NCBI GenBank assembly: GCA_963849095.1 | Contig: CAWKGA010000010.1 | Location: 31,412 to 95,411, forward strand | Source: an uncultured Gammaproteobacteria bacterium | GTDB taxonomy: Bacteria; Pseudomonadota; Gammaproteobacteria; Steroidobacterales; Steroidobacteraceae | Length of the DNA: 64,000 nucleotides | Direction: 5' to 3' | Shown here: positions 1-64,000 of the stretch, piece by piece | Position numbering within the stretch: the stretch's first letter is position 1 | Layout of the letters: every line of letters starts with the position of its first letter | The notes under the pieces: model-generated | Databases searched by the model: none | Told to the model about the DNA's origin: nothing | Seen by the model: only the letters and a program-made list of their open reading frames with translations | Program-made: the position numbers and the translations under genes

Positions 1-1349
1 GGAAGTGGTGACGGTCGTTTCGCAACATGGCCGCCCGGACGATGGCAGCGATGCCTCGCCGTTCTCCAACGTCGAGCTCGACGTGCCGCCTGAAGCCCCC
101 GAGTGAGTGGCCGCGGGATCTGACCAAGGACGAGCTCATCAATCAGATCCTCGCGAAGTTTGAGGCCGCCCTCCCGGGCGTCTCGTTCAACTTCTCGCAG
201 TACATCCAGGACAACATCGAGGAGGCCATGTCGGGCGTCAAGGGCGAGAACTCCGTGAAGATCATCGGGCCGAGCCTCGAGACGCTGACGACTCTCGCAG
301 GAAAGGTTCGCGATCAAATGGCGCAGGTGCGCGGGATCACCGACCTCGGCGTTTTCCCCGTTCTCGGCCAACCGGATCTCGACATCCGGATCAATCGCGC
401 CGAGGCCGCACGCTATGGCCTCAACACCGGCGATGTGAACACGGTCATCCAGGCGGCGCTCGGGGGCACTGTGGCGACCGAGGTGCTCGAGGGCGACCGG
501 CAGTTCGATCTCGTCCTGCGCTACCAGCAAGCCTATCGAGATAGCATCGAGAAGATCCGCAATCTGGAGGTGGCTTATCAGACGAGCAACGATACGTTGG
601 GCTACGTGCCGCTCAAGGACCTCGCGAGCATCGAGCTCACGACCGGCGCATCGTGGATCTATCACGAGGGCGGGGAGCGGTTCATCCCCGTCAAGTTCAG
701 CGTCCGGGGTCGGGATCTCGGTGGAGCCGTGTCGGACGCGCAGGCACGGATCGGGAGCCACGTGCGGCTGCCGCCTGGCTACCGGATGGAGTGGTCGGGT
801 GAGTATGGAGAGCTTAAGGACGCGCAGCGGCGCCTCGAGGTGATCATCCCGGTGAGCCTGGTGCTCATCCTCGGGCTTCTCTACAGCCTCTTCAACTCCA
901 TCAAGGAGTGTCTGCTCTCCCTGACCGGGATTCCGTTTGCGGTGGCGGGCGGAGTGCTCGGGCTTTATCTGACCGGACGCGACTTCAGCATATCCGCCGC
1001 CATCGGCTTCATTTCTCTGTTCGGCGTCTCGGTCATGATCGGCATTCTGCTCCTCAGCCATTACAACCGGGCGAGACGGCGGGGCTTGCCGCCGGCGGAG
1101 TCGATGTTCGAGGCGGCATCAAGCCTCATGCGGCCGCTCCTCATGATGAGCCTTGCCGCCGGCATCGGGTTGCTGCCTGCGGCAGTCTCGACTGGCATCG
1201 GCAGCGAGGTGCAGCGGCCGCTTGCCACGGTCGTGGTGGGAGGCATGCTCTTCGGCTCCGTCATGCTGCTCCTCGTGGTGCCAGTGCTGACGATGGTACT
1301 GCTCGGGGAGGGCCAAGGCCGGCCCGACGAGCCTGCACGGGGGTCGTAA
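1..1349 (+). CDS. CusA/CzcA-family heavy-metal RND efflux permease, C-terminal ~440 aa (5' end outside window)
   Basis: The frame of ORF 27..1349 stays open to the window edge. The translation has CzcA-type segments (SGVKGENSVKIIGP, DLDIRINRAEAARYGLNTGDVN) and a C-terminal TM bundle. Confidence 0.85.
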
Positions 1350-1352
1350 GGC

Positions 1353-2867
1353 ATGCTGAGGGTTCGGCTCGCATTGTTGTGTGTCATCGCCCTCGCGGCG
1401 CTGCCGCTCGTTGCCGGCTGCGTCGTCGGGCCGCATTACCAGCGTCCGGCGACACCACCCGCGAGCGGCTACGCGCCGAGGCTTCTACCGCGGACGACGG
1501 CCTCGGTGCCTGGACCGGAGGGCGCCGCTCAGACCTTCAGCACCGCACGCTCCATATCCGCGCAGTGGTGGACGCTGTTTCGTTCGCCGGCGCTCAACCA
1601 GCTGATCGAGACCGCCTTCGCCGCAAATCCCACGATCGACGCGACGGTTGCGGCCCTGAAGGAAGCGCAGGAGAACGTCTACGCCCAGCGCGGATATTTC
1701 TATCCGACGGTGCAGGCAAGCTACCAGGGCGAGCGCACCAAGCTCTCGGGCAACACGGCGACCTCGAGCGCTCCGGGCGTCCAGGGCAATGGCGAGAACA
1801 TCGCGCCGTCGGGGCCCGCGCAGCCGGTCACCTACAACTTCCACACTGCCCAGGTGACGGTCGGCTTCGTACCGGATGTGTTCGGCGCGAATCGCCGCGA
1901 GGTCGAGTCGTTGCAGGCTCAGACGGATGCGGCGCGCTTCCAGCTCGAAGCCGCCTATGTGACGCTGGCCTCCAACGTGGTCGCTGCGGCGCTGCAGGAG
2001 GCGTCGACCCGCGCGCAGATCGCCGCGGTGCAGACGATCATCGACGCCAATGAGCGTTCGCTTCAGATCCTGCGCAATCAGCGTCGCCTGGGGTATGCGG
2101 CACGGCTCGACGTCGCGCAGCAGGAGCTGGCGCTCGCTCAGGCGCAAGCGCTGCTGCCACCGCTCGCGCGCCAGCTCGAGCAGACCCGGGACCTCATTCG
2201 TGTGCTCGCCGGGAACGCGCCGGACCACGACGTGCCGGAGACGTTCACGCTCGCTGCGCTGCACTTGCCTGAGCAGCTGCCCCTCTCTCTGCCCTCGCAG
2301 CTCATCGAACAGCGCCCGGACGTCCGGGCCGCGGAGGAGCAAGTCCGTTCGGCGAGTGCCCTCGTGGGAGTGGCCGTCGCGAATCGCCTGCCGCAGTTCT
2401 CCCTCACAGCCGCGCTCGGCGGCCAGGCGACCAAGATCACGCAGATGTTCGAGAGCGCCGGTACCTTCTGGGACGTGATCGGCAGCGCCTCGCAGCCGCT
2501 CTTCGACGCCGGCACGCTGCGCCACCGGCAGCGTGCGGCGGAGCAAGCCCTGGCGCAGGCGACCGCGCAGTACCGCAGCACCGTGCTCACCGCCTTCCAG
2601 AACGTAGCCGACACCCTGCATGCGCTGTACTCGGATGCCGACGCCCTGAAATCGGCGGTGGCGGTAGAGCAGGCCGCCAAAGTCACCCTGGATATCTCGC
2701 ACAGGCAGTTCCAGACCGGCTACGCCAACGGGCTTGCGGTTCTCACCGCACAGCAGGCGTATCAGCAGGCGGTCATCGCACGAGTGCAGGCGCAAGGAGC
2801 GCGGCTCGGGGACACAGCGGCACTGTTCCAGGCGCTCGGGGGCGGGTGGTGGAATCGAAGCGAGTGA
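1353..2867 (+). CDS. RND efflux outer-membrane factor lipoprotein, NodT family
   Basis: 504 aa. Signal peptide with lipobox LPLVAGC, two OEP-type repeats, C-terminal GGGWW motif. Starts 4 nt after the RND gene. Confidence 0.85.
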   Translation: MLRVRLALLCVIALAALPLVAGCVVGPHYQRPATPPASGYAPRLLPRTTASVPGPEGAAQTFSTARSISAQWWTLFRSPALNQLIETAFAANPTIDATVAALKEAQENVYAQRGYFYPTVQASYQGERTKLSGNTATSSAPGVQGNGENIAPSGPAQPVTYNFHTAQVTVGFVPDVFGANRREVESLQAQTDAARFQLEAAYVTLASNVVAAALQEASTRAQIAAVQTIIDANERSLQILRNQRRLGYAARLDVAQQELALAQAQALLPPLARQLEQTRDLIRVLAGNAPDHDVPETFTLAALHLPEQLPLSLPSQLIEQRPDVRAAEEQVRSASALVGVAVANRLPQFSLTAALGGQATKITQMFESAGTFWDVIGSASQPLFDAGTLRHRQRAAEQALAQATAQYRSTVLTAFQNVADTLHALYSDADALKSAVAVEQAAKVTLDISHRQFQTGYANGLAVLTAQQAYQQAVIARVQAQGARLGDTAALFQALGGGWWNRSE

Positions 2868-2940
2868 CCGTTCTCGCCTACGCTCGCGCGGCCGCTTAAG
2901 ATACGCGCTCCTCAAGTACGCGGCCGGATGCGGGGGACAA

Positions 2941-5100
2941 GTGAGACGCTCGCTGACAATCGCGATTTCTGCGCTTCTCGGCGGCGCCGCCGCGCTCGGC
3001 GCGACGACAGCGTTCGGCGCCGAGATTTCTCCCGCTCCGCCCGCGTGGGTCACCGGGACCCGTCTCACCCACGTGAGCGCCGAGCCGCAGAACTGGCTCA
3101 CGACGGGACACGACTACAGCGACACGTGGTTCAGCCCCCTCGCGAGCCTCAACGACCGCAATGTCGGCGGCCTGAAGCTCGCCTGGCACTACGATCTCGA
3201 TACGCACCGAGGTCAGGAAGCGACGCCCGTCGTCGTCGACGGCGTCATGTACACGACGAGCGCGTGGAGTAAGGTCCAGGCGTTCGACGCCGCGACGGGC
3301 CGGCTGCTGTGGCACTTCGATCCGAAGGTGCCTGGCAAGATCGCCTTCTATGCCTGCTGCGACGTGGTCAACCGGGGCGTTGCGGTCTGGAGGGGCCGTG
3401 TCTATGTCGCGACGCTCGACGGCCGGCTGATTTCGCTCGATGCGCGCACCGGCCAGCCGATCTGGTCGGTGCTCACCGTCGATCCGCGCCGCCCGTACAC
3501 CATTACCGGCGCGCCGCTCGCCGTCGCGGGCCGCATCATCATCGGCAACGCGGGCGCGGAGTACGGGGTGCGCGGGTACGTGAGCGCCTACGACGCCGTG
3601 ACTGGCAAGCGCCTCTGGCGCTTCTACACCGCTCCCGGCGATCCGGCGAAGGGCTTCGAGAGCCCCGTGCTCGCGCGCGCGGCGAAGACCTGGCCGGAGG
3701 GCTGGTGGAAGAGCGGCGGTGGTGCGACGGTCTGGAATTCGTTCTCCTACGATCCGGAACTCGATCTGCTCTACTTCGGCACCGGCAACATCCAGCCCTG
3801 GGGGCGCATGCCGAGCGGGGAGCGCGCCGACGGGCTGCTCTCCGCGTCCATCGTCGCGGTTCACGCCTCGACGGGCCGGTATGCCTGGCACTATCAGACC
3901 ACGCCCGGGGACATGTGGGACTACGATTCCACCCAGACGCTGACGCTCGCCACGCTCACGATCGACGGCCGCCCGCGCAAGGTCATCATGCAGGCGGCCA
4001 AGAACGGCTACTTCTACGTCCTCGACCGCGCGACCGGCCAGCTCCTGTCCGCGAAGAGCTACGTCACCGTCAACTGGTCGCGCGGCATCGACCCGCGGAC
4101 CGGGCGTCCCGAGGTGAACCCGCAGGCGCTCTACGATTTGACCGGTAAGGTGTGGGTCGGTGAGCCCGGCGCCGGGGGCGGCCACAACTGGCAGCCGATG
4201 AGCTACAGCCCGGCAACCGGTCTCGTGTACATCCCCGCCCAGGAGCTGCCGTTCCCCTATCTCATCGACCGGACGTTCGAGCCGCAGGCTCTCGCGACCA
4301 ACATGGGGATCGACCAGGCCGCGACGAGCCTGCCGCAGGACCCGCAATCGAAGGCCCAGGCTCTCGCGGGCCTCAAGGGCTATCTGTCCGCGTGGAATCC
4401 GGTGACCGAGCGCGAGGTCTGGCGTGCGACGCTCGAGGGCCCGTGGAACGGAGGCATCCTCTCGACCGCCGGCAATCTCGTGTTCGAGGGCAACGCCGCC
4501 GGACAATTCGTGGCGTACCGCGCGAGCGACGGCGAGAGGCTCTGGTCCTTTCCCGCCGAGACCGGAATCATCGCGGCGCCGATGACGTTCTCCGTCGCGG
4601 GCAAGCAATACGTGACCGTGCTCGCGGGGTGGGGCGGCATATTCCCGCTCGCTGCCGGCGAGCTCTCGTTCAAATCCGGCCGTCAGATCAACCGCAGCCG
4701 CGTGCTCACCTTCGCGCTCGGCGGGGCGGATCGGCTGCCCGCCGTCACGCCGCAGCCAGTGATCTTTCCGCCGCCCCCTTCGGTACGCGTGAGCGCCGCG
4801 CTCGCGGCTCAGGGCGCGCAGTACTACGCCCGCCGCTGCGGCGCGTGCCACGGCGACGCCGCCGCATCGGGCGGTCTGGTGCCCGACCTGCGCTACAGCG
4901 CGGCTTTGAGGAGCGAGGAGTACTGGAACGCCGTGGTCAACGAGGGAGCGCTCGAGTCCGAGGGCATGGTCTCCTTCAAATCAGCGCTCACTGCGCAGCA
5001 GCAGGCTGCCGTGCGCGCCTATCTCATCCAGCGCGCGCAGGAGAGCTACGCGCAGTGGCTGCGGCAAGGCTCGGCGACTTCGGCGAGCGGTCTGAAGTAA
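2941..5100 (+). CDS. PQQ-dependent quinohaemoprotein alcohol dehydrogenase (type II, C-terminal cytochrome c domain)
   Basis: GTG at 2941 gives the signal peptide VRRSLTIAISALLGGAAALGATTAFGA. PQQ propeller motifs (W-repeats, GNAGAEYGVRGY) and a C-terminal haem site CGACHG are present. Confidence 0.85.
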   Translation: MRRSLTIAISALLGGAAALGATTAFGAEISPAPPAWVTGTRLTHVSAEPQNWLTTGHDYSDTWFSPLASLNDRNVGGLKLAWHYDLDTHRGQEATPVVVDGVMYTTSAWSKVQAFDAATGRLLWHFDPKVPGKIAFYACCDVVNRGVAVWRGRVYVATLDGRLISLDARTGQPIWSVLTVDPRRPYTITGAPLAVAGRIIIGNAGAEYGVRGYVSAYDAVTGKRLWRFYTAPGDPAKGFESPVLARAAKTWPEGWWKSGGGATVWNSFSYDPELDLLYFGTGNIQPWGRMPSGERADGLLSASIVAVHASTGRYAWHYQTTPGDMWDYDSTQTLTLATLTIDGRPRKVIMQAAKNGYFYVLDRATGQLLSAKSYVTVNWSRGIDPRTGRPEVNPQALYDLTGKVWVGEPGAGGGHNWQPMSYSPATGLVYIPAQELPFPYLIDRTFEPQALATNMGIDQAATSLPQDPQSKAQALAGLKGYLSAWNPVTEREVWRATLEGPWNGGILSTAGNLVFEGNAAGQFVAYRASDGERLWSFPAETGIIAAPMTFSVAGKQYVTVLAGWGGIFPLAAGELSFKSGRQINRSRVLTFALGGADRLPAVTPQPVIFPPPPSVRVSAALAAQGAQYYARRCGACHGDAAASGGLVPDLRYSAALRSEEYWNAVVNEGALESEGMVSFKSALTAQQQAAVRAYLIQRAQESYAQWLRQGSATSASGLK

Positions 5101-5110
5101 AGTAGGGCGC

Positions 5111-5797
5111 ATGGCTTGCACGTCCCACAAATCGCGCATTCTGGCGGTCGACATCGGCGGCACGCACGTCAAGGTCCTCCTGCACGGCGAATCCGACGAG
5201 CGCAAGGTTCTCTCCGGTCCGACGATGACTCCCCGCGAGATGGTGCAGGCCGTGCGCAAGCTCGCGCGCGGCTGGCGCTACGAGGTGGTGTCCATCGGCT
5301 ACCCTGGCGTCGTTCTGCATGGGCGGCCGCTCGCGGAGCCCCACAATCTCGCCCACGGCTGGGTCGGCTTCGACTTCCGCAAGGCATTCGGCCGGCCCGT
5401 GCGTCTCATCAACGATGCGGCCATGCAGGCGATCGGCACCTACCGGGGCGGCCGCATGCTGTTCCTCGGCCTCGGCACCGGGCTCGGCACCGCCTTGATC
5501 CTCGATCGCCTGGTGGAGGCGACGGAGCTCGCGCACCTCCCCTACAAGAAGGGGCGGACGTATGAGGATTATCTCGGCGATCACGGACTGCAGCGCCTCG
5601 GCCGCAAGAAGTGGGAGCGCGCCGTGTTCGACGTGACCGAGCGCCTGCGGGCGGCCTTCGAGGTCGAGTACGTCGTGCTCGGCGGCGGCAACGTGAGGCT
5701 GCTAAAGAGCCTGCCGGACGGCGCGAGACGCGGCGACAACGCAAATGCCTTCACCGGCGCGTTCCGCATGTGGCTCGAGCCGGGTTGGGTCCGATGA
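5111..5797 (+). CDS. ROK-family sugar kinase (polyphosphate-glucokinase-like)
   Basis: 228 aa. N-terminal ILAVDIGGTHVKV ATPase-fold motif and INDAAMQAIG. Its stop overlaps the next gene's start (ATGA at 5794). Confidence 0.7.
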   Translation: MACTSHKSRILAVDIGGTHVKVLLHGESDERKVLSGPTMTPREMVQAVRKLARGWRYEVVSIGYPGVVLHGRPLAEPHNLAHGWVGFDFRKAFGRPVRLINDAAMQAIGTYRGGRMLFLGLGTGLGTALILDRLVEATELAHLPYKKGRTYEDYLGDHGLQRLGRKKWERAVFDVTERLRAAFEVEYVVLGGGNVRLLKSLPDGARRGDNANAFTGAFRMWLEPGWVR

Positions 5798-8157
5798 GCC
5801 CGCCGGATTCCGCGCAGGCCCCCGGAGCGCCGGGTATCCCTCCGACTTGGTCGAGCAGCGCCAAGCAGATGGTCGGCTGCTCGCTCGGCCAATCGCGGGT
5901 ATGGTTCACGACCGGCGGCGGCATCCTGAACGAGGTGTACTACCCACGCGTCGATATCCCTCAGGTCCGGGACCTCGGATTCCTCGTCGCGGACGGCCGT
6001 GGGTTCTGGGTGGAGGTGAAGCGGTTCGAGCAGCACACCCTCACCGCCGCCGCGGACGGCACTCCGGCCGTCACCATCGTGCACCGGCATCCGCGCTTCG
6101 AGCTCACGCTGCGCCTCGTGCCCTGCATCCAGCGCGATGCGCTGCTCCTGCGCGTGGAGCTCGCCGGCGATGCGGATCTGCGGCCCTATGCATTGCTCGC
6201 GCCGCACCTCGGCGGAACGGGACACGACAATCTCGTGGAGGTGGGGAACTCGCGCGGGCGTCGGATTTTGTGGGCGGAGCAGGGGCCGTTCGCGGTGGCG
6301 CTCGCTGCGGTGGACGGGCACCAGAGAGACGCCTGGGGACGGGCGAGCGCGGGCTACGTCGGCCAGAGCGACGGCTGGCAGGACTTCTCGCGCAACGGCG
6401 CGATGACCTGGGAGCACACGAACGCCGGACCGGGCAACGTCGCGCTGATGGGGGAGCTTCCGCGGAGCGCGACGCTCGCCCTGGCCTTTGCCGCGAGTCG
6501 CGAGGCCGCGGGGACCGTCGCGGTTACAGCCCTGCTCGAGCCCTTCGAGGCCGTCTGGGGGCGGCTGGTCGACGATTGGAAGGGATGGCACGCGCGCTGC
6601 CGCACGCGCTCGGGCGGCTGGCCGCAGGTGCCGCCCGCGATCGAGCGCGAGCTCAACATCTCCGCCATGGTGCTGCGTGCGCATCAGGACAAGACGTATC
6701 CCGGAACGATGGTGGCGAGTCTCAGCGTTCCCTGGGGCAACACGCGCGATGAGATCGGCGGGTACCACCTCGTCTGGCCGCGCGACCTCGTCGAGTGCGC
6801 CGGCGCTTTGCTCGCGCTCGGCGCGACCGGCGAGGCGCGAGACACCCTACGCTACCTCATTGCGACTCAGCAGCCCGACGGCCACTGGAATCAGAACCAG
6901 TGGCTCGGCGGCACGAGCTACTGGACCGGGCTGCAGCTCGATGAGACCGCCTTTCCGGTGCTGCTCGCGGTGAGCCTCGCGGAGCGCGACGCGCTCCGTG
7001 GCATCGAGATCGGCGACATGATCCAGCGCGCGCTGAGCTGTCTCGTGCGAACCGGTCCGGTGACTCAGCAGGATCGCTGGGAGGAGGATGCGGGGCTCAA
7101 TCCTTTCACGCTGTCCGTTTGCGTCGCCGCCCTCGTCTGCGGCGCCCCGTACCTCGATCCCCCGGCGCGGCAGCTCGCGTACGCCATCGCCGACTACTGG
7201 AATGCGCGCATCGAGGACTGGACGGCGGCCCGTAATACGGCGCTCGGCAAGCAGTACGGTATCGACGCCTACTACGTGCGCGTTGCGCCGGCCGAGATCC
7301 TCCAGGACCCGGCCGCCATCGAGCGGGTGATGCCGGTGAAGAACTGGCGCACCGATCCCAACATGAAGAGCTGGCAGCAAGTCGGCGTGGATTTCCTGCA
7401 GCTCGTGCGCTTCGGGTTGCGCCAGCCGGACGATCCCCTCGTCCTCTCGACCGTGCGACTCGCGGACGCGTTGCTGCGCGTGGAGCTGCCGACCGGAACG
7501 AGCTGGTACCGCTACACGTCGGACGGCTATGGCGAGCACTCGGATGGAGCGGCCTATGATGGAACCGGACAAGGGCGGCCCTGGCCGCTATTGACCGGTG
7601 AGCGGGGACATTACGAGCTCGTCGCGGGCCGCGACCCGCTGCCGCATCTCACCGCCATGGCGGCCATGGCTTCGAGCGGCGGCATGTTGCCGGAGCAGGT
7701 GTGGGATGCACCGGACATCCCGCAGCTCGGACTTCTGACCGGCCACGCCACGGGATCGGCGATGCCGCTCGCCTGGGCCCATGCCGAGTTCGTGAAGCTC
7801 GCGGTCTCCCGGGAGCTCAAGCGGCCGTTCGACCGGCCCGCTGCGGTGTGGGAGCGCTACAAGGGCCGGCGGCCGCCCATCACCCGCGCCGTGTGGTCGC
7901 AGGCCGCGCCCGTGAGCAGCATCCCGGCCGGCGTGCCGTTGCTCGTCTGCCTGCGGGAGAGCGGACGCATCCGGTGGAGCGCGGACGGCTGGCGCACGGT
8001 CGGCGAGCAATCGACCCACGACAGCGGGCTCGGCTTGTACGTCGCGGGACTCGATACGGCGAAGCTCGCACCGGGCACGCGGATCGAGCTGACCTTTCAG
8101 GACAGCGGCAAGGGCGAGTGGGCCGGGAAAAACTTTACCGTCGAGGTGGCGCGCTGA
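5794..8157 (+). CDS. Glycoside hydrolase family 15 glucoamylase/glucodextranase-like
   Basis: ATG 5794 lies in frame with ORF 5611..8157. The product has bacterial GH15 architecture: an N-terminal beta-sandwich and an (alpha/alpha)6 domain with LVWPRDL, WEEDAG and LPEQVWD motifs. Confidence 0.8.
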   Translation: MSPPDSAQAPGAPGIPPTWSSSAKQMVGCSLGQSRVWFTTGGGILNEVYYPRVDIPQVRDLGFLVADGRGFWVEVKRFEQHTLTAAADGTPAVTIVHRHPRFELTLRLVPCIQRDALLLRVELAGDADLRPYALLAPHLGGTGHDNLVEVGNSRGRRILWAEQGPFAVALAAVDGHQRDAWGRASAGYVGQSDGWQDFSRNGAMTWEHTNAGPGNVALMGELPRSATLALAFAASREAAGTVAVTALLEPFEAVWGRLVDDWKGWHARCRTRSGGWPQVPPAIERELNISAMVLRAHQDKTYPGTMVASLSVPWGNTRDEIGGYHLVWPRDLVECAGALLALGATGEARDTLRYLIATQQPDGHWNQNQWLGGTSYWTGLQLDETAFPVLLAVSLAERDALRGIEIGDMIQRALSCLVRTGPVTQQDRWEEDAGLNPFTLSVCVAALVCGAPYLDPPARQLAYAIADYWNARIEDWTAARNTALGKQYGIDAYYVRVAPAEILQDPAAIERVMPVKNWRTDPNMKSWQQVGVDFLQLVRFGLRQPDDPLVLSTVRLADALLRVELPTGTSWYRYTSDGYGEHSDGAAYDGTGQGRPWPLLTGERGHYELVAGRDPLPHLTAMAAMASSGGMLPEQVWDAPDIPQLGLLTGHATGSAMPLAWAHAEFVKLAVSRELKRPFDRPAAVWERYKGRRPPITRAVWSQAAPVSSIPAGVPLLVCLRESGRIRWSADGWRTVGEQSTHDSGLGLYVAGLDTAKLAPGTRIELTFQDSGKGEWAGKNFTVEVAR

Positions 8158-8161
8158 GCGC

Positions 8162-9298
8162 TCACTCGAGTAGCGAGACCGGGCGGGCGCTGCGGTAGAC
8201 GAGAGCCGCTGCGGCCTCGGGGAGACGCGCGGGTGCCTCCGCGTCGCGCCGCGCGGCCTCGATCAAGTCGTGATGCGGCGCCAGGGCGCACGTAGGATCC
8301 GTGGCGGCGGCGCTGCCGGTCAAATGATAGGCCTGGCATCGGCAGCCGCCGAAGTCGACGGTGCGGCGGTCGCAGCTGCGACAGGGCTCGGGCATCCATG
8401 CCTCGCCGCGAAAGGCGTTGAGCGCCTCCGAGTCGCGCCAGATGTCCGCAAGCGGCCGCTGTCTCACGCTTTCCCAGACGAGGCCGGGGAGCGTGTGGGC
8501 GAGGTGGCAGGGCAGGACGAGCCCGTCGGGGCTCACGAGGAGAAAGCGCCGCCCCCAGCCGTCCATGCAGGCCTTCGGCCGCTCGACGTAGTAGTCGGGC
8601 GTCACGAAGAGGATCTCCATGCGCCCTTTGAGCCGCTCGCGGGCTGCGGCGGCGGTCGCACGCGCCCGGGCGAGCTGCTCCGCGGAAGGCAGGAGCGCCT
8701 TGCGGTTCACGAGCGCCCAGCCGAGATACTGGGTGTTCGCGAGCTCCAGCCGATCGGCATCGAGCATCTCGGCGAACGCGATCATCTCCTCGGCGCGGTC
8801 CAGGTTCTCGCGGTGCAGGACGATGTTGAGCGTGAGCGGCAGCCCGAGCTCCTTGACCCAGCGCGCCACACGCAGCTTGCGGTCGAACACGCGCCGCCCG
8901 GCGATGCGGTCGGCGCCGGTCGCTGCAACGTCCTGCACGGAGATCTGTACGTTGTCGAGCCCCAGATCGCGCAGGCGCGCGAGCCGCTCCCGCGTCGCGG
9001 GAATGCCGCTCGTGATGAGGTTCGTGTAGAGCTGCAGCCGCTCGGCTTCGGCGACGAGCGCTTCGAGGTCCTTGCGCAGCAGAGGCTCGCCTCCGGTGAG
9101 ATTGAGCTGCACCACACCGAGTGCCTCGGCATCGCGCAGAACCTGGAGCCAGGTGTCCGTATCGAGCGAATCGGCGTGCCGGGCATAGTCCACGGGATTC
9201 GAGCAGTACACGCAGCGCAGCGGACACGCGTAGGTGAGCTCGGCGACTAGCGTGTACGGACGACACTCCGCCGCCCGCTGCGCAGCCGCGGTGCTCAC
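8162..9298 (-). CDS. pqqE: PQQ biosynthesis radical-SAM protein PqqE
   Basis: GTG at 9298 overlaps the pqqD stop (GTGA). Radical-SAM site ELTYACPLRCVYCSNP and a SPASM-type Cys cluster at the C-terminus. Confidence 0.92.
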   Translation of the reverse strand: MSTAAAQRAAECRPYTLVAELTYACPLRCVYCSNPVDYARHADSLDTDTWLQVLRDAEALGVVQLNLTGGEPLLRKDLEALVAEAERLQLYTNLITSGIPATRERLARLRDLGLDNVQISVQDVAATGADRIAGRRVFDRKLRVARWVKELGLPLTLNIVLHRENLDRAEEMIAFAEMLDADRLELANTQYLGWALVNRKALLPSAEQLARARATAAAARERLKGRMEILFVTPDYYVERPKACMDGWGRRFLLVSPDGLVLPCHLAHTLPGLVWESVRQRPLADIWRDSEALNAFRGEAWMPEPCRSCDRRTVDFGGCRCQAYHLTGSAAATDPTCALAPHHDLIEAARRDAEAPARLPEAAAALVYRSARPVSLLE

Positions 9299-9573
9299 GG
9301 CTCCGTCCGCACGAGCGCCCGCTCGCTCAGGGCGTCGAGGAACGTCAGCACCTCGCGCTCGACGACCTCGCGCGGCTGAGGCGCGTATTTCTCGACGAGC
9401 CGGGAGACGATTTCCTCGACGGTATGCTCCCCGGTGCACAGCTGCACGATGTCCGCCGCGGTGGGATTGAGCTGCATGCCTTTCTCGGGATAGAGCAGCA
9501 GGTACCGGTTGGTCTTCTGATCGAGCCGCAGTCTCGCCTTGGGCGCGAGGCGCGGCCGGGCGTCCTGCGGCAT
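9295..9573 (-). CDS. pqqD: PQQ biosynthesis peptide chaperone PqqD
   Basis: 92 aa (MPQDARPRLAPKARLRLDQKTNRYLLLYPEKGMQLN...). ATGA overlap with the pqqC stop at 9573. Confidence 0.9.
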   Translation of the reverse strand: MPQDARPRLAPKARLRLDQKTNRYLLLYPEKGMQLNPTAADIVQLCTGEHTVEEIVSRLVEKYAPQPREVVEREVLTFLDALSERALVRTEP

Positions 9574-10298
9574 CACTCGCGCGGCCCCTCCGTCCCCCAG
9601 CCGGGCTCGACGTAGGCGGCATAGACCGCATCGAGCAGGTGCCAGAGAATCTCGGTCTTGCGGATGAGAGCTGCGATGCACCGCTCCTGCAGCTCGCGGG
9701 TCGCCGCATGCGTGGTGACGTACGTGATGGCCTCCTCGGAGTCGCCGCGGGCCCGGGTCACGCGGGCGCGGAAGTATGCGAGCATTTGCGGATCCACCCA
9801 CGGGTAGTGCCGCTCCCAGGCGAGTATGCGCCGCGACATGAGGTCGGGCGCGAAGAATTCGGTGAGCGAGGAGGCGACCGCCTCGGTGAGACTGCGCTCG
9901 CGCACGAGCTGCACGTAGCTGTCGCAGGCAAAGCGCACGCCTGGCAGGACCGATCGACAGCTCGCGACCTCCGCGGGGTCGAGCCCGACGCCGGCGGCGA
10001 GGCGCAGCCACATCGAAAGGCCCCCTTCCGTGTCGCTCGTCCCGTCGTGATCGTGGATCCGGTGGATCCACATGCGCCGGAAGCCGGGGTCCTCGGACTT
10101 CGCGAGAATGAGCGCATCCTTGATCGGAATGCGCGTCTGGTAGTAGTAGCGGTTGAGCACCCACTGCTGCAGCTGGACCCGCGTGAGCTGCCCGGCGTGC
10201 ATCAGCACGTGATAGCGGTGGTGATCGTGGTAGCGGCGCGCGCCTTCCTCGCGCAAATGCTCGATGAACTCCTCGCGCGTGAGCGGCGCGCCGTCCAT
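9573..10298 (-). CDS. pqqC: Pyrroloquinoline-quinone synthase PqqC
   Basis: 241 aa. Motifs RYHDHHRYHVLMH and WVLNRYYYQ are typical of PqqC. Confidence 0.92.
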   Translation of the reverse strand: MDGAPLTREEFIEHLREEGARRYHDHHRYHVLMHAGQLTRVQLQQWVLNRYYYQTRIPIKDALILAKSEDPGFRRMWIHRIHDHDGTSDTEGGLSMWLRLAAGVGLDPAEVASCRSVLPGVRFACDSYVQLVRERSLTEAVASSLTEFFAPDLMSRRILAWERHYPWVDPQMLAYFRARVTRARGDSEEAITYVTTHAATRELQERCIAALIRKTEILWHLLDAVYAAYVEPGWGTEGPRE

Positions 10299-11222
10299 TC
10301 AGATCTCGAGCTCGAGCCCGTCGTGGGCCACTTCCCAGCCGGCGGCGGTCACAGCGGCTCGCTCCGGCGAGTCCTCGCGCAGGATGGGATTGGTATTGTT
10401 GATGTGGATGAAGATCCTTCGGCCCCCGCCGATGCGACCCAGCGTCGCAAGGCTCCCCTCGGGGCCGCCGATCGGCCAGTGCGCCATGTCTTCGGCGCGC
10501 CGCTCGCCGAGCGCGAGCGCGATGAGCTCGTCGCTCGCCCAGAACGTTCCGTCGAAGAAGATGCAGTCCGCACGCCCGAGCGCCTGGCGGATGGCGGGAG
10601 TCGGGGCGGCGACACCCGAGAAGTAGACGAGCGTTCCACCCGTGCGGCGGTCGCGGATCTCGAGGCCCACATTATCCTCCGGGCTCGGCTCGACCCGGCC
10701 GCGCAGGTGCAGGGGCGGTTGACCGGGAACCGCGATGGCCTCCACCGTCAAGCCGCTCGGGCGGCCGTCGGCGAGAGGGGGCTCGAGTGCTGCGCGTCCG
10801 GGCGTCAAAACATGCCAGGTCGCCTGGCCGGCGAAGCGCTCGAGGGTGGCATAGAGCGCGTTGCCCTCGGTGAATCCGCGCCGCACCCGCTCGGTCGCAT
10901 AGATCGCAAGAGGTTGGGACTCGCGGAGCGACAGCAGGCCGAGGCAGTGGTCCAGGTCGCCGTTGGTGATGAGCAGTCCCGCGATGGGAGAGTGTCGCGG
11001 GGCGCTCGGGTGCAGAGGGGGGAACCCCTCGATCTGCGCCCGGATCTCCGGGGACGCATTGAGTAGAAACCAGGCTTTCCCGTCAGAGCTGACGGCAAGC
11101 GATTCCTGCGTACGCGCATGGGCGGAAAGGGTCCCGTCCCGCACGCCGCGACAGTTCGCACACCCGCAGTTCCATTGCGGAAAGCCGCCGCCGGCGGCAG
11201 AGCCGAGTACTCGGATTCTCAC
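10299..11222 (-). CDS. pqqB: PQQ biosynthesis protein PqqB (metallo-beta-lactamase fold)
   Basis: 307 aa. N-terminus MRIRVLGSAAGGGFPQWNCGCANC and GDLDHCLG. Confidence 0.92.
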   Translation of the reverse strand: MRIRVLGSAAGGGFPQWNCGCANCRGVRDGTLSAHARTQESLAVSSDGKAWFLLNASPEIRAQIEGFPPLHPSAPRHSPIAGLLITNGDLDHCLGLLSLRESQPLAIYATERVRRGFTEGNALYATLERFAGQATWHVLTPGRAALEPPLADGRPSGLTVEAIAVPGQPPLHLRGRVEPSPEDNVGLEIRDRRTGGTLVYFSGVAAPTPAIRQALGRADCIFFDGTFWASDELIALALGERRAEDMAHWPIGGPEGSLATLGRIGGGRRIFIHINNTNPILREDSPERAAVTAAGWEVAHDGLELEI

Positions 11223-11243
11223 CGCCGCGAGCCGTAAAGATCT

Positions 11244-11265
11244 CTCCGGCCATCGCTGGCCGGAG
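11244..11265 (-). terminator. Intergenic pqqA-pqqB hairpin (possible attenuator or processing site)
   Basis: Perfect 8-bp stem CTCCGGCC/GGCCGGAG with a 6-nt loop, 11 nt after the pqqA stop and followed by AGATCTTTA on the coding strand. Confidence 0.4.
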
Positions 11266-11275
11266 GTTCACGTCC

Positions 11276-11365
11276 TCAGTGGTGATCGCCCCCGAAATCG
11301 TCCTGGTAGGAGTTGATTTCGGCGTCCATCTTGATCTCGACGAATTCCGGTGTTTCCCAGGTCAC
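11276..11365 (-). CDS. pqqA: PQQ precursor peptide PqqA
   Basis: 29-aa ORF from GTG 11365 with GAGGA 7 nt upstream. Sequence is (M)TWETPEFVEIKMDAEINSYQDDFGGDHH, which contains the E-x3-Y crosslink motif (EINSY). It sits directly upstream of pqqB. Confidence 0.8.
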   Translation of the reverse strand: MTWETPEFVEIKMDAEINSYQDDFGGDHH

Positions 11366-11408
11366 TGTGATGTCCTCAACGGCTGATCGAAGCAGATCGC
11401 AATGCGGC

Positions 11409-11437
11409 AACGTAGGGCGATCTGGGCGGTTCGTCAA
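11409..11437 (-). promoter_or_regulatory. Candidate sigma70-type promoter for pqqA
   Basis: On the minus strand: TTGACG, a 17-nt spacer, then TACGTT, about 45 nt upstream of the pqqA start. Confidence 0.3.
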
Positions 11438-11739
11438 GGGAATTCCTCCCGTTGACCAGCTTGTGGTACCCGTCCGCCGCGCGTCGGGCCGGTAGTGGGT
11501 GCCCGCCGTCGCGCGGCTCAATGAGCTAATGGTAAAGGTTAAGTTATAGGTCGGGTCCGGCGCCAGCGCGCCCCCCCTGGATACGCGAGTCCGCGAATGG
11601 CTCGGACAGGCTTCATTACGACGAATTCATCGCGGGGAACCCAGGCGTCCCGATTGCTGCTCTAAACTTCGAGGTCTTGACGGAGCACAACGTCGACCCC
11701 ACTCACTGGATGGCGCGGACCCAGGCGAAAGAGACTGCA

Positions 11740-12609
11740 ATGCTGCGAAAGATCATGGTTTGCTCGGCTCTCGTCGCGGCGATCGTCGTCGGTGGCACCG
11801 CCGTGGCGGCCGGCTCCGACCCCACCGTGCATCAGATTTATGAGGCCGCGCAGTCGGGTCAGGTGGCGCAGGCAGAACAAATGGTGGGACAGGTTCTCGA
11901 GGATCACCCGAAAAGCGGCGAAGCTCACTACGTTGCGGCCGAAGTCTATGCGCGCGCGGGCGACTTCGCGACGGCACGGCGCGAGCTCGACACGGCGCAA
12001 GCTCTCGAGCCGGGTCTGCCGTTCGCGCGGCCGCAATCGGTGCAGGCGCTCGAGAGGGAGCTCACCCAGGGCCGGTTCGTGCAGAGGGTGCAGCGCGTGC
12101 CTTACGCGCCTAACGCGGCGTCTTTCTACGCGCGTCCCCGCTCGTCGCGTTTCTGGAGCCTGGTTCTGGTCCTCATCGCGGGCGCCGTCATCTTCTGGGC
12201 GGTCTTGCGCCGAAGAAGCCAGCCGGTCTTCTATCCGCCGCAGTATTCCGGACAGCCGGGCATGCCGCCGGCCGGCGTCGGCCCCATGGGCAGCGGCGGG
12301 GTCGTTCCGCCCTATCCGTACGGGTATGGCGGAGGCCTCGGCTCGGGGCTCATGGGTAGCATTGGCACGGGCCTCGCCGTTGGAGCGGGAGTCGCGGCGG
12401 GAGAGGCGCTGGTCCACCGTATGATGTCCGGCCCGCAACGCGGCGGGATTTTTCCTGCCGCGAATGCGGACATCGTGCCCCCGGCGGGGAACGACGACAT
12501 GGGCGGAGCGGACTTCGGCGTCTCCGATGGCGGTTCTTGGGCCGATGCCGGCGGCGGCAACCCCGGCGGCGGGGCCGATGTCGGCGCACGCGGAGACGGT
12601 TGGACCTGA
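11740..12609 (+). CDS. Membrane-anchored TPR-like protein with a Gly-rich C-terminal region
   Basis: ATG 11740 gives the signal peptide MLRKIMVCSALVAAIVVGGTAVAAG. It is followed by a TPR-like helical segment, one TM helix (FWSLVLVLIAGAVIFWAVL) and a G/P-rich tail. Confidence 0.6.
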   Translation: MLRKIMVCSALVAAIVVGGTAVAAGSDPTVHQIYEAAQSGQVAQAEQMVGQVLEDHPKSGEAHYVAAEVYARAGDFATARRELDTAQALEPGLPFARPQSVQALERELTQGRFVQRVQRVPYAPNAASFYARPRSSRFWSLVLVLIAGAVIFWAVLRRRSQPVFYPPQYSGQPGMPPAGVGPMGSGGVVPPYPYGYGGGLGSGLMGSIGTGLAVGAGVAAGEALVHRMMSGPQRGGIFPAANADIVPPAGNDDMGGADFGVSDGGSWADAGGGNPGGGADVGARGDGWT

Positions 12610-13009
12610 GCGAACGCTCGTGCCTTACACCGTGCGCGAGGAGGCCAATCGCCGCCTCATCCTCGAGGTCTACGAGCAGGTCCTCGGTCCACTCGATGCC
12701 TCCCGCGTCGATGAGCTCTTCGCGGCGGGCTACATCCAGCACAGCCCGCTAGCGGCTTCCGGCGCGGCCGGACTCAAGGCGTTCCTCGAGTGGGCGCGCG
12801 AGCATTCCCCGCACGCCGAGCATCATGTCAAGCGAGTCTTCGTCGACGGCGACTATGTCATTGCGCATGTTCACGTCATCATCCATCCCGGCGATCGCGG
12901 CAACGCCGTCATCGATATCTTCCGTATCGAGAACGGCAAAGTGGCCGAGCACTGGGATGCGGCGCAGGAGATACCCGCCGAGATCCCACATGCGAACGGG
13001 GTGTTCTGA
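12578..13009 (+). CDS. SnoaL-like / NTF2-fold protein
   Basis: EANRRLILEVYEQVL...YIQHSP...VAEHWD pattern. The start is uncertain (ATG 12578 or GTG 12620). Confidence 0.65.
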   Translation: MSAHAETVGPERTLVPYTVREEANRRLILEVYEQVLGPLDASRVDELFAAGYIQHSPLAASGAAGLKAFLEWAREHSPHAEHHVKRVFVDGDYVIAHVHVIIHPGDRGNAVIDIFRIENGKVAEHWDAAQEIPAEIPHANGVF

Positions 13010-13012
13010 CGC

Positions 13013-14182
13013 TCAGGCCGCCTGCGCCGTCGATGTCGGTTGATGCCCCAGGCCGACCGGGCGCAAGCGCAGGCCTGCTCGCCAGGCGACGAACAGCATG
13101 GCACCGAGCGTTACCACGAGCACGAACGCCTCCTGGCTCGTCGTGAGCGGCGTCGCGTCGTTGACGATCAGGCCGCGGCTCAGCACGCAGAACGGAATGT
13201 GCGTGGTGAACACCGCGAGGGAGGCCCGGCCGAGCATGGCGAGCAGGCCGAGTACTCTCAGGCGCAACAGTGCGAGGTACGGCAGAACCGCATGGTTCAC
13301 CACGTACGCGAGCGCGGCAAAGTTCAGGATTCTGAGCAGCCCGAGATGCCACTTATCGACCCAGGCGGAGGAGGGGTCGAGCCCGAGGCCGCCGTGATAG
13401 CGCCAGAAGAGGAACCCGGCGGCCGCGGCGGCCGCGGCGACGAGAGCCGGAAGTCGGGCGCGAAGGTGAGCGCGCGCCGCAGGCGCACGGCGCACGTGGC
13501 GAGCGCCGAGCCAGATCCCCGCGATCCACACGAGCTGCCACCCGAACCAGTCGAACGCGCCGAAGGCCTCGAGGGGCAGCGGCAGGCCGACCACCGCCGA
13601 CACCTTGTTGTAGAGCAAGCGCCGGCCGTCGAGCTGAGCGAAGAGCCAGAGCAACGCCGAGACCGTGAGGATCGGCCACCAACCGCGCTTCACCGCGGCC
13701 TGCAGCAGGAGCGGCGTGAGTGCGAGGAAGACGATGTACATCGGCAGGATGTCGAGCAGCGGCGGCTGGTAGAGAAGCAGCGGGCCCGCGAGGCTTGCCC
13801 ACACGGGAGAGGCGAAGTAAACCGCCAAGTGGTTCCGCAGCTGGGGACGGCCCGAGATGACGGCGATCGCGGCGACGATGGTGAGGAGAAACAGCAGCAG
13901 GCCAATGTGTGCGACGTAGAGCTTGCCCGCGCGCTTCCAGAGCTTGTCGCGGACGTAGTCCCCACCACGCTCGAGGAGCTTGCGCGAGTAGGTCGAGCCG
14001 ACGAGATAGGCGGAGATGAAGACGAAGCCTTCTGCGGCGGAGACGAATCCGAAAGGCTGGTTGCTGTACACGCTCAGCCGTGTCGGCAGATGCGTGAGAG
14101 CCATGAGCACCAGAAGCGCTCCTCGCACGATATCCAGCTCGACTCGGCGGCCCGGCGCCGGAAACGCCTTTTCAACACTCAT
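13013..14182 (-). CDS. OpgC-family / acyltransferase-3-like polytopic membrane protein
   Basis: Start MSVEKAFPAPGRRVELDIVRGALLVLMALTHLP, then about 10 TM helices. Confidence 0.7.
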   Translation of the reverse strand: MSVEKAFPAPGRRVELDIVRGALLVLMALTHLPTRLSVYSNQPFGFVSAAEGFVFISAYLVGSTYSRKLLERGGDYVRDKLWKRAGKLYVAHIGLLLFLLTIVAAIAVISGRPQLRNHLAVYFASPVWASLAGPLLLYQPPLLDILPMYIVFLALTPLLLQAAVKRGWWPILTVSALLWLFAQLDGRRLLYNKVSAVVGLPLPLEAFGAFDWFGWQLVWIAGIWLGARHVRRAPAARAHLRARLPALVAAAAAAAGFLFWRYHGGLGLDPSSAWVDKWHLGLLRILNFAALAYVVNHAVLPYLALLRLRVLGLLAMLGRASLAVFTTHIPFCVLSRGLIVNDATPLTTSQEAFVLVVTLGAMLFVAWRAGLRLRPVGLGHQPTSTAQAA

Positions 14183-14442
14183 GCGGGATCGAAACGCGGG
14201 GAGGTTGAGACGGTTGACTCCTCGAAAGCACTCTAGCACGGCGCAGTGCGGGTCACATGAGTGCCCGCGGCTCATTGCATCGGGGCAGGCACGGGATGCA
14301 TAGTTCGTCACAGTTCGTGGCGCGCCGTTTCGGTCTCCGTCCTCCGCGTCTTCGCGTACCGCACCGATCCGCGAACTCTCCGGAATCCGGATGACCAAGG
14401 CCGAGCTCAGGCTAGAATGCGTGCAATCGGCAGGGGGCTCCA

Positions 14443-15264
14443 ATGAACGCACAGCTGGCGTCGATCGGTCAGCTCAAGAGCAGGGCTCTCGAGCTCGCCA
14501 TCCAGTTCGGACCCAAGTTGTTCGTGGCGATCGTGATCCTGGTGGCGGGCGGCGTGGTGAGCCGCTGGGTGAGCCGCTGGCTCGCAGGCCGCCTGAGCCG
14601 GATGGACCTCGAGCCGCCGGTGCGCGGACTGCTCGCGCACGCGGCCGCGGTGCTCACGTTCTGCCTGTTCGCGGTCATCGCCCTGCAGAACCTCGGAGTG
14701 GAGCTGCTACCGCTCATCGCCGGCTTGAGCGTCGTCGGCGCCGGTCTCGCCCTCGCGACGCAAGGAGTGCTCAGCAACTTGGTGGCCGGACTGTCCATCC
14801 TCTTCTCGAAGCCCTTCAGAGTCGGGGAATACATCTCGATCGTTGGCGAGGAAGGCAAGGTCGATCGCATCACGCTGTTCAGCACGACACTCGCCCACTT
14901 CGACCGCTCGCACGTGGTGATACCCAACCGCAAGGTCGTCGGCGAGATCCTCCACAACTTCGGTGCCATCCGACAACTCGACCTCTCGGTCGGCGTTTCC
15001 TACGACACGGATCTCGGCGGAGCATTGACTCTGATCGGTGAGATCCTCGCGGCCAACACGCGCGTGCTGCGGGACCCCGCGCCCGTCGTTCAAACGGCCG
15101 TGCTGGGCGACTGGGCGGTCAAGATCGCCGTGCGGCCCTGGGTGCATGTGCAGGATTACGTGGCGGCCTCGGGCGAGATCAACCGCGAAATTCTGGAGTC
15201 GTTCCGCCGCCGCGATATCGTCATGCCGCCGCCGCGGCGCGAAGTGCGCCTCGTCGGCCAGTAG
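14443..15264 (+). CDS. Small-conductance mechanosensitive channel (MscS family)
   Basis: 273 aa. Three TM helices followed by SNLVAGLSILFSKPFRVGEYI and a beta-domain. Confidence 0.85.
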   Translation: MNAQLASIGQLKSRALELAIQFGPKLFVAIVILVAGGVVSRWVSRWLAGRLSRMDLEPPVRGLLAHAAAVLTFCLFAVIALQNLGVELLPLIAGLSVVGAGLALATQGVLSNLVAGLSILFSKPFRVGEYISIVGEEGKVDRITLFSTTLAHFDRSHVVIPNRKVVGEILHNFGAIRQLDLSVGVSYDTDLGGALTLIGEILAANTRVLRDPAPVVQTAVLGDWAVKIAVRPWVHVQDYVAASGEINREILESFRRRDIVMPPPRREVRLVGQ

Positions 15265-15274
15265 GCGCGCCCGA

Positions 15275-16726
15275 TCAGCCGCGGTTTCCCTGCACGTCTC
15301 GGGAGAGCCGGCGCAATCCAATGTAGGCACCCGTCGTGCAGAGCAGAGTCACGCCGGCCATCAGCGCCAGCATGAGCACATCCCAGGCCGGACGCGCTCT
15401 CACGGCCGCCGCGAAGTCCATGCGATGCAGCGCATCGTGCAGCCAGCGATAGCCTCTGCCGTTGCGGTCGATCTTTGCGAGCAGCGCGCCGGAGGCCGGA
15501 TCGAGGTAGTAGCGCGTCTCTTGCGCGTCCTTCGCTATGACGCGGTAGACCGGCAAGCGCACGGTGTCTTCGTGATGGCTGAAATAGTAGGCGTCTCCGC
15601 GGTCGAGCAGCTGCGGGCCGGCGAACGCGGTGCCGCGACCGAGCGCTCGCGCTTCCGCCGCGATGTCCGAGAGGCTGATCGGCGCATCGAGCGCCCGCGC
15701 ATCGAGCCGCCGGCTCGCGCCGTCGCTGTCGGTCGCGACGAGGAAGAGCTGCCCGAGCAGCGGGGCGGAATCGACCGACACGATGCCGGTCGTCGGCGCG
15801 GCGGCCGCGAGCGCCCGCAGCGATTCCTTCACCTGCCGTCCGGAGGGAAGGAAGCCGGCGAGTACCCGGCGCTCGGGCTGCGCGCTCGCGGTCTCGAGCA
15901 GGCCCCAGGGATTCATGGACAGCAGGCCGCTTGCCACCCAGGTCAATGCAAATAGACCGAAGAGCAGACCGGGCACGTGATGCCAGAGCATGACGCCTCG
16001 CTGGCCCGACCATCGGCCCGCAGGCCGTCTCAGGAACTGGAGCACGCCGATGTAGATCCCGAGCGCCGCGAGAAGGGATCCGGCGAGCGAGGTATAGATG
16101 ACGATCCGGCTCCAGAGCGAGACATCGCGCCGCAGCTCGGCGAAGTACAACCAGTGCGGCACGGCGCCGAGCCAGTTCCAGAACCGCTCCTGCGCCGTCG
16201 TAACCTGTACGACTCTTCCGGTCGCGCTCGAGACGTAGAGCTCCGTCTGCTTGGCGTCATCGATCCGGAAGCGAAACAGAGGACGATCGGAGTCGAATTC
16301 GCCCGAAACTGTCCACTCATCGTAATCGATGGTGCCCTCGAGCTGCGGCGGATCCCAATGCCCGCCCGCCTGGGCGTAGTCGGCCGCAACGCTGGCGGCC
16401 TGCGCGGACGAGATGCTCCGAATCACCTTACCTTGCACCAGATCGATGAGCCGCGATTCGCCGAACGGGAGTCCGAGGCGCAACACCGGGACACCCGCGA
16501 GCATCTCCACCTGAAATCGGGGAACGCGCTCCGCATCGCTGAGCGCGTCGTCCCCGACGATGCAGCAGCCGCTCCAATCGATCGGCTCCAGGGCGCGGAG
16601 GCGCGCGGGTCCTGACAGCTCAGGGTAAGTGACGTACATCATCACCACCCCCGACAGGCACCACATCAGCATCAACACGCCGAGCGCGACGCCGAGATAT
16701 CGATGAGCGAGGAGAAGCGAGCGCAT
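15275..16726 (-). CDS. PepSY-associated TM helix protein (PiuB-like)
   Basis: 483 aa. N-terminus LLLAHRYLGVALGVLMLMWCLSGVVMMY, and HDALHRMDF near the C-terminus. Lies downstream of a TBDR gene. Confidence 0.8.
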   Translation of the reverse strand: MRSLLLAHRYLGVALGVLMLMWCLSGVVMMYVTYPELSGPARLRALEPIDWSGCCIVGDDALSDAERVPRFQVEMLAGVPVLRLGLPFGESRLIDLVQGKVIRSISSAQAASVAADYAQAGGHWDPPQLEGTIDYDEWTVSGEFDSDRPLFRFRIDDAKQTELYVSSATGRVVQVTTAQERFWNWLGAVPHWLYFAELRRDVSLWSRIVIYTSLAGSLLAALGIYIGVLQFLRRPAGRWSGQRGVMLWHHVPGLLFGLFALTWVASGLLSMNPWGLLETASAQPERRVLAGFLPSGRQVKESLRALAAAAPTTGIVSVDSAPLLGQLFLVATDSDGASRRLDARALDAPISLSDIAAEARALGRGTAFAGPQLLDRGDAYYFSHHEDTVRLPVYRVIAKDAQETRYYLDPASGALLAKIDRNGRGYRWLHDALHRMDFAAAVRARPAWDVLMLALMAGVTLLCTTGAYIGLRRLSRDVQGNRG

Positions 16727-16771
16727 GGCGTGATCCGGCGGCGCCTGCCGCGCTGCGCGCGCGAGGGCGCG

Positions 16772-18880
16772 CTAGTCGAACGCGTAAGTGTAGTTCACCT
16801 GGAACGTCCGCGGCAGCGCGAGGTTGTGGACGACATAGGCCGCGCCGGTGTCGTCGTTGATTCCGGTGCCGATCGACGAGTAATACACGCGGTTGAACAC
16901 GTTATTCACGTGCAGATCGATGCGCTGACGGTGCCCGTGATCCAGGAAAATGCGGCCGTTCAAGTCTACATCCATGTAGTTGCCGTACCCGAAGCGGCCG
17001 TCGCCGGGTCCGAACGGCTCATCGTCCAGGTCACCGACGCGGTCGATCGTGAAGCCCGCGCCGTACCACACACCGGCTGGGTGGTAGTCGAGGCCCAGCT
17101 TCACCTGATCCACGGGGACCTGGTCGAACTGCAGGTCCGAGCCGCTCTGGCGGCTATGGTTGTAGATTGCGTCGAAAGTTGCGGAAAGCGCTTCGGTGAT
17201 GCGTCCCTCGACCGTCGCTTCCTCTCCGATCACGTGCACGTCGCCGGGGACGTTTCCGAACACCTCCTGGTCGGTCGCGGCGTCGAAGCTCTGATAGTCG
17301 ATGAGATTCTTGATCACCCGGTAGAAGCCGATGGCCTCCCATTTCAGGGCCGAGTCTCCGACGGCGACGTTTCCGCCGACGGAAACGTTCGCATTGGTGC
17401 TCGTCTCCGGCTTCAGATTCGGATCGCCGCGCTCGTCGTCCGGGTCGTTGGCGAAGAGCTCCTCGTCCGTCGGCAGCCGAAAGGCTGTTCCGAAGGTCGT
17501 CCGCACGTACAGGGACTGGGTGATATCGTATTGTCCGCTACCGTTCCACACGACGTCCGACTGTCCGACGCTCGGAACGTTGTAGCGGAACCCGGCCGCG
17601 AGATGGGTGTCGGGGATCAGGTCCGGCGTCGTGCGGATCTCGCCGAAGAATGCGTTGACGTGCTCGGTCTCCTGCTGGATCACGAGGACGGCGTCGCGGC
17701 CGGTGTAGCCCTGGAAGTCGTAGCCCGCCAGGTACTCGAAGCCGCGGTTCAAGTCGAACTGAGTGAGCAGGTTGACGCCGTAGTCCTTGAATCCCCAGAA
17801 GTCGTCACTGTTGGCCACCGTGATCTCGCCGGGGGTCCCCGGCGTATACACGTACGGCGTACTGCCGTTGTCGTACTCGGTGTAATACGAGTACCACCAG
17901 TGATAGTAGTCCTTGACGTAGAGCTTGAACGTTTCGCTCGGGTCGAAATCGAGCCGGCTGCTCGCCAGGGTCTCGTCGCGCTCGTTGTAGGCGAGGGCGG
18001 TGAGCATCGGTTCAGCAAAGCCGAGCGTCGCGTTCGTGTGCTGCAGGAGGGCGCTCACGGCAAGATCGTCGGCGAAATTGTAGCCGTACTTGAGCCCGAG
18101 CGTCGTCACGTCGTAGGGCCGATGCCTGTCGGTGCCGCTCGGCTGGAAGTCCGCGGTGGGAAAGGGCTGGATGCCCGAAGATTCGTCGTGCGTCGCGTAG
18201 AGCACGAAGTCGTTGTGATCGAGCTCGTCGCTGAAATAGCCATCCAAGTGCTTGCCGTCGTTGCTGTCGAGCCCCGTGCTCCAGGCGCCGTCGGGATGGT
18301 TGGTGAAGGGCTTGGTGACGATGTTGACGGCGCCTGCCATGGCCTGCGTGCCGTAGAACAGCGCCTGGCCCCCGTCGAGCACTTCGATGTGGTCGATCAT
18401 GCTGGCCGGGATGGTATCGAGAGGAGTAGTTCCCGCGTACAGTCGATTGTTGATGCGGATCCCGTCCACCAGCCACAGCACATCCTCGGTCCTCGAGCCC
18501 TGCAGGGAGACTTGCACGTAGTCGAAAGGACCGTTGTTCGAGGTGATGTACAGACCGGGCGTCAGGTTCTCGAGCGCGCTCGCAACGTCGATGTAGCCGC
18601 CGTTCTGAATCTGCGTCGAGGTGACCGTGGTGACGCGCGTCCCGTACTGGGAGAGCTGCTGCGGCAGGTCATCCTCGAGGCTCTGGCCGGTCACGAGGAC
18701 CTCCTGGAGCTGCGGCTCCGCCGGCGAGGCCCCCGCAGGGGAGGTAGAGGACGGAGCTGGAGCGGATGTCGCCGGGGACGATGTGGAAGACGGCGTTTGC
18801 GGCGCTGTTTGGGCACCGACAGGCCCCGCGGATGCCGCGACCAGCGCGCATGCGAGCCCAACACGGATGGTCGTTCTCAT
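16772..18880 (-). CDS. TonB-dependent receptor
   Basis: ATG 18880 is preceded by AAGGGGGG. Signal peptide MRTTIRVGLACALVAASAGPVGAQ, plug motifs (VEVLDGGQALFYG) and C-terminal ...NYTYAFD. Confidence 0.85.
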   Translation of the reverse strand: MRTTIRVGLACALVAASAGPVGAQTAPQTPSSTSSPATSAPAPSSTSPAGASPAEPQLQEVLVTGQSLEDDLPQQLSQYGTRVTTVTSTQIQNGGYIDVASALENLTPGLYITSNNGPFDYVQVSLQGSRTEDVLWLVDGIRINNRLYAGTTPLDTIPASMIDHIEVLDGGQALFYGTQAMAGAVNIVTKPFTNHPDGAWSTGLDSNDGKHLDGYFSDELDHNDFVLYATHDESSGIQPFPTADFQPSGTDRHRPYDVTTLGLKYGYNFADDLAVSALLQHTNATLGFAEPMLTALAYNERDETLASSRLDFDPSETFKLYVKDYYHWWYSYYTEYDNGSTPYVYTPGTPGEITVANSDDFWGFKDYGVNLLTQFDLNRGFEYLAGYDFQGYTGRDAVLVIQQETEHVNAFFGEIRTTPDLIPDTHLAAGFRYNVPSVGQSDVVWNGSGQYDITQSLYVRTTFGTAFRLPTDEELFANDPDDERGDPNLKPETSTNANVSVGGNVAVGDSALKWEAIGFYRVIKNLIDYQSFDAATDQEVFGNVPGDVHVIGEEATVEGRITEALSATFDAIYNHSRQSGSDLQFDQVPVDQVKLGLDYHPAGVWYGAGFTIDRVGDLDDEPFGPGDGRFGYGNYMDVDLNGRIFLDHGHRQRIDLHVNNVFNRVYYSSIGTGINDDTGAAYVVHNLALPRTFQVNYTYAFD

Positions 18881-19019
18881 GTTCCCCCCCTTGTTTGGCA
18901 CACGTGCTCGCAGGTCACGCTATGCCACACAGAGTAATTCGCGCGCGGGCTGGCGATCCCTCACTCCGCGGGAACGATCTGGGGCAGGGCAGCGATTTGG
19001 ATCGGGCGGCGGTTGCCGC

Positions 19020-21054
19020 TCAGAACCGGTAGCTCACGCCGGCCACGGCATACACTCCTGGGTTCTTGTAGCCCAGTATCTCCACGATGTCCTGATCGAG
19101 GGCGTTCTGGACCCGTGCGTACAGATCGAAACGGTCTGTCACGTGGAAACGCCCATAGAGATCGAGACGGGCGTAGCCCGGCGCCCAGAACGTCACCTGC
19201 CCAACGCAGACGATGCGAGGTCATGTATAGATTGGTGCCGACGTCGAATCGGGCGATGTGGTAGTTGAGGCCGAGATTGCCCATGTTGCGCGCATTCTCG
19301 ATCGCGAGGTTCCATGCGCCGATGTCGTTCGTGACCTGAGCGTCGGTGTAGGTGTAATTGCCGGTCAGTGTCAGGCTCGAGGTGATCTTGTAGTTGGCCT
19401 CGAATTCGAGGCCCTGCGACCGTTCCGCCTCGGCATTTTCATACCGACCGTAGTCACCGGGTACGAGGGGATTGTAGATGTCGTAGTCGTAATAGATGAC
19501 GTTATCGACGTAGGAGTGCCAGACGGTGGCGGTCTCGCTGAATTGATCGTCGAGCTGCTGCGCGCGGATGCCGCCTTCGATCGTGGAACCGTTCTCGGGG
19601 GTAACGCCCTTGTTCCCGTAGGTCGGGTTGTACAGCTGATCGAGCGTCGGCTGTGTGAAGCTCGTTCCGTAGTTTGCGTAGAGCGAAATGCCCTTCACGA
19701 TGTCGTAGGTCGTACCGATGCTGTATGTAGCCTTGTTTCTCCACTCCGTGTAGCTGTCGAGCCTCGCACCCACCTCCGTGTGCAGGGTATTGGCGAGCCA
19801 GCCGACCGCGGCGTCGCCGTACACAGACTTCGTGCTCTGACTCTCGCTCGAGCTGCCGTAGGTGCCCCCAAGATTGTAGTCCTGTCCGAGATACGTCGCG
19901 CCCAAGACGGCCGAGATGTCGTCGGTCCGGTAGCGAAGATTGTAATCGGCCTCCTTGTTGTCATTGACCGTCTTGTAGTTGTAGGCAGTCTGGTAGACGG
20001 GGACTGCTTGTCCGGCATCGTAGACGTTGTACGTATTGGGATCGGTCCAGCCGTTGTACGGCGCGGTGTAGGAGCCAATCAGTCCGCCGTTGGCCGTATC
20101 GCCATTGACGATCGAGAAGTCCTGGGTCGCAACCCCGATCGTCAGCTTCTGCGAGAGTGACTGGGAAAGTTGCTGCTCCGCCCAAGTGCTCACGATCCCC
20201 GCCTTCGTCTGATCGACATCGCTCGGGTCGGGGATCTGCCGGGAGAAATAGTTGGACTCGGTGGCTCCAGGGATTGATTCGATGACATCTGCATTCTGGA
20301 ACTTGTTGTCGGTTCCAAAGAAGCTCAGACCGAACTCGAGACTGCCCGTCTTGTAGGTCGTCCGGCCGACGAGGGTGGCATTCTTGACGTACTCGTATTG
20401 CACCATGCCTGCGCTGTCGCTGTATGAGCCGTTCAGCGAGTAGCTCCACGTGCCATCGCCGAGGGGCAGCGCGTTCTGCGTTCCCACCCGCGCCTTTTTC
20501 CAATCGACCGATCCTCCTTCGATGGAAACGTCCGTCTCCGGATGATCGCCCTCGAGGGTGGTCAGGTCGATCACCCCGGAGGTGGAGTTTGCGCCGTACA
20601 GCGTTGCGCGGGGGCCGCGCAAGGCCTCGATCCGCTGCACCATCGATGGGTCGAGCTGCCCCAGTAGAAAGCCGATGTTGCCGGAGCTACCCTCGTTGAG
20701 GGTAATCCCATCGAACACATAGAGCGTACTGTCCGAGAAGCCGCGCAGGCGCGGGTAGACGTACTCGCCGGGAACGTCGCCTTGCTCGAACTGGATGCCC
20801 GGCTCCTGCCGCAGCACATCGGTCATGTCTACCTGAGCCTGATCGAGAATCAGCGTCTGGGTGATGACCGTAGCCGGCTGCGTCATCTCTCCCAGGGTCA
20901 AGCCCATTTTCGACGCGGTCACCGTCACCTCATCGAGCCCCGGGGCGGCTGCCTCGGAAGCGGCATCGGCCTCCGCGCGCCGAGCCGCGGCGCTCCAGAG
21001 CCCGAGCATCGCCGCCACGAGTGGCAGAATCGTGGATCGCGCGCGTGACGCCAT
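19020..21054 (-). pseudogene. TonB-dependent receptor, reading frame broken once near 19185-19220 (or assembly indel)
   Basis: The N-terminal 690 aa of ORF 18961..21255 is TBDR-like from MASRARSTILPLVAAML. The canonical C-terminus (...WAPGYARLDLYGRFHVTDRFDLYARVQNALDQDIVEILGYKNPGVYAVAGVSYRF*) is in another frame and stops at 19020-19022. Confidence 0.75.
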
Positions 21055-21155
21055 TATCTTGATCGACCAGCCTCCGAGTGAATTCGCCGCACGATGCGTA
21101 TAGCATCGCGCCCGCAGCCCGCAGCCTGCGGCCCGAGCAAGGATCCGACATCGAG

Positions 21156-22067
21156 ATGTACGGAGTATTATCCGTGAACGCGAGCAGGATGTGCGCCCCT
21201 CTGGCGCTGTCCGTCTGCCTCGGCGTACCGTGCATCGCCGGGCCGCAGCCGCCATCGCCGCGTACCTCCCCCGTTCCGCAGCGCGTGATGTCTCTCAGCC
21301 TGTGCACGGATGCACTGGTACTCGGTCTGCTGCCGCCCGAGCGGATCACTTCGGTCACCTACCTCGCGCATCACTCGAGCGATCCGTCGCTCGCCGCGCA
21401 CGCCGCGCGGGTCGGCACCAATCATGGCGACGCGGAGGAAGTGCTGGCCGAGGCTCCCGATCTCGTGCTTGCCGGAACCTACTCGACGCCAGCGGTGCGC
21501 GATCTGCTCCGGCGGCTTGGTGCGCCGCTCCTCGTCGTGCCGCCGGCGAACGACTTTGAGGAGATCCGCCGCACGGTACGCAGGGTTGCGCAGGCCGTCG
21601 GGGCGGAGCCGCGCGCCGAGGCCTGGCTCGCGCGCATGGATGCCACGCTGACAGCGCTCGCTCGTGCTCGGCCGCCGCATCGGATCAGGGTGGCGGCCTG
21701 GAGCGGCGATGGGTTCGTTCCCGGGAGGGGCTCGTTGTTCGACGCCGTGCTGACCGCGGCCGGAGGGGTCGACATTGCGGCGCCAGCGGGCGGTAGACGG
21801 GGATTCCTCGACATCGAGGAGCTGCTCGCGGCGCATCCGGACGTGCTCGCTTACGCCGCGGAACAGGCGGCGCCGGCACTGAAGACCGATACGGCGGAAC
21901 ATCCTCTGCTGCTGTGGCTCTACCGGCACCGGCGCGTCACGTACCCGGAGTTGTTCGTCGACGATTGCGGTCTACCGGAGTCTGCCGACGCGGCGAGAGC
22001 GCTGCGGAGCGAGCTGTGGGTCATCGAGCGGCCCGGCGGCGCGCGAGATTCCGGCGGGGCGCCATGA
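21156..22067 (+). CDS. Periplasmic binding protein of an iron-complex/haem/cobalamin-type (FecB/BtuF-like) ABC importer
   Basis: Motifs VMSLSLCTDALVLGLL and PDLVLAGTYS. Start is ambiguous (ATG 21156 or 21189). The stop overlaps the permease start. Confidence 0.75.
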   Translation: MYGVLSVNASRMCAPLALSVCLGVPCIAGPQPPSPRTSPVPQRVMSLSLCTDALVLGLLPPERITSVTYLAHHSSDPSLAAHAARVGTNHGDAEEVLAEAPDLVLAGTYSTPAVRDLLRRLGAPLLVVPPANDFEEIRRTVRRVAQAVGAEPRAEAWLARMDATLTALARARPPHRIRVAAWSGDGFVPGRGSLFDAVLTAAGGVDIAAPAGGRRGFLDIEELLAAHPDVLAYAAEQAAPALKTDTAEHPLLLWLYRHRRVTYPELFVDDCGLPESADAARALRSELWVIERPGGARDSGGAP

Positions 22068-23053
22068 TTCGCAGCGGCCTCCTCAGCGGGCTGATTCTGG
22101 CGCTCATTGTCCTCATCTCGATCGCGTCGCTCCTCGCCGGCACGGTGTGGATCTCGCCGGCTGCAGTGTGGCACGGCCTCTGGTCGCCGGGTCCGCACCT
22201 CGCGACGCAGATCGTGGCCGATCTGAGACTGCCTCGAGCGGCGCTCGCTCTTCTCGTGGGGGCGGTGCTCGGGCTGTCCGGTGCGGTGCTGCAGGGCGTC
22301 ACGCGCAACCCGCTCGCGGAGCCCGGACTGCTTGGCGTCTCGGCCGGCGCGGCGCTCGGCGCCGTCATCGCCATCTATTTCGGACTCGCCGACGCCTTCG
22401 CCGCTGCCGCGCCGCTCGCCGGCCTCGCCGGTGCGCTGGCGGCGAGCCTGCTCACGTTCGCCCTCGGGCGGGGCGGCGGCACCATCACGTTGATTCTCGC
22501 GGGCGCCGCGGTGTCGGGACTCGCCGCGGCCGGCATCTCCTTGGCGCTCAATCTCGCCCCGAATCCGTTTGCGGCCAACGAGATCATGACCTGGCTCATG
22601 GGCTCGCTCGCCGATCGCAGCTGGCTGCAGGTGGGTCTGATCCTGCCCTTCCTCCTTGCGGGCGCGGTCATGCTTGCCCTCACGGCGCGCTCGATCGACG
22701 CACTGTCCTTGGGCGAAGCCCAGGCCCAGAGCCTCGGCATCAATCTGAGGCGCTTGTATCTGCTCACCATATTCGGTACCGCGCTTGCGGTCGGCGCATC
22801 CACCGCCGTGACGGGCGCGATCGGATTCATCGGACTGGTGGCGCCTCATCTCGTCCGCCCGCTCGTCGGCCATCAGCCGAGCCGCGTGATGCTGCCGGCA
22901 GCGCTCCTCGGGGCGCTGCTCCTGCTGTGCGCAAACGTCGCGACGCGGCTCATCCGCATCGAGCCGGAGCTGCAGGTCGGGGTCTTCACGAGCTTGATCG
23001 GAACGCCGTTTTTCTTCTGGCTCGTCGTGCGGCTGCGCAAGGCCGCGCCATGA
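22064..23053 (+). CDS. FecCD-family ABC permease
   Basis: ATG 22064 (ATGA overlap). About 9 TM helices, with LRLPRAALALLVGA and GAIGFIGLVAPHLVR motifs. Confidence 0.85.
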   Translation: MIRSGLLSGLILALIVLISIASLLAGTVWISPAAVWHGLWSPGPHLATQIVADLRLPRAALALLVGAVLGLSGAVLQGVTRNPLAEPGLLGVSAGAALGAVIAIYFGLADAFAAAAPLAGLAGALAASLLTFALGRGGGTITLILAGAAVSGLAAAGISLALNLAPNPFAANEIMTWLMGSLADRSWLQVGLILPFLLAGAVMLALTARSIDALSLGEAQAQSLGINLRRLYLLTIFGTALAVGASTAVTGAIGFIGLVAPHLVRPLVGHQPSRVMLPAALLGALLLLCANVATRLIRIEPELQVGVFTSLIGTPFFFWLVVRLRKAAP

Positions 23054-23820
23054 TGACTCTCTCCGCACAGGGCGTCACGGTCTGCCGCGGCGCGCGGGTG
23101 ATACTCAACGAGGTATCGTTCGCCGCCACGACAGGCGAGTTCATCGCCGTGATCGGCCCCAACGGTGCCGGCAAGTCCACGTTGCTCGCAGCGCTCGCGG
23201 GACTGCTCCGCCCGACGCGGGGACGCGTGGAGCTCGACGAGCGCGATCTGTACCGGATCCGCTCGGCAGCCCTCGCCCTGCGGCGCGCTTATCTGCCGCA
23301 GAATCCGCGCTGTGAATGGCCGATCTCGGTGGAACGGCTGGTGGCGCTCGGGCTCACACCGATCCTGCCTGCCATCGGCAAGCTGCCCGCGGTCCATGTA
23401 CGGCGCATCGAGGAGGTGCTGCACCTCTGCGATCTCGCCGATCGCCGACTGCAGGCGGTGACGACTCTGTCGGGCGGCGAGCTCGCTCGGGCGATGCTGG
23501 CGAGGGCGCTGGTCGGCCATCCCGAGATCCTGATCGTCGATGAGCCGGTGGCGGGTCTTGATCCGCGGCATGCGCTCGATGCCATGCGCCGCCTTGCCAC
23601 CTACGCGCGCGGCGGGAAGCTGGTCATCGCCTCGATTCACGATCTGACACTCGCCGCGCGCTACGCTTCGCGCATCCTCGCGCTGGTATCGGGCAGAGCC
23701 GTTGGCGACGGTCCCACCGCAACCACCCTCACGGCCGCGCTCGTCAAAGATACCTTTGGTGTGGACGCTTGCGTTTCCGGCGATGGCGAGGCCCGATACG
23801 TCGATTACCGCTCCGCTTGA
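23050..23820 (+). CDS. ABC transporter ATP-binding protein (FecE/HmuV-like)
   Basis: ATG 23050 (ATGA overlap). Walker A GPNGAGKST, signature LSGGE, Walker B ILIVDEP. Confidence 0.85.
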   Translation: MMTLSAQGVTVCRGARVILNEVSFAATTGEFIAVIGPNGAGKSTLLAALAGLLRPTRGRVELDERDLYRIRSAALALRRAYLPQNPRCEWPISVERLVALGLTPILPAIGKLPAVHVRRIEEVLHLCDLADRRLQAVTTLSGGELARAMLARALVGHPEILIVDEPVAGLDPRHALDAMRRLATYARGGKLVIASIHDLTLAARYASRILALVSGRAVGDGPTATTLTAALVKDTFGVDACVSGDGEARYVDYRSA

Positions 23821-23993
23821 ACGAGCCGCCGCCGCGCCGGCGACACTCCCGATCGCACGGCGGCCACAGCCTCGAATTAACAACGTCAACAAAAGCATTA
23901 ACGTATGTAAACGTCGTCAGAACCGTAACTTACGTGACATTCCGCGCGCGATCGCCAACCCTCATCGCGTACTGGCGGCGCGGGCAAATCAAC

Positions 23994-24593
23994 GTGCAGA
24001 GCGAAATCTCGGTTGCGTACAGTCCCTTTCCGGAATTCTCCGACGGTGAGCTTGTCACCCTCGCCTGCAACGGCGCAGACCGCGCATTTTCCCATCTGCT
24101 ACACCGTCACGCACGGCACCTGCGGCGGCTGGTTACCCGGCGCCTGCGCAATCCCGAGGATGTCCTCGATGTGATCCAGGATACGCATCTCGCGGTCTGG
24201 AGGGCTCTGCAGCGCTACGACGCCGGGCGTCCCTTCGAGGCATGGTTAACGGCCATCGCGCTCAACAAGTGCAAGGACTGGGCGCGGCGGAAGATCGTGC
24301 AGCTCGGGGCGATGGCCAAGGTGCAGGCCGATAGCGCTCGGGATAGCCGGGCGACCGAGGAGCGCAGCGCCGAGAGCCTCGCAATGGAGGAGGAGAGCCT
24401 GCGGCATCTAGAGCGGGCCCTGCTGCGGCTTCCGCCGCAGCTGCGGGAGCCGCTGCTTCTCACGGCTATCCTCGATCTGCCTCACGCTGCGGTCGCGCGG
24501 GAGCTCGGAGCGACTCGCAAAGCCGTCGAGATGCGAGTGCGGCACGCGCGCCAGCGCCTGGGGCATGCTTTGAGCGCGGAGCTCGCGAGCTAG
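23994..24593 (+). CDS. ECF-type RNA polymerase sigma-70 factor
   Basis: Region 2 (DVIQDTHLAVWRAL...FEAWLTAIALNKCKDWARRK) and region 4 (LPPQLREPLLLTAILDLPHAAVARELG). Start taken as GTG 23994, which is uncertain. Confidence 0.75.
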   Translation: MQSEISVAYSPFPEFSDGELVTLACNGADRAFSHLLHRHARHLRRLVTRRLRNPEDVLDVIQDTHLAVWRALQRYDAGRPFEAWLTAIALNKCKDWARRKIVQLGAMAKVQADSARDSRATEERSAESLAMEEESLRHLERALLRLPPQLREPLLLTAILDLPHAAVARELGATRKAVEMRVRHARQRLGHALSAELAS

Positions 24594-24613
24594 CGCCCCG
24601 ACCCGTCCGCGAC

Positions 24614-25996
24614 TCACTGCTCCGGCTGGCTCGGACGAGCCACCAGCGTATTGCCCTGCAGCTCGTACTTGCGCATGAGGAGGCTGTCAGAGCTCTCGGA
24701 GGCCTCTCCCACGTGAGCGAGGGCCTGTCCAATGGAGATTCCGACCTTGCCGGCTCCCGCCGGCGGCAGCGTCTGCGCAGCGCCGCTCACGAGCCAGAAC
24801 ATGCCGAGCCCGCCGAGGCATGCGGCGCTGAGATCGCTCATCGCAGGCCGTAGCAGCGAGAAGTATCTGCTGCGCAGCAAGGCGAGAGCGCCGGCCGCGA
24901 GCAGCGCGAGCACCAGCGCGTCGGCGAGCACGGCGCCCGCGTCGTAGCCGATCACCATCGGCGCTCGGGTCCACCCGGCAAGATGCTGCGGGGCGAGCAG
25001 CGCGGGCAGCACGAAGCCGTCGAGCAAACCGAGAATCCCCGCGGGCAGCAGCCAAAGCCTCGGGCGCGCCCGGCCTGCCGACGTCGCGAGGAAGCCGGCG
25101 GAGAACAGCGCGGCGCCGAGCAGCAGCAGCGCCGCGTCCGCCGCATGCATCGATGCGGCGGCGACAGCGAGAAGCAGCAGCAGAGCCGTCCACCCGGCCG
25201 CGGCTATCTGCAGGCGCCCGATCTGCACCGTCGCGATCCCGACGGCGAGCAGCGCCACCAGGCAGCCGATGAAACTCTCGATCAGCGCCGTTTGCGGTTG
25301 GATCCATCCCGTCGCCTGCGCGAGGAGGGCTAAACCGTAGCCTGCCGCCAGAGTGGCGAGGATGCTCGCAACGTCCTGCCAGCGCCGCACGAGCAGCAGC
25401 GCGGCGAGGAGGAAGCACAGCCGAGCGGAGCCATGGAGGATGTGCATGAGCCCGAGCCGCACGTACTCGCCGATGCCCGCGGCCGGCAGAGAACCGGTGT
25501 CCGGAACCGCCAGCCGCTGGCTGGACGCCGTGAACAATTGCCGCGTGAACCGGCCATCGATCTCGATGCGCGCAAAATCGACGTGCGCAGGCGCCCGCTC
25601 GAACATCGCATAGTCGTGCAGCGAGAGGCCGCTCATCGGTCCTGCGCAGCGAAAGATGATCTCGAAGCCGTAGAGGCCGGTCCCGACCTCGAGCGGGTCG
25701 ACCTTGCCGAGGTCGTAGCCCTGATCGCTCGCCGGACATTCGTGGCCGCGGGCCCACACGTCCGTGTGCGCCAGCACGTAGTCCCCGAGCTTGCTCACGG
25801 TGAGCACGGGGATCGCAGCGCCCGTGAGGCCCTGCGCGGTGTCGACGGGCAGCACGTATCGGAGGGTCACGGTGCCGCTGTCGCGGGAGACGACCCAGGT
25901 CGAGTAGCTCACACTGTCACCGGCGGCGAGCGCGACATGGGCTGCTCCGACGAGCAAGCACGATGCGGCGAGCGCGAGGATTCGTGTCCGGCTCAT
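24614..25996 (-). CDS. HupE/UreJ_2-like polytopic membrane protein with an N-terminal periplasmic domain
   Basis: Signal peptide, a ~180-aa soluble domain, then GLMHILHGSARLCFLL (HupE/UreJ-type H-x2-H segment) and about 8 TM helices. ATGA overlap with the upstream PPIase gene. Confidence 0.55.
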   Translation of the reverse strand: MSRTRILALAASCLLVGAAHVALAAGDSVSYSTWVVSRDSGTVTLRYVLPVDTAQGLTGAAIPVLTVSKLGDYVLAHTDVWARGHECPASDQGYDLGKVDPLEVGTGLYGFEIIFRCAGPMSGLSLHDYAMFERAPAHVDFARIEIDGRFTRQLFTASSQRLAVPDTGSLPAAGIGEYVRLGLMHILHGSARLCFLLAALLLVRRWQDVASILATLAAGYGLALLAQATGWIQPQTALIESFIGCLVALLAVGIATVQIGRLQIAAAGWTALLLLLAVAAASMHAADAALLLLGAALFSAGFLATSAGRARPRLWLLPAGILGLLDGFVLPALLAPQHLAGWTRAPMVIGYDAGAVLADALVLALLAAGALALLRSRYFSLLRPAMSDLSAACLGGLGMFWLVSGAAQTLPPAGAGKVGISIGQALAHVGEASESSDSLLMRKYELQGNTLVARPSQPEQ

Positions 25997-26949
25997 TCCG
26001 ATTGGCCCGGTGCGAGCAGGATCTGCGCCTCCGAGCGCAGGACCGCGAGGTTCTCCTGCGTCGCGCGCTGGAGCTCGGCCTGCCGGTAGTCCGAGTAGAC
26101 CTGCGTGCGCGCGACGGAGAAATCGGCCACCGACGGCAGCTGGCGGCTGTCCATCACGAGCACGTGAACCCCATCGGTATCGACGATCGGGTCCGAGACC
26201 TCCCCGTCGCCGAGGGTTTCCGCGACCTGGTAGAGCTTTGCGCCGAGATGAATCTTCGCGGCGAAATCGAGCTCCTCGGTGTTGTCCACGCGGCCGGAGT
26301 CGACGAAGCCGAAGTGCTCCATGACGTAGTCGATCGATGCGCCGGAACGCAGCTGGTAGACGGCCTCGGCCGCGTCCTCCTCGGCCTGTGCGACGCTCTG
26401 ATCGGCGTTCTGGTAGCCGCCGACGTGCAGCACGAGGTCGTGCACCGTCATCGTGCCGCCGGTCGTGTACTTCGAGCGGTGAGTGTCGTAGAAGGCGTGC
26501 AGCTGCGCCTCCGTCGGCGCGATCGCGAGCAGGGGCGCGACCACCTGCGCATTGACGGCAGCGGCCATCGTGTCGCGGACCTCGGTCGTCGTCTCGGGCA
26601 GATCGAGTGAGAGGCCGCGCTGCACCAGCAGTTCCTCATTGATCATCTCGCGTAGCACGCGGCTGCGCTCGGCCGGGGAGGCGTCCGAGAACGCGGCTCC
26701 CGTCTCCGACTCGGTCTGCGAGATGAAATCGCTCATCAAGACGCCTTTCTGATTGACGAGCGCGACGTAGCCCGGCGGCACCGCGGTGGCCTGCCGAGAA
26801 GCAGGGCGGAACAGTCCGAAGCAGGCGACCGCGAGGCCGATCGCGATACCGCACGCGGGCAGCGCAAGGCTGCGCTGCGGCCGGCGCGCCAGAGCGGCGA
26901 GGCGCCGTTTGAGCGGGCTGGGAAGTCGGGCGATGGTGAGCTGGGTCAT
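25993..26949 (-). CDS. Membrane-anchored PpiC/parvulin-type peptidyl-prolyl isomerase (SurA/PpiD-like)
   Basis: N-terminal TM anchor, a SurA-N-like helical part and a C-terminal rotamase-like segment (VHDLVLHV...GEVSDPIVDTDGVHVLVM). Confidence 0.7.
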   Translation of the reverse strand: MTQLTIARLPSPLKRRLAALARRPQRSLALPACGIAIGLAVACFGLFRPASRQATAVPPGYVALVNQKGVLMSDFISQTESETGAAFSDASPAERSRVLREMINEELLVQRGLSLDLPETTTEVRDTMAAAVNAQVVAPLLAIAPTEAQLHAFYDTHRSKYTTGGTMTVHDLVLHVGGYQNADQSVAQAEEDAAEAVYQLRSGASIDYVMEHFGFVDSGRVDNTEELDFAAKIHLGAKLYQVAETLGDGEVSDPIVDTDGVHVLVMDSRQLPSVADFSVARTQVYSDYRQAELQRATQENLAVLRSEAQILLAPGQSE

Positions 26950-26967
26950 CTGGGCGCTCCGCGAACG

Positions 26968-27804
26968 TCACCCCTCGCGGCCGGCGGCGGGCGCCGCTGC
27001 AGCCGTCGGGTGCGAAACGGTGTGGATGTACACGGCGAGGGCTCGAATCTGCTCGAGGCTCAAGGTTTCGAGCCACGCCGGCATGATCCGGTGCCGTCCG
27101 AAATAGATGCTGTCGTAGAGCGACTGAGGGTCTCCGCCGCTGTCCCACACGTTCACCGTGAGATCGGGCGCGCCGTAGTCGGAGTCGCCGCGTGCATCGC
27201 CGGCGTGGCAGTCGCCGCAGTCGCCCTTCGTGCTGTAGTACAGCGTGTGTCCTTCTTCCGCCGCTTCCGCGTCATATGGCCGGTGGTTGAGCTTCAGCAG
27301 ATACTGGACGACGTCCCGGATCTCGGCGTCGGTGAGGACGCCGCGCAGACCGAACGCGGGCATGTCGGTGACGTTGCGTGCCTTGCTCTGGCCGGAGCGG
27401 ATGCCGTAGAGCACGGTGCGTTCGATGTCGTAGACGCTCCCGGCGCCGTAGAGCCAGACCTGGTCGGTGAGGTTCGGTGCACCGAGCGTCGTATTGCCGC
27501 GCATGTCCGCGCCGTGGCAGGCCGCGCAGTATTGCTCGAAGAGCGGGCGCGCCTGCGCGACGGCAAAGCGCACCAGCGCCGGATCGGCCCCCGCCTCATC
27601 GGGCATCACGGCGAGCAGTCGATACTCGATCCGCTCTCGGTGCGCCCGCAGGTCTGCCGCTGCGATGGCTGCGCCGGCGAGCGCGATCGCCGCGGCAGCG
27701 AGCATCCATGCCCATCGCCGGCGGGGCCTTCGTCGCGGGCCGGGTCCGCGAGGCGGCGGCCGGCCGCGGCCGCGGGCCGTCTGCGCGATGTGGGCCTCGT
27801 TCAT
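26968..27804 (-). CDS. CcoP/FixP-like membrane-anchored dihaem cytochrome c (orphan; no ccoNOQ nearby)
   Basis: TM anchor plus two haem sites, CAACHGADMRGN...GAPNLTD and CGDCHAGDARGD...GAPDLT, each followed by an MPAF/MPAW methionine ligand region. Confidence 0.75.
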   Translation of the reverse strand: MNEAHIAQTARGRGRPPPRGPGPRRRPRRRWAWMLAAAAIALAGAAIAAADLRAHRERIEYRLLAVMPDEAGADPALVRFAVAQARPLFEQYCAACHGADMRGNTTLGAPNLTDQVWLYGAGSVYDIERTVLYGIRSGQSKARNVTDMPAFGLRGVLTDAEIRDVVQYLLKLNHRPYDAEAAEEGHTLYYSTKGDCGDCHAGDARGDSDYGAPDLTVNVWDSGGDPQSLYDSIYFGRHRIMPAWLETLSLEQIRALAVYIHTVSHPTAAAAPAAGREG

Positions 27805-28034
27805 TGATTGCATGGGGATCTGGCCGTGGGATGGGCGCCGGGCCGCGCTCTGCACGGGTGCGGCCTTTGCGCTACTATGATCACGGTGCCCACTTTGCCG
27901 AGATCACATAAGCGCCGGCCGCGCCATGTCAACGTCCGCACTACCTTGAGCCGCCTCGAGGCCACGTGCCCCGAGAAGGCAGAGCGCCGCGGCCCGACCG
28001 AGCGGCCCAGAGCCTCATATCGAGCCTCAAGCAG

Positions 28035-30008
28035 ATGAACACCCCCGCCGATTCCGATCCGTCGAAGGAGCCGATCTTTCCGCGTTCTCATCGATTGATC
28101 CGCCACCTGGCGCTGCTCTACGGGATCGTCACCCTCGCGGTGGCCGTGTTCCTCGTCCTCGCTCTGCTGCCGCCCACCGTCCTGCCGGAGATCCGAGCCA
28201 TGGCGCGGGAGGCCGTCGCGGGCGGGCTCGGGGCCATGGTGCTCCCGGCGCTGCTGCTGGCCCTGACCGCCCTTACCGCCACGCTCGCCTTGACCACGGC
28301 CCGGTTTCGATATTCTACGGCAGCGGAGGAGGCCGCAGGCGCTGCATCTGCGCGCCGGCTCGAGCGTCGCGAGGATCCCGGCTTTGCCGGACGCATGGGC
28401 CAGGCCTTCATCGTGCCGGCCGGGGCCGTCTGCATCTGGGTGGCCATAACGCTGATGTGGCCAGCCTCCGCCGGCGTAGAGCACACCGCCGGCAGCGACA
28501 TCGTGGCGGCCTTGGTGTTTGGGATCGCCTTTGTCTCGCTCGTCTGCGAGCGGGTGATGAACGCCTTTCCGCAGCCCCAGCTGCCGGAGGCGCCCACGCT
28601 GCGGAGGCTGCTGCTGCTCGCGACCCTGATTCTGGCCGCAGCGGCGTGCATCGAGCTCGGCCACGGCGCCGGGCTGGGCTGGCTGCACTGGCCGGAGCTC
28701 GTCGTGATCTGCATCCCAGGCGTCGTAGCGGCGGAGCTTGCCATACGCGCGCTGGCGCGACTGTTTCTCCCCCAGCGCGCCCCGGAGGACGCTCGGGCGG
28801 TGACGGACAGTATTGTCGTCGCGCTCATCACCGGTGGTCCGCGCGCGCCGGCGAACTTGCTCCGCACTCAATTTGGCCTCGACTTCGCCCGCAGCTGGGC
28901 GCTGTCGTTCCTGACCGCGGCGGCGCTGCCGGCGCTTGCCGGCACCGCGCTGCTCTGCTGGTGCTTGAGCGGGCTGAAGCTCATCGACTGGGCGCACCGG
29001 GGGATCTACGAGAGGTTCGGCGCCCCGGTTGCCGTGCTCGGTCCGGGGCTGCACCTGCTGCTGCCCTGGCCGCTCGGGAGGCTCCGTCCCGTCGAGTATG
29101 GCGCGATTCATGCGGTGCCGATCGGTGTTGACGAGTCCACACCCGAGGCGGCAACCGGGCCGATCGGCGCGGAAGCGCCGCCCCCGGTGACCCTCAACCG
29201 GTTGTGGGAGACGGCTCACGCCGATCAGGCCCATTACCTCGTGCCGAGCCTGGGCACCGCCAAGCAGAGCTTTCAGAGTGTCAGCACCGAGATCTACGTA
29301 TTGTATCGTGTGGGCCTCACCAACGCCGCCGCCTTGCAATCGGTCTATACGGTCGCGGATCCGCAATCCCTCATCGCGGAAGCCGCGAGCCGCCTGGTCC
29401 TGCGCTATTTCAACTCGCGGACGCTCGATCAGGTGATCGGCGCGGAGCGCGAGAACGTCGCGGGCACGCTGCAGGCGGAGCTGGCGGCGGATCCGGCCAT
29501 CCACGGAGCGGGGATCGACATCGTGTCCGTGCTGATCGAGGAGATCCATCCGCCCGAGGGCGCGGCCGCCGCGTACCACGCCGTACAAGCTGCCCAGATC
29601 AACGCGCTCGCGAGCATCTCCAACGAGAAAACTCGCGCCGAGAGCCGGGCCGCCGTCGCGCAGGCGGAGGCCCACCAGCTCGATACAGTGGCCGACGCCC
29701 GCGCGGTCGAGATCGTTCATGCCGCCGATGCCGATGCGTATCGCTTCGATGCGGACCGCCGCGCTTACGACGAGGGCCAGCGATCGTTTCTGCTCGAGCG
29801 CACCTTCAGCACGTACGCCGCAGCGCTGTCGCGGACGCACATCACCTTGGTCGACCATCGGCTGAAATCCGACCAGCGCCCGATCCTAGACCTGCGCGAG
29901 CTCGCCGTTGCGCCGCCTGCAGGCGAGGGGACGGGCAGTGCGCAGAGCGGGGTGGCCGCGAGCAGCTCGACTCCACCCCTCACACCGGCGATCGTGCCTA
30001 CGGAGTGA
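28035..30008 (+). CDS. SPFH/Band-7 (HflK-like) protein with a ~300-aa N-terminal polytopic membrane domain
   Basis: ATG 28035. Multiple hydrophobic helices, then an SPFH core (GIYERFGAPVAVLGPGLHLLLPWPLG ... GIDIVSVLIEEIHPPE) and a coiled-coil tail. Confidence 0.7.
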   Translation: MNTPADSDPSKEPIFPRSHRLIRHLALLYGIVTLAVAVFLVLALLPPTVLPEIRAMAREAVAGGLGAMVLPALLLALTALTATLALTTARFRYSTAAEEAAGAASARRLERREDPGFAGRMGQAFIVPAGAVCIWVAITLMWPASAGVEHTAGSDIVAALVFGIAFVSLVCERVMNAFPQPQLPEAPTLRRLLLLATLILAAAACIELGHGAGLGWLHWPELVVICIPGVVAAELAIRALARLFLPQRAPEDARAVTDSIVVALITGGPRAPANLLRTQFGLDFARSWALSFLTAAALPALAGTALLCWCLSGLKLIDWAHRGIYERFGAPVAVLGPGLHLLLPWPLGRLRPVEYGAIHAVPIGVDESTPEAATGPIGAEAPPPVTLNRLWETAHADQAHYLVPSLGTAKQSFQSVSTEIYVLYRVGLTNAAALQSVYTVADPQSLIAEAASRLVLRYFNSRTLDQVIGAERENVAGTLQAELAADPAIHGAGIDIVSVLIEEIHPPEGAAAAYHAVQAAQINALASISNEKTRAESRAAVAQAEAHQLDTVADARAVEIVHAADADAYRFDADRRAYDEGQRSFLLERTFSTYAAALSRTHITLVDHRLKSDQRPILDLRELAVAPPAGEGTGSAQSGVAASSSTPPLTPAIVPTE

Positions 30009-30042
30009 TGACCATGACAGTGCTTTCAGGGCCCTGACCGAT

Positions 30043-31030
30043 ATGTTCATCGATCCTCCCTCGGGGACTCCCGCCGGTGCTGCTCGCGATCGCCGCTTCG
30101 GGCCGCAGTTGCGCATTGCCGCCTCAGCGCTGATCCTGCTCGCCGCGATCGCCGCGGCGTGCATCGTCATGGTGCCGGCGGGCGAGGCCGCCGTCATCAC
30201 GCGCTTCGGCAATCCCGTCCGCGTCGTGACGCAGCCCGGACTCGCGTGGAAGCTGCCGGCGCCGTTCGAGAGCAGCATTCCGATCGATCTGCGCCTGCGT
30301 ACGACCTCCACCGGACTGCAGGATGTCGGCACGCGCGACGGCTTGCGGGTGTTGATGCAGGCTTATGTCGCATGGCAGGTGCCGAGCGATCCGCAGCGGG
30401 TGCGGCAGTTCCTGCGCTCGGTGCGCAATCAGCCCGACGAGGCGGCACGCCAGCTGCGCAGCTTCGTCTTCGCGCAACTGCACATCATCTCGAGCAACTT
30501 CGAGCTGACCGATCTCGTCAATATCGACCCGCAGAAGGTGCGGCTCGATGCCTTCGAGCGGCAGCTGCGCGACCAGATCGCGCCGCGCATGCTGCAGGTG
30601 TACGGCATCGACATCCGCCAAGTCGGCATCGAGCGCATGACGCTGCCCGACGAAACGCTTGCCGCCACGGTGGCTCGGATGCGCGCGGAGCGCGAGACCG
30701 TGGCCGAGCGGCGCACGGCCGACGGACTGCGGCAGGCCGCGGCCATCCGCGCCGACGCCGACCGGGATGCGCCGGGAAGTCGTCGCGCAGGCGCGCGAGC
30801 AGGCGGCGCACACGGAGGCGGACGCCGAGCAGGCCGCGGCGCGCATCTACGCCAAGGCTTATCAGAGCGATCCGGGGCTTTACACGACGCTGCGCTCGCT
30901 CGATGCGCTTGGTCAGATGATGGGCCGCAACGCAAGCGTGGTGCTGCGGACCGACGCGGCGCCGTTCCGGGTGCTGGTCGACGGGCCCGCGGGCCTCAAC
31001 TCGCCGCCCGGCTCGAAGACAGGCCCGTGA
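30043..31030 (+). pseudogene. HflC-like SPFH protein, one frame change near 30765-30778 (or assembly indel)
   Basis: Frame 1 gives AAVITRFGNPVRVVTQPGLAWKLP...ERETVAERRTADGLRQAAAIRADADRDA. The continuation RREVVAQAREQAAHTEADAEQAAARIYAKAYQSDPGLYTTLRSLDAL...* is in the next frame (ORF 30659..31030). Confidence 0.65.
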
Positions 31031-32114
31031 GCGAGGTTCTCGACTCCTTTCCAGCGTCCGAAGCGGTCGAGCCGGTCGGGCCGCCGCCGCCGCCGCCGCC
31101 CGGGCCCATCGCCCAGTCGGTGGCGATTGGGTTCCGCGCCGTCTATGCCGCCGGATTGCTGTTGCTGCTGATCTGGCTCACGAGCAACGTGCGCGAGATC
31201 GCCTCGGACAGCCAGGCGGTCGTGCTGCGCTTCGGACGCATCGTGCGCACACAGCAGTCCGGCTTGCTGGTCGCCTGGCCGCGTCCGATCGAGAAGGTCG
31301 AGCTGCTGCCGGGCCCGGAGCGGCAGTTGAGCCAGGACGTCTCGACGCTCCCGCCGTCGAGCGAGAAGTCCCAGGAGCTCGTCGGGCCGTTCGACGCGAC
31401 GCAGGCGATGCCTCAGAACATCGCCGCGTACCTGACGGGCGACGGCAACGTCGTGCTGCTCAACGCCACTCTGATCTACCGCATCAACGATCCGATCGCC
31501 TATGCGCTGGAGCAGACCCACGTCGCTCCCGCGCTCGATCGCTTGTTCCGCGCAACGACCGTGCACGTCACGGCCGGCCGGGATCTCGATGACTTCCTGG
31601 TCGTGGAGAACGCCAATCCGCAAAGCACCGACCAGGCCGTGATGCGCGCCGAGGTGCGCAGCTCGCTGCTCAGCACCATGAACGCGCGCCTGCAGGCTCT
31701 TGCAGCCGCCGGCACGCCGTTCGGCGTGGAGGTCGAGCGCATCGACATGACGGCGTACTATCCCCCGGAGGCCAAGACGGCGTTCGACGCCGTGCTGGTC
31801 GCGACCCAGGCGGCCGACCGAGGCGTGGCCGAGGCGAGTACCGATGCCGAGCGCCGGCGGCAGGAAGCGAACCGCGAGCACGACCAGCTGCTGAGCGCGG
31901 CCCAGGCGACGGCGACGGAGCTCGTGAGCCGAGCCAACGTCGATACCGCGCGCATCCTCGCACTGGCGCGTCAAGAGACGCCGCAAACCCGCAGCAGCCT
32001 CGTGCTGCGAGAGTACCGGGCGGAGGTCGCGAGATCATGAACCGCGTCGGATCGGCCGTTTTGATCGACCCCAAGACGGGCGTACGCTACGTCTTGCCCG
32101 GAAAGCCCAAATGA
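31027..32114 (+). pseudogene. HflK-like SPFH protein, frame change near 32025-32040 (or assembly indel)
   Basis: GTG 31027 overlaps the previous stop (GTGA). Pro-rich N-terminus, one TM helix, and an SPFH core (AVVLRFGRIVRTQQSGLLVAWPRPIE). After the apparent stop at 32038, another frame reads EIMNRVGSAVLIDPKTGVRYVLPGKPK* (HflK-like end), and its TGA overlaps the ATPase ATG at 32111. Confidence 0.6.
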
Positions 32115-34126
32115 GCGCCACCCCCGACACCTCCAGCTACAGCCCCGCCGCAGTACAGCTGCCACCCGGCGGCCAGATCACCGGCCGGCCTGTGCCGCTG
32201 CTCGACCGTGCCGAGCGTTGGCTGCTCGGGCTGCGCTTGACGCTGGCGCTCGCCGCGGGCTGCGTGCTCATCGTGGCGGTCGGCATGAGGCTGCTCTTCC
32301 CGAGCGAAGCCGGCATTGCCGAACTGGTCGCCGGGATCTGCCGCGGCACTGGTGGCCGTGCCGGTGTTCGTCGAGGCCTGGCAGAGCCTGCGGCATCCGA
32401 GCCTGCACGGCATCACCGACCGGCTGGTCGCGCTGGCGCTCATTGCTGCGTGGGCGACCGGCGATCTCATGACGGCCGCTCTCCTGCCGATCATCATGAC
32501 GCTCGGCCACATGCTGGAGGAGCGCAGCATGCTCGGCTCGCATGAAGCCGTGCGAGCCCTCACCCGATTGACGGAGGCCGACAGCCGCCGGCTCCTGCCG
32601 GACGGCACCGTCGAGATGGTTCCCAGCGCACAGCTCAAGGTGGGCGATCTGATCGAGCTGCGCGCCGGTGAGCGCGTGCCGGCCGACGGCATCGTGCGCC
32701 GCGGCCACTCGAGCCTCGATCTCGCCTCGCTCACGGGCGAATCGGTTCCGGTCGAGATCGCCGAAGGCGACCAGGTCCTCGCCGGCGCGATGAATATCGA
32801 CGGGCTGCTGCAAGTCGAGCTCACCCGCGTGGGCGAGGAGAGCACCGTCGGTCGCATCATCGCGCCTGATGCGGGAGGCCGAGAACGCGAAGCCTCCGGT
32901 GACGCGGCTGCTCGATCACTATGCCGGACAGTACATGGCGCTGGTGCTGCTGGTTGCCGCCGGCACCTGGCTGATCACCGACAATGTGCCGGCGATGCTC
33001 GCGGTGCTGGTCGCCTCGTGTCCGTGCGCGCTGGTGCTGGCGGCTCCGTCCACCGCCGTCGCCGCCATCGCCGTCGCGGCACGCCACGGCATCCTGATCA
33101 AGGGCTCCGGGTTCCTCGAGCATCTGGCGGACGTCTCGTCGGTCATCTTCGACAAGACCGGGACCGTCACCACCGGCGATCTGCGCCTCGCCGAGATACG
33201 GCCGATGCCCGGCGTCGATCCGCAGCTCCTGCAGCGCCTGGGCGCAGGTCTCGGGGCCGCGAGCAACCATCCGCTGAGCCGCGCCGTCGCCGCATCCGTC
33301 CCCCAGCAGGACCAGCTGGCAGTGGCAGACTCCCGGGAGCTCGGTGGGTTCGGCGTCACTGGCCGGTATCACGGCGAGCCGGTCGCGCTCGGCCGCGCCG
33401 ATCTGTTCGAGCGCTTGGGGATCGAGGTGCCCGCGGCTCCGGCACACAACGGTCCGATCGCAGGCGTCAGCCTCGGCGAGAAGTTCCTCGGCTGGCTGCT
33501 GTTCTTCGATCAGCTGCGCGCGAGCGCGGCCCCGGCCGTGCAGGACCTGAAGTGCCTCGGCATCGAGCACATGGTGCTGCTCACGGGCGATCGCTATCCC
33601 GCGGCGCAGGCAGGTCGCGCGCGAGATCGGCATCGATAACGTCTATGCCGAGATGCTGCCCGAGCAGAAGATGGATCGCGTCATGCAGGAGATCAAGCTC
33701 GGCCACCGTCCCATGGTGGTCGGCGATGGCATCAACGACTCGCTGGCCTTGCGCGCCGGCGCCGTCGGCGTGGCCATGGGCGCGCAGGGAACGGGCGATG
33801 TCGCCTTCGCGTCCGCGGACCTCGCGCTGATGACCAATGATCTGCGGCGGCTCGGCACCTGCATCCGCCTGAGCCGCCGATGCCGCCGGACGATTTATGT
33901 CAATGTCGCGATCGGCCTGGGATTCACGTTCGGGCTGATCGTTCTCGCCGGCGCGGGAGTGCTCGGCGTCGAGGCGCCGATCATCGCGGCGCTGCTGCAC
34001 AACGTCAGCACCTTCATCGGCCTCGGCAATGCCGGCCGGCTGCTGCTCTTCGATGAGACGCAAGGAGCCGCCGCCGGGACGATCTCCGCTCAGCTCCCGG
34101 AGCGCCTCACCTCCAGCTCCTCGTAG
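32111..34126 (+). pseudogene. P1B-type heavy-metal P-type ATPase without an N-terminal HMA domain; three frame changes (~32336-32345, ~32861-32868, ~33608-33616) or assembly indels
   Basis: Four consecutive ORF pieces (32111, 32316, 32869, 33653) carry TGES (LTGESVPV), SCPCALV, DKTGT (FDKTGTVTTG), LTGD, MLPEQK, VGDGINDS and a terminal HNVSTFIGLGNAGRLL. Confidence 0.8.
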
Positions 34127-35109
34127 CCCTTGTAGCGGTAGATAAGGACCGAGGCGACCCAGGTGACGATGAAGATGCCGATGATGATGAAGCCAAGGCC
34201 GTTGAAGTTGCCGTTCAGGCGGTCGATCACGCCCCAGAAGGCGCCGGACAGATGCATCTGGTTCTCGATGAGGCCAAGCGCCTCGATACCACCGATGAGC
34301 AGGGCGACGATCACCGAGACGAGCGTGATGGTCATGTTGTAGAACAGCTTGCGAATGGGCTTGACGAACGCCCAGTCGTAGGCGCCGAGCATCAGGACGC
34401 CGTCGGTCGTATCGATCAGCGACATGCCCGCCGCGAAGAGCGTGGGAAAGACCATGATCGCCCAGATCGAGGTGCCCTTGGCGGCCTGCGTCGCGGAGAT
34501 GCCGAGCAACGCGACCTCGGTTGCGGTGTCGAAGCCCAGCCCGAAGAGAAAACCGAGCGGGAACATGTGCCAGCTGTGCCTGACCAGGCGAAACAACGGA
34601 CGGAACAGCCGGGCGGCAAAGCCTCGCTTGTTGAGCAGCAGGTCGAGATCCTCCTCGACGTACGCTCCGCCGCGGCGGATGTGGTGGAAGGTGATCCACA
34701 CCGCGCGGAAGATCATGAGGTTCATCAGGGCGATCAACAGCAGGAACAGCGCCGAGACCGAGGTGCTGATGATGCCGCCGATGCCGCGGAGCAGGTCGAA
34801 GTGTCCGGCGAGCATCGTCGCGGTGGTGGCGATGGCCGCGGCCGCGAGGATCACCACGGTCGAGTGGCCCATCGCGAAGTAGAACCCTACCGTGACCGGC
34901 CGCTTGCCCTCCTGCATCAGCTTGCGTGTCACGTTGTCGATGGCGGCAATGTGATCGGCGTCCACGGCGTGGCGCAGGCCGAAGCCGTAAGCGAGGAGTG
35001 CCGTGCCGAGCAGAATCGGCTGACGGCGGAAGATCAGCACCGCCCAGATCCACGCGACGAGATTGATCAGCAGCAGGATGCCGTATATCCCGGCGATGGA
35101 GCGGCGCAT
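34090..35109 (-). CDS. HoxN/HupN/NixA-family nickel/cobalt transporter (NiCoT)
   Basis: ATG 35109 with AAGGAG 9 nt upstream. Signature RHAVDADHIAAIDN and LGFDTATE. 8 TM helices. Confidence 0.85.
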   Translation of the reverse strand: MRRSIAGIYGILLLINLVAWIWAVLIFRRQPILLGTALLAYGFGLRHAVDADHIAAIDNVTRKLMQEGKRPVTVGFYFAMGHSTVVILAAAAIATTATMLAGHFDLLRGIGGIISTSVSALFLLLIALMNLMIFRAVWITFHHIRRGGAYVEEDLDLLLNKRGFAARLFRPLFRLVRHSWHMFPLGFLFGLGFDTATEVALLGISATQAAKGTSIWAIMVFPTLFAAGMSLIDTTDGVLMLGAYDWAFVKPIRKLFYNMTITLVSVIVALLIGGIEALGLIENQMHLSGAFWGVIDRLNGNFNGLGFIIIGIFIVTWVASVLIYRYKGYEELEVRRSGS

Positions 35110-35309
35110 GGGCGCGCGCTCCTTGCTCAGAAAATAATGGAGGATGCCGAACATGTCAGACTCATCGAGCGGTGGCAGCGGGGAGCGCCAAGCTTCGGTC
35201 CAGACCCTCTCGATAGCCCCATGACAACCCTCGCGCCAGCTTATCCTGTCTAATACGCTGCTAGGGCCTGCTTCCCTCAACCGGACTCACGGACCCTCGG
35301 AGGCGCTCC

Positions 35310-36377
35310 ATGTTGTTGCGATCCGGGGCGTGGCCTGGTGCCGCATTCGCCGTCCTCTCGGCGATCCTGTTCGGCGCCGGCACGCCGCTTGCCAAGGTGC
35401 TGCTGCGAGACGGATTGAGCGCGCAGCTCCTTGCCGGCCTGTTCTATCTCGGCTCGGGGACGGGGCTCGGCGCTATCTTTCTCGTGCGAAGAGCGCTCGG
35501 CGCGAGATCCGGCGAGGCGCGGCTGCGGCGCGAGGATCTGCCGCAATTCTCGCTCGCGGTGCTGCTCGGCGGAATCATCGCGCCCGTCCTCATGATGGTC
35601 GGCCTCGAGCGCACCTCTGCGGCTTCGGCCTCGCTCCTGCAGAGCCTCGAGGGGCTCGCCACCATGGGCATTGCGTGGGTCGTGTTCCGGGAGAACGTCG
35701 ACCGCCGGCTGCTCGCGGGCGCACTCGCCATTCTCGCCGGCGCGGTTCTGTTGTCCTGGAGCGGGGGATCCGTCCGCGCGAGCTCCGGCGCGCTACTCAT
35801 CGCTGCGGCCTGCGTCGCCTGGGGCGCGGACAACAATCTCACGCGCCCGCTGGCCAAGGCGGATCCGGTACAGATCGCCGCGATCAAGGGCCTGGTTGCG
35901 GGCTCCGCGAATGTGGCGCTGGCCCTTGCGGTGCACGCTCACCTGCCATCCGCCGGAACCGTCGCTGCCGCCGGTATTGTGGGCTTTTTCGCCTATGGGG
36001 TGAGCCTCGCTCTGTATGTGCTCGGCCTGCGGCATCTCGGGGCGGCGCGCACCGCGGCTTACTTCTCCACCGCGCCGTTCATCGGCTCGGCGCTCGCCGT
36101 CGGGCTGCTTTCCGAGCCGCTCACCTTGCGGCTCCTCGGTGCGGGCGCCCTGATGGGCGTCGGCCTTTACCTACATCTCACCGAGCGCCACCAGCACCTG
36201 CACCAGCACGAGTCTCTCGAGCACGCGCATCGCCACGTCCACGATGAACACCACCAGCACGAGCACACGCCGTCGGACCCGCCGGGCGAGCCGCACTCCC
36301 ACTCGCATCGCCACGAGCCCCTCACGCACAGCCATCCGCATTACCCGGATCTGCACCACAGGCACGGTCATTCCTGA
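35310..36377 (+). CDS. EamA/DMT-family transporter with a His-rich C-terminal tail
   Basis: 10 TM helices in two EamA repeats. The last ~67 aa (from 36174) contain about 24 His (HLTERHQHLHQHESLEHAHRHVHDEHHQHEH...HSHSHRHEPLTHSHPHYPDLHHRHGHS). Confidence 0.75.
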   Translation: MLLRSGAWPGAAFAVLSAILFGAGTPLAKVLLRDGLSAQLLAGLFYLGSGTGLGAIFLVRRALGARSGEARLRREDLPQFSLAVLLGGIIAPVLMMVGLERTSAASASLLQSLEGLATMGIAWVVFRENVDRRLLAGALAILAGAVLLSWSGGSVRASSGALLIAAACVAWGADNNLTRPLAKADPVQIAAIKGLVAGSANVALALAVHAHLPSAGTVAAAGIVGFFAYGVSLALYVLGLRHLGAARTAAYFSTAPFIGSALAVGLLSEPLTLRLLGAGALMGVGLYLHLTERHQHLHQHESLEHAHRHVHDEHHQHEHTPSDPPGEPHSHSHRHEPLTHSHPHYPDLHHRHGHS

Positions 36378-36413
36378 CCGGCCCCGCGGCGGGGCTGGTG
36401 AGCAGTGCCGCGG

Positions 36414-37196
36414 CTAGCGAGACCAGACGCTCGCGGCGAGGTAGGTGAGGCCGCCGAGCGCCGTGATCCAGAAGCTGCTCGGCCAGTCCGTGTAGTAGGC
36501 GAGCGCGAGCCCTCCCCATGCGTCGACGAGCGCGAGCGCCACGGCGAGCAGCACGCCCGGACCGATGCGGCTCGTCAGGCGTTGCGCCGCTGCCGCTGGG
36601 GCGACCATCAACGCGAACACGAGCAGCACGCCGACGATCTGCGCGCATTCGGCGGTGGCCACGGCGACAATGGCGAGAAACAGCACCGAGACCCGCCGCA
36701 GCGGCACTCCTTTCGCCTCGGCGAGCTCCGGCTGCAGGGTCGCGAAGAGCAGTGGGCGCGAGATGACCGCGAGGCCGAGGAGGCTCACCACCGCGAGGAG
36801 CGCGAGGCTGTCGAGCGTCCCCGTATCCACCCCGAGGAGATTCCCGAAGAGCAGCGCCGTCGCCTCGGCCGCGTATGCCGTGAAGAAGTGCAGGAACAGC
36901 AGTCCGAGGCCGAGCGAGAGGGCGAGGATGATGCCGATCGCCACGTCCCGGCCCTCCAGCCGCTCGCCGAGCAGGCCCATCCCCACGCCGCCGCTCACGG
37001 CGCTCGCGAGGAACCCCCACAGGGGCGAGATGCCGACCAGCACCGCTCCGGTCGCGCCGGCGAAGCCGACGTGCGCGAGTGCGTGCCCGGCGAAAGTCTG
37101 CCCGCGCAGCACCAGGAAGTAGCCGGCGCACGCAGCGACGATCGCGACGACGGTCGCCGCGTAGAACGCATGCTGCATGAAGCCGTATTCAAACAT
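36414..37196 (-). CDS. Metal ABC transporter permease (ABC-3 family, ZnuB/TroD-like)
   Basis: Start MFEYGFMQHAFYAATVVAIV (ATG 37196), overlapping the ATPase stop. About 8 TM helices. Confidence 0.85.
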   Translation of the reverse strand: MFEYGFMQHAFYAATVVAIVAACAGYFLVLRGQTFAGHALAHVGFAGATGAVLVGISPLWGFLASAVSGGVGMGLLGERLEGRDVAIGIILALSLGLGLLFLHFFTAYAAEATALLFGNLLGVDTGTLDSLALLAVVSLLGLAVISRPLLFATLQPELAEAKGVPLRRVSVLFLAIVAVATAECAQIVGVLLVFALMVAPAAAAQRLTSRIGPGVLLAVALALVDAWGGLALAYYTDWPSSFWITALGGLTYLAASVWSR

Positions 37197-37983
37197 GGTG
37201 GCGATGCTCGTCGCGCTCCACCTCGAGCCCGGCCGAGAGGACGAAGACCCGGCCATGCAGGCGCAGGACCTCGATGTCCGCGTCATACAGCCTCGATAGC
37301 GACGGACCCGTGATGATCTCGTCCACGGTCCCGAGAGCGGCTTGCTGGTTACCGAGGTACAGCACGCGGTCGATCGCATCGAGCAGCGGGTTGAGCTCGT
37401 GGGCGCTGAACAGCACGGTGATCGCGAGCTCACGCTGGATCTGCTTCACGAGCTGCACTACACCGTGCTGATGCCGCGGATCGAGGCTGATCAGAGGCTC
37501 ATCGAGCAGCAGCAGTCGCGGCCGGCCGAGCAGCGCCTGGGCGAGGAGCAAGCGCTGCCGCTCGCCGCCCGACAGCGTGGCTAGCGTCCGCTTGGCGAGC
37601 GCGCCGGCACCCACCTGCTCGAGAGCCCGGTCGACATCGCGTCGCGCCGAGGCGCCCAGGATCGGCAGGCCCCAGCGATGGCCCTGCGCCGCATTGGCGA
37701 CGAAGCTCCAGCCGCTCAGGCGATGGTTCGCCGCGAAGCTGCGCACCTGCGGCATGTAACCGAGCGCCGGGTTGCCGCGCACGACCGGTCGGTCGAGCAC
37801 CCGGATGCTACCCGCCACGGGCGTGACCAGCCCGAGGATGGCCCGCATCAGGGTCGTCTTGCCCGCGCCGTTGGGGCCCAGCACGCCGATGAATTCCCCG
37901 TCCCGGATATCGAGATCCGTGTCGGCGAGGATGCAGCGATCGCCGATCTGCAGGCGGACCCCGCGAAATTCGACGGCGCTCAA
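37189..37983 (-). CDS. Metal ABC transporter ATP-binding protein (ZnuC/TroB-like)
   Basis: Walker A GPNGAGKTT, LSGGERQR, LLLLDEP. The TTG at 37983 overlaps the SBP stop (TTGA). An alternative ATG at 38037 would overlap the SBP gene by 58 nt. Confidence 0.8.
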   Translation of the reverse strand: MSAVEFRGVRLQIGDRCILADTDLDIRDGEFIGVLGPNGAGKTTLMRAILGLVTPVAGSIRVLDRPVVRGNPALGYMPQVRSFAANHRLSGWSFVANAAQGHRWGLPILGASARRDVDRALEQVGAGALAKRTLATLSGGERQRLLLAQALLGRPRLLLLDEPLISLDPRHQHGVVQLVKQIQRELAITVLFSAHELNPLLDAIDRVLYLGNQQAALGTVDEIITGPSLSRLYDADIEVLRLHGRVFVLSAGLEVERDEHRHHV

Positions 37984-38852
37984 GGCCGTGAGTCCGCGAG
38001 CGCTTGCTCGAGGGCACGCAGCTCGCCGAGCATCCACTGCTGATAGTCCACGCCGGCGGGCTCGGTCTCGGTCACGCCGACGATCGGAACCCGAGACGCG
38101 CGGGCGATGCCAAGCAGGCGCTCGATGGAAGTGCTCGTGACCTGCTTGTTGTAGATGAGCACGCGCACGCGGCGGCTTTTCAGATCCTCCTCGAACGCCC
38201 CCGTCTCGCGTGCGCCGGGCTCGGTATCGTTCATCACCGAGAGCTGAAAGCGCTGCTCACGCATCTCGAGACCGAGGGCGGCGACGAGATAGGCCGCAAC
38301 GGGCTCCGTCGCGGCGACGGGCGTGCCGGCGTAGAGGGTACGCAGCCGCCCGATCTCGGCGTCGAGGGGCCTCACGGAGTCGAGAAACCGCTGCAGCCGC
38401 TGCGCGTACAAGGCCCGGTGTGCCGGATCGATCTGCTGCAGATCCCTCGAGATCGCGCGCGCGACGGCTCGCATCGCGGCGGGGTCGTACCACAAATGCG
38501 GGTTGCCGCCGGCCGCATCGCGATGTGCGACCGCCGCGGCGTCAACGACCAGGCGGTGCGAGGAGCCGATGCCGGCGAGCAGGCGTGTCATCCACGTGTC
38601 GTAATGCAAGCCGTTGTAGATGACGAGGTCCGCGCCCGCGATGGCGCGCGCGGCCGCGATATCGGCCTCGTAGAGGTGCGGATCGGCGTCCGGATTGCTG
38701 AGCACACTCGCGACCCGAGCCTCGGGACCCGCGAGCTGCGAGGCGATGTCGCCATAGAAATTTTCGGCGGCCACGATGTGGACCACGCCTGCGGAGGCGA
38801 GCGCCGGCAACGGACACAGCGCGCAGAGACAGGTCGTGGCGAGCTTGATCAA
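37980..38852 (-). CDS. Metal-binding periplasmic protein of a TroA/ZnuA-type ABC importer
   Basis: TTG 38852 with GGAGG 6 nt upstream. Signal peptide (M)IKLATTCLCALCPLPALASA, then VVHIVAAENFYGDIA and NPHLWYDP motifs. Confidence 0.8.
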   Translation of the reverse strand: MIKLATTCLCALCPLPALASAGVVHIVAAENFYGDIASQLAGPEARVASVLSNPDADPHLYEADIAAARAIAGADLVIYNGLHYDTWMTRLLAGIGSSHRLVVDAAAVAHRDAAGGNPHLWYDPAAMRAVARAISRDLQQIDPAHRALYAQRLQRFLDSVRPLDAEIGRLRTLYAGTPVAATEPVAAYLVAALGLEMREQRFQLSVMNDTEPGARETGAFEEDLKSRRVRVLIYNKQVTSTSIERLLGIARASRVPIVGVTETEPAGVDYQQWMLGELRALEQALADSRP

Positions 38853-38986
38853 GCGAGACCTCCGGGGGCGTAAGACCGGTCCGGCCCGCCATCGAGGGCC
38901 GCCGGCGAGCGGCGTCATGCCGCGAGTGCAGGATATCGGGCCCGGGATCGCGCGCAAAGCGGATACCGCGGCCAACGGCCGCGCCG

Positions 38987-39808
38987 CTACGTCGATTCGG
39001 CTTGGTCGGGTGCGGGGATCATCGCTCGCACGCGTGCCCGGACTTCCGTCAGCGCCGTGTCGGTCGCGGCCGCCAGGATGCTCGCGATCGAGCGTCTGAT
39101 GTCATCGTTGCCAGCCACCGCCGCCTTCCAGAACCACTCGGCGGCTGGCGCCGCGAGGCCTCGCTCGGCCAGCACGAGCGCGTGATTGAGCTGGCCGCGG
39201 AAGTAGCCGGACTCGGCGGACCGGCGGTACCAGTAGGCGGCATCATCGAGGTTTCTCGCGCATCCCCAGCCTTCCTCGAGGCAGCGGCCGAGGAGGTTCA
39301 TCGCCCGCCCGTGACGCTGGCGGGCCGCCCGCAGATACCAGTAGAGCGCCTGCGGGAGATCGCGCGCAACGCCGCGTCCGTCGAACAGCATGTTGCCGAA
39401 GTTGTATTCGCCCCAGTCGTGGCGGGCGAGGGCGGAGGACCGATAGTGCGAGGCGGCGAGCGCGAGGTCCTCCGGCGTGCCCCAGCCATTCTCATGGCAG
39501 CGGCCGACCATGTTCATGGCCTCGGCATTTCCCCCTCGGGCGGCACGCGAGAACCATGCGAGCGCGGCTTTCTCATCCCGCGGCACGCCCGTGCCCTCGA
39601 GCAGCATCCGGCCCAGGCGCAGCTGCGCGGCCGTAATCCCGTGCTCTGCCGCGCTCAGAACCCACTCGGCCGCCTCGGCCAGATCGCCGGTGAGCAGGGC
39701 CTTGAGCTCCCGGTAGGACATGCGGAGCATCCGGCTCAATTTGAGCTGCCGCGCCTCCATGGCTTGTGCTCGGGCGAACTGCGCTGCCGTCAAGCTCATC
39801 GGACCCAC
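38987..39808 (-). CDS. Sel1-repeat (SLR/TPR-like) protein
   Basis: About six Sel1 repeats (A.AQ..LG.....G.GV..D...A..W..RAA..G). An alternative start is ATG 39799. Confidence 0.8.
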   Translation of the reverse strand: MGPMSLTAAQFARAQAMEARQLKLSRMLRMSYRELKALLTGDLAEAAEWVLSAAEHGITAAQLRLGRMLLEGTGVPRDEKAALAWFSRAARGGNAEAMNMVGRCHENGWGTPEDLALAASHYRSSALARHDWGEYNFGNMLFDGRGVARDLPQALYWYLRAARQRHGRAMNLLGRCLEEGWGCARNLDDAAYWYRRSAESGYFRGQLNHALVLAERGLAAPAAEWFWKAAVAGNDDIRRSIASILAAATDTALTEVRARVRAMIPAPDQAEST

Positions 39809-39827
39809 CTGTCGCGACGCGCGGCGA

Positions 39828-40508
39828 TCAGAGCTCGGCCCAGCGTCTGAGCAGGTTGTGGTAGCAGGCCGTCAGGCGCACGAGGCTCTCGCGGTCCGCG
39901 GCTTTCGCGGCGAGCTCGCGGATGGCCGTGTCGAGCTCGAAGAGCAGAGACCGGGCGCCGTCGTCGCGGACCAGGCTCTGGATCCAGCAGAACGCGGCGA
40001 TGCGCGCGCCGCGTGTCACCGGCGCGACGCTGTGCACGCTGCTCGCCGGATAGACGATCATGTCCCCCGCCTCGAGCTTCACCGAGTGCGCGCCGTACGT
40101 GTCCTCGATCCGCAGCTCGCCGCCATCGTAGTCCTGAGAGGGGCTCAGGAAGACCGTGGCCGATACGTCCGTGCGCAGCCGGTGAGGGGTGCCGGGGACC
40201 GGCCGCAAGGCGTTGTCGATATGCGCGCCGAACGACATGCCGGGTTCGTACCGATTGAAGAGCGGGGGATAGACGCGCAGGGGCAGCGTCGCGCTCGCGA
40301 ACAGCGGGCTGCGCTCGAGCGCCCGCATGACGATCTCGCCCGCCTCGCGAGCTGCCGGATCGCCCTGGGGCAGCTGCAGATTGGATTTGACCTCCGCGGA
40401 TTGATAGCCCGCGGTCAGGCGCCCGTCCGCCCACGCGGCTCCATCGAGCCGCTGCCGCACGTTGACGAGCTCATCGGGGGAGAGGAGCGCGGCGATCCGA
40501 GCGATCAT
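39828..40508 (-). CDS. Fe(II)/2-oxoglutarate-dependent PKHD-type hydroxylase (PiuC/YbiX-like)
   Basis: 226 aa. LFNRYEPGMSFGAHIDNA (His-x-Asp facial triad) and the characteristic C-terminal helical domain. Confidence 0.85.
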   Translation of the reverse strand: MIARIAALLSPDELVNVRQRLDGAAWADGRLTAGYQSAEVKSNLQLPQGDPAAREAGEIVMRALERSPLFASATLPLRVYPPLFNRYEPGMSFGAHIDNALRPVPGTPHRLRTDVSATVFLSPSQDYDGGELRIEDTYGAHSVKLEAGDMIVYPASSVHSVAPVTRGARIAAFCWIQSLVRDDGARSLLFELDTAIRELAAKAADRESLVRLTACYHNLLRRWAEL

Positions 40509-40513
40509 GACCG

Positions 40514-42779
40514 TCAGAGCGCGAGGCGGATCGTGAGCGAGGCGCTGCGGCCGGGGCCGGGGAGGACGTGGTTCTCCGATGCGCTCGTGTAGTAGGGCGA
40601 CAGGTAGTAGTACTTGTTGAGCAGATTGAACCCGTTCAACTGCAGCGACAGATTGTCGGTCGCGCGGTAGGTCACCATGGCGTTGACGACGGTGTAGCCG
40701 GGGAGGTAGGCCGCCTCGCCGCTGTCGGCGTAACGGTGCGTGAGCCAGTTGCCTCCGAATCCGAACTCCCAGCGGCTCGAAAGTTCATATTCCGTCCACA
40801 GCGTGATTTCATCGTGCGCGACGTTCGGCATCGCCTTGCCGACGTAGGCCGGCGTGCCGGAGGCGATCGTCACGCCGTCGAGATACGTGTAGCCGGCGGT
40901 GATCTCCCAGTGGCGGGTGATGTGGCCGGTCGCGTCGAGCTCGAGGCCGTTCACCCGCTGATTGCCTTCGAGCAGGGTGATGTTGGGGTTCTCCGGATCG
41001 TTGGTCTCAGCGTTGTCCACTTCCGTCTGGAACACTGCGCCGGTGAGCAGCAGACCGCCGTCGAGCACGGTGTTCTTCACCCCCGCCTCGAAGGTCTTTG
41101 CCTTCTCCGGGCCGAGATCGGCGGTCTTCGTGGTGAGCGACAGCGCCTCGGCGGAGGGATCGAAGGAGGTGCCGTAGAACACGTAGTACGTCTGCGTGGG
41201 CGTCGGCTTGAACTCGAGCGCCGCGCGCGGACTGCCGAGGCGGTCGAGGTGGCCGAGCTGCAGGAGGCTATCGCTTGCAAGGGTGAGCTGGTCGTAGGCG
41301 GCCGTGAACTCGTCATAGCGCGCGCCCACGAGCAGGTCGAGGTACGGCGTGAAACCGATCGTGTCGGTCGCATAGGCGGAATAGACGTACGCGGTGGTGT
41401 CCTGGTACGAGTTCACGGGCTCCGTTCCCGGCAGCGGCTCGTACGGGTCCGGATCGAGGAGCGGGGTCTCGGGAACCCAGTTGTTGTTCGTGTTGAACGG
41501 ATTGACGTAGCGGGCGAGGTCGGAGGTCTGACGCGAGTACTCGATGCCGCCGACGAAGTCGTGGGTCACGGCTCCCGTATTGAACCGGGCCGAGAGATCG
41601 ACCTGGTCGTCGATGTTCGTCTGGATGCCGGAGCTGTCCGGTGCGTCGCGGCCGACCAGGATGTCGTCGAGCGGCATGTCCGGAGCGGGCGGACCCTGTC
41701 CGCCGTCGGCCACCGTGCCGTAGTTCGGCGCGTGGAAGAAGTAGCTGAAGTCGTAGTGCGCGTAGCGCAGCGTGTTCGAGATCGAGACGCTCGAGCTGAA
41801 ATCGTGCTTGTAGAGCGCGGTCGCGATGTCGACATTCGAACGTCGTGCGGTCGGTCACGAGACCGTAGTCGGTGCCGATCGGAACCGGCGCGGGCAGGCC
41901 GTTGACGAACGGTATGCCCGTGTCCGGCAGGTCGTCCTCTTGCTGGTGCAGGTAGGCGAAGGTGAGCGTGTCCGGCCCGCCGATGCCGAAGGAGATCGAC
42001 GGAGCGAGTCCCCAGCGCCGGTTCTCGACGAAGTCGCGCTCCGCGATCGAGGAGGACTCACCCATGGCGTTCACACGGAAGGCGTCGTCGGTCCCGAACG
42101 GCTCGTTCACGTCCGCGGTGCCGCGGTAGAGGGCGTTCGTGCCGAAGTCCGAGGTGAACACATCGAGCGGAGCGAGGAGGGGTGCCTTGCTCACCTGGTT
42201 GATGGCGCCGCCCGTCGAGCCGCGCCCGAACAGCACGGCCGAGGGACCATCGACGACCTCCGCCGACTGCAGATCGAAGCTGTCGCGCGTGTAGACGGCG
42301 GCGTCCCGGATGCCATCGAGGAAGAAGTCGTTGAACGCCGAGAAGCCGCGAATGTTGACCGTGTCCCCCCGCGCGGCGCCCTCTCCTGCGTTGAGGGTGA
42401 TGCCGGGAACGTTCTGCAGAGCCTGCTCGAGCCGAGTGTCGGACTGCTGCTCGATGAGCTCGCCGCTCACGACGGTGACCGTCTGCGGAATGTTCTGCAC
42501 GTTCTCGGGCAGCTTGTCCTCGATGAGGGGCCGAAGGCCGGTCACGGTGACCTCCTGCAGGTCGGCGTCCGAATCCGCGGTGGAGGCCTGATTGGCTGCG
42601 CTGTCGGCATGCGCCGCCGCCGCGCCGAGGAGCGAGGATATCCCCACCCCGCAGACGCTCAGGGTGCCGAGGCGCTGCCAGGCGAGACCCGCTGTCTTCG
42701 GGCCGGGGCGCTGCCCGACCTGTCTCGGTGTCTGTGAGCAGCCCTCGGTGAGGCCTTCGTAGGGACCGTTACCCATCAT
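40514..42779 (-). pseudogene. TonB-dependent (siderophore-type) receptor, one frame change near 41835-41842 (or assembly indel)
   Basis: ATG 42779 with GAGGAG 6 nt upstream. Plug domain (VVDGPSAVLFGRGSTGGAINQVSK). The N-terminal frame reads ...DYGLVTDRTTFE, and the next frame continues NVDIATALYKHDFSSSVSISNTLRYAHYDF... into ORF 40514..41713. Confidence 0.8.
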
Positions 42780-42838
42780 CAAGCTCTCCTCGGCGATCAG
42801 CCGGCAGTGCGCGTCCGGCATAGTCTAATATAAATGAT

Positions 42839-42857
42839 AATGATTCGCATTCAGGAG
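42839..42857. promoter_or_regulatory. Fur-box-like operator upstream of the TBDR-PiuC-Sel1-ABC operon
   Basis: ATAAATGATAATGATTCGC matches GATAATGATAATCATTATC at 13/19, and an overlapping register GATAATGATTCGCATTC is also present. It lies in an AT-rich patch 60 nt upstream of ATG 42779. Confidence 0.5.
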
Positions 42858-43012
42858 TCAATCGACGATTAGTCCTTCGGGGGGGAAAGATCACCCGACG
42901 GAGGACATGCGGGAGGCACGGGGAGGCGCTCGCCTCCCCGGAGCTATTGACCGAGGCTCGGTGCGGAAGGCGGGGGAGGCTGACGCGGTGTCCGCGGACG
43001 CCGAAGCTCGGC

Positions 43013-44098
43013 TCAATGTCTTCGAGACCGCGCGACGGCGACACCCCAGGGTCCCGTACCACACGGAATCGTCGCAATGATCTTGAAGGTCGCTGTATCG
43101 ATGACCGAGACGTTGTTCGAAGGACCGTTCGCGGCGTAGAGCCGCCTGCCGTCCGGCGTGAGAGCGATCGTCCACGGCCGTATGCCGGTCATCGCGACGC
43201 GAGTGATCTCGTCCGTCTTCAAATTGACCTCGACCACCGCGCCGCCGCGGCCCGTCGAGACGTAGAGCGAGCGGCCGCTCGGCGAGACGAGCATGTCCAT
43301 CGGCCGCGCGGCGCCGGTCGCCGGTTGAAATATCGCGGAAGGTTTGAGGTAGAACGTCTTCACGGGCGTGTCGGTGCGGGCGTTCACGACGGTCACACTC
43401 GCGTCGAATTCCCCTGGCACGTAGGCCGTGGAGCCGGTCGGGGTGAAGGCAATAGATCGCGGCCGTTGCCCGACGCTGAACTGCTTGACGAGCTGATTGG
43501 TCGCCGTGGCGAGGACCGACACTCGGGCGGCGCTTTCGGAGGTGAAGTACACGAAGCGTCCGTTCGGCGTGACGCGTACACCTTCCGGCTCCGCGCCCAC
43601 CGGGATGCTCGCGAGCGTTTGCCCGCTCGCCACGTCGATCACCACCGCGTTGCCGCTGTCCTCGCTCGCCACGTAGAGCCGGCGCCCGTCACGGCTGACG
43701 GCGAGCTTCTCGGGGTCCGATACGCCGCGGATCACCCGCGAGACCGACCGTGTCGCGATGTCGAAAACGCCGATGCCGTCGGCCGACTTGTCGGGCGGCG
43801 GCTCGGGCCCTTGCCGCTTGCCGGGCGGCCCCTCGATCGGGGAGCCGCTGAGGGCGATGAATAGATACCGTCCGTCCGGGCTTGGCACGATGCCGCGGGG
43901 GCGGCGGCCGAGCGGTACGGTCGCGACGACCTTCAGCGTGCGGCCGTCGATGATGCTGAGATCGCCGGAGATCTCGTTCGTGACGTAGGCATCGTAGGAC
44001 GACCGCGCTGCGGCGTGGTGTGCTTCCTGCGCGGATGCGCCGGCACACAGCGTGAGCGCCGTACCCGTCGTCACAAGCGCCTGGATCAGCTTGAGCAT
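43013..44098 (-). CDS. YncE-like / YVTN-repeat seven-bladed beta-propeller protein, secreted
   Basis: ATG 44098 after AAGGGG. Signal peptide MLKLIQALVTTGTALTLCAGASA, with repeated ...YV(A/T)N...VSVID... blades. Confidence 0.7.
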   Translation of the reverse strand: MLKLIQALVTTGTALTLCAGASAQEAHHAAARSSYDAYVTNEISGDLSIIDGRTLKVVATVPLGRRPRGIVPSPDGRYLFIALSGSPIEGPPGKRQGPEPPPDKSADGIGVFDIATRSVSRVIRGVSDPEKLAVSRDGRRLYVASEDSGNAVVIDVASGQTLASIPVGAEPEGVRVTPNGRFVYFTSESAARVSVLATATNQLVKQFSVGQRPRSIAFTPTGSTAYVPGEFDASVTVVNARTDTPVKTFYLKPSAIFQPATGAARPMDMLVSPSGRSLYVSTGRGGAVVEVNLKTDEITRVAMTGIRPWTIALTPDGRRLYAANGPSNNVSVIDTATFKIIATIPCGTGPWGVAVARSRRH

Positions 44099-44258
44099 CG
44101 TGGAACCCCTTTGCGCATCGGCCGCACGCGAGGCGGCGCGCCGCGGAATTCTACACGGCACAGCGGCGGATCCGGGCGGGAAATCTTCCTGATCAGGACT
44201 TCCGCGTTTGCCCGCAGGGCGGCGCGTTCGAGCTATGCTCGGTTGTCGAGGAGTGCCC

Positions 44259-46324
44259 ATGCGAGACCATCGAATCCTGTCTTCGAATCGGAGCGTTCCG
44301 AGCGGCGCCGCGCTGCTGGCGCTGCTCATGGTCGCCGGATGCAGTGCGCCTGCGCAGGTGGTGCGGGTGGCGCATTCGGCTGCGGCGGTGCCGGCAACCG
44401 CTCCCGCATCGTCCTACGATCCGTTAGAGACCTTCGCGCCGCTGACGCTGCCCGATCCGGTCAACGCCTACCGGGCGGGCAACGGCGCGCCCGGCCCCGC
44501 GTACTGGCAGAATCGCGCCGACTACGAGATCCACGCGAGCCTCGATCCGGACACGGCCCGGCTCGCGGGGAGCGAGGTCATCACCTATACCAACAACAGC
44601 CCGCAGGCGCTCGCGAGCCTGTGGGTCCAGCTGGAGCAGAACATCTACCGGGAGGACGCCCGCGCGCGGTACGTCCGCAGCGGACCGCGTCAGCCGTTCC
44701 TCGGCGCGCATACCGATGGCGATGTCCTCGAGTCCGTCGAGATCGGGCGGCAGGGCCGCCTCGCGAAGGCTGACTACATCGTGTCCGACACCCGCATGCA
44801 GATCCGCCTGGCGCAGCCGCTCGCGCCGCACGGCGGCAAGCTGGAAATTCATATCCGGTACCACTACACGGTGCCTGGCGCATTCGGCGGCCGCACCGGG
44901 CACATCCCGACGAAGAACGGCGAGATCTTCGACATCGCCCAGTGGTATCCGCGCATGGCGGTGTACGACGATCTGCGCGGCTGGGACACGCTGCCGTACC
45001 TCGGCACCGAGTTCTATCTCGAGTACGGGGATTTCGACTACTACGTGACCGTGCCCCGGGACATGCTGGTGGCCGGCTCCGGTGAGCTGCAAGAATCCGC
45101 AGGAGGTGCTCACGGCGCTCGAGCGCAAGCGCCTGCAACAGGCGCGCGCGAGCGACGCGACGGTGATGATTCGCCGCTGCGGAGGAGATCGGCGATCCGC
45201 GCAGCCGGCCGGCGGGGAAGGGCACGCTCACCTGGCACTTCCGCATCAACCAGTCGCGCGATGTCTCCTTCGCCGCCTCGCGCGCGTTCATCTGGGATGC
45301 GGCGCGGATCAATCTGCCCGCCGGCAAGAGCGCCCTCGCGATGTCGTTCTATCCGGTCGAGAGCGCCGGGCCAGGGGCGTGGGGCCGCTCCACCGAGTAT
45401 CTGAAGGACGCCGTCGAGAATTTCTCGGCGCGCTGGGGGCTCGCTTACCCGTATCCCGCGGCGGTGAGCGTCGCGGGGTCAGTTGGCGGCATGGAGTATC
45501 CGGCCATCGTCTTCGACTCCTACAAGGATGCCGGCAAGGAGCTGTTCTGGCTCACGGCGCACGAGATCGGGCACACCTGGTTCCCGATGGTGGTGGGCTT
45601 CGACGAGCGGCGCGACCAGTGGATGGACGAGGGCTTCAACACCTTCATCGACGTGTACGAGTCCGAGGACTTCGAGCACGGCGTCTACGGGCCCAAGCGC
45701 GACCCCGAGTACGCGCCGGGCGGCGGCAGCCCGGCCGACCAGATCGTTCCGTTGCTCGAGGATCCCGGCACTCCCGTCCTCCTCACTCGCGCCGACCAGA
45801 TCACCGAGAAGTACCGTCACCCGCTCACGTATTTCAAATCGGCGCTCGGCCTCGTGCTGCTGCGCGAGCAGATCCTGGGACCCGAGCGCTTCGACTGGGC
45901 GTTCCGCAAGTTCATCCGCGACTGGGCCTATCGCCACCCGACGCCCTCGGATTTTTTCCGCGCGATGGACAGCGCCGGGGGCGAGGATCTGTCCTGGTTC
46001 TGGCGCGGCTGGTACTTCCACAACTGGACGCTGGACCTTGCGGTCGAGGGAGTACATCCCGTCGCTGGCAACTGGAGCAAGGGCGCCGTGGTGACCGTCG
46101 CCAATCTAGACCGGCTGGTGCTGCCAGCCGATGTGAAGATCGACTTTCAGGATGGAAGCAGCGAGCGCATCCGCCTGCCGGCCGAGACCTGGATTCAACA
46201 GAAACGCATCGACCTCACGCTCAACAGCACAAAGCCGGTCACGCGAGTCTCGATCGACCCCGACCATGTCCTTCCGGACAAGGACCGGAGCAACAACGTA
46301 CTGACCGTGGCGCCGGGGCGATAG
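44259..46324 (+). pseudogene. M1-family zinc metallopeptidase lipoprotein, two frame changes (~45085-45095 and ~45165-45180) or assembly indels
   Basis: ATG 44259 after GAGGAG, lipobox LMVAGC. Frame 1 reads to ...VAGSGEL, frame 2 reads [26 protein letters not shown], and frame 3 reads [43 protein letters not shown]...HEIGHTWF...WMDEGF (HExxH+E). Confidence 0.75.
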
Positions 46325-46339
46325 GGCCGCGGGCGGCGG

Positions 46340-47605
46340 TCAGAAGAGGTGTGCGCCCACGATCCCGCCGTAAACGCCGAGCCCGGCCGTCAGCAGCGAC
46401 ACGCCGACCACGATCCAGGCGTACGCGCCTCTCAGACGGTGCGCCGCAGGAAGGGCTTTGAAGGCGAGCAGCACGAGGAAGCCGAGCACCACGGGCAGCA
46501 TCAAGGCGTTCATCACTTCCACGGCGATATTGAGCGCGACGAGATCGGGCACCGCCCCGACGATCACCGCGCCGCCGATGACCGCGGCCGTGTAGATGCC
46601 GTAGAACCACGGCGCCTCGAGCGGATGATACTCGAGGGAGTGCCGATAGCCCGTGACCTCGCCGAAGCCCCAGGCAGAGGCGAGCGACGCCACGATCGCC
46701 GCCACCATCGCCGCTCCAATGGTTCCGAGTCCAAAGACCGTGCGGCCGATATGAGGTCCGAGGGCGGGCACGAGCGCCTTGGTGACATCGGCGATGCTGT
46801 TGAGGCTCGCGTGGATATCCGACTTGCCGATCGTCGCCGCCGCCGCGATCAGCACCGCCGCCATGACGGCTTGAGTGATCACCGATCCCACAGCGGTGTC
46901 CCAGCGGGCGTGGATGTAGTGTTTCGGCTGCAGCTTCTTGTCGGCGACCGCGGACTGTTGATAGAAGATCATCCACGGCATGATCACGGCGCCGATGTTG
47001 GCGGCGACGAGGTACAGATAGCGGCTGTCCGCCAGCGGCATGCTCACGATCCCGCGCGCGAGCTCCGCGCCGCGCGGATGGGCGCTGTAGGCGACCAGGA
47101 AGAAGGCGAGCTCGAACAGGCCGAGGAGAATGGCGACGCGCTCCACGCGGCGATAGGCTCCCGTCAGCACCACGAACAGCAAAAGAGCCGCGCTCAAGCT
47201 CAGGCTGACAGCTCGCGGCACGCCGTACAGCTCACCCACGCCGGCCACGCCGGAGAACTCGGTCAGCAACGCGCCAATGGTCGCGATGCCGAGGCCAGTG
47301 ACCGACACCCACGCCCAGGCGGGTCCGAACGTTTCGCGGATCAGCTCGCCGTGGCCCTTGCCGGTGAAGATGCCGAGCCGCACGGTGAGCTCCTGCACGA
47401 TGTACAGGACAGGGATCAGCAGCAGCTGCAGCAGAAGCAGCCGGTATCCCCATTGAACGCCGCTCTGGGCGGCCGTGATGATGCTGCCCACGTCCGTGTC
47501 GGCGAGCATCACGACGAGCCCGGGTCCCATGACGAAGAGGAAGGTCTTCCACCCGGAGGCCGAGACCCGGGGGCGGATCAGGAGATTTCTTACGGGCTCG
47601 TCCAC
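46340..47605 (-). CDS. mntH: NRAMP-family divalent metal (Mn2+/Fe2+) transporter
   Basis: Motifs GPGLVVMLADTDVGSIITAAQSG and AVIMPWMIFYQQS. Start taken as GTG 47605, which lies downstream of the Fur-like box; this is uncertain. Confidence 0.8.
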   Translation of the reverse strand: MDEPVRNLLIRPRVSASGWKTFLFVMGPGLVVMLADTDVGSIITAAQSGVQWGYRLLLLQLLLIPVLYIVQELTVRLGIFTGKGHGELIRETFGPAWAWVSVTGLGIATIGALLTEFSGVAGVGELYGVPRAVSLSLSAALLLFVVLTGAYRRVERVAILLGLFELAFFLVAYSAHPRGAELARGIVSMPLADSRYLYLVAANIGAVIMPWMIFYQQSAVADKKLQPKHYIHARWDTAVGSVITQAVMAAVLIAAAATIGKSDIHASLNSIADVTKALVPALGPHIGRTVFGLGTIGAAMVAAIVASLASAWGFGEVTGYRHSLEYHPLEAPWFYGIYTAAVIGGAVIVGAVPDLVALNIAVEVMNALMLPVVLGFLVLLAFKALPAAHRLRGAYAWIVVGVSLLTAGLGVYGGIVGAHLF

Positions 47606-47642
47606 CGTCGAATGATGCCTGCCGGCCCCACAAATACGAGTG

Positions 47643-47661
47643 CGAATGATTCTCAATATAC
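47643..47661. promoter_or_regulatory. Fur-box-like site in the mntH-mgtC divergent region
   Basis: The minus-strand reading TATATTGAGAATCATTCGC matches the Fur consensus at 14/19. It lies about 40 nt upstream of the proposed mntH start. Confidence 0.35.
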
Positions 47662-47788
47662 ACGACTCGGGTCTCCATGTAGCGCGAGGCTGCTCGGCCG
47701 GCTGGTGGTCGAGCTCGGCAGTGCGTGGCGGCCCTGCTGCTACACTCCGGATGGTCGCTGGGTGAGCCCACGCGCCGGGGGGACCACG

Positions 47789-48496
47789 ATGGGGCTGTCG
47801 ATCCGGTTGGACTGGACGGACATTGCGCTGAGGCTCGCGCTCACGGTCGCTGCGAGCGTGGCCATCGGATACAACCGCAGCGAGCACGGCAAAGCCGCTG
47901 GCATGCGGACAACGCTCCTCGTCTGTCTCGCGGCGTCCGTTGCGATGATCCAGGTGAACCTGCTGCTGCCCACGGCGGGACGCTCGCCGGATTCGTTCGT
48001 CATGAACGATCTGATGCGGCTGCCGCTCGGTATCCTCACGGGCGTCGGTTTCATCGGCGGCGGAGTCATCCTGCGGCGCGACAACATGGTCGTGGGTGTG
48101 ACCACCGCGGCGACGCTGTGGCTGGTCACGGTGATCGGGCTGTGTCTCGGCGGCGGCCAGATCGCGCTCGGACTCATCACGACCGGCCTAGGCCTGTTTG
48201 CGTTGTGGGGATTGAGAGGGGTCGAAGGCTGGATGCGACGCGAGTACCACGCGCAGCTCTCGATCGAGCTCGACCCGAGTGGTCCCGCCGAGGCCGAGAT
48301 CCGGCGCAGACTCGGGGATGCAGGCCTCTCGATCATTGGATGCCGATTCGTCCTCGACCGCGCGGGCGAGCACCGCGAGCTCACCTTCGATGTGTGCCAG
48401 CTGCGGCGTTTTGCGAGCACAGAGACACCGGCTCTGCTCCGAGAGCTCGCGGGCGCGCCGGGTGTCGTGAAGCTCCAGTGGGACGGACGAAGCTGA
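47789..48496 (+). CDS. MgtC/SapB-family membrane protein
   Basis: ATG 47789. MGLSIRLDWTDIALRLALTVAASVAIGYNRSEHGKAAGMRT... with an ACT-like C-terminal domain. Confidence 0.85.
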   Translation: MGLSIRLDWTDIALRLALTVAASVAIGYNRSEHGKAAGMRTTLLVCLAASVAMIQVNLLLPTAGRSPDSFVMNDLMRLPLGILTGVGFIGGGVILRRDNMVVGVTTAATLWLVTVIGLCLGGGQIALGLITTGLGLFALWGLRGVEGWMRREYHAQLSIELDPSGPAEAEIRRRLGDAGLSIIGCRFVLDRAGEHRELTFDVCQLRRFASTETPALLRELAGAPGVVKLQWDGRS

Positions 48497-48619
48497 GATC
48501 GGCGCACCGCGGTCGGATGTCCGCCGGAACCCGCGGCAATCGCGTTTGCGCGTCGCAACGCGCGAGAATCCGGCTTCGGATATCATAGGGGCCAGCCGCA
48601 CAACAGCGCTTGCCGCACG

Positions 48620-49057
48620 ATGCCAGTCGGTCCATTGAAGATCGGCACACGGAAGTTGACGGCCGGCATCGCGCTGGCCGCATTCGCGCTGCGCGCGCTC
48701 GTCCCCGCAGGGTTCATGCTCGAGAGCGGCCATCCGCTCACCGTCATCATTTGCCCCGACGGATTTCCGCCGCAGCTGCTATCGCAAGACGGGCAGGGCA
48801 TGCCCGATATGGCCGGCATGCCGGACATGCTCGGCACGACAGGCGGCGGGCACGGCGATCACCGTGGTGGCAACCAATCGCATTCCGATCACTGTCTCTT
48901 CACCAGCGGATCGGGCCACGGCCCGACTCCGGCATTCGCCGCGCCTGTCACCTCGAGCCACGTCTTTCGCGAGGTAGCCGTCGCGCCCCGACAGCGCCTG
49001 AGCGACGTGCGCCTCGTCTACGTCCCGCAAGCGCGCGCCCCGCCCGTTCTTACCTGA
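48620..49057 (+). CDS. DUF2946-like small exported protein with a Met/His-rich segment
   Basis: 145 aa. N-terminal anchor ending LRALVPAGFML, an internal ICPDG, GMPDMAGMPDMLG, HGDHRGGNQSHSDHCLF and C-terminal ...ARAPP. Located directly upstream of a TBDR gene. The family assignment is from memory of the architecture, not from a search. Confidence 0.5.
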   Translation: MPVGPLKIGTRKLTAGIALAAFALRALVPAGFMLESGHPLTVIICPDGFPPQLLSQDGQGMPDMAGMPDMLGTTGGGHGDHRGGNQSHSDHCLFTSGSGHGPTPAFAAPVTSSHVFREVAVAPRQRLSDVRLVYVPQARAPPVLT

Positions 49058-49242
49058 TCCCTGTGCACGCTGGCGTGCGTCCCTTGCACAGAGGGGCGTG
49101 CGCTCGTTCCCACTGCCGCTGACGTGCCTGCGTCGTGACCCGCGAACGCGCGGGCTCCTCGGCGACCTCGCCGGGAATGGCGTGCTCTCATCCATACGTT
49201 TGAAGGGCTTCGCTCCCAAAGGCGAGCCCGGAGCAATTTCAG

Positions 49243-51549
49243 GTGGCAGATCTCATCAATGGGATAGCAGCGCGCGCGCGCCGCCGGCCCCGAACTCATC
49301 TGGTCCCCTCCGGGGCGACAGTCCTCGTCCTTCTCATGCTCCTTCTTCCGGAGCGTGGCTGGGCCGCGGCCTATGGCAGCGTGAATGGCATCGTCCGGGA
49401 CGACAGCAACCGGCCCGTAGCGGGAGCGAACGTGGTGCTCGAGTCCACGACTCACGCAATCGTACAGCGGCAGACGGACTCGACGGGCCGCTTCAATTTT
49501 CCGAAGGTGGCGATCGGCCACTACATGCTCACCGTCTCGCGGCGCGACTTCGTCTCCCTCAGCCAGCTGGTCACGGTGGAGGCGGGCTATTTCCCATTTG
49601 CGCATGTCGTGTTGATGCATCCCTCGGAGCTCGCCGAGGTGGCGGTGACAGCGACCCGGCTACCGATCGTCGCATCGATCACCCCGATCACGATGGTGAG
49701 CCAGGAGGACATCGCGAACACCCCGGGAGCGAGCAACGTCAACAGTTCCGCCATGATTACCGACTACGTGCCGGGGGCGTACCAAGCCCATGACATGCTG
49801 CACATCCGCGGCGGGCATCAGACGAACTGGCTGATCGACGGGGTCGAGATTCCGAACACCAACATCGCGGAGAACCTCGGCCCTGAGATCGATCCTCAAG
49901 ATCTGCAGACCCTGGGCGTCGAGCGGGGCAGTTACGCGGCCGACGAGGGCGACCGTACTTACGGCATCTTCAACGCGATCCCGAAGAGCGGCTTCAGCAG
50001 TCAGACCCAAGCGGACCTCGACGTGACGGCGGGGAATTTCGGCCAGACCGACGACTACGTGAGCGCCGCGAGCCACACGGACGATTCCGCGTACTATGTG
50101 AGCGTCGAGGGTAATCGCAGCAATCTCGGCCTGCAGACCCCCGTCTCCCAGGTGACTCACGACGACTCGCAGGGGTACGGCGCGTTCACCAACCTGCAGT
50201 ACGAGCCGAGCGCGCAGGATGAGGTGAGCTTCGTCGGGCAGTTGCGGCAGGACGTTTACCAGATACCGGACTGCACCGTGCCGCTCGCGGACGACCCGGA
50301 CTGCGTCGGGCAGTTCGGCGACGTGCAGAGCGAGGCGGACAGTTTCGCGCTGCTGTCCTGGGCGCATACCTTCACGAACGACGCGGTGCTCACGAGCTCG
50401 CTCATGTATCACTTCGAGCGGGCGGATTATGACGGCGGCGCCGGCGACTATCCGACCATCACCACCTATCACCACAGCTCGCAGTACGAGGGCGCCGAAG
50501 AGAACCTGCGCATGACCTTCAGCCGCAACCATCTGGATGCCGGCGTTTTCGGCTTCGCCCAGCAGGATCAGGCCGACTTCAACCTGGCGTTCGCCAATGG
50601 CAGCTCGCCGACGCTATCGGAGTTGGAGAGTCCGACCGGCGGGCTCGTGGAGGCCTGGGTGGAGGATACCTTCGAGGCTGCGCATTGGCTCAACCTGTCG
50701 GCGGGCGTGCGGCAGTCTTACTTCCAGGGCGATGTCACCGAGAACGCGACCGACCCGCGGCTCGGCGCGACCGTCCAGCTGCCGCGCCTCGACTGGGTGC
50801 TGAGCGCCTTCTGGGGCAAGTACTACCAGGCCCCGCCGCTCGAAACACTCTCGGGGCCCTTGGTCGCGTACGCGACCGCGAGTGACACCGCCTTCCTGCC
50901 GCTGCGCGGAGAGCGCGACACGGAGCGCCAGTTCGGCGTGACGATCCCGGTGCAGGGCTGGAGTATCGAGGCGGACTACTTCGTCACCGAGGCGAGCAAC
51001 TTCTTCGATCACAACCCGCTCGGCGAATCCGACATCTTCCTGCCGATCACGGAACAGGGGGCGCTCATCGAGGGGCGCGAGCTCACGGTGCGCTCACCGT
51101 CCTTCTGGCCATACGGACAGGTGCACCTCGCCTACTCGAACCAGACGGCGGATTGCTTCGGGTCGATCACCGGCGGGCTGGTCGTGGCCGGCACGGCCTG
51201 CGGCACTCCGCCCATCGCGCTCGACCACGATCAGCGCAACACGCTGAATCTCGGGTACAACGTGAATTTGCCGCGACAGTTCTTCGTCGGCTCCAACCTG
51301 TCGATCAATTCAGGCCTGTCCAACGGCTACGCGGGGCCGCCGAGCTACGAGCCGAGCCACCTGCCGAGCTACGTGGTGCTCGACCTGACCGTGGGCCGCA
51401 ACATCACCCGGGATCTGTCGGTGTCGCTCACGGGCCTGAACGTCACCAACCGGCACCTGCTCACCGACAACAGCCTGACCTTCGGCGGTGTCCACTGGAA
51501 TAATCCGTTCCAGATCTACGCGCAGCTGCACTACAAGTTTCACTATTGA
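49243..51549 (+). CDS. TonB-dependent receptor with an N-terminal carboxypeptidase-regulatory-like domain
   Basis: GTG 49243. The CarboxypepD_reg-like segment is GSVNGIVRDDSNRPVAGANVVLES...GRFNFPKVAIGHYMLTV, followed by plug and barrel, ending ...AQLHYKFHY. Confidence 0.85.
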   Translation: MADLINGIAARARRRPRTHLVPSGATVLVLLMLLLPERGWAAAYGSVNGIVRDDSNRPVAGANVVLESTTHAIVQRQTDSTGRFNFPKVAIGHYMLTVSRRDFVSLSQLVTVEAGYFPFAHVVLMHPSELAEVAVTATRLPIVASITPITMVSQEDIANTPGASNVNSSAMITDYVPGAYQAHDMLHIRGGHQTNWLIDGVEIPNTNIAENLGPEIDPQDLQTLGVERGSYAADEGDRTYGIFNAIPKSGFSSQTQADLDVTAGNFGQTDDYVSAASHTDDSAYYVSVEGNRSNLGLQTPVSQVTHDDSQGYGAFTNLQYEPSAQDEVSFVGQLRQDVYQIPDCTVPLADDPDCVGQFGDVQSEADSFALLSWAHTFTNDAVLTSSLMYHFERADYDGGAGDYPTITTYHHSSQYEGAEENLRMTFSRNHLDAGVFGFAQQDQADFNLAFANGSSPTLSELESPTGGLVEAWVEDTFEAAHWLNLSAGVRQSYFQGDVTENATDPRLGATVQLPRLDWVLSAFWGKYYQAPPLETLSGPLVAYATASDTAFLPLRGERDTERQFGVTIPVQGWSIEADYFVTEASNFFDHNPLGESDIFLPITEQGALIEGRELTVRSPSFWPYGQVHLAYSNQTADCFGSITGGLVVAGTACGTPPIALDHDQRNTLNLGYNVNLPRQFFVGSNLSINSGLSNGYAGPPSYEPSHLPSYVVLDLTVGRNITRDLSVSLTGLNVTNRHLLTDNSLTFGGVHWNNPFQIYAQLHYKFHY

Positions 51550-52328
51550 GGAGTGCCGTCTCGCCGCTGCGCGACGATGAACAAGCGCGGAAAGGCGAGC
51601 AAGCGCTTCCCATCGGCGCGGGCCGGATAGGCTGCATCGATGCGGCGCTCGTACTCTGCGAGATAGAGCCCCTGAAGCTCGGGCGTCAGCGGCTCGAGGA
51701 ACGGGTTGAGTCCAGTCGAGCGCAGCCACTGCACGATCGCCGCGGCTCCGTCCACCGGGTGATAGTAGGTCGTGCGCCAGATGTCCACGTGCGTAAGAGG
51801 CGCGAGCCAATCGTAGTAGTGCTGGGCGGACGGAATGCGGGTTCGCAGCCGGTTCGCATCGCCGATGAGCGGCGCGAAGCGCGGGTCGGCCGCGGTCTCG
51901 CGCATGAGGACGTGGCTCGGCTCATCGAGGTTGTCGGGCATTTGTGCCGCGAGGGCACCCCCGGGGGCGAGCGACCCGAGGAGGCGCGGAATCACGCGCG
52001 CATGGGCCGGCACCCATTGCAGCGATGCATTGGCGTAGAGCAGGTCGATCGGCTGGGCAGCCGACCACTTTGCAATATCGCTTCGCTCGAACGTCAATCC
52101 CGGCAATCGCTGGCGCGCAGCCTCGAGCATCGCCCGCGAGGTGTCGGTGCCGACGATGCGCGCCGAGGGGTAGCGCTTGAGGAGCAGCTCGGTGGAATTG
52201 CCCGGGCCGCAGCCGAGATCGACCACAAGCTTCGGCGCATCGAGCGGAACGCGCGCGAGCAGCTCGGCGGCGGGCCGGGTGCGCTCTTCCTCGAAGCGCG
52301 AGTAAAGGGCGGGATTCCAGTCGTTCAT
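51543..52328 (-). CDS. tam: Trans-aconitate 2-methyltransferase
   Basis: MNDWNPALYSRFEEERTRPAAELLARVPL...VVDLGCGPGNSTELL closely follows the Tam N-terminus. 261 aa. Confidence 0.8.
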   Translation of the reverse strand: MNDWNPALYSRFEEERTRPAAELLARVPLDAPKLVVDLGCGPGNSTELLLKRYPSARIVGTDTSRAMLEAARQRLPGLTFERSDIAKWSAAQPIDLLYANASLQWVPAHARVIPRLLGSLAPGGALAAQMPDNLDEPSHVLMRETAADPRFAPLIGDANRLRTRIPSAQHYYDWLAPLTHVDIWRTTYYHPVDGAAAIVQWLRSTGLNPFLEPLTPELQGLYLAEYERRIDAAYPARADGKRLLAFPRLFIVAQRRDGTPQ

Positions 52329-52464
52329 GGTGAGGCATCGCAGGCCGGGCCTCGATTATCGCTGAGCAGCCTGCGACTGCGAAGCGCGGGCTGGGTGCGT
52401 AGAATGGGCCTCGGACGCGCCGCGCGGCGCGGAGCCGGGGAATCCGAGCGGAGGGAGAGCGACG

Positions 52465-53496
52465 ATGACGAGCTTCGACGGCGAGCTGTGGCGCGAGCTG
52501 TATCGCCGGATGGTCCGCATCCGCACCTTCGAGGATGAGGCTTCGCGGCTCGGCTCGAGGGGCGAGATCCCCGGAGCGCTGCACACGGCGGCGGGCCAGG
52601 AGGGCGAGATCGTCGGCGCGTGCATGGCGCTGCGCAGGGACGACTACATGGTCGGCAATCACCGCTCCCACGGACACCCGATCGGCAAGGGCGCCGAGCT
52701 GCGGCCGCTGATGGCGGAGCTGCACGGCAAGCGAACCGGAGTGTGCGGGGGCAAGGGCGGGTCGATGCACCTGGCGGATTTCTCCGTCGGCAGCCTCGGC
52801 GAGACGAGTATCGTCGGCTCTGGTCTGCCGGTCGCGGTCGGCGCGGCGCTCGGGTCGATCCTCCAGAGGAGCGGCCGCGTCACCCTGTGCTTCTTCGGCG
52901 ACGGCGCCTCGAACGAGGGCACTTTCCACGAGAGCCTGAACCTCGCCGCGATCTGGAAGCTGCCCGTGATCTTCCTGTGCGAGAACAACGGCTACGGTGC
53001 GACGACTCCGGCGTCCACGGTCATGTCGGTAGAGAACGTCGCCGATCGGGCCAAGGCGTATGCGATACCGGGCTCCATCGTCGACGGTCAGGACGTTGTC
53101 CTCGTCTACGAGCGCGTGCGGGAGGCCGTCAACCGGGCTCGACACGGCGAGGGGCCTGCGCTGATCGAGGCCAAGACCTACCGCTATGCCGATCACGCGG
53201 TGAACCTCGGGCCGGGCTTCGCGATCGACCGCGGAGAGGAGCTCGCGGCGTGGCGCTTGCGCGATCCGATCCGGCTGTTTCGGGCCCGGATGATCGCCGA
53301 GGGAATCGGCGAGCAGGACATCGAGAGGATCGAGCAGGAAGTTCGCGACGCCGTGGCCGATGCCGTGGAGTTCGCGCGGTCGAGTCCCTTCCCCTCCTAC
53401 GAGGAAGCCTTCGACCACGTTTTCACGGAGCGCCTCCCGATCCCGCAGCCCCCCACACTGCAGGGGTCGGGGTCCGGCGGACGCCGTCGCAGATAG
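52465..53496 (+). CDS. TPP-dependent 2-oxoacid (pyruvate/acetoin-type) dehydrogenase E1 alpha subunit
   Basis: YRRMVRIRTFE and the TPP motif GDGASNEGTFHESLNLAAIWKLPVIFLCENNGYG. Confidence 0.85.
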   Translation: MTSFDGELWRELYRRMVRIRTFEDEASRLGSRGEIPGALHTAAGQEGEIVGACMALRRDDYMVGNHRSHGHPIGKGAELRPLMAELHGKRTGVCGGKGGSMHLADFSVGSLGETSIVGSGLPVAVGAALGSILQRSGRVTLCFFGDGASNEGTFHESLNLAAIWKLPVIFLCENNGYGATTPASTVMSVENVADRAKAYAIPGSIVDGQDVVLVYERVREAVNRARHGEGPALIEAKTYRYADHAVNLGPGFAIDRGEELAAWRLRDPIRLFRARMIAEGIGEQDIERIEQEVRDAVADAVEFARSSPFPSYEEAFDHVFTERLPIPQPPTLQGSGSGGRRRR

Positions 53497-53505
53497 GAGA
53501 CTGGC

Positions 53506-54513
53506 ATGCCGCGAAAGAGTTTCCTCGAGGCCATTCGAGACGCGCAGTTCGAGGAAATGAAGCGCGACCGAAGAGTCTTCATGATGGGTGAGGACCTCAC
53601 CAGCAACCTGTTCGGGGCCACGACCGGCTTCGTCGAGGCCTTCGGAGCGGAGCGGGTGCGCAACACGCCGATTTCCGAGGCGGGATTCATCGGCGCTGCC
53701 GCGGGCGCCGCCATGGTCGGCATGCGCCCCATCGTGGACGTGACGATCGCCTCCTTCATCTATCCGGCGATGGACCAGTTGATCAGCATCATCTCGAAGT
53801 CGCGGTACCTGTACGGGGGCCAGGCGAGCCTGCCGCTCGTGCTGAGGCTGAGCATGTTCTACGGCAACTCCACCGCCGCACAGCACTCCGACCGTCCGTA
53901 CCCCATGCTGATGGGGGTGCCGGGCCTGAAGATCATCGTCCCCTCGAACGCGCTCGACATGAAGGGCCTCCTCAAGTCGGCCGTGCGCGACGACGATCCC
54001 GTGCTCTGCTTCGAGGACGCCGGCCTCTGGTCGTCGAAGATGGAGATTGCGGATGACGAGGACTTCCTCGTGCCGCTCGGCCGGGCCGAGGTGAGGCGCG
54101 AGGGCCGCGACGTGACCGTCGTCGCGATCGCCGCCTGCGTCGCGCAGTCCCTGGCGGCCGCAGCGGAGCTCGCGAAGCAGGACGTGTCGGTCGAGGTGGT
54201 GGATCCGCGCACGCTGGTTCCCCTCGACGTGGAGACGATCCTCGAGTCGGTGCGCAAGACCGGCCGACTCGTGATCGTGGATCCGGCTCACCGGACATGC
54301 AGCGCCGCGAGCGAGATTGCGGCGATCGTAGCCGAGCGGGCGTTCGGCGCGCTGCGCGCGCCCGTGCTGCGCGTCACCGCGCCGGATACGCACGTGCCGT
54401 TCAGTCCGCCGCTCGAGGCGCGGATCTTTCCGAGCAAGAGCAGCATTGCGGAAGCGATCCGGAGCGTGGTCGGGTTCGACCTCGGCGCCTCGCGCCAGGG
54501 CGCCGGAGCGTAG
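53506..54513 (+). CDS. 2-oxoacid dehydrogenase E1 beta subunit
   Basis: FMMGEDL...RVRNTPISEAGFIGAAAGAAMVGMRPI and a transketolase C-terminal domain. Confidence 0.88.
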   Translation: MPRKSFLEAIRDAQFEEMKRDRRVFMMGEDLTSNLFGATTGFVEAFGAERVRNTPISEAGFIGAAAGAAMVGMRPIVDVTIASFIYPAMDQLISIISKSRYLYGGQASLPLVLRLSMFYGNSTAAQHSDRPYPMLMGVPGLKIIVPSNALDMKGLLKSAVRDDDPVLCFEDAGLWSSKMEIADDEDFLVPLGRAEVRREGRDVTVVAIAACVAQSLAAAAELAKQDVSVEVVDPRTLVPLDVETILESVRKTGRLVIVDPAHRTCSAASEIAAIVAERAFGALRAPVLRVTAPDTHVPFSPPLEARIFPSKSSIAEAIRSVVGFDLGASRQGAGA

Positions 54514-54515
54514 CG

Positions 54516-54758
54516 ATGCCGATCATCGAGGTCCTGCTGCCGCAGTTCGGGATGGGAATGAAGGACGGGGAGATCATCCGCTGGCGCAAGGCCGTGGGCG
54601 ATAGGGTCAAGAGTGGTGAGGTCCTAGTGGAGGTCGAGGCCGCCAAGACGACCGTCGAGGTGCCGGCTCCGGAGGACGGCGAGCTCGTGGAAGTCCTCGC
54701 AGGGGAGGGCGAGACGGTGGAGGTCCGCGCGCCCATCGCGAAGCTCCGCACCGGCTGA
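54516..54758 (+). CDS. Stand-alone biotin/lipoyl attachment domain protein (80 aa)
   Basis: MPIIEVLLPQFGMGMKDGEIIRWRKAVGDRVKSGEVLVEVEAAKTTVEVPAP carries the lipoyl-lysine context E(A)AKT. No E2 catalytic domain follows. Confidence 0.8.
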   Translation: MPIIEVLLPQFGMGMKDGEIIRWRKAVGDRVKSGEVLVEVEAAKTTVEVPAPEDGELVEVLAGEGETVEVRAPIAKLRTG

Positions 54759-54767
54759 CGGCGGCGC

Positions 54768-55319
54768 TCAGCCCGGGTACTTGGTGAAGATCGCCAAGAC
54801 GGCAGCGTCGATATGCTGCTCGGCCTTCTGTCCCGTGAGGCCGTAAAGGTCCTGATGCACGTAGGCGTGCCACAGCGCTTGGCGACTGCGTGCATCGTAG
54901 AGATCGACGGCGATAATTCCCTCGCGGAAGACGTAGGGACCGTACGGCCCTCCGAAGTAGCCCGGTCCCCAACCCCAGCCCCAGCCCCAGTAAGGGTAGG
55001 GGCCGTCGATCACGTTGCGCGAGCCGATCCCGTATCCGACGAGGCAGTCGGCGCCGGAGGTCACCATACGCGCGCCCTTCGCGTTGAGCTGGGCAGCGAT
55101 GGCTGTCCGCAGGAAGCTCTCGTTGACGGGATTCGCGATGGTGCTGTAGAGCGCGGTGTTGCCCTGGAACGAGCCCGCCCACGCGACCGTGTGGCACTGG
55201 ACGGTGCGCGCGACGGGAGTGTTCACACTGGACGTGACGCGCAATGTCATGCAAGCCGCGAGAGCGCACGTGAGTGCCGCGGCGATGACTGTGCGGATCG
55301 TGCGCATGATCTTGTGCAT
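54768..55319 (-). CDS. DUF4136-like lipoprotein with an aromatic/Gly repeat
   Basis: Lipobox AAALTCALAAC. Contains PYPYWGWGWGWGPGYFGGPYGPY. Start is ATG 55319 or 55307. Confidence 0.55.
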   Translation of the reverse strand: MHKIMRTIRTVIAAALTCALAACMTLRVTSSVNTPVARTVQCHTVAWAGSFQGNTALYSTIANPVNESFLRTAIAAQLNAKGARMVTSGADCLVGYGIGSRNVIDGPYPYWGWGWGWGPGYFGGPYGPYVFREGIIAVDLYDARSRQALWHAYVHQDLYGLTGQKAEQHIDAAVLAIFTKYPG

Positions 55320-55559
55320 CGGCAACGCAGTCGGACAGACTTTGTGAAGCGTCCACATTATAGAACGAGTGAAGGCACGGCCGGTTGACACGCGGGGCGA
55401 GCCCCAGCCGGCTTGGTCGAGGCAGCAGCTCTCCCGTCTTGAGGAGGACGTCTCAGTCTGTAATTATTGTTATTTGTCAATGTTAAAATAGATATACTTC
55501 AAGTCCAATGTAACTCTATGGGGTCGGATCGAAAAAGCCGAGCCGCTCCGGTATCAACG

Positions 55560-56579
55560 TCAGTCCTTCGCAGGCATGCGCGGGCGCGGACTGGGCGGCG
55601 CGTTCGACCAGTGCCGGCGCCGATACTCGCCGGGCGTCAACCCGAAGACCCGGCGAAATGCCAGGCCGTATTGGCTTGCACTGCAGAACCCGTAGTCGAG
55701 CGCGATGCCGGTCGTCGTCCGCAGCTGCGCTGATGCGGTCAAGGCTCGGACGCTCTCCTCCACGCGACGGCGCTGGATGTACTGGCACACCGTCTCGCGC
55801 TCGTGCGAGAACACGTAGTGCAGATTTCTCGCGGTCATCTGCAGGGCGGCGGCGATGCGTCCGGGGACGAGGCTCCGCTCCAGCAGGTGCGACTCGATAT
55901 ACGCGACGGCCCGCGCCCGGTGGGCTGCCGCGGAGGGCAGTGAGGCTTGCGCGTCGGGCAGGCTCGTGTATGCGCTTGCGACCAGCTCGAGAACCCCGTG
56001 TACGACCTGCGGACGCATCACGGCCGTCGGCTCCGCGCGGCAGCGGCTCCAGTACTGCCGGAGCAGAGTCGAGGCAAAGCCGCTCACGCCCCCGTCCCCG
56101 GACATCGCGACGGCCGCCATGCCTTCTGGACGCGGTTAGTAGCGGCGCATCAGTTGCCTCGGCATCGCCAGGATGAGCTTGCGCAGCGGGGTCCTGTGCG
56201 TCGCCTCGTAGGGCTCCATGGACGTGTTGGTGTACAAGGCGAAGTCGCCGGATCTCAACTGCGTCTCGCGGCCCCACTGCCGCTCGGTGCTCACGCCTTC
56301 CAGGATGAGCTGAAGCGAGCACATGGGCCCGAACGCCGGTGGCGCGTTCGCGGTGGGATAGCGCACGGCCGCGGCATCGGAGCGAACCTCGATCAGCCAG
56401 ACATCGCCAATCCGGGCGCGGATGAGCTCGGCCGAGAAGTTCTGCGAGTCGGCAGGCTCGAAGTCGGCCGCCGTGACCGTGCTGCTCAGCAGCCGATTCC
56501 AGTATGCCGCTCGGCTCCGGGCCGGCATTCCTGCGGTCGACAGCGTCTCGAACTGTGGCGCGCTCATCATCGTCCGCAC
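55560..56579 (-). pseudogene. AraC-family transcriptional regulator interrupted by an in-frame TAA (56136-56138)
   Basis: ORF 56136..56579 (ligand-binding-like N-terminal domain) and ORF 55560..56120 (HTH: ARNLHYVFSHERETVCQYIQRRRVEES...IALDYGFCSASQYGLAFRRVFGLTPGEYRRR) share one frame and are separated by ...RRY*PRPEGM... Confidence 0.7.
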
Positions 56580-56890
56580 GATCTTAACCGAAAGGACGAG
56601 CGGCTCGGGAAGCGGGCGAACCGCCGGCAGCTAGGATATCGCCGTACCGGCGCTCGCGGTCCGGCGTCAGCGAAAAATAGTGCGTGAGCGAAATAATTTC
56701 TCCGCCCAAGGAAAGTGGTAGCGCGGGCGAAGCCGGGCACGGCTCGGTGCGGCACGAGAGCTGCCGTCGACCGGCGCTCGAAAGGGACGAGATTGCGATC
56801 GCCGTCTGCCTGCGATGTGAGAGTATGCCGTGGGGTCTCGATGGCGGAACGGCATTTGGAATTACCGCCTCGAAGCAGCACGGGGCGCGT

Positions 56891-57274
56891 ATGTATCCGA
56901 TATCGATCAAGGGCGTGATCTTCTCCCCTCGGCGCGAGGTCATTCTGCTGCTCAACGAGCGCGATGAGTGGGAGCTGCCGGGAGGACGCATCGAGCTCGG
57001 CGAGACGCCAGCGGAGTGTCTCGCGCGCGAGATTCTCGAGGCGCTGAGCCTCAACGTCCAGGTCGGAGCGCCGGTGGACACCTACCTCTTCGAGGTGATG
57101 CCGGGAAGGCAGGTCTTCGTCGCGACATACCAGTGCTCGCCGATCGGACCTTTCAATCCGGTGCTGAGCCCCGAGCACAAGAGCATCGGCCTGTTCGCGC
57201 CGGAAGCGCTACCGCCGAACCTGCCGAGGGGCTATCGCGCCTCGATCGCCACGGTAGTCGCGCGGCCCACATGA
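56891..57274 (+). CDS. NUDIX hydrolase
   Basis: Nudix box GGRIELGETPAECLAREILEALSL. 127 aa from ATG 56891. Confidence 0.75.
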   Translation: MYPISIKGVIFSPRREVILLLNERDEWELPGGRIELGETPAECLAREILEALSLNVQVGAPVDTYLFEVMPGRQVFVATYQCSPIGPFNPVLSPEHKSIGLFAPEALPPNLPRGYRASIATVVARPT

Positions 57275-57333
57275 GGGAGTTGCAGGCCGCGCCCTCGCGG
57301 CGCAGCCTGGCGTGAGGCCGTTGGAGAATCACA

Positions 57334-58425
57334 TTGAGGATACGAGCTGCAGTCTCGCGCACGGGGCAACCCCATCCGACGATCGAGGAGCTCGACCTCG
57401 AGGAGCCCCGAGCGGATGAGGTGAGGGTGCGTGTGGTGGCCACCGGTATCTGCCACACCGACCTGTACTGTCACGCCGGGCTCGGCATGCCGATACCGAC
57501 GCCGATCGTGCTCGGCCACGAAGGCGCGGGGATCGTCGAAGCCGTGGGGAGTGGTGTTCGCGAGCTGTCCATCGGCGACCACATCGTTCTGAGCGGCGCC
57601 TCCTGCGGCCGCTGCCCGAAGTGCCACGCCGGGCGGCCGACCTATTGCCGCGATGCCATGAAGCTCAGCTTCGGCGGGATGCGGGGCGACGGATCATCCC
57701 CGCTCAGCCAGCACGGCGAGCGGGTCCACGGCATGTTCTTCGCCCAATCCTCGTTTGCGACACAGGTGATCGCGCCGGAGAGATCCGCGGTGAAGGTCGC
57801 GAAGGATCTGCCGCTCCATCTGCTCGGACCGTTGGGCTGCGGAATCATCACGGGCGCAGGATCGGTCCTCGAGGCCTTCCGGCTGCGGCCGGGCGAGTCC
57901 ATCGTGGTCTTCGGCACGGGCAGCGTGGGACTTGCCGCAGTGATGGCGGCTCGGATTGCCGGCGCATCGCGCATCGTGGCCGTCGATATCTCGGCGGAGC
58001 GCCTGAAGCTCGCGCGCGAGCTGGGTGCCACCGAGGCCATCGCGTCGGACGCGACGACGGCCAACGCCTTGCGCGAGATCGCACCCGACGGATTCACGTT
58101 CAGCTTCAATACCACGAGCGCGGCCGAAGTCTACACGCTCGCCACCGAGTGCTTGGCGACGGAGGGGACCGCGGGATTCGTGACCCGTCCGAGAACCGCC
58201 TGGACGCCGAACATGGCGGCGCTGCTCGCCTCCGGCCGCAAGCTTCAGGGCATCCTGGGCGGCAGCGCCGCGCCGAAGCTATTCATCCCGCTGATGATCG
58301 ACTACTGGCGCCAGGGTCGCTTTCCCTTCGAGCGGTTGGTGCACGAGTTTCCGTTCGCGGAAATCGGCCAGGCGTGGGAAGCCTGCACGCAGGGCGCGGT
58401 CGTCAAGCCCGTCCTGCGGATGTGA
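57334..58425 (+). CDS. Zinc-dependent NAD(P) alcohol dehydrogenase (aryl-alcohol dehydrogenase-like)
   Basis: TTG 57334 after GGAG. Motifs GICHTDL, GHEGAGIVEAVG and GTGSVGLAAV. Confidence 0.85.
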   Translation: MRIRAAVSRTGQPHPTIEELDLEEPRADEVRVRVVATGICHTDLYCHAGLGMPIPTPIVLGHEGAGIVEAVGSGVRELSIGDHIVLSGASCGRCPKCHAGRPTYCRDAMKLSFGGMRGDGSSPLSQHGERVHGMFFAQSSFATQVIAPERSAVKVAKDLPLHLLGPLGCGIITGAGSVLEAFRLRPGESIVVFGTGSVGLAAVMAARIAGASRIVAVDISAERLKLARELGATEAIASDATTANALREIAPDGFTFSFNTTSAAEVYTLATECLATEGTAGFVTRPRTAWTPNMAALLASGRKLQGILGGSAAPKLFIPLMIDYWRQGRFPFERLVHEFPFAEIGQAWEACTQGAVVKPVLRM

Positions 58426-58446
58426 GGCGCCGGGCGACTGGTGCCA

Positions 58447-58944
58447 TCACGCCTTCGGCTCGCGCAGCACGGCAAGCGCTTGGCTCAACAGCGCGGCGTC
58501 GAGTTGATCCTTGGGACGTGCCCCCCGCTTGGTGAGCAGCAGGCCCTCGAGGTTGAGGAGCTTCAGCTCGACTCCGTCCAGATCGACCGATTCGATGTAC
58601 GGCTGCATCTGCTCCCAGGTCTGTCCGGCGATCGAAGGCATCACATCGATGGTGATTTCATCGTTCACGCGGACGGCGTACCGCTTGTCGCGCGCGAACA
58701 CATCCGGCTCGCCGAGCAGAGCCCGTGTGGCGTGATCCGGCAGCTCGCTCAGCGCGACGATCCAGCGCATCGAGTTCGCCGCCGAGGGATTGACGAGGAT
58801 GTCGATGTCCTCGGAGAAGCGGTTGAAGCCGTGTGTTGCGATCGCGTACCCGCCCACCAGCGCGTACTCGACATTTGCGTCCCGGAGCCGGCGAGCGAGG
58901 TCCTTGAGGTCCTCCCAAGTCGCCGGACGGGTGAACTCAGGCAC
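58447..58944 (-). CDS. Small Pol-beta-superfamily nucleotidyltransferase-fold protein (DUF6036/AbiEii-like)
   Basis: 165 aa. The NTase motif is YALVGGYAIATHGFNRFSEDIDILV. The GTG start overlaps the upstream small ORF by 8 nt. Confidence 0.55.
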   Translation of the reverse strand: MPEFTRPATWEDLKDLARRLRDANVEYALVGGYAIATHGFNRFSEDIDILVNPSAANSMRWIVALSELPDHATRALLGEPDVFARDKRYAVRVNDEITIDVMPSIAGQTWEQMQPYIESVDLDGVELKLLNLEGLLLTKRGARPKDQLDAALLSQALAVLREPKA

Positions 58945-59224
58945 TCGGGTCCGGCCCGGCGCGGTCGGTGCGCCGGGCCCGTATCAACTCCACCGTCCAC
59001 CGTTCGCGATCGCGGGCCATTTGCTCGTGATTCTCGTAGAAGAAAATCCCTTTCGGGATCCTCGTCCGATAGCGCGCATTCGAGTCCATCGCTGCGCGCG
59101 CAGCGGCGCTCGGCAGCTGTCCGGGCGGTGGAGCGACACGCTTTCCGACAACCCGCTGAATGGGTTGCTCGTCCGGCCGGTTGGGCCATCGGGCGCTTCC
59201 GAGATGCTTGGTTTCCTGCTCCAT
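58937..59224 (-). CDS. Small hypothetical protein, possible partner of the nucleotidyltransferase
   Basis: 95-aa ORF (or 50 aa from M at 59089) ending IPKGIFFYENHEQMARDRERW.... Overlaps the downstream NTase gene. No recognised domain. Confidence 0.35.
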   Translation of the reverse strand: MEQETKHLGSARWPNRPDEQPIQRVVGKRVAPPPGQLPSAAARAAMDSNARYRTRIPKGIFFYENHEQMARDRERWTVELIRARRTDRAGPDPSA

Positions 59225-59328
59225 ATTCTTGAGTATAGGCCGCCCACCTCACAGCGGCCCAGTAGTGCCCGGCTCGGGCGACCGCCAACTTCTATTTCGG
59301 TATAGATATATAGTATAAGCTAATGAAA

Positions 59329-59347
59329 TACAATGATAATTATTCTC
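59329..59347. promoter_or_regulatory. Fur-box-like operator
   Basis: TACAATGATAATTATTCTC matches GATAATGATAATCATTATC at 15/19. It sits in a 150-bp AT-rich gap between the small-ORF/NTase cassette (minus) and the GST gene (plus). Confidence 0.45.
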
Positions 59348-59468
59348 ATACACAAGCGGTGCCGCGTGCATTGCGGATAGCTCGTTCACCGCGCCCATGC
59401 GCGTAGGGACTGCCGCTCACGGTAGAGGTTAATTACTCTGCGTGTTAAGAAACGGAAAGGATTCGGCC

Positions 59469-60386
59469 ATGGGCATGTTGATCGACGGCAAGTGGGACGA
59501 GCGCGCAACCGACACGCTCGGCAAATCCGGCTCGTTCGATCGCACCGCATCGACCTTCCGCGACAAGATCACCGCTGATGGCCGCTCCGGCTTCGAGGCC
59601 GAGGCAGGCCGCTTTCATCTATTCCTCGCCTTCGGCTGTCCCTGGTGCCATCGCGTGATGATCTTCCTCAAGCTGAAGAAGCTGGAGGGGGTGATCTCGT
59701 CATCCTACGCGCATCACGCGCTGGGGCAGGGCGGATGGGCTTTCCCCACGCCCGATCCGCTATTTGGGGCGCGCTTCGTGTACGACGTTTACCGCCGGGC
59801 GGTGCCGAACTTCACCGGCCGCTGCACCGTGCCGATCCTCTGGGACAAGAAGACCGAGAAAATCCTCAACAACGAGTCCTCCGAAATCATCCGCATGCTG
59901 AATCGCGAGTTCGCCGCCTTCACCGACGACCGGACCGACTACTATCCGGTCGACCTCGCGCCACGGATCGACGAGGTCAACGAGCGCATTTACCGCGACA
60001 TCAACAATGGCGCCTATCGCTGCGGCTTCGCCGTTCATCAGGAGCCTTACGAGCAGGCGGTGCGCGGCATGTTCGAGACCTTCGACTGGATCGAGCAGAC
60101 GCTGTCGCGGCAGCCCTGTCTTCTCGGCGATCGCCAGACGGAGGCCGACTGGCGCCTGTTCCCGACCCTGGTGCGGTTCGACTGCGCCTACTACCCGCTG
60201 TTCAAGTGCAATCTGCGCCACGTCTACGAGTATCCGGCGATCTGGCGCTACACGAAAACGCTCTATGCGGTGCCAGGCATCGCCGAGACGGTCGATCTGC
60301 AGAAGTACAAGGAGAATTACTACGCCATCCGCAGCGTCAACCCGAGCGGGGTCGTGCCGCTCGGCCCGAGGATCGACTTCGCCTGA
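59469..60386 (+). CDS. Xi-class glutathione S-transferase / glutathionyl-hydroquinone reductase (YqjG/ECM4-like)
   Basis: ATG 59469 after GGAAAGGA. Active-site CPWCHR (LFLAFGCPWCHRVMIF), plus NNESSEIIRMLN and GVVPLGP motifs. Confidence 0.8.
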   Translation: MGMLIDGKWDERATDTLGKSGSFDRTASTFRDKITADGRSGFEAEAGRFHLFLAFGCPWCHRVMIFLKLKKLEGVISSSYAHHALGQGGWAFPTPDPLFGARFVYDVYRRAVPNFTGRCTVPILWDKKTEKILNNESSEIIRMLNREFAAFTDDRTDYYPVDLAPRIDEVNERIYRDINNGAYRCGFAVHQEPYEQAVRGMFETFDWIEQTLSRQPCLLGDRQTEADWRLFPTLVRFDCAYYPLFKCNLRHVYEYPAIWRYTKTLYAVPGIAETVDLQKYKENYYAIRSVNPSGVVPLGPRIDFA

Positions 60387-60456
60387 ATCGTGGAGATAGA
60401 CTGCGTAGCACGCGGGTGCCTCCGGGGGTGTGCCCGTCTATCAGCAGGACAGTCAA

Positions 60457-61446
60457 ATGAGCCGTAACGATGACCAACGAAACGCAAACCGTTTGCGAGC
60501 GCTGATCGCGCTCATCGCCGCCGCCGCCTTCGCGCCTGTCGCCGCCCAGGCGAGCTGCAGCGAGCAGTGCCTGGACGCGCTCGTCGACACCTATCTCCAC
60601 GCGCTGGTGGCCCACGACCCATCGCAGCTGCCGACGACGCCGGATGTTCGCTTCACGGAGAACACGATCGCGCTACCCCTGGGCCAGGGTCTGTGGACGA
60701 CGATCAGTGGGCTCAAGGCCTACAAGCACGTGATTCCGGACCCGGACGCCGGCCAGGTCGGGCTGTATGCGACGATCACGGAGAACGGGGTCGGCGCGCT
60801 CCTTGTCGCGCGGCTGAAGTTGCGGGACAGCAAGGTCTCGGAGCTGGAGACCCTCGTCGTGCGCCAGGGAGACATGGGCAGCTTCCTGAATACCGACGCG
60901 GCGACGGTGCGGCCCGGTTTTCTGGAAGTCGTCCCGCGAGCTGAGCGCGAGTCGCGCCAGGATCTGGTGCGCATCGCCAATCTCTACTTCGAGGGCCTGG
61001 AGCAGCGCACCGGCGAGATCGTCCCGTTCAGCGACCAATGCCGGCGCTTCGAGAATGGTGTGCAGACCGCGGGGAATGCCACATCGGGGATGCGGCCGAG
61101 GCCAATGACGCTGCCCAACGGCAAGACCTGGATGATGCCGACTGGCTGCAAGGCCTCCTTCGATACCAAGATGTTCAGCTACATCTCACGGATCGACCAC
61201 CGGCGCTTCGAGGTGGTGGATCGCTCGCGCGGCGTCGTGATGGCCTTTGTGATGTTCCAGCACGAAGGCAACGTGAAGTCGGCGGATGTCCCGGGTGTCG
61301 GGGAGGTGCCGATGCCGGCGGCGGCCTTGCGCCCCTTCTCCGTCGTGATCGCGGAAACCTTCGAGATCAAGAACGGCGAGATCCGCGAGATCGAGGCGGA
61401 TATGACGAAGCTGCCCTACGGCGCCGGAACGGGCTGGACCCCTTAA
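60457..61446 (+). CDS. Hypothetical exported protein
   Basis: Signal peptide MSRNDDQRNANRLRALIALIAAAAFAPVAAQA. 329 aa. No family recognised. Confidence 0.5.
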   Translation: MSRNDDQRNANRLRALIALIAAAAFAPVAAQASCSEQCLDALVDTYLHALVAHDPSQLPTTPDVRFTENTIALPLGQGLWTTISGLKAYKHVIPDPDAGQVGLYATITENGVGALLVARLKLRDSKVSELETLVVRQGDMGSFLNTDAATVRPGFLEVVPRAERESRQDLVRIANLYFEGLEQRTGEIVPFSDQCRRFENGVQTAGNATSGMRPRPMTLPNGKTWMMPTGCKASFDTKMFSYISRIDHRRFEVVDRSRGVVMAFVMFQHEGNVKSADVPGVGEVPMPAAALRPFSVVIAETFEIKNGEIREIEADMTKLPYGAGTGWTP

Positions 61447-61497
61447 GAGACAGGCGGAATCCCAGCTGGCAACGTCCGCGATCTCGCGGTGCGCGGC

Positions 61498-61764
61498 TTA
61501 GCGCAATTGGCTGTCTTTACTGCCCCGGCGGTTGTACCCGCTGAACTGCGCAGTGTCCCGGTCGGTAGCTTCCTGACAGGGAAGACAGAGTCGAACACCG
61601 GGTAGCGTCTGGCGCCGGGCTTCTGGAATGACCTCTCCGCATTTCATGCAGTGGGTCGGCCCGGGTCCGTGAGGCATCCGACTTTGAGCTCGCGCAATGC
61701 CGTCCTTGACCGTCGCGTCAATTTGGTCCTGAACCGCACCATCGCCCGCCCAACCTGTCGCCAT
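61498..61764 (-). CDS. DksA/TraR-family C4 zinc-finger protein
   Basis: CMKCGEVIPEARRQTLPGVRLCLPCQ four-Cys finger. 88 aa. Confidence 0.75.
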   Translation of the reverse strand: MATGWAGDGAVQDQIDATVKDGIARAQSRMPHGPGPTHCMKCGEVIPEARRQTLPGVRLCLPCQEATDRDTAQFSGYNRRGSKDSQLR

Positions 61765-61791
61765 GTCGCTCTCCTGCCGTCGCAGATACCG

Positions 61792-62661
61792 CTAACCGAT
61801 CGTCCGCCTGAGAAACTGCACCACGCGCTCGGCAGGTTCACCGGTGAAGAACGGCTCCGCGACATGACCCACGCCGTGCAGGATCAGCACTTCGGGGTGC
61901 AGGCCGGCCTGCTCATAGGCCCATTGCAGCTCGTAGAGCTGATTGAGCGGCATCTGGATATCCTGATCCCCGTGCAGCAGCAGGATGGGAGGATCGTCGT
62001 GATCGACATGAAAGATCGGACTCGCCTGCTTCGCGAGCTCGGGTACCTGGTCAGGTGGCGATCCGAGCAGGCGCTTCAATGCAGGCACTCGCACGCTGAG
62101 TCCGTGGGGCGTGGACTGGGCAAGGATGGTGGTCAGGTCGCTGGCGCCGAAGTAGCTCACGATGGCCTGGATGCTCGATGACTGGCCGAGGTAGTCGCCC
62201 TCGGTGCCCTCCAGAGCTCGTTCGCCGTTCGTCACCCCGACCAGCGCCGCGAGATGGCCACCGGAGGATGCGCCGGCGATAGCGATGCGTTCACTGCGAT
62301 ATCCATACTCGGTGGCCCTCGCACGCAGATAGCGAATGCCGGCCTTGATGTCATGGACATCGGCCGGGAAGGGCGCGTCGTTCGTCGAGCGAAAATCCAG
62401 GCTCGCGACGGCGAACCCGCGTGCGACCAGGAAGGCCGGGTATTCGGACTTGTTCCCCACCGCCCAAGCACCGCCGTGGACATACACGACGAGCGGAGGC
62501 CGCCGCGCGTCCTGCGGCATGTGCAGATCGAGCGCCAGCGGTTTCCCGGCGACCGTTGCATACACCAGATCGAGGACATCGCGCGACGTAGCGGCAGCTC
62601 CTGTGGCTGGCCAGGCAATCAGGCAGCACAGACTGTAAATCAGGGCGACTCGCCTGCCCAC
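61792..62661 (-). CDS. Alpha/beta hydrolase (esterase/lipase, HGG type), secreted
   Basis: VYVHGGAWAVGNK oxyanion motif, nucleophile elbow GASSGGHLA, and LLLHGDQD...H. Start is GTG 62661 or 62667. Confidence 0.8.
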   Translation of the reverse strand: MGRRVALIYSLCCLIAWPATGAAATSRDVLDLVYATVAGKPLALDLHMPQDARRPPLVVYVHGGAWAVGNKSEYPAFLVARGFAVASLDFRSTNDAPFPADVHDIKAGIRYLRARATEYGYRSERIAIAGASSGGHLAALVGVTNGERALEGTEGDYLGQSSSIQAIVSYFGASDLTTILAQSTPHGLSVRVPALKRLLGSPPDQVPELAKQASPIFHVDHDDPPILLLHGDQDIQMPLNQLYELQWAYEQAGLHPEVLILHGVGHVAEPFFTGEPAERVVQFLRRTIG

Positions 62662-62680
62662 GTGCACCTCAGGTAGCGCC

Positions 62681-63385
62681 TCAGCGCGCGACGGCCTTGC
62701 CGTACACCTCGACCTGCGCCACATCGGACCAGCCGCCGGGCCCGTGGCCGCTGCCCGGCATCAGGTCCGCAAAGCCGATCTCGTCGACCTTTGATAGGTC
62801 CACTTTGTCCAGGACATTCCCGATCGTCACGACCCGCTTGATGTCGAGCTTCAGCCAGTGCAAGTCTGCAAAGGAGATCTCACTGATCAGCCAATCGCGC
62901 GTGGTGCCCTCCGCGCGGTCACCGACGTACCAGCTGCCGTCCGCAAGCTTGATGATCGGACGCACCTGGTGAAAGCCCGATGTCTTCGTGTTCCACCGTA
63001 TCCGCGCGAGACCGGACAGGTCGGCGAACCGGTGCTTGTCCCGGAAGGCCACGGCACAGGGCGTCACGCAGAGGCCGTTCCAGACATGGATGGGGTTGCT
63101 CGCATTGCCGGAACTGCCGGTGACCAGGATCTGCCCGACCGGGACGTACAGCTTCAATTCCAGATCCGGCCCGGCGATCGAATCGGCGGTGACGGGATGC
63201 TCGCCCCCCTTCGCGGTCTGCTTCCACTGCGCCGAGAAAAACAGCGGCGGCCGAATATCTACGAGCGGCTCACCGGCCTGAGCTCCCGCGGCAGGGCCAC
63301 TCCTGGCCGGCGCCTGCGAATGCGCCGGTGTGACCGTCCCGACGATCAGCATCACCAAGATCGAACCAATGTATGGACGCAGCAT
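62681..63385 (-). CDS. Hypothetical exported protein
   Basis: ATG 63385 gives the signal peptide MLRPYIGSILVMLIVGTVTPAHSQA. No family recognised. First gene of a three-gene minus-strand unit. Confidence 0.5.
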   Translation of the reverse strand: MLRPYIGSILVMLIVGTVTPAHSQAPARSGPAAGAQAGEPLVDIRPPLFFSAQWKQTAKGGEHPVTADSIAGPDLELKLYVPVGQILVTGSSGNASNPIHVWNGLCVTPCAVAFRDKHRFADLSGLARIRWNTKTSGFHQVRPIIKLADGSWYVGDRAEGTTRDWLISEISFADLHWLKLDIKRVVTIGNVLDKVDLSKVDEIGFADLMPGSGHGPGGWSDVAQVEVYGKAVAR

Positions 63386-63558
63386 ACGTTCCCCCATGGC
63401 GAGCGGCACTTGTCGGAATTCTCCACGTAATCGGGCTCCAGCGAGCTCAGATGTCGCGATTACATGCGCAAATGCTTAATTCTCTCGTAATGATAGACGG
63501 AATAAAACCTGCCTAGGCAAATACTTGTTGTCGCGAATCCCCGTAGCGCGTTCGACCC

Positions 63559-63747
63559 TCAGGTGTGGTGAGCGGCTCGCGCCCGGATGCGCACCATGCC
63601 GCTCATTCCGGATTCCAGGTCCACGTGGAAGCCGCGCCTTTCGAGCTCGCGGCGAACGGAGTCGGGCGCGAGGCGCAACTTGCGATAAGCACCGACGCGC
63701 AGTTCCCACAGAGCTCCAGAGCGCTGGTGCAGCAAGTCATGGACCAA
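63559..63747 (-). pseudogene. Possible 3' remnant of a SAM-methyltransferase-like gene
   Basis: Only about 80 codons are open. The tail (...YRKLRLAPDSVRRELERRGFHVDLE...) resembles methyltransferase C-termini, and there is no room for an N-terminal domain before 63830. Confidence 0.2.
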
Positions 63748-63831
63748 GACGGAGCTGCCGTCATATTCCAGACCGGAACAGCGTGCTTCCGCGAGCTCTC
63801 GCGGCTCGACCGCTTGACACTTTCGTCATAT

Positions 63832-63854
63832 GTGTCACACTACACGTGTGACAC
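63832..63854. promoter_or_regulatory. Perfect inverted repeat, candidate GntR operator
   Basis: GTGTCACAC-TACAC-GTGTGACAC (9-bp arms). It overlaps the start region of the GntR-family gene and fits the GT-N-AC type of GntR operators. Confidence 0.4.
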
Positions 63855-64000
63855 TTCTCGGCTTCGCGCTCCGACCAGGACAATCCATCTTCGAGCAGGT
63901 GGTCTTCGCCGCGCAAAAAGCGTTCTTGAGCGGCGAATACCAACCGGGTCAGTCCTTTCCGTCCGTGCGCGCGTTGGCGGCCGAGTTGAAGATCCATCCC
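63848..64000 (+). CDS. GntR-family transcriptional regulator, N-terminal HTH (3' end outside window)
   Basis: Plus-strand reading ...GQSIFEQVVFAAQKAFLSGEYQPGQSFPSVRALAAELKIHP is the classic GntR wHTH start. Start is GTG 63848 or ATG 63830. The frame runs off the window. Confidence 0.6.
   Translation, partial: MTLLGFALRPGQSIFEQVVFAAQKAFLSGEYQPGQSFPSVRALAAELKIHP

Follow-up and report, generated by a model that had tools for sequence, protein, structure and literature searches.

Three SPFH proteins and an HMA-less P1B-type ATPase are encoded by a widespread, mobile four-gene cassette present in a Steroidobacteraceae genome

In Pseudomonas aeruginosa, an HflK-family protein (PA2439), HflC (PA2438) and an HflC-family protein (PA2437) are encoded at one locus with the P1B ATPase HmtA (PA2435) (PMC4542158 Table 2; PMC8531726). 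This locus has a Zur-bound promoter and is switched on when Zn is depleted (PMC4542158; PMC8531726; PMC11761036). Over-expression of HmtA raises cellular Zn and Cu (PMC10393844; PMC11923076); the import claim is built on over-expression, and a review calls for its confirmation (PMC10393844). A P1B ATPase is likewise encoded with a dedicated membrane scaffold in the small operons of the mycobacterial PacL-CtpC/G/V "effluxosomes", in which the stability of CtpC/G/V requires the PacL scaffold (PMC13460109). In that system, transport is outward and induction follows metal excess. SPFH proteins are known from the E. coli HflK/HflC-FtsH cage (7vhp, 7wi3, 9cz2), which combines SPFH domains with a long coiled-coil helix, as does the cassette described below, and from QmcA-YbbJ (8z5g) and human stomatin-aquaporin 1 (9zd2), in which SPFH oligomers enclose or bind a specific membrane partner. 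A literature search found no SPFH protein described with a P-type ATPase partner.

We analysed a window of 64,000 nucleotides from an uncultured Steroidobacteraceae bacterium, in which positions 28035-34126 of the plus strand hold four consecutive genes: S1, S2, S3 and an ATPase gene. S1 (28035..30008) is intact and encodes a long HflK-like SPFH protein of 657 aa. S2 (30034/30043-31030, starting at TTG 30034 or ATG 30043) encodes an HflC-like SPFH protein of ~331 aa, S3 (31027..32114) a short HflK-like SPFH protein of ~362 aa with a poly-Pro N-terminus, and the fourth gene (32111..34126) an HMA-less P1B-type ATPase of ~670 aa once corrected. The GTG start of S3 overlaps the S2 stop (GTGA at 31027), and the S3 stop overlaps the ATG start of the ATPase (ATGA at 32111), the latter junction being visible only in the indel-corrected sequence. 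The original prediction had described a plus-strand row of four proteins joined by these two overlaps, and it is borne out in strand, coordinates and both junctions.

The order of an HflK-family gene, an HflC gene, a further HflC/HflK-family gene and a P1B ATPase, with an SPFH gene first, matches that of the hmtA locus, and by layout the window cassette is the same kind of locus as PA2439-PA2435. The likeness to P. aeruginosa is one of published layout; sequence comparison covered P. putida and P. syringae. In these two species, the cassette genes are position-by-position orthologues of the window genes (37, 57-60, 40 and 58% identity) and share with them the 4-nt overlaps and the CPC and HN-x-ST motifs. 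Differences are also seen: in P. aeruginosa, an additional gene (PA2436) separates hmtA from the SPFH genes; sequence comparison found no counterpart in the window S2 of the His-rich tail of Pseudomonas and Paraburkholderia S2, which in Pseudomonas is a very His-rich N-tail; the Pseudomonas promoter has a Zur-like box that the window lacks; and a triad of cytochrome c, PPIase and HupE-like genes is added in the window lineage. Because the hmtA locus has the same layout, the gene arrangement is not new, and the claim of an "undescribed" system is overstated for a cassette that is common in cultured bacteria and whose arrangement is already published as the Zur-bound hmtA locus.

Of 38 evaluable related loci from Gammaproteobacteria, Alphaproteobacteria and Acidobacteriota, 36 retain the S1-S2-S3-ATPase order. 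The 4-nt overlaps recur as well, between S2 and S3 in 24 of 39 loci and between S3 and the ATPase in 27 of 34, so that what had been proposed as a tightly coupled unit is indeed conserved as one. P1B ATPases were surveyed in >5000 plasmid records: the 11 records with the closest ATPases are exactly the 11 that carry S1, and the best of the remaining ATPases has <=38% identity. Given the synteny and this 11/11 co-occurrence, the arrangement is far from chance, and the neighbourhood survey suggested with the original prediction comes out in its favour. The cassette ranges across Steroidobacteraceae, Caulobacteraceae, Xanthobacteraceae, Acidobacteriota, Pseudomonas, Enterobacterales, Burkholderiaceae and Rhizobium. 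Its cultured hosts include P. putida, P. syringae, Klebsiella, Burkholderia, Paraburkholderia and Rhizobium, with position-by-position identities of 35-37% (S1), 57-60% (S2), 35-40% (S3) and 50-58% (ATPase), and PGAP labels the genes there as "protease modulator HflK/HflC" and P-type ATPase. In Klebsiella and Burkholderia species, which have chromosomal hflKC, the cassette is carried by plasmids or IS elements, and in B. ubonensis its four genes lie by themselves with IS elements on both sides. The cassette is a real, widespread, mobile and self-contained four-gene unit.

S1 consists of a polytopic membrane domain (residues 1-320), an SPFH domain, a ~70-residue coiled-coil helix and a disordered tail, with a Band_7 match of 65.9 bits at residues 343-557 (numbered on the ORF from GTG 27966); the long N-terminal membrane domain originally ascribed to the first HflK-like gene is thus found as a ~320-aa helical domain preceding Band_7. 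The AF2 model of this domain (pLDDT 84.5, pTM 0.80) has seven long helices and no match among PDB folds (best E 0.85). A search with the domain matched 219 clusters (50% identity), and since nearly all full-length matches are 560-750 aa, it appears to be essentially always fused to SPFH; these sequences indicate a family-specific domain. From the seven long helices and Arg/Lys-rich loops, S1 is predicted to be N-in with a periplasmic SPFH domain, and the conserved motifs FPxPQLPEAPxLRR and TGGPRAPxxLLRTHxGLDFARSW sit in loops predicted to be cytoplasmic. The full S1 model matches HflK (7vhq_E, E 1e-9), and its fold matches are cage-forming SPFH proteins (HflK, HflC, prohibitin, stomatin, erlin, QmcA and flotillin), the QmcA-YbbJ and stomatin-aquaporin 1 structures both being among them.

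Profile searches of the indel-corrected proteins, advised at the outset, recovered Band_7 in both S2 (96.7 bits) and S3 (51.2 bits). S2 is the most conserved SPFH protein of the cassette (57-60% identity to Pseudomonas, Klebsiella and Paraburkholderia) and matches HflC in the PDB (E 2e-22); at 109.7 bits against hflC (TIGR01932, cutoff 134.4), the earlier description "canonical HflC-like" keeps its second word and loses its first. S3 matches HflK in the PDB (E 5e-5) and carries PPPPPPPGP at residues 19-27, as expected of the HflK-like protein with a poly-Pro N-terminus. Against the HflK equivalog (cutoff 159.4), S1 scores 54.9 bits and S3 71.1 bits. By sequence and by fold, S1 best matches HflK and S2 HflC, and, as in E. 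coli, the genes for HflK-type and HflC-type paralogues are adjacent. However, E. coli has two such paralogues whereas the cassette has three, all under the equivalog cutoffs; S1 has, in addition, its 320-aa polytopic domain without a PDB relative; and the linkage of the cassette is with a P-type ATPase instead of hfq-hflX or FtsH. Nor does it contain the NfeD partner of QmcA-YbbJ; its partner would be the P-type ATPase.

The corrected ATPase scores 498.7 bits against TIGR01525 (cutoff 346) and carries the motifs DKTGT, TGES, GDGIND and SNHP, with SCPC in TM4 and LLHNVST in TM6. A profile search of this protein found E1-E2_ATPase and Hydrolase domains and no HMA domain, in agreement with the HMA-less heavy-metal ATPase first proposed. 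Its best PDB sequence matches are sCoaT (P1B-4, 7qbz; 1.7e-77) and ZntA (P1B-2, 4umv; 1.7e-75), with which it shares the eight-helix P1B core. P1B-4 pumps, like this one, are without a classical HMA domain. However, TM4 has CPC instead of SPC, TM6 has HNVST where P1B-4 has HEGST and ZntA has ADTGAT, and the position aligned with the ZntA TM5 Lys is Phe. With 49-58% identity to other cassette ATPases versus <=38% to the remaining plasmid P1B ATPases, the cassette ATPase is, by sequence, a distinct P1B clade with CPC in TM4 and HN-x-S/T in TM6. CtpC has the CPC and TM6 HN-x-(S/T) motifs in common with the window pump (PMC13460109). PacL proteins, however, are DUF1490 single-pass proteins that bind the N-terminal metal-binding domain of their pump, whereas the scaffold candidates here are SPFH proteins and the window pump has no such domain.

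Divergent from the cassette, the minus strand encodes a membrane-anchored dihaem cytochrome c (26968..27855; Cytochrome_CBB3 and Cytochrom_C domains, two conserved CxxCH motifs and two conserved Met residues), a membrane-anchored Rotamase_2 PPIase (25993..26949) and a HupE_UreJ_2-family permease (24614..25996) whose N-terminal periplasmic domain has two conserved Cys. This triad, already singled out as a companion operon, is co-conserved in 27 of 30 loci, in three different arrangements. A NicO/NiCoT-family Ni/Co permease (34090..35280, minus strand; NicO 343.6 bits, RHAVDADHI motif) is a frequent but dispensable neighbour, found in the flanks of 10 of 30 evaluable loci and absent from a 91%-identical relative (L004). 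Uptake genes in the window comprise TonB-dependent receptors (TBDRs), FecCD, NiCoT, a ZnuA-family ABC importer and Nramp; at other loci, ZnuA-family ABC genes are found beside or within the cassette, and in Pseudomonas it adjoins cobW, folE2 and amiA and has a Zur-box-like GTTATATCGTAAC upstream of S1. The divergent intergenic region (27856..28034), between the cytochrome c gene and S1, contains a conserved TTTGCGCTACTATGA element (TACTAT at 27873-27878), which also lies upstream of S1 in ~20 related loci and is probably a -10 region. No significant inverted repeat or Rfam match was found in this region, and no Zur-type box was found in the window. In seven related loci, RcnR/CsoR-type operators (TACT-N7-(A/G)GTA with a G tract) lie directly upstream of S1; they point to metal-excess induction and an efflux logic.

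The best explanation, which we favour with modest confidence, is a widespread four-gene cassette whose SPFH proteins would form a ring or cage serving a trace-metal pump; the cage or microdomain proposed for the pump in the original prediction is a reasonable hypothesis, and its mechanism is one that we infer. S1, S2 and S3 would assemble at the inner membrane on its periplasmic side, in an alternation of S2 with the HflK-type paralogues S1 and S3 that resembles the HflC-HflK alternation. The S1 polytopic domain, whose most conserved residues are in loops predicted to face the cytoplasm, may serve as an adaptor for docking the pump to the ring or within it. Coupled translation would hold S2, S3 and the ATPase in fixed proportion, and the assembly would stabilise and insulate the pump and enclose a space at its periplasmic mouth. 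The role of the pump would be to supply trace metals when these are limiting, in line with the Zn/Cu uptake reported for HmtA, and not to detoxify metals in bulk; the candidate metals are Zn/Cu or Ni/Co. In the window lineage, the assembly may also work with the dihaem cytochrome c, the PPIase and the HupE-like permease. Counted for uptake were the uptake genes of the window and, elsewhere, the ZnuA-family genes, cobW/folE2/amiA and the Zur-box-like element; counted against it were the RcnR/CsoR-type operators, the missing Zur-like box in the window and the missing His-rich tail of S2.

It is possible, but rather unlikely, that the pump is an outward P1B exporter of Ni/Co, Cu or Zn that the SPFH trio stabilises and clusters in a PacL-like manner. 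To our knowledge, structurally characterised P1B pumps all export. The RcnR/CsoR-type operators (L037, L047, L049 and L052-L055) fit export as well, with 11 of 12 distinct operator sites in 1.12 Mb located upstream of S1 in those loci, as do RcnR- and RcnA-like genes near the cassette in L002, L019 and L022 and the resemblance of the TM4 CPC and TM6 HN-x-S/T to CtpC, a Zn exporter needing PacL1 (PMC13460109). However, the Pseudomonas locus is Zur-bound and Zn-depletion-induced (PMC4542158; PMC8531726), cellular Zn/Cu rises on HmtA over-expression (PMC10393844; PMC11923076), uptake genes neighbour the cassette in the window and in most loci, and neither a DUF156 regulator nor an operator was found in the window. 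We also regard as unlikely a role in proteolysis control, in which the trio would bind FtsH, shield or present the pump and tune its half-life, with no transport compartment. P-type ATPases such as MgtA do undergo FtsH-dependent turnover. The match of S2 to HflC and of S1 and S3 to HflK, by sequence and fold, suits such a role, as does the stabilisation against degradation noted for other bacterial metal transporters (PMC13460109). Yet S1, S2 and S3 all fall under the HflK/HflC equivalog cutoffs, ftsH was not found in the cassette or flanks of the loci examined, and this role accounts neither for the extra domain of S1 nor for the strict one-to-one association with one ATPase clade.

The PGAP names would suit a housekeeping hflK-hflC beside an unrelated metal pump, but such a coincidence is scarcely credible: it is refuted by three genes instead of two, by 36/38 synteny and 11/11 plasmid co-occurrence, and by the NCBIfam equivalog scores and plasmid- or IS-borne copies in species with their own chromosomal hflKC, which likewise led us to reject a housekeeping identity for the trio. 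The raw sequence has five single-base indels that break S2, S3 and the ATPase: extra bases near 30772 (S2) and 32339, 32865 and 33613 (ATPase), and a missing base after 32031 (S3). Frameshifts in three of four window genes were counted against the best explanation. Were they genuine, these three genes would be pseudogenes in this strain, and the confinement of the indels to 2.9 kb (30772-33613) between intact flanking genes fits such decay, which we nevertheless judge distinctly improbable. Amino-acid identity is 73-82% either side of each shift, with S2 tblastn pieces in frames +1 and +2 at 73-77% and four ATPase pieces at 63-82% identity to the L002 orthologues; the corrected frames have no in-frame stops, and the changes are indels only, with no nonsense changes. 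MFD-labelled MAGs (L021, L022, L030, L032 and L056) are broken likewise at non-homologous positions, and SMAG- and JOPF-labelled MAGs have no such breaks. These MFD-labelled MAGs look like long-read assemblies. Over 2.3 kb, sister contig L001 shows no difference; from 30190 it diverges by 3% until its end at 30753, which suggests mixed haplotypes confusing the consensus, and a TonB-dependent receptor gene near 41.85 kb is likewise split. The five indels are most likely assembly errors.

For this lineage, new points are the RcnR-type operators of relatives, at odds with a role in uptake, the S1 membrane domain without a PDB structural match, and the triad co-conserved with the cassette.

Four consecutive plus-strand genes, encoding three SPFH proteins and an HMA-less P1B ATPase, had been predicted in the window (G+C ~69%), and this unit proved to be real when genes were called from an ORF listing and domain searches and the ATPase was corrected for indels. 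The first gene, S1 (28035-30008, +), is intact and encodes a 657-aa protein with a ~320-aa membrane domain followed by Band_7; the product is 100% identical to an NCBI protein annotated as from a Steroidobacteraceae MAG. It is followed by the HflC-like S2 (30034/30043-31030, +), by S3 (GTG 31027-32114, +), an HflK-like gene whose product has a PPPPPPPGP N-terminus, and by the P1B ATPase gene (ATG 32111-34126, +), which encodes 670 aa after indel correction. The GTGA (31027) and ATGA (32111) overlaps are present as claimed.

In the indel-corrected proteins, Band_7 was found in all three SPFH products, as anticipated, with PF01145 scores of 65.9 bits for S1, 96.7 for S2 and 51.2 for S3 (cutoff 23.6) that place them in the SPFH / Band 7 superfamily. 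Scores for the housekeeping equivalogs were lower than the respective cutoffs, at 54.9 bits (S1) and 71.1 bits (S3) for HflK TIGR01933 (at least 159.4) and 109.7 bits (S2) for HflC TIGR01932 (at least 134.4). A PDB sequence search matched S2 to HflC at 2e-22 and gave weak matches of S1 and S3 to HflK. Since S1 and S3 match each other and neither matches S2, the set comprises two K-type proteins and one C-type protein.

In an AF2 model of S1 (pLDDT 73), a helix of 72 residues accompanies the SPFH domain; by fold the model is closest to HflK, HflC, prohibitin, stomatin, erlin, QmcA and flotillin. Modelled alone (AF2; pLDDT 84.5, pTM 0.80), the N-terminal membrane domain forms seven long and two short helices, with no significant fold match in the PDB; a likeness to the membrane domain of CDF zinc transporters was dismissed (TM-score <=0.34, E>1). 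No Pfam or NCBIfam family covers this domain. It occurs in 219 clusters at 50% identity; the full-length matches are nearly all 560-750 aa long, which points to an essentially constant fusion with SPFH. From the seven transmembrane helices and basic loops, S1 is predicted to have its N-terminus inside and its SPFH domain in the periplasm, as in HflK. The best-conserved motifs of the N-terminal domain, FPxPQLPEAPxLRR and TGGPRAPxxLLRTHxGLDFARSW, both fall in predicted cytoplasmic loops.

The corrected ATPase carries the P1B-type signatures FDKTGT, SLTGES, GDGIND and SNHP, with SCPC in TM4, and scores 498.7 bits against TIGR01525 (cutoff 346.25); the domain search found no HMA domain in it, in agreement with the original prediction. 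Its nearest PDB matches, almost tied, are the P1B-4 pump sCoaT and ZntA. P1B-2 pumps (ZntA/CadA) have a Lys in TM5 and an Asp in TM6 (DxG), whereas the window ATPase, aligned to 4umv, has Phe for the Lys and HN for AD(T), and it scores 296 against the ZntA equivalog NF033775 (cutoff 1240). P1B-4 pumps (CoaT/CzcP) are characterized by SPC in TM4 and HE(G)xT in TM6, whereas the window protein has SCPC, and HNVST opposite the HEGST of 7qbz. Both CPC and HN-x-(S/G)T are kept across all ATPases of the cassette clade. The hallmark of P1B-6-like pumps (CtpC, FezB) is N-X18-H-N-X-(S/T) between TM5 and TM6, with SCA in TM4, or CPC in CtpC (PMC13460109). The HN-V-ST of the window ATPase recalls this hallmark and its TM4 is CPC as in CtpC, but its closest conserved Asn lies 31 residues before the His rather than 18, a comparison of the corrected sequence with the published motif only. 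This ATPase fits neither the P1B-2 nor the P1B-4 motif pattern and is best treated as belonging to its own clade.

Relative to the intact orthologous locus L002, S2, S3 and the ATPase gene contain five single-base indels, with extra bases near 30772, 32339, 32865 and 33613 and one base missing after 32031. Amino acid identity to the L002 orthologues is 73-82% on either side of each shift, and the corrected frames are free of stops. Similar breaks, mostly in S2, S3 and the ATPase gene and at different positions, occur in other MFD-labelled MAGs (L021, L022, L030, L032 and L056), which appear to be long-read assemblies; in SMAG- and JOPF-labelled MAGs the three genes are unbroken. Over 27847-30189 (2.3 kb), the sister contig L001 matches the window without a single difference; it has 17 mismatches in the next 560 nt (30190-30750) and ends at 30753, 19 bases ahead of the first indel. 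This pattern looks like two haplotypes confusing the window consensus, and the break at 30190 suggests a haplotype boundary or a recombination tract within S2. A TonB-dependent receptor gene elsewhere in the window (40514-42824, -) is also split by a single frameshift near 41.85 kb, with the Plug in 41313-42824 and the barrel in 40514-41854. Taken literally, the five indels would mean that S2, S3 and the ATPase gene have been pseudogenized, but the even identity, the stop-free frames, the similar breaks in other MFD-labelled MAGs, the L001 pattern and the split receptor argue that they are probably not real, and we regard true pseudogenization as quite unlikely. Programmed frameshifting was ruled out, as the breaks lie at non-homologous positions among the long-read MAGs.

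Conservation of the neighbourhood was assessed by a scan with an S1 alignment over one genome per GTDB species, which returned 56 loci, all from MAGs of Steroidobacteraceae and other Gammaproteobacteria, Caulobacteraceae/Brevundimonas, Xanthobacteraceae, and Bryobacteraceae/Terriglobia/Acidiferrales. The neighbourhood held up well, with S2, S3 and the ATPase gene kept in 36 of the 38 loci whose flanks were long enough: directly after S1 in 34 and upstream of it in two acidobacterial loci, the two exceptions also being acidobacterial. The S1/S2 gap is mostly 0-59 nt, and start/stop overlaps of 4 nt are found for S2/S3 in 24 of 39 loci and for S3/ATPase in 27 of 34. Of 30 evaluable loci, 27 have a triad of cytochrome c, PPIase and HupE_UreJ_2-like permease genes, which is missing only in Acidobacteriota and occurs in three layouts: divergent upstream, co-directional upstream, or co-directional downstream of the ATPase gene. 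Comparative genomics, here and in the cultured bacteria below, gives strong support to the earlier suggestion of a dedicated SPFH partner for a P1B pump.

The four acidobacterial loci L011, L014, L021 and L041 have no triad and show the order S2-S3-ATPase, ZnuC-like and ZnuB-like ABC genes, and S1; the ABC genes lie between the ATPase gene and S1 in three of them and upstream of S1 in L014. Genes for ZnuA-family ABC systems lie next to the cassette in Paraburkholderia as well as in 11 related loci. Proteins of the DUF6152 type, with an N-terminal HHGFGMF, are encoded less than 10 kb from the cassette in nine loci (L002, L012, L013, L019, L022, L024, L033, L036 and L058).

The four-gene cassette is also carried by cultured bacteria. 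A tblastn search of 72,556 plasmids with S1 yielded 11 records, from Rhizobium, Burkholderia, Paraburkholderia and Klebsiella, and the order long HflK, HflC, SPFH/HflK and P-type ATPase was seen in all four records inspected. The ATPase matched more than 5000 plasmid records, the best 11 of which (49-55% identity) are the same 11 found with S1, the next reaching at most 38%. Each window protein has as its best match its positional counterpart in the cassettes of cultured bacteria. In other bacteria the cassette is plasmid- or IS-borne; in B. ubonensis, IS elements enclose just these four genes. The family is common in Enterobacterales, Nevskia, Rahnella, Serratia, Rhizobium and many Pseudomonas species, whereas no complete E. 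coli genome has the cassette. A housekeeping hflKC pair beside an unrelated pump, as a rival account of the window genes, would be expected as a two-gene hflK-hflC unit in an hfq-hflX context; instead, three SPFH genes precede an ATPase gene among metal-transport neighbours. This account was rejected on the equivalog scores, the number of genes, the mobility of the cassette and the one-to-one co-occurrence of the SPFH genes with the pump.

HmtA (PA2435) was reportedly described in 2009 as a P1B ATPase that imports metal, and was studied alone. Its locus in P. aeruginosa (PA2439-PA2435) has the order HflK-family, HflC, HflC/HflK-family and P1B ATPase (PMC4542158, PMC8531726). The same order is found in the window, P. 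putida and P. syringae, and the window proteins are orthologous to those of the latter two, at 37% (S1), 57-60% (S2), 40% (S3) and 58% (ATPase) identity. These chromosomal Pseudomonas cassettes likewise have 4-nt overlaps and lie near cobW (COG0523) and an amiA-like amidase gene in P. syringae and near folE2 in P. putida, neighbours that we take to be typical Zur-regulon genes. Upstream of S1 in both species is GTTATATCGTAAC, a degenerate copy of a perfect Zur-type palindrome that precedes cobW in the same P. syringae locus. In a P. aeruginosa znuA mutant, PA2437 (HflC family), PA2438 (HflC), PA2439 (HflK family) and PA2435 (HmtA) are upregulated (PMC4542158, Table 2), and proteins of the locus increase on Zn depletion (PMC11761036). 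Overexpression of HmtA leads to more cellular Zn and Cu, although in review such unusual import is said to await confirmation (PMC10393844, PMC11923076). That the window cassette is of the hmtA type is near certain. Thus, the arrangement is not undescribed, as had been proposed, but already known and annotated, although just as entries in omics tables; our literature search found no paper on a role of the SPFH proteins for the pump. The claim of novelty is therefore right only in part. The window lineage differs from the Pseudomonas cassettes by the co-conserved triad (divergent from S1 in the window), by the missing Zur box and by an S2 without a His-rich tail. In Pseudomonas and Paraburkholderia (L064, L065 and L061), S2 has an extremely His-rich N-terminal tail (e.g. 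MSQSHSHDHDDHSGHDHGHGGHHHHGHHHHHHHG), which may serve the HMA-less pump as a metal-binding arm in trans.

Unlike in P. putida and P. syringae, no Zur box was found for the cassette: nothing in the window matches TGTTATNNNATAACA with up to three mismatches, and there is no AT-rich palindrome upstream of S1. A TTTGCG(C/T)TA(C/G)TAT(G/A) element at 27864-27880 is kept in ~20 related loci, at a distance of 50-190 nt ahead of S1, and is probably a -10 region, in which case the S1 leader is long, at ~160 nt. No riboswitch was detected, either at the Rfam gathering threshold across the window or at E<=1 in 27700-28150. In seven related loci (L037, L047, L049 and L052-L055), S1 is directly preceded by TACT-N7-(A/G)GTA sites that have a G tract, one or two per locus (e.g. 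TACTATAGGGGAGTA, TACTACCGGGGGGTA), and 11 of the 12 distinct sites of this kind in 1.12 Mb are at these positions. In sequence, they resemble operators of the RcnR/CsoR family, the operator of E. coli RcnR being of this type. No DUF156 regulator is encoded in the window or in the flanks of the loci with such operators. RcnR-like regulator genes do occur near the cassette in L002, L019 and L022, that of L002 adjoining a His-rich RcnA-like NicO gene.

The cassette lies within a metal-uptake island (~15 to 51 kb of the window) with genes for PepSY_TM, TonB-dependent receptors, FecCD/ABC, an ECF sigma factor, NiCoT, a His-tailed EamA transporter, a ZnuA-family ABC importer, a PiuC-like hydroxylase and Nramp. 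The NiCoT (NicO) gene (34090-35280) is absent from the 91%-identical relative L004, where the alignment jumps from 34118 to 35288, marking a recent 1.2-kb gain or loss just behind the ATPase gene. About 30 nt away on the opposite strand starts the EamA-family transporter gene (35310-36377, +), whose product ends in a His-rich stretch of ~60 residues (HQHLHQHESLEHAHRHVHDEHHQHEH...). A single AT-rich box of the Fur/Zur-like kind was seen in the window, TAATATAAATGATAATGATTCGCATT (42825-42855), upstream of a TonB-dependent receptor / PiuC-like hydroxylase / Sel1 / ZnuA-ZnuC-ZnuB operon. Given this sole box, and as no His-rich loop was seen in the ZnuA-family binding protein, the ABC importer of the window may serve Fe/Mn rather than Zn. 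PQQ biosynthesis genes at 8162-11267 (-), comprising pqqE-like radical SAM/SPASM, pqqC-like and pqqB-like genes, are unrelated to the cassette.

For the mechanism, the best inference is an SPFH cage around the pump, and we put the identity of the cassette and this mechanism, taken together, at slightly better than even. The regulatory signals that bear on the direction of transport and the metal specificity conflict. The RcnR-type operators in Steroidobacteraceae imply that excess metal is the inducer, contrary to the Zur logic of Pseudomonas. An efflux platform, in which the SPFH proteins would serve export by the pump, is a live but less likely alternative. Control of the pump through FtsH-mediated turnover is also a live rival, less probable still; S1 and S3 belong with HflK and S2 with HflC by type, and all three score below the HflK and HflC equivalog cutoffs. 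In the PacL-Ctp effluxosome, a DUF1490 scaffold binds the N-terminal metal-binding domain of the pump, whereas Pfam finds only Band_7 in the window partners and no N-terminal domain in the pump; any likeness would be an analogy of function only.

The cage could be elaborated further. The three SPFH paralogues and the polytopic domain of S1, a domain not seen before, might form a dedicated periplasm-facing cage round one P1B pump and, in this lineage, a seven-component metal-handling nanocompartment with a membrane-anchored dihaem cytochrome c, the PPIase and the HupE-like permease; this is a speculative reading, and we think it unlikely. Reductive metal uptake or metallation of exported proteins would be examples of its activity. 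If true, it would be the first bacterial SPFH cage with a transporter client, and it could also account for the importer-like behaviour of HmtA.

Judged by gene content and order, pumps of the HmtA clade appear to be essentially always encoded, in translational coupling, with three HflK/HflC-like proteins, in a cassette that seems to travel whole from phylum to phylum and onto plasmids. Whether an SPFH cage holds, stabilizes or gates a metal pump can now be tested in the tractable P. aeruginosa, P. putida and Klebsiella. A positive answer would give bacterial SPFH cages a new class of client and would change models of metal uptake under nutritional immunity.
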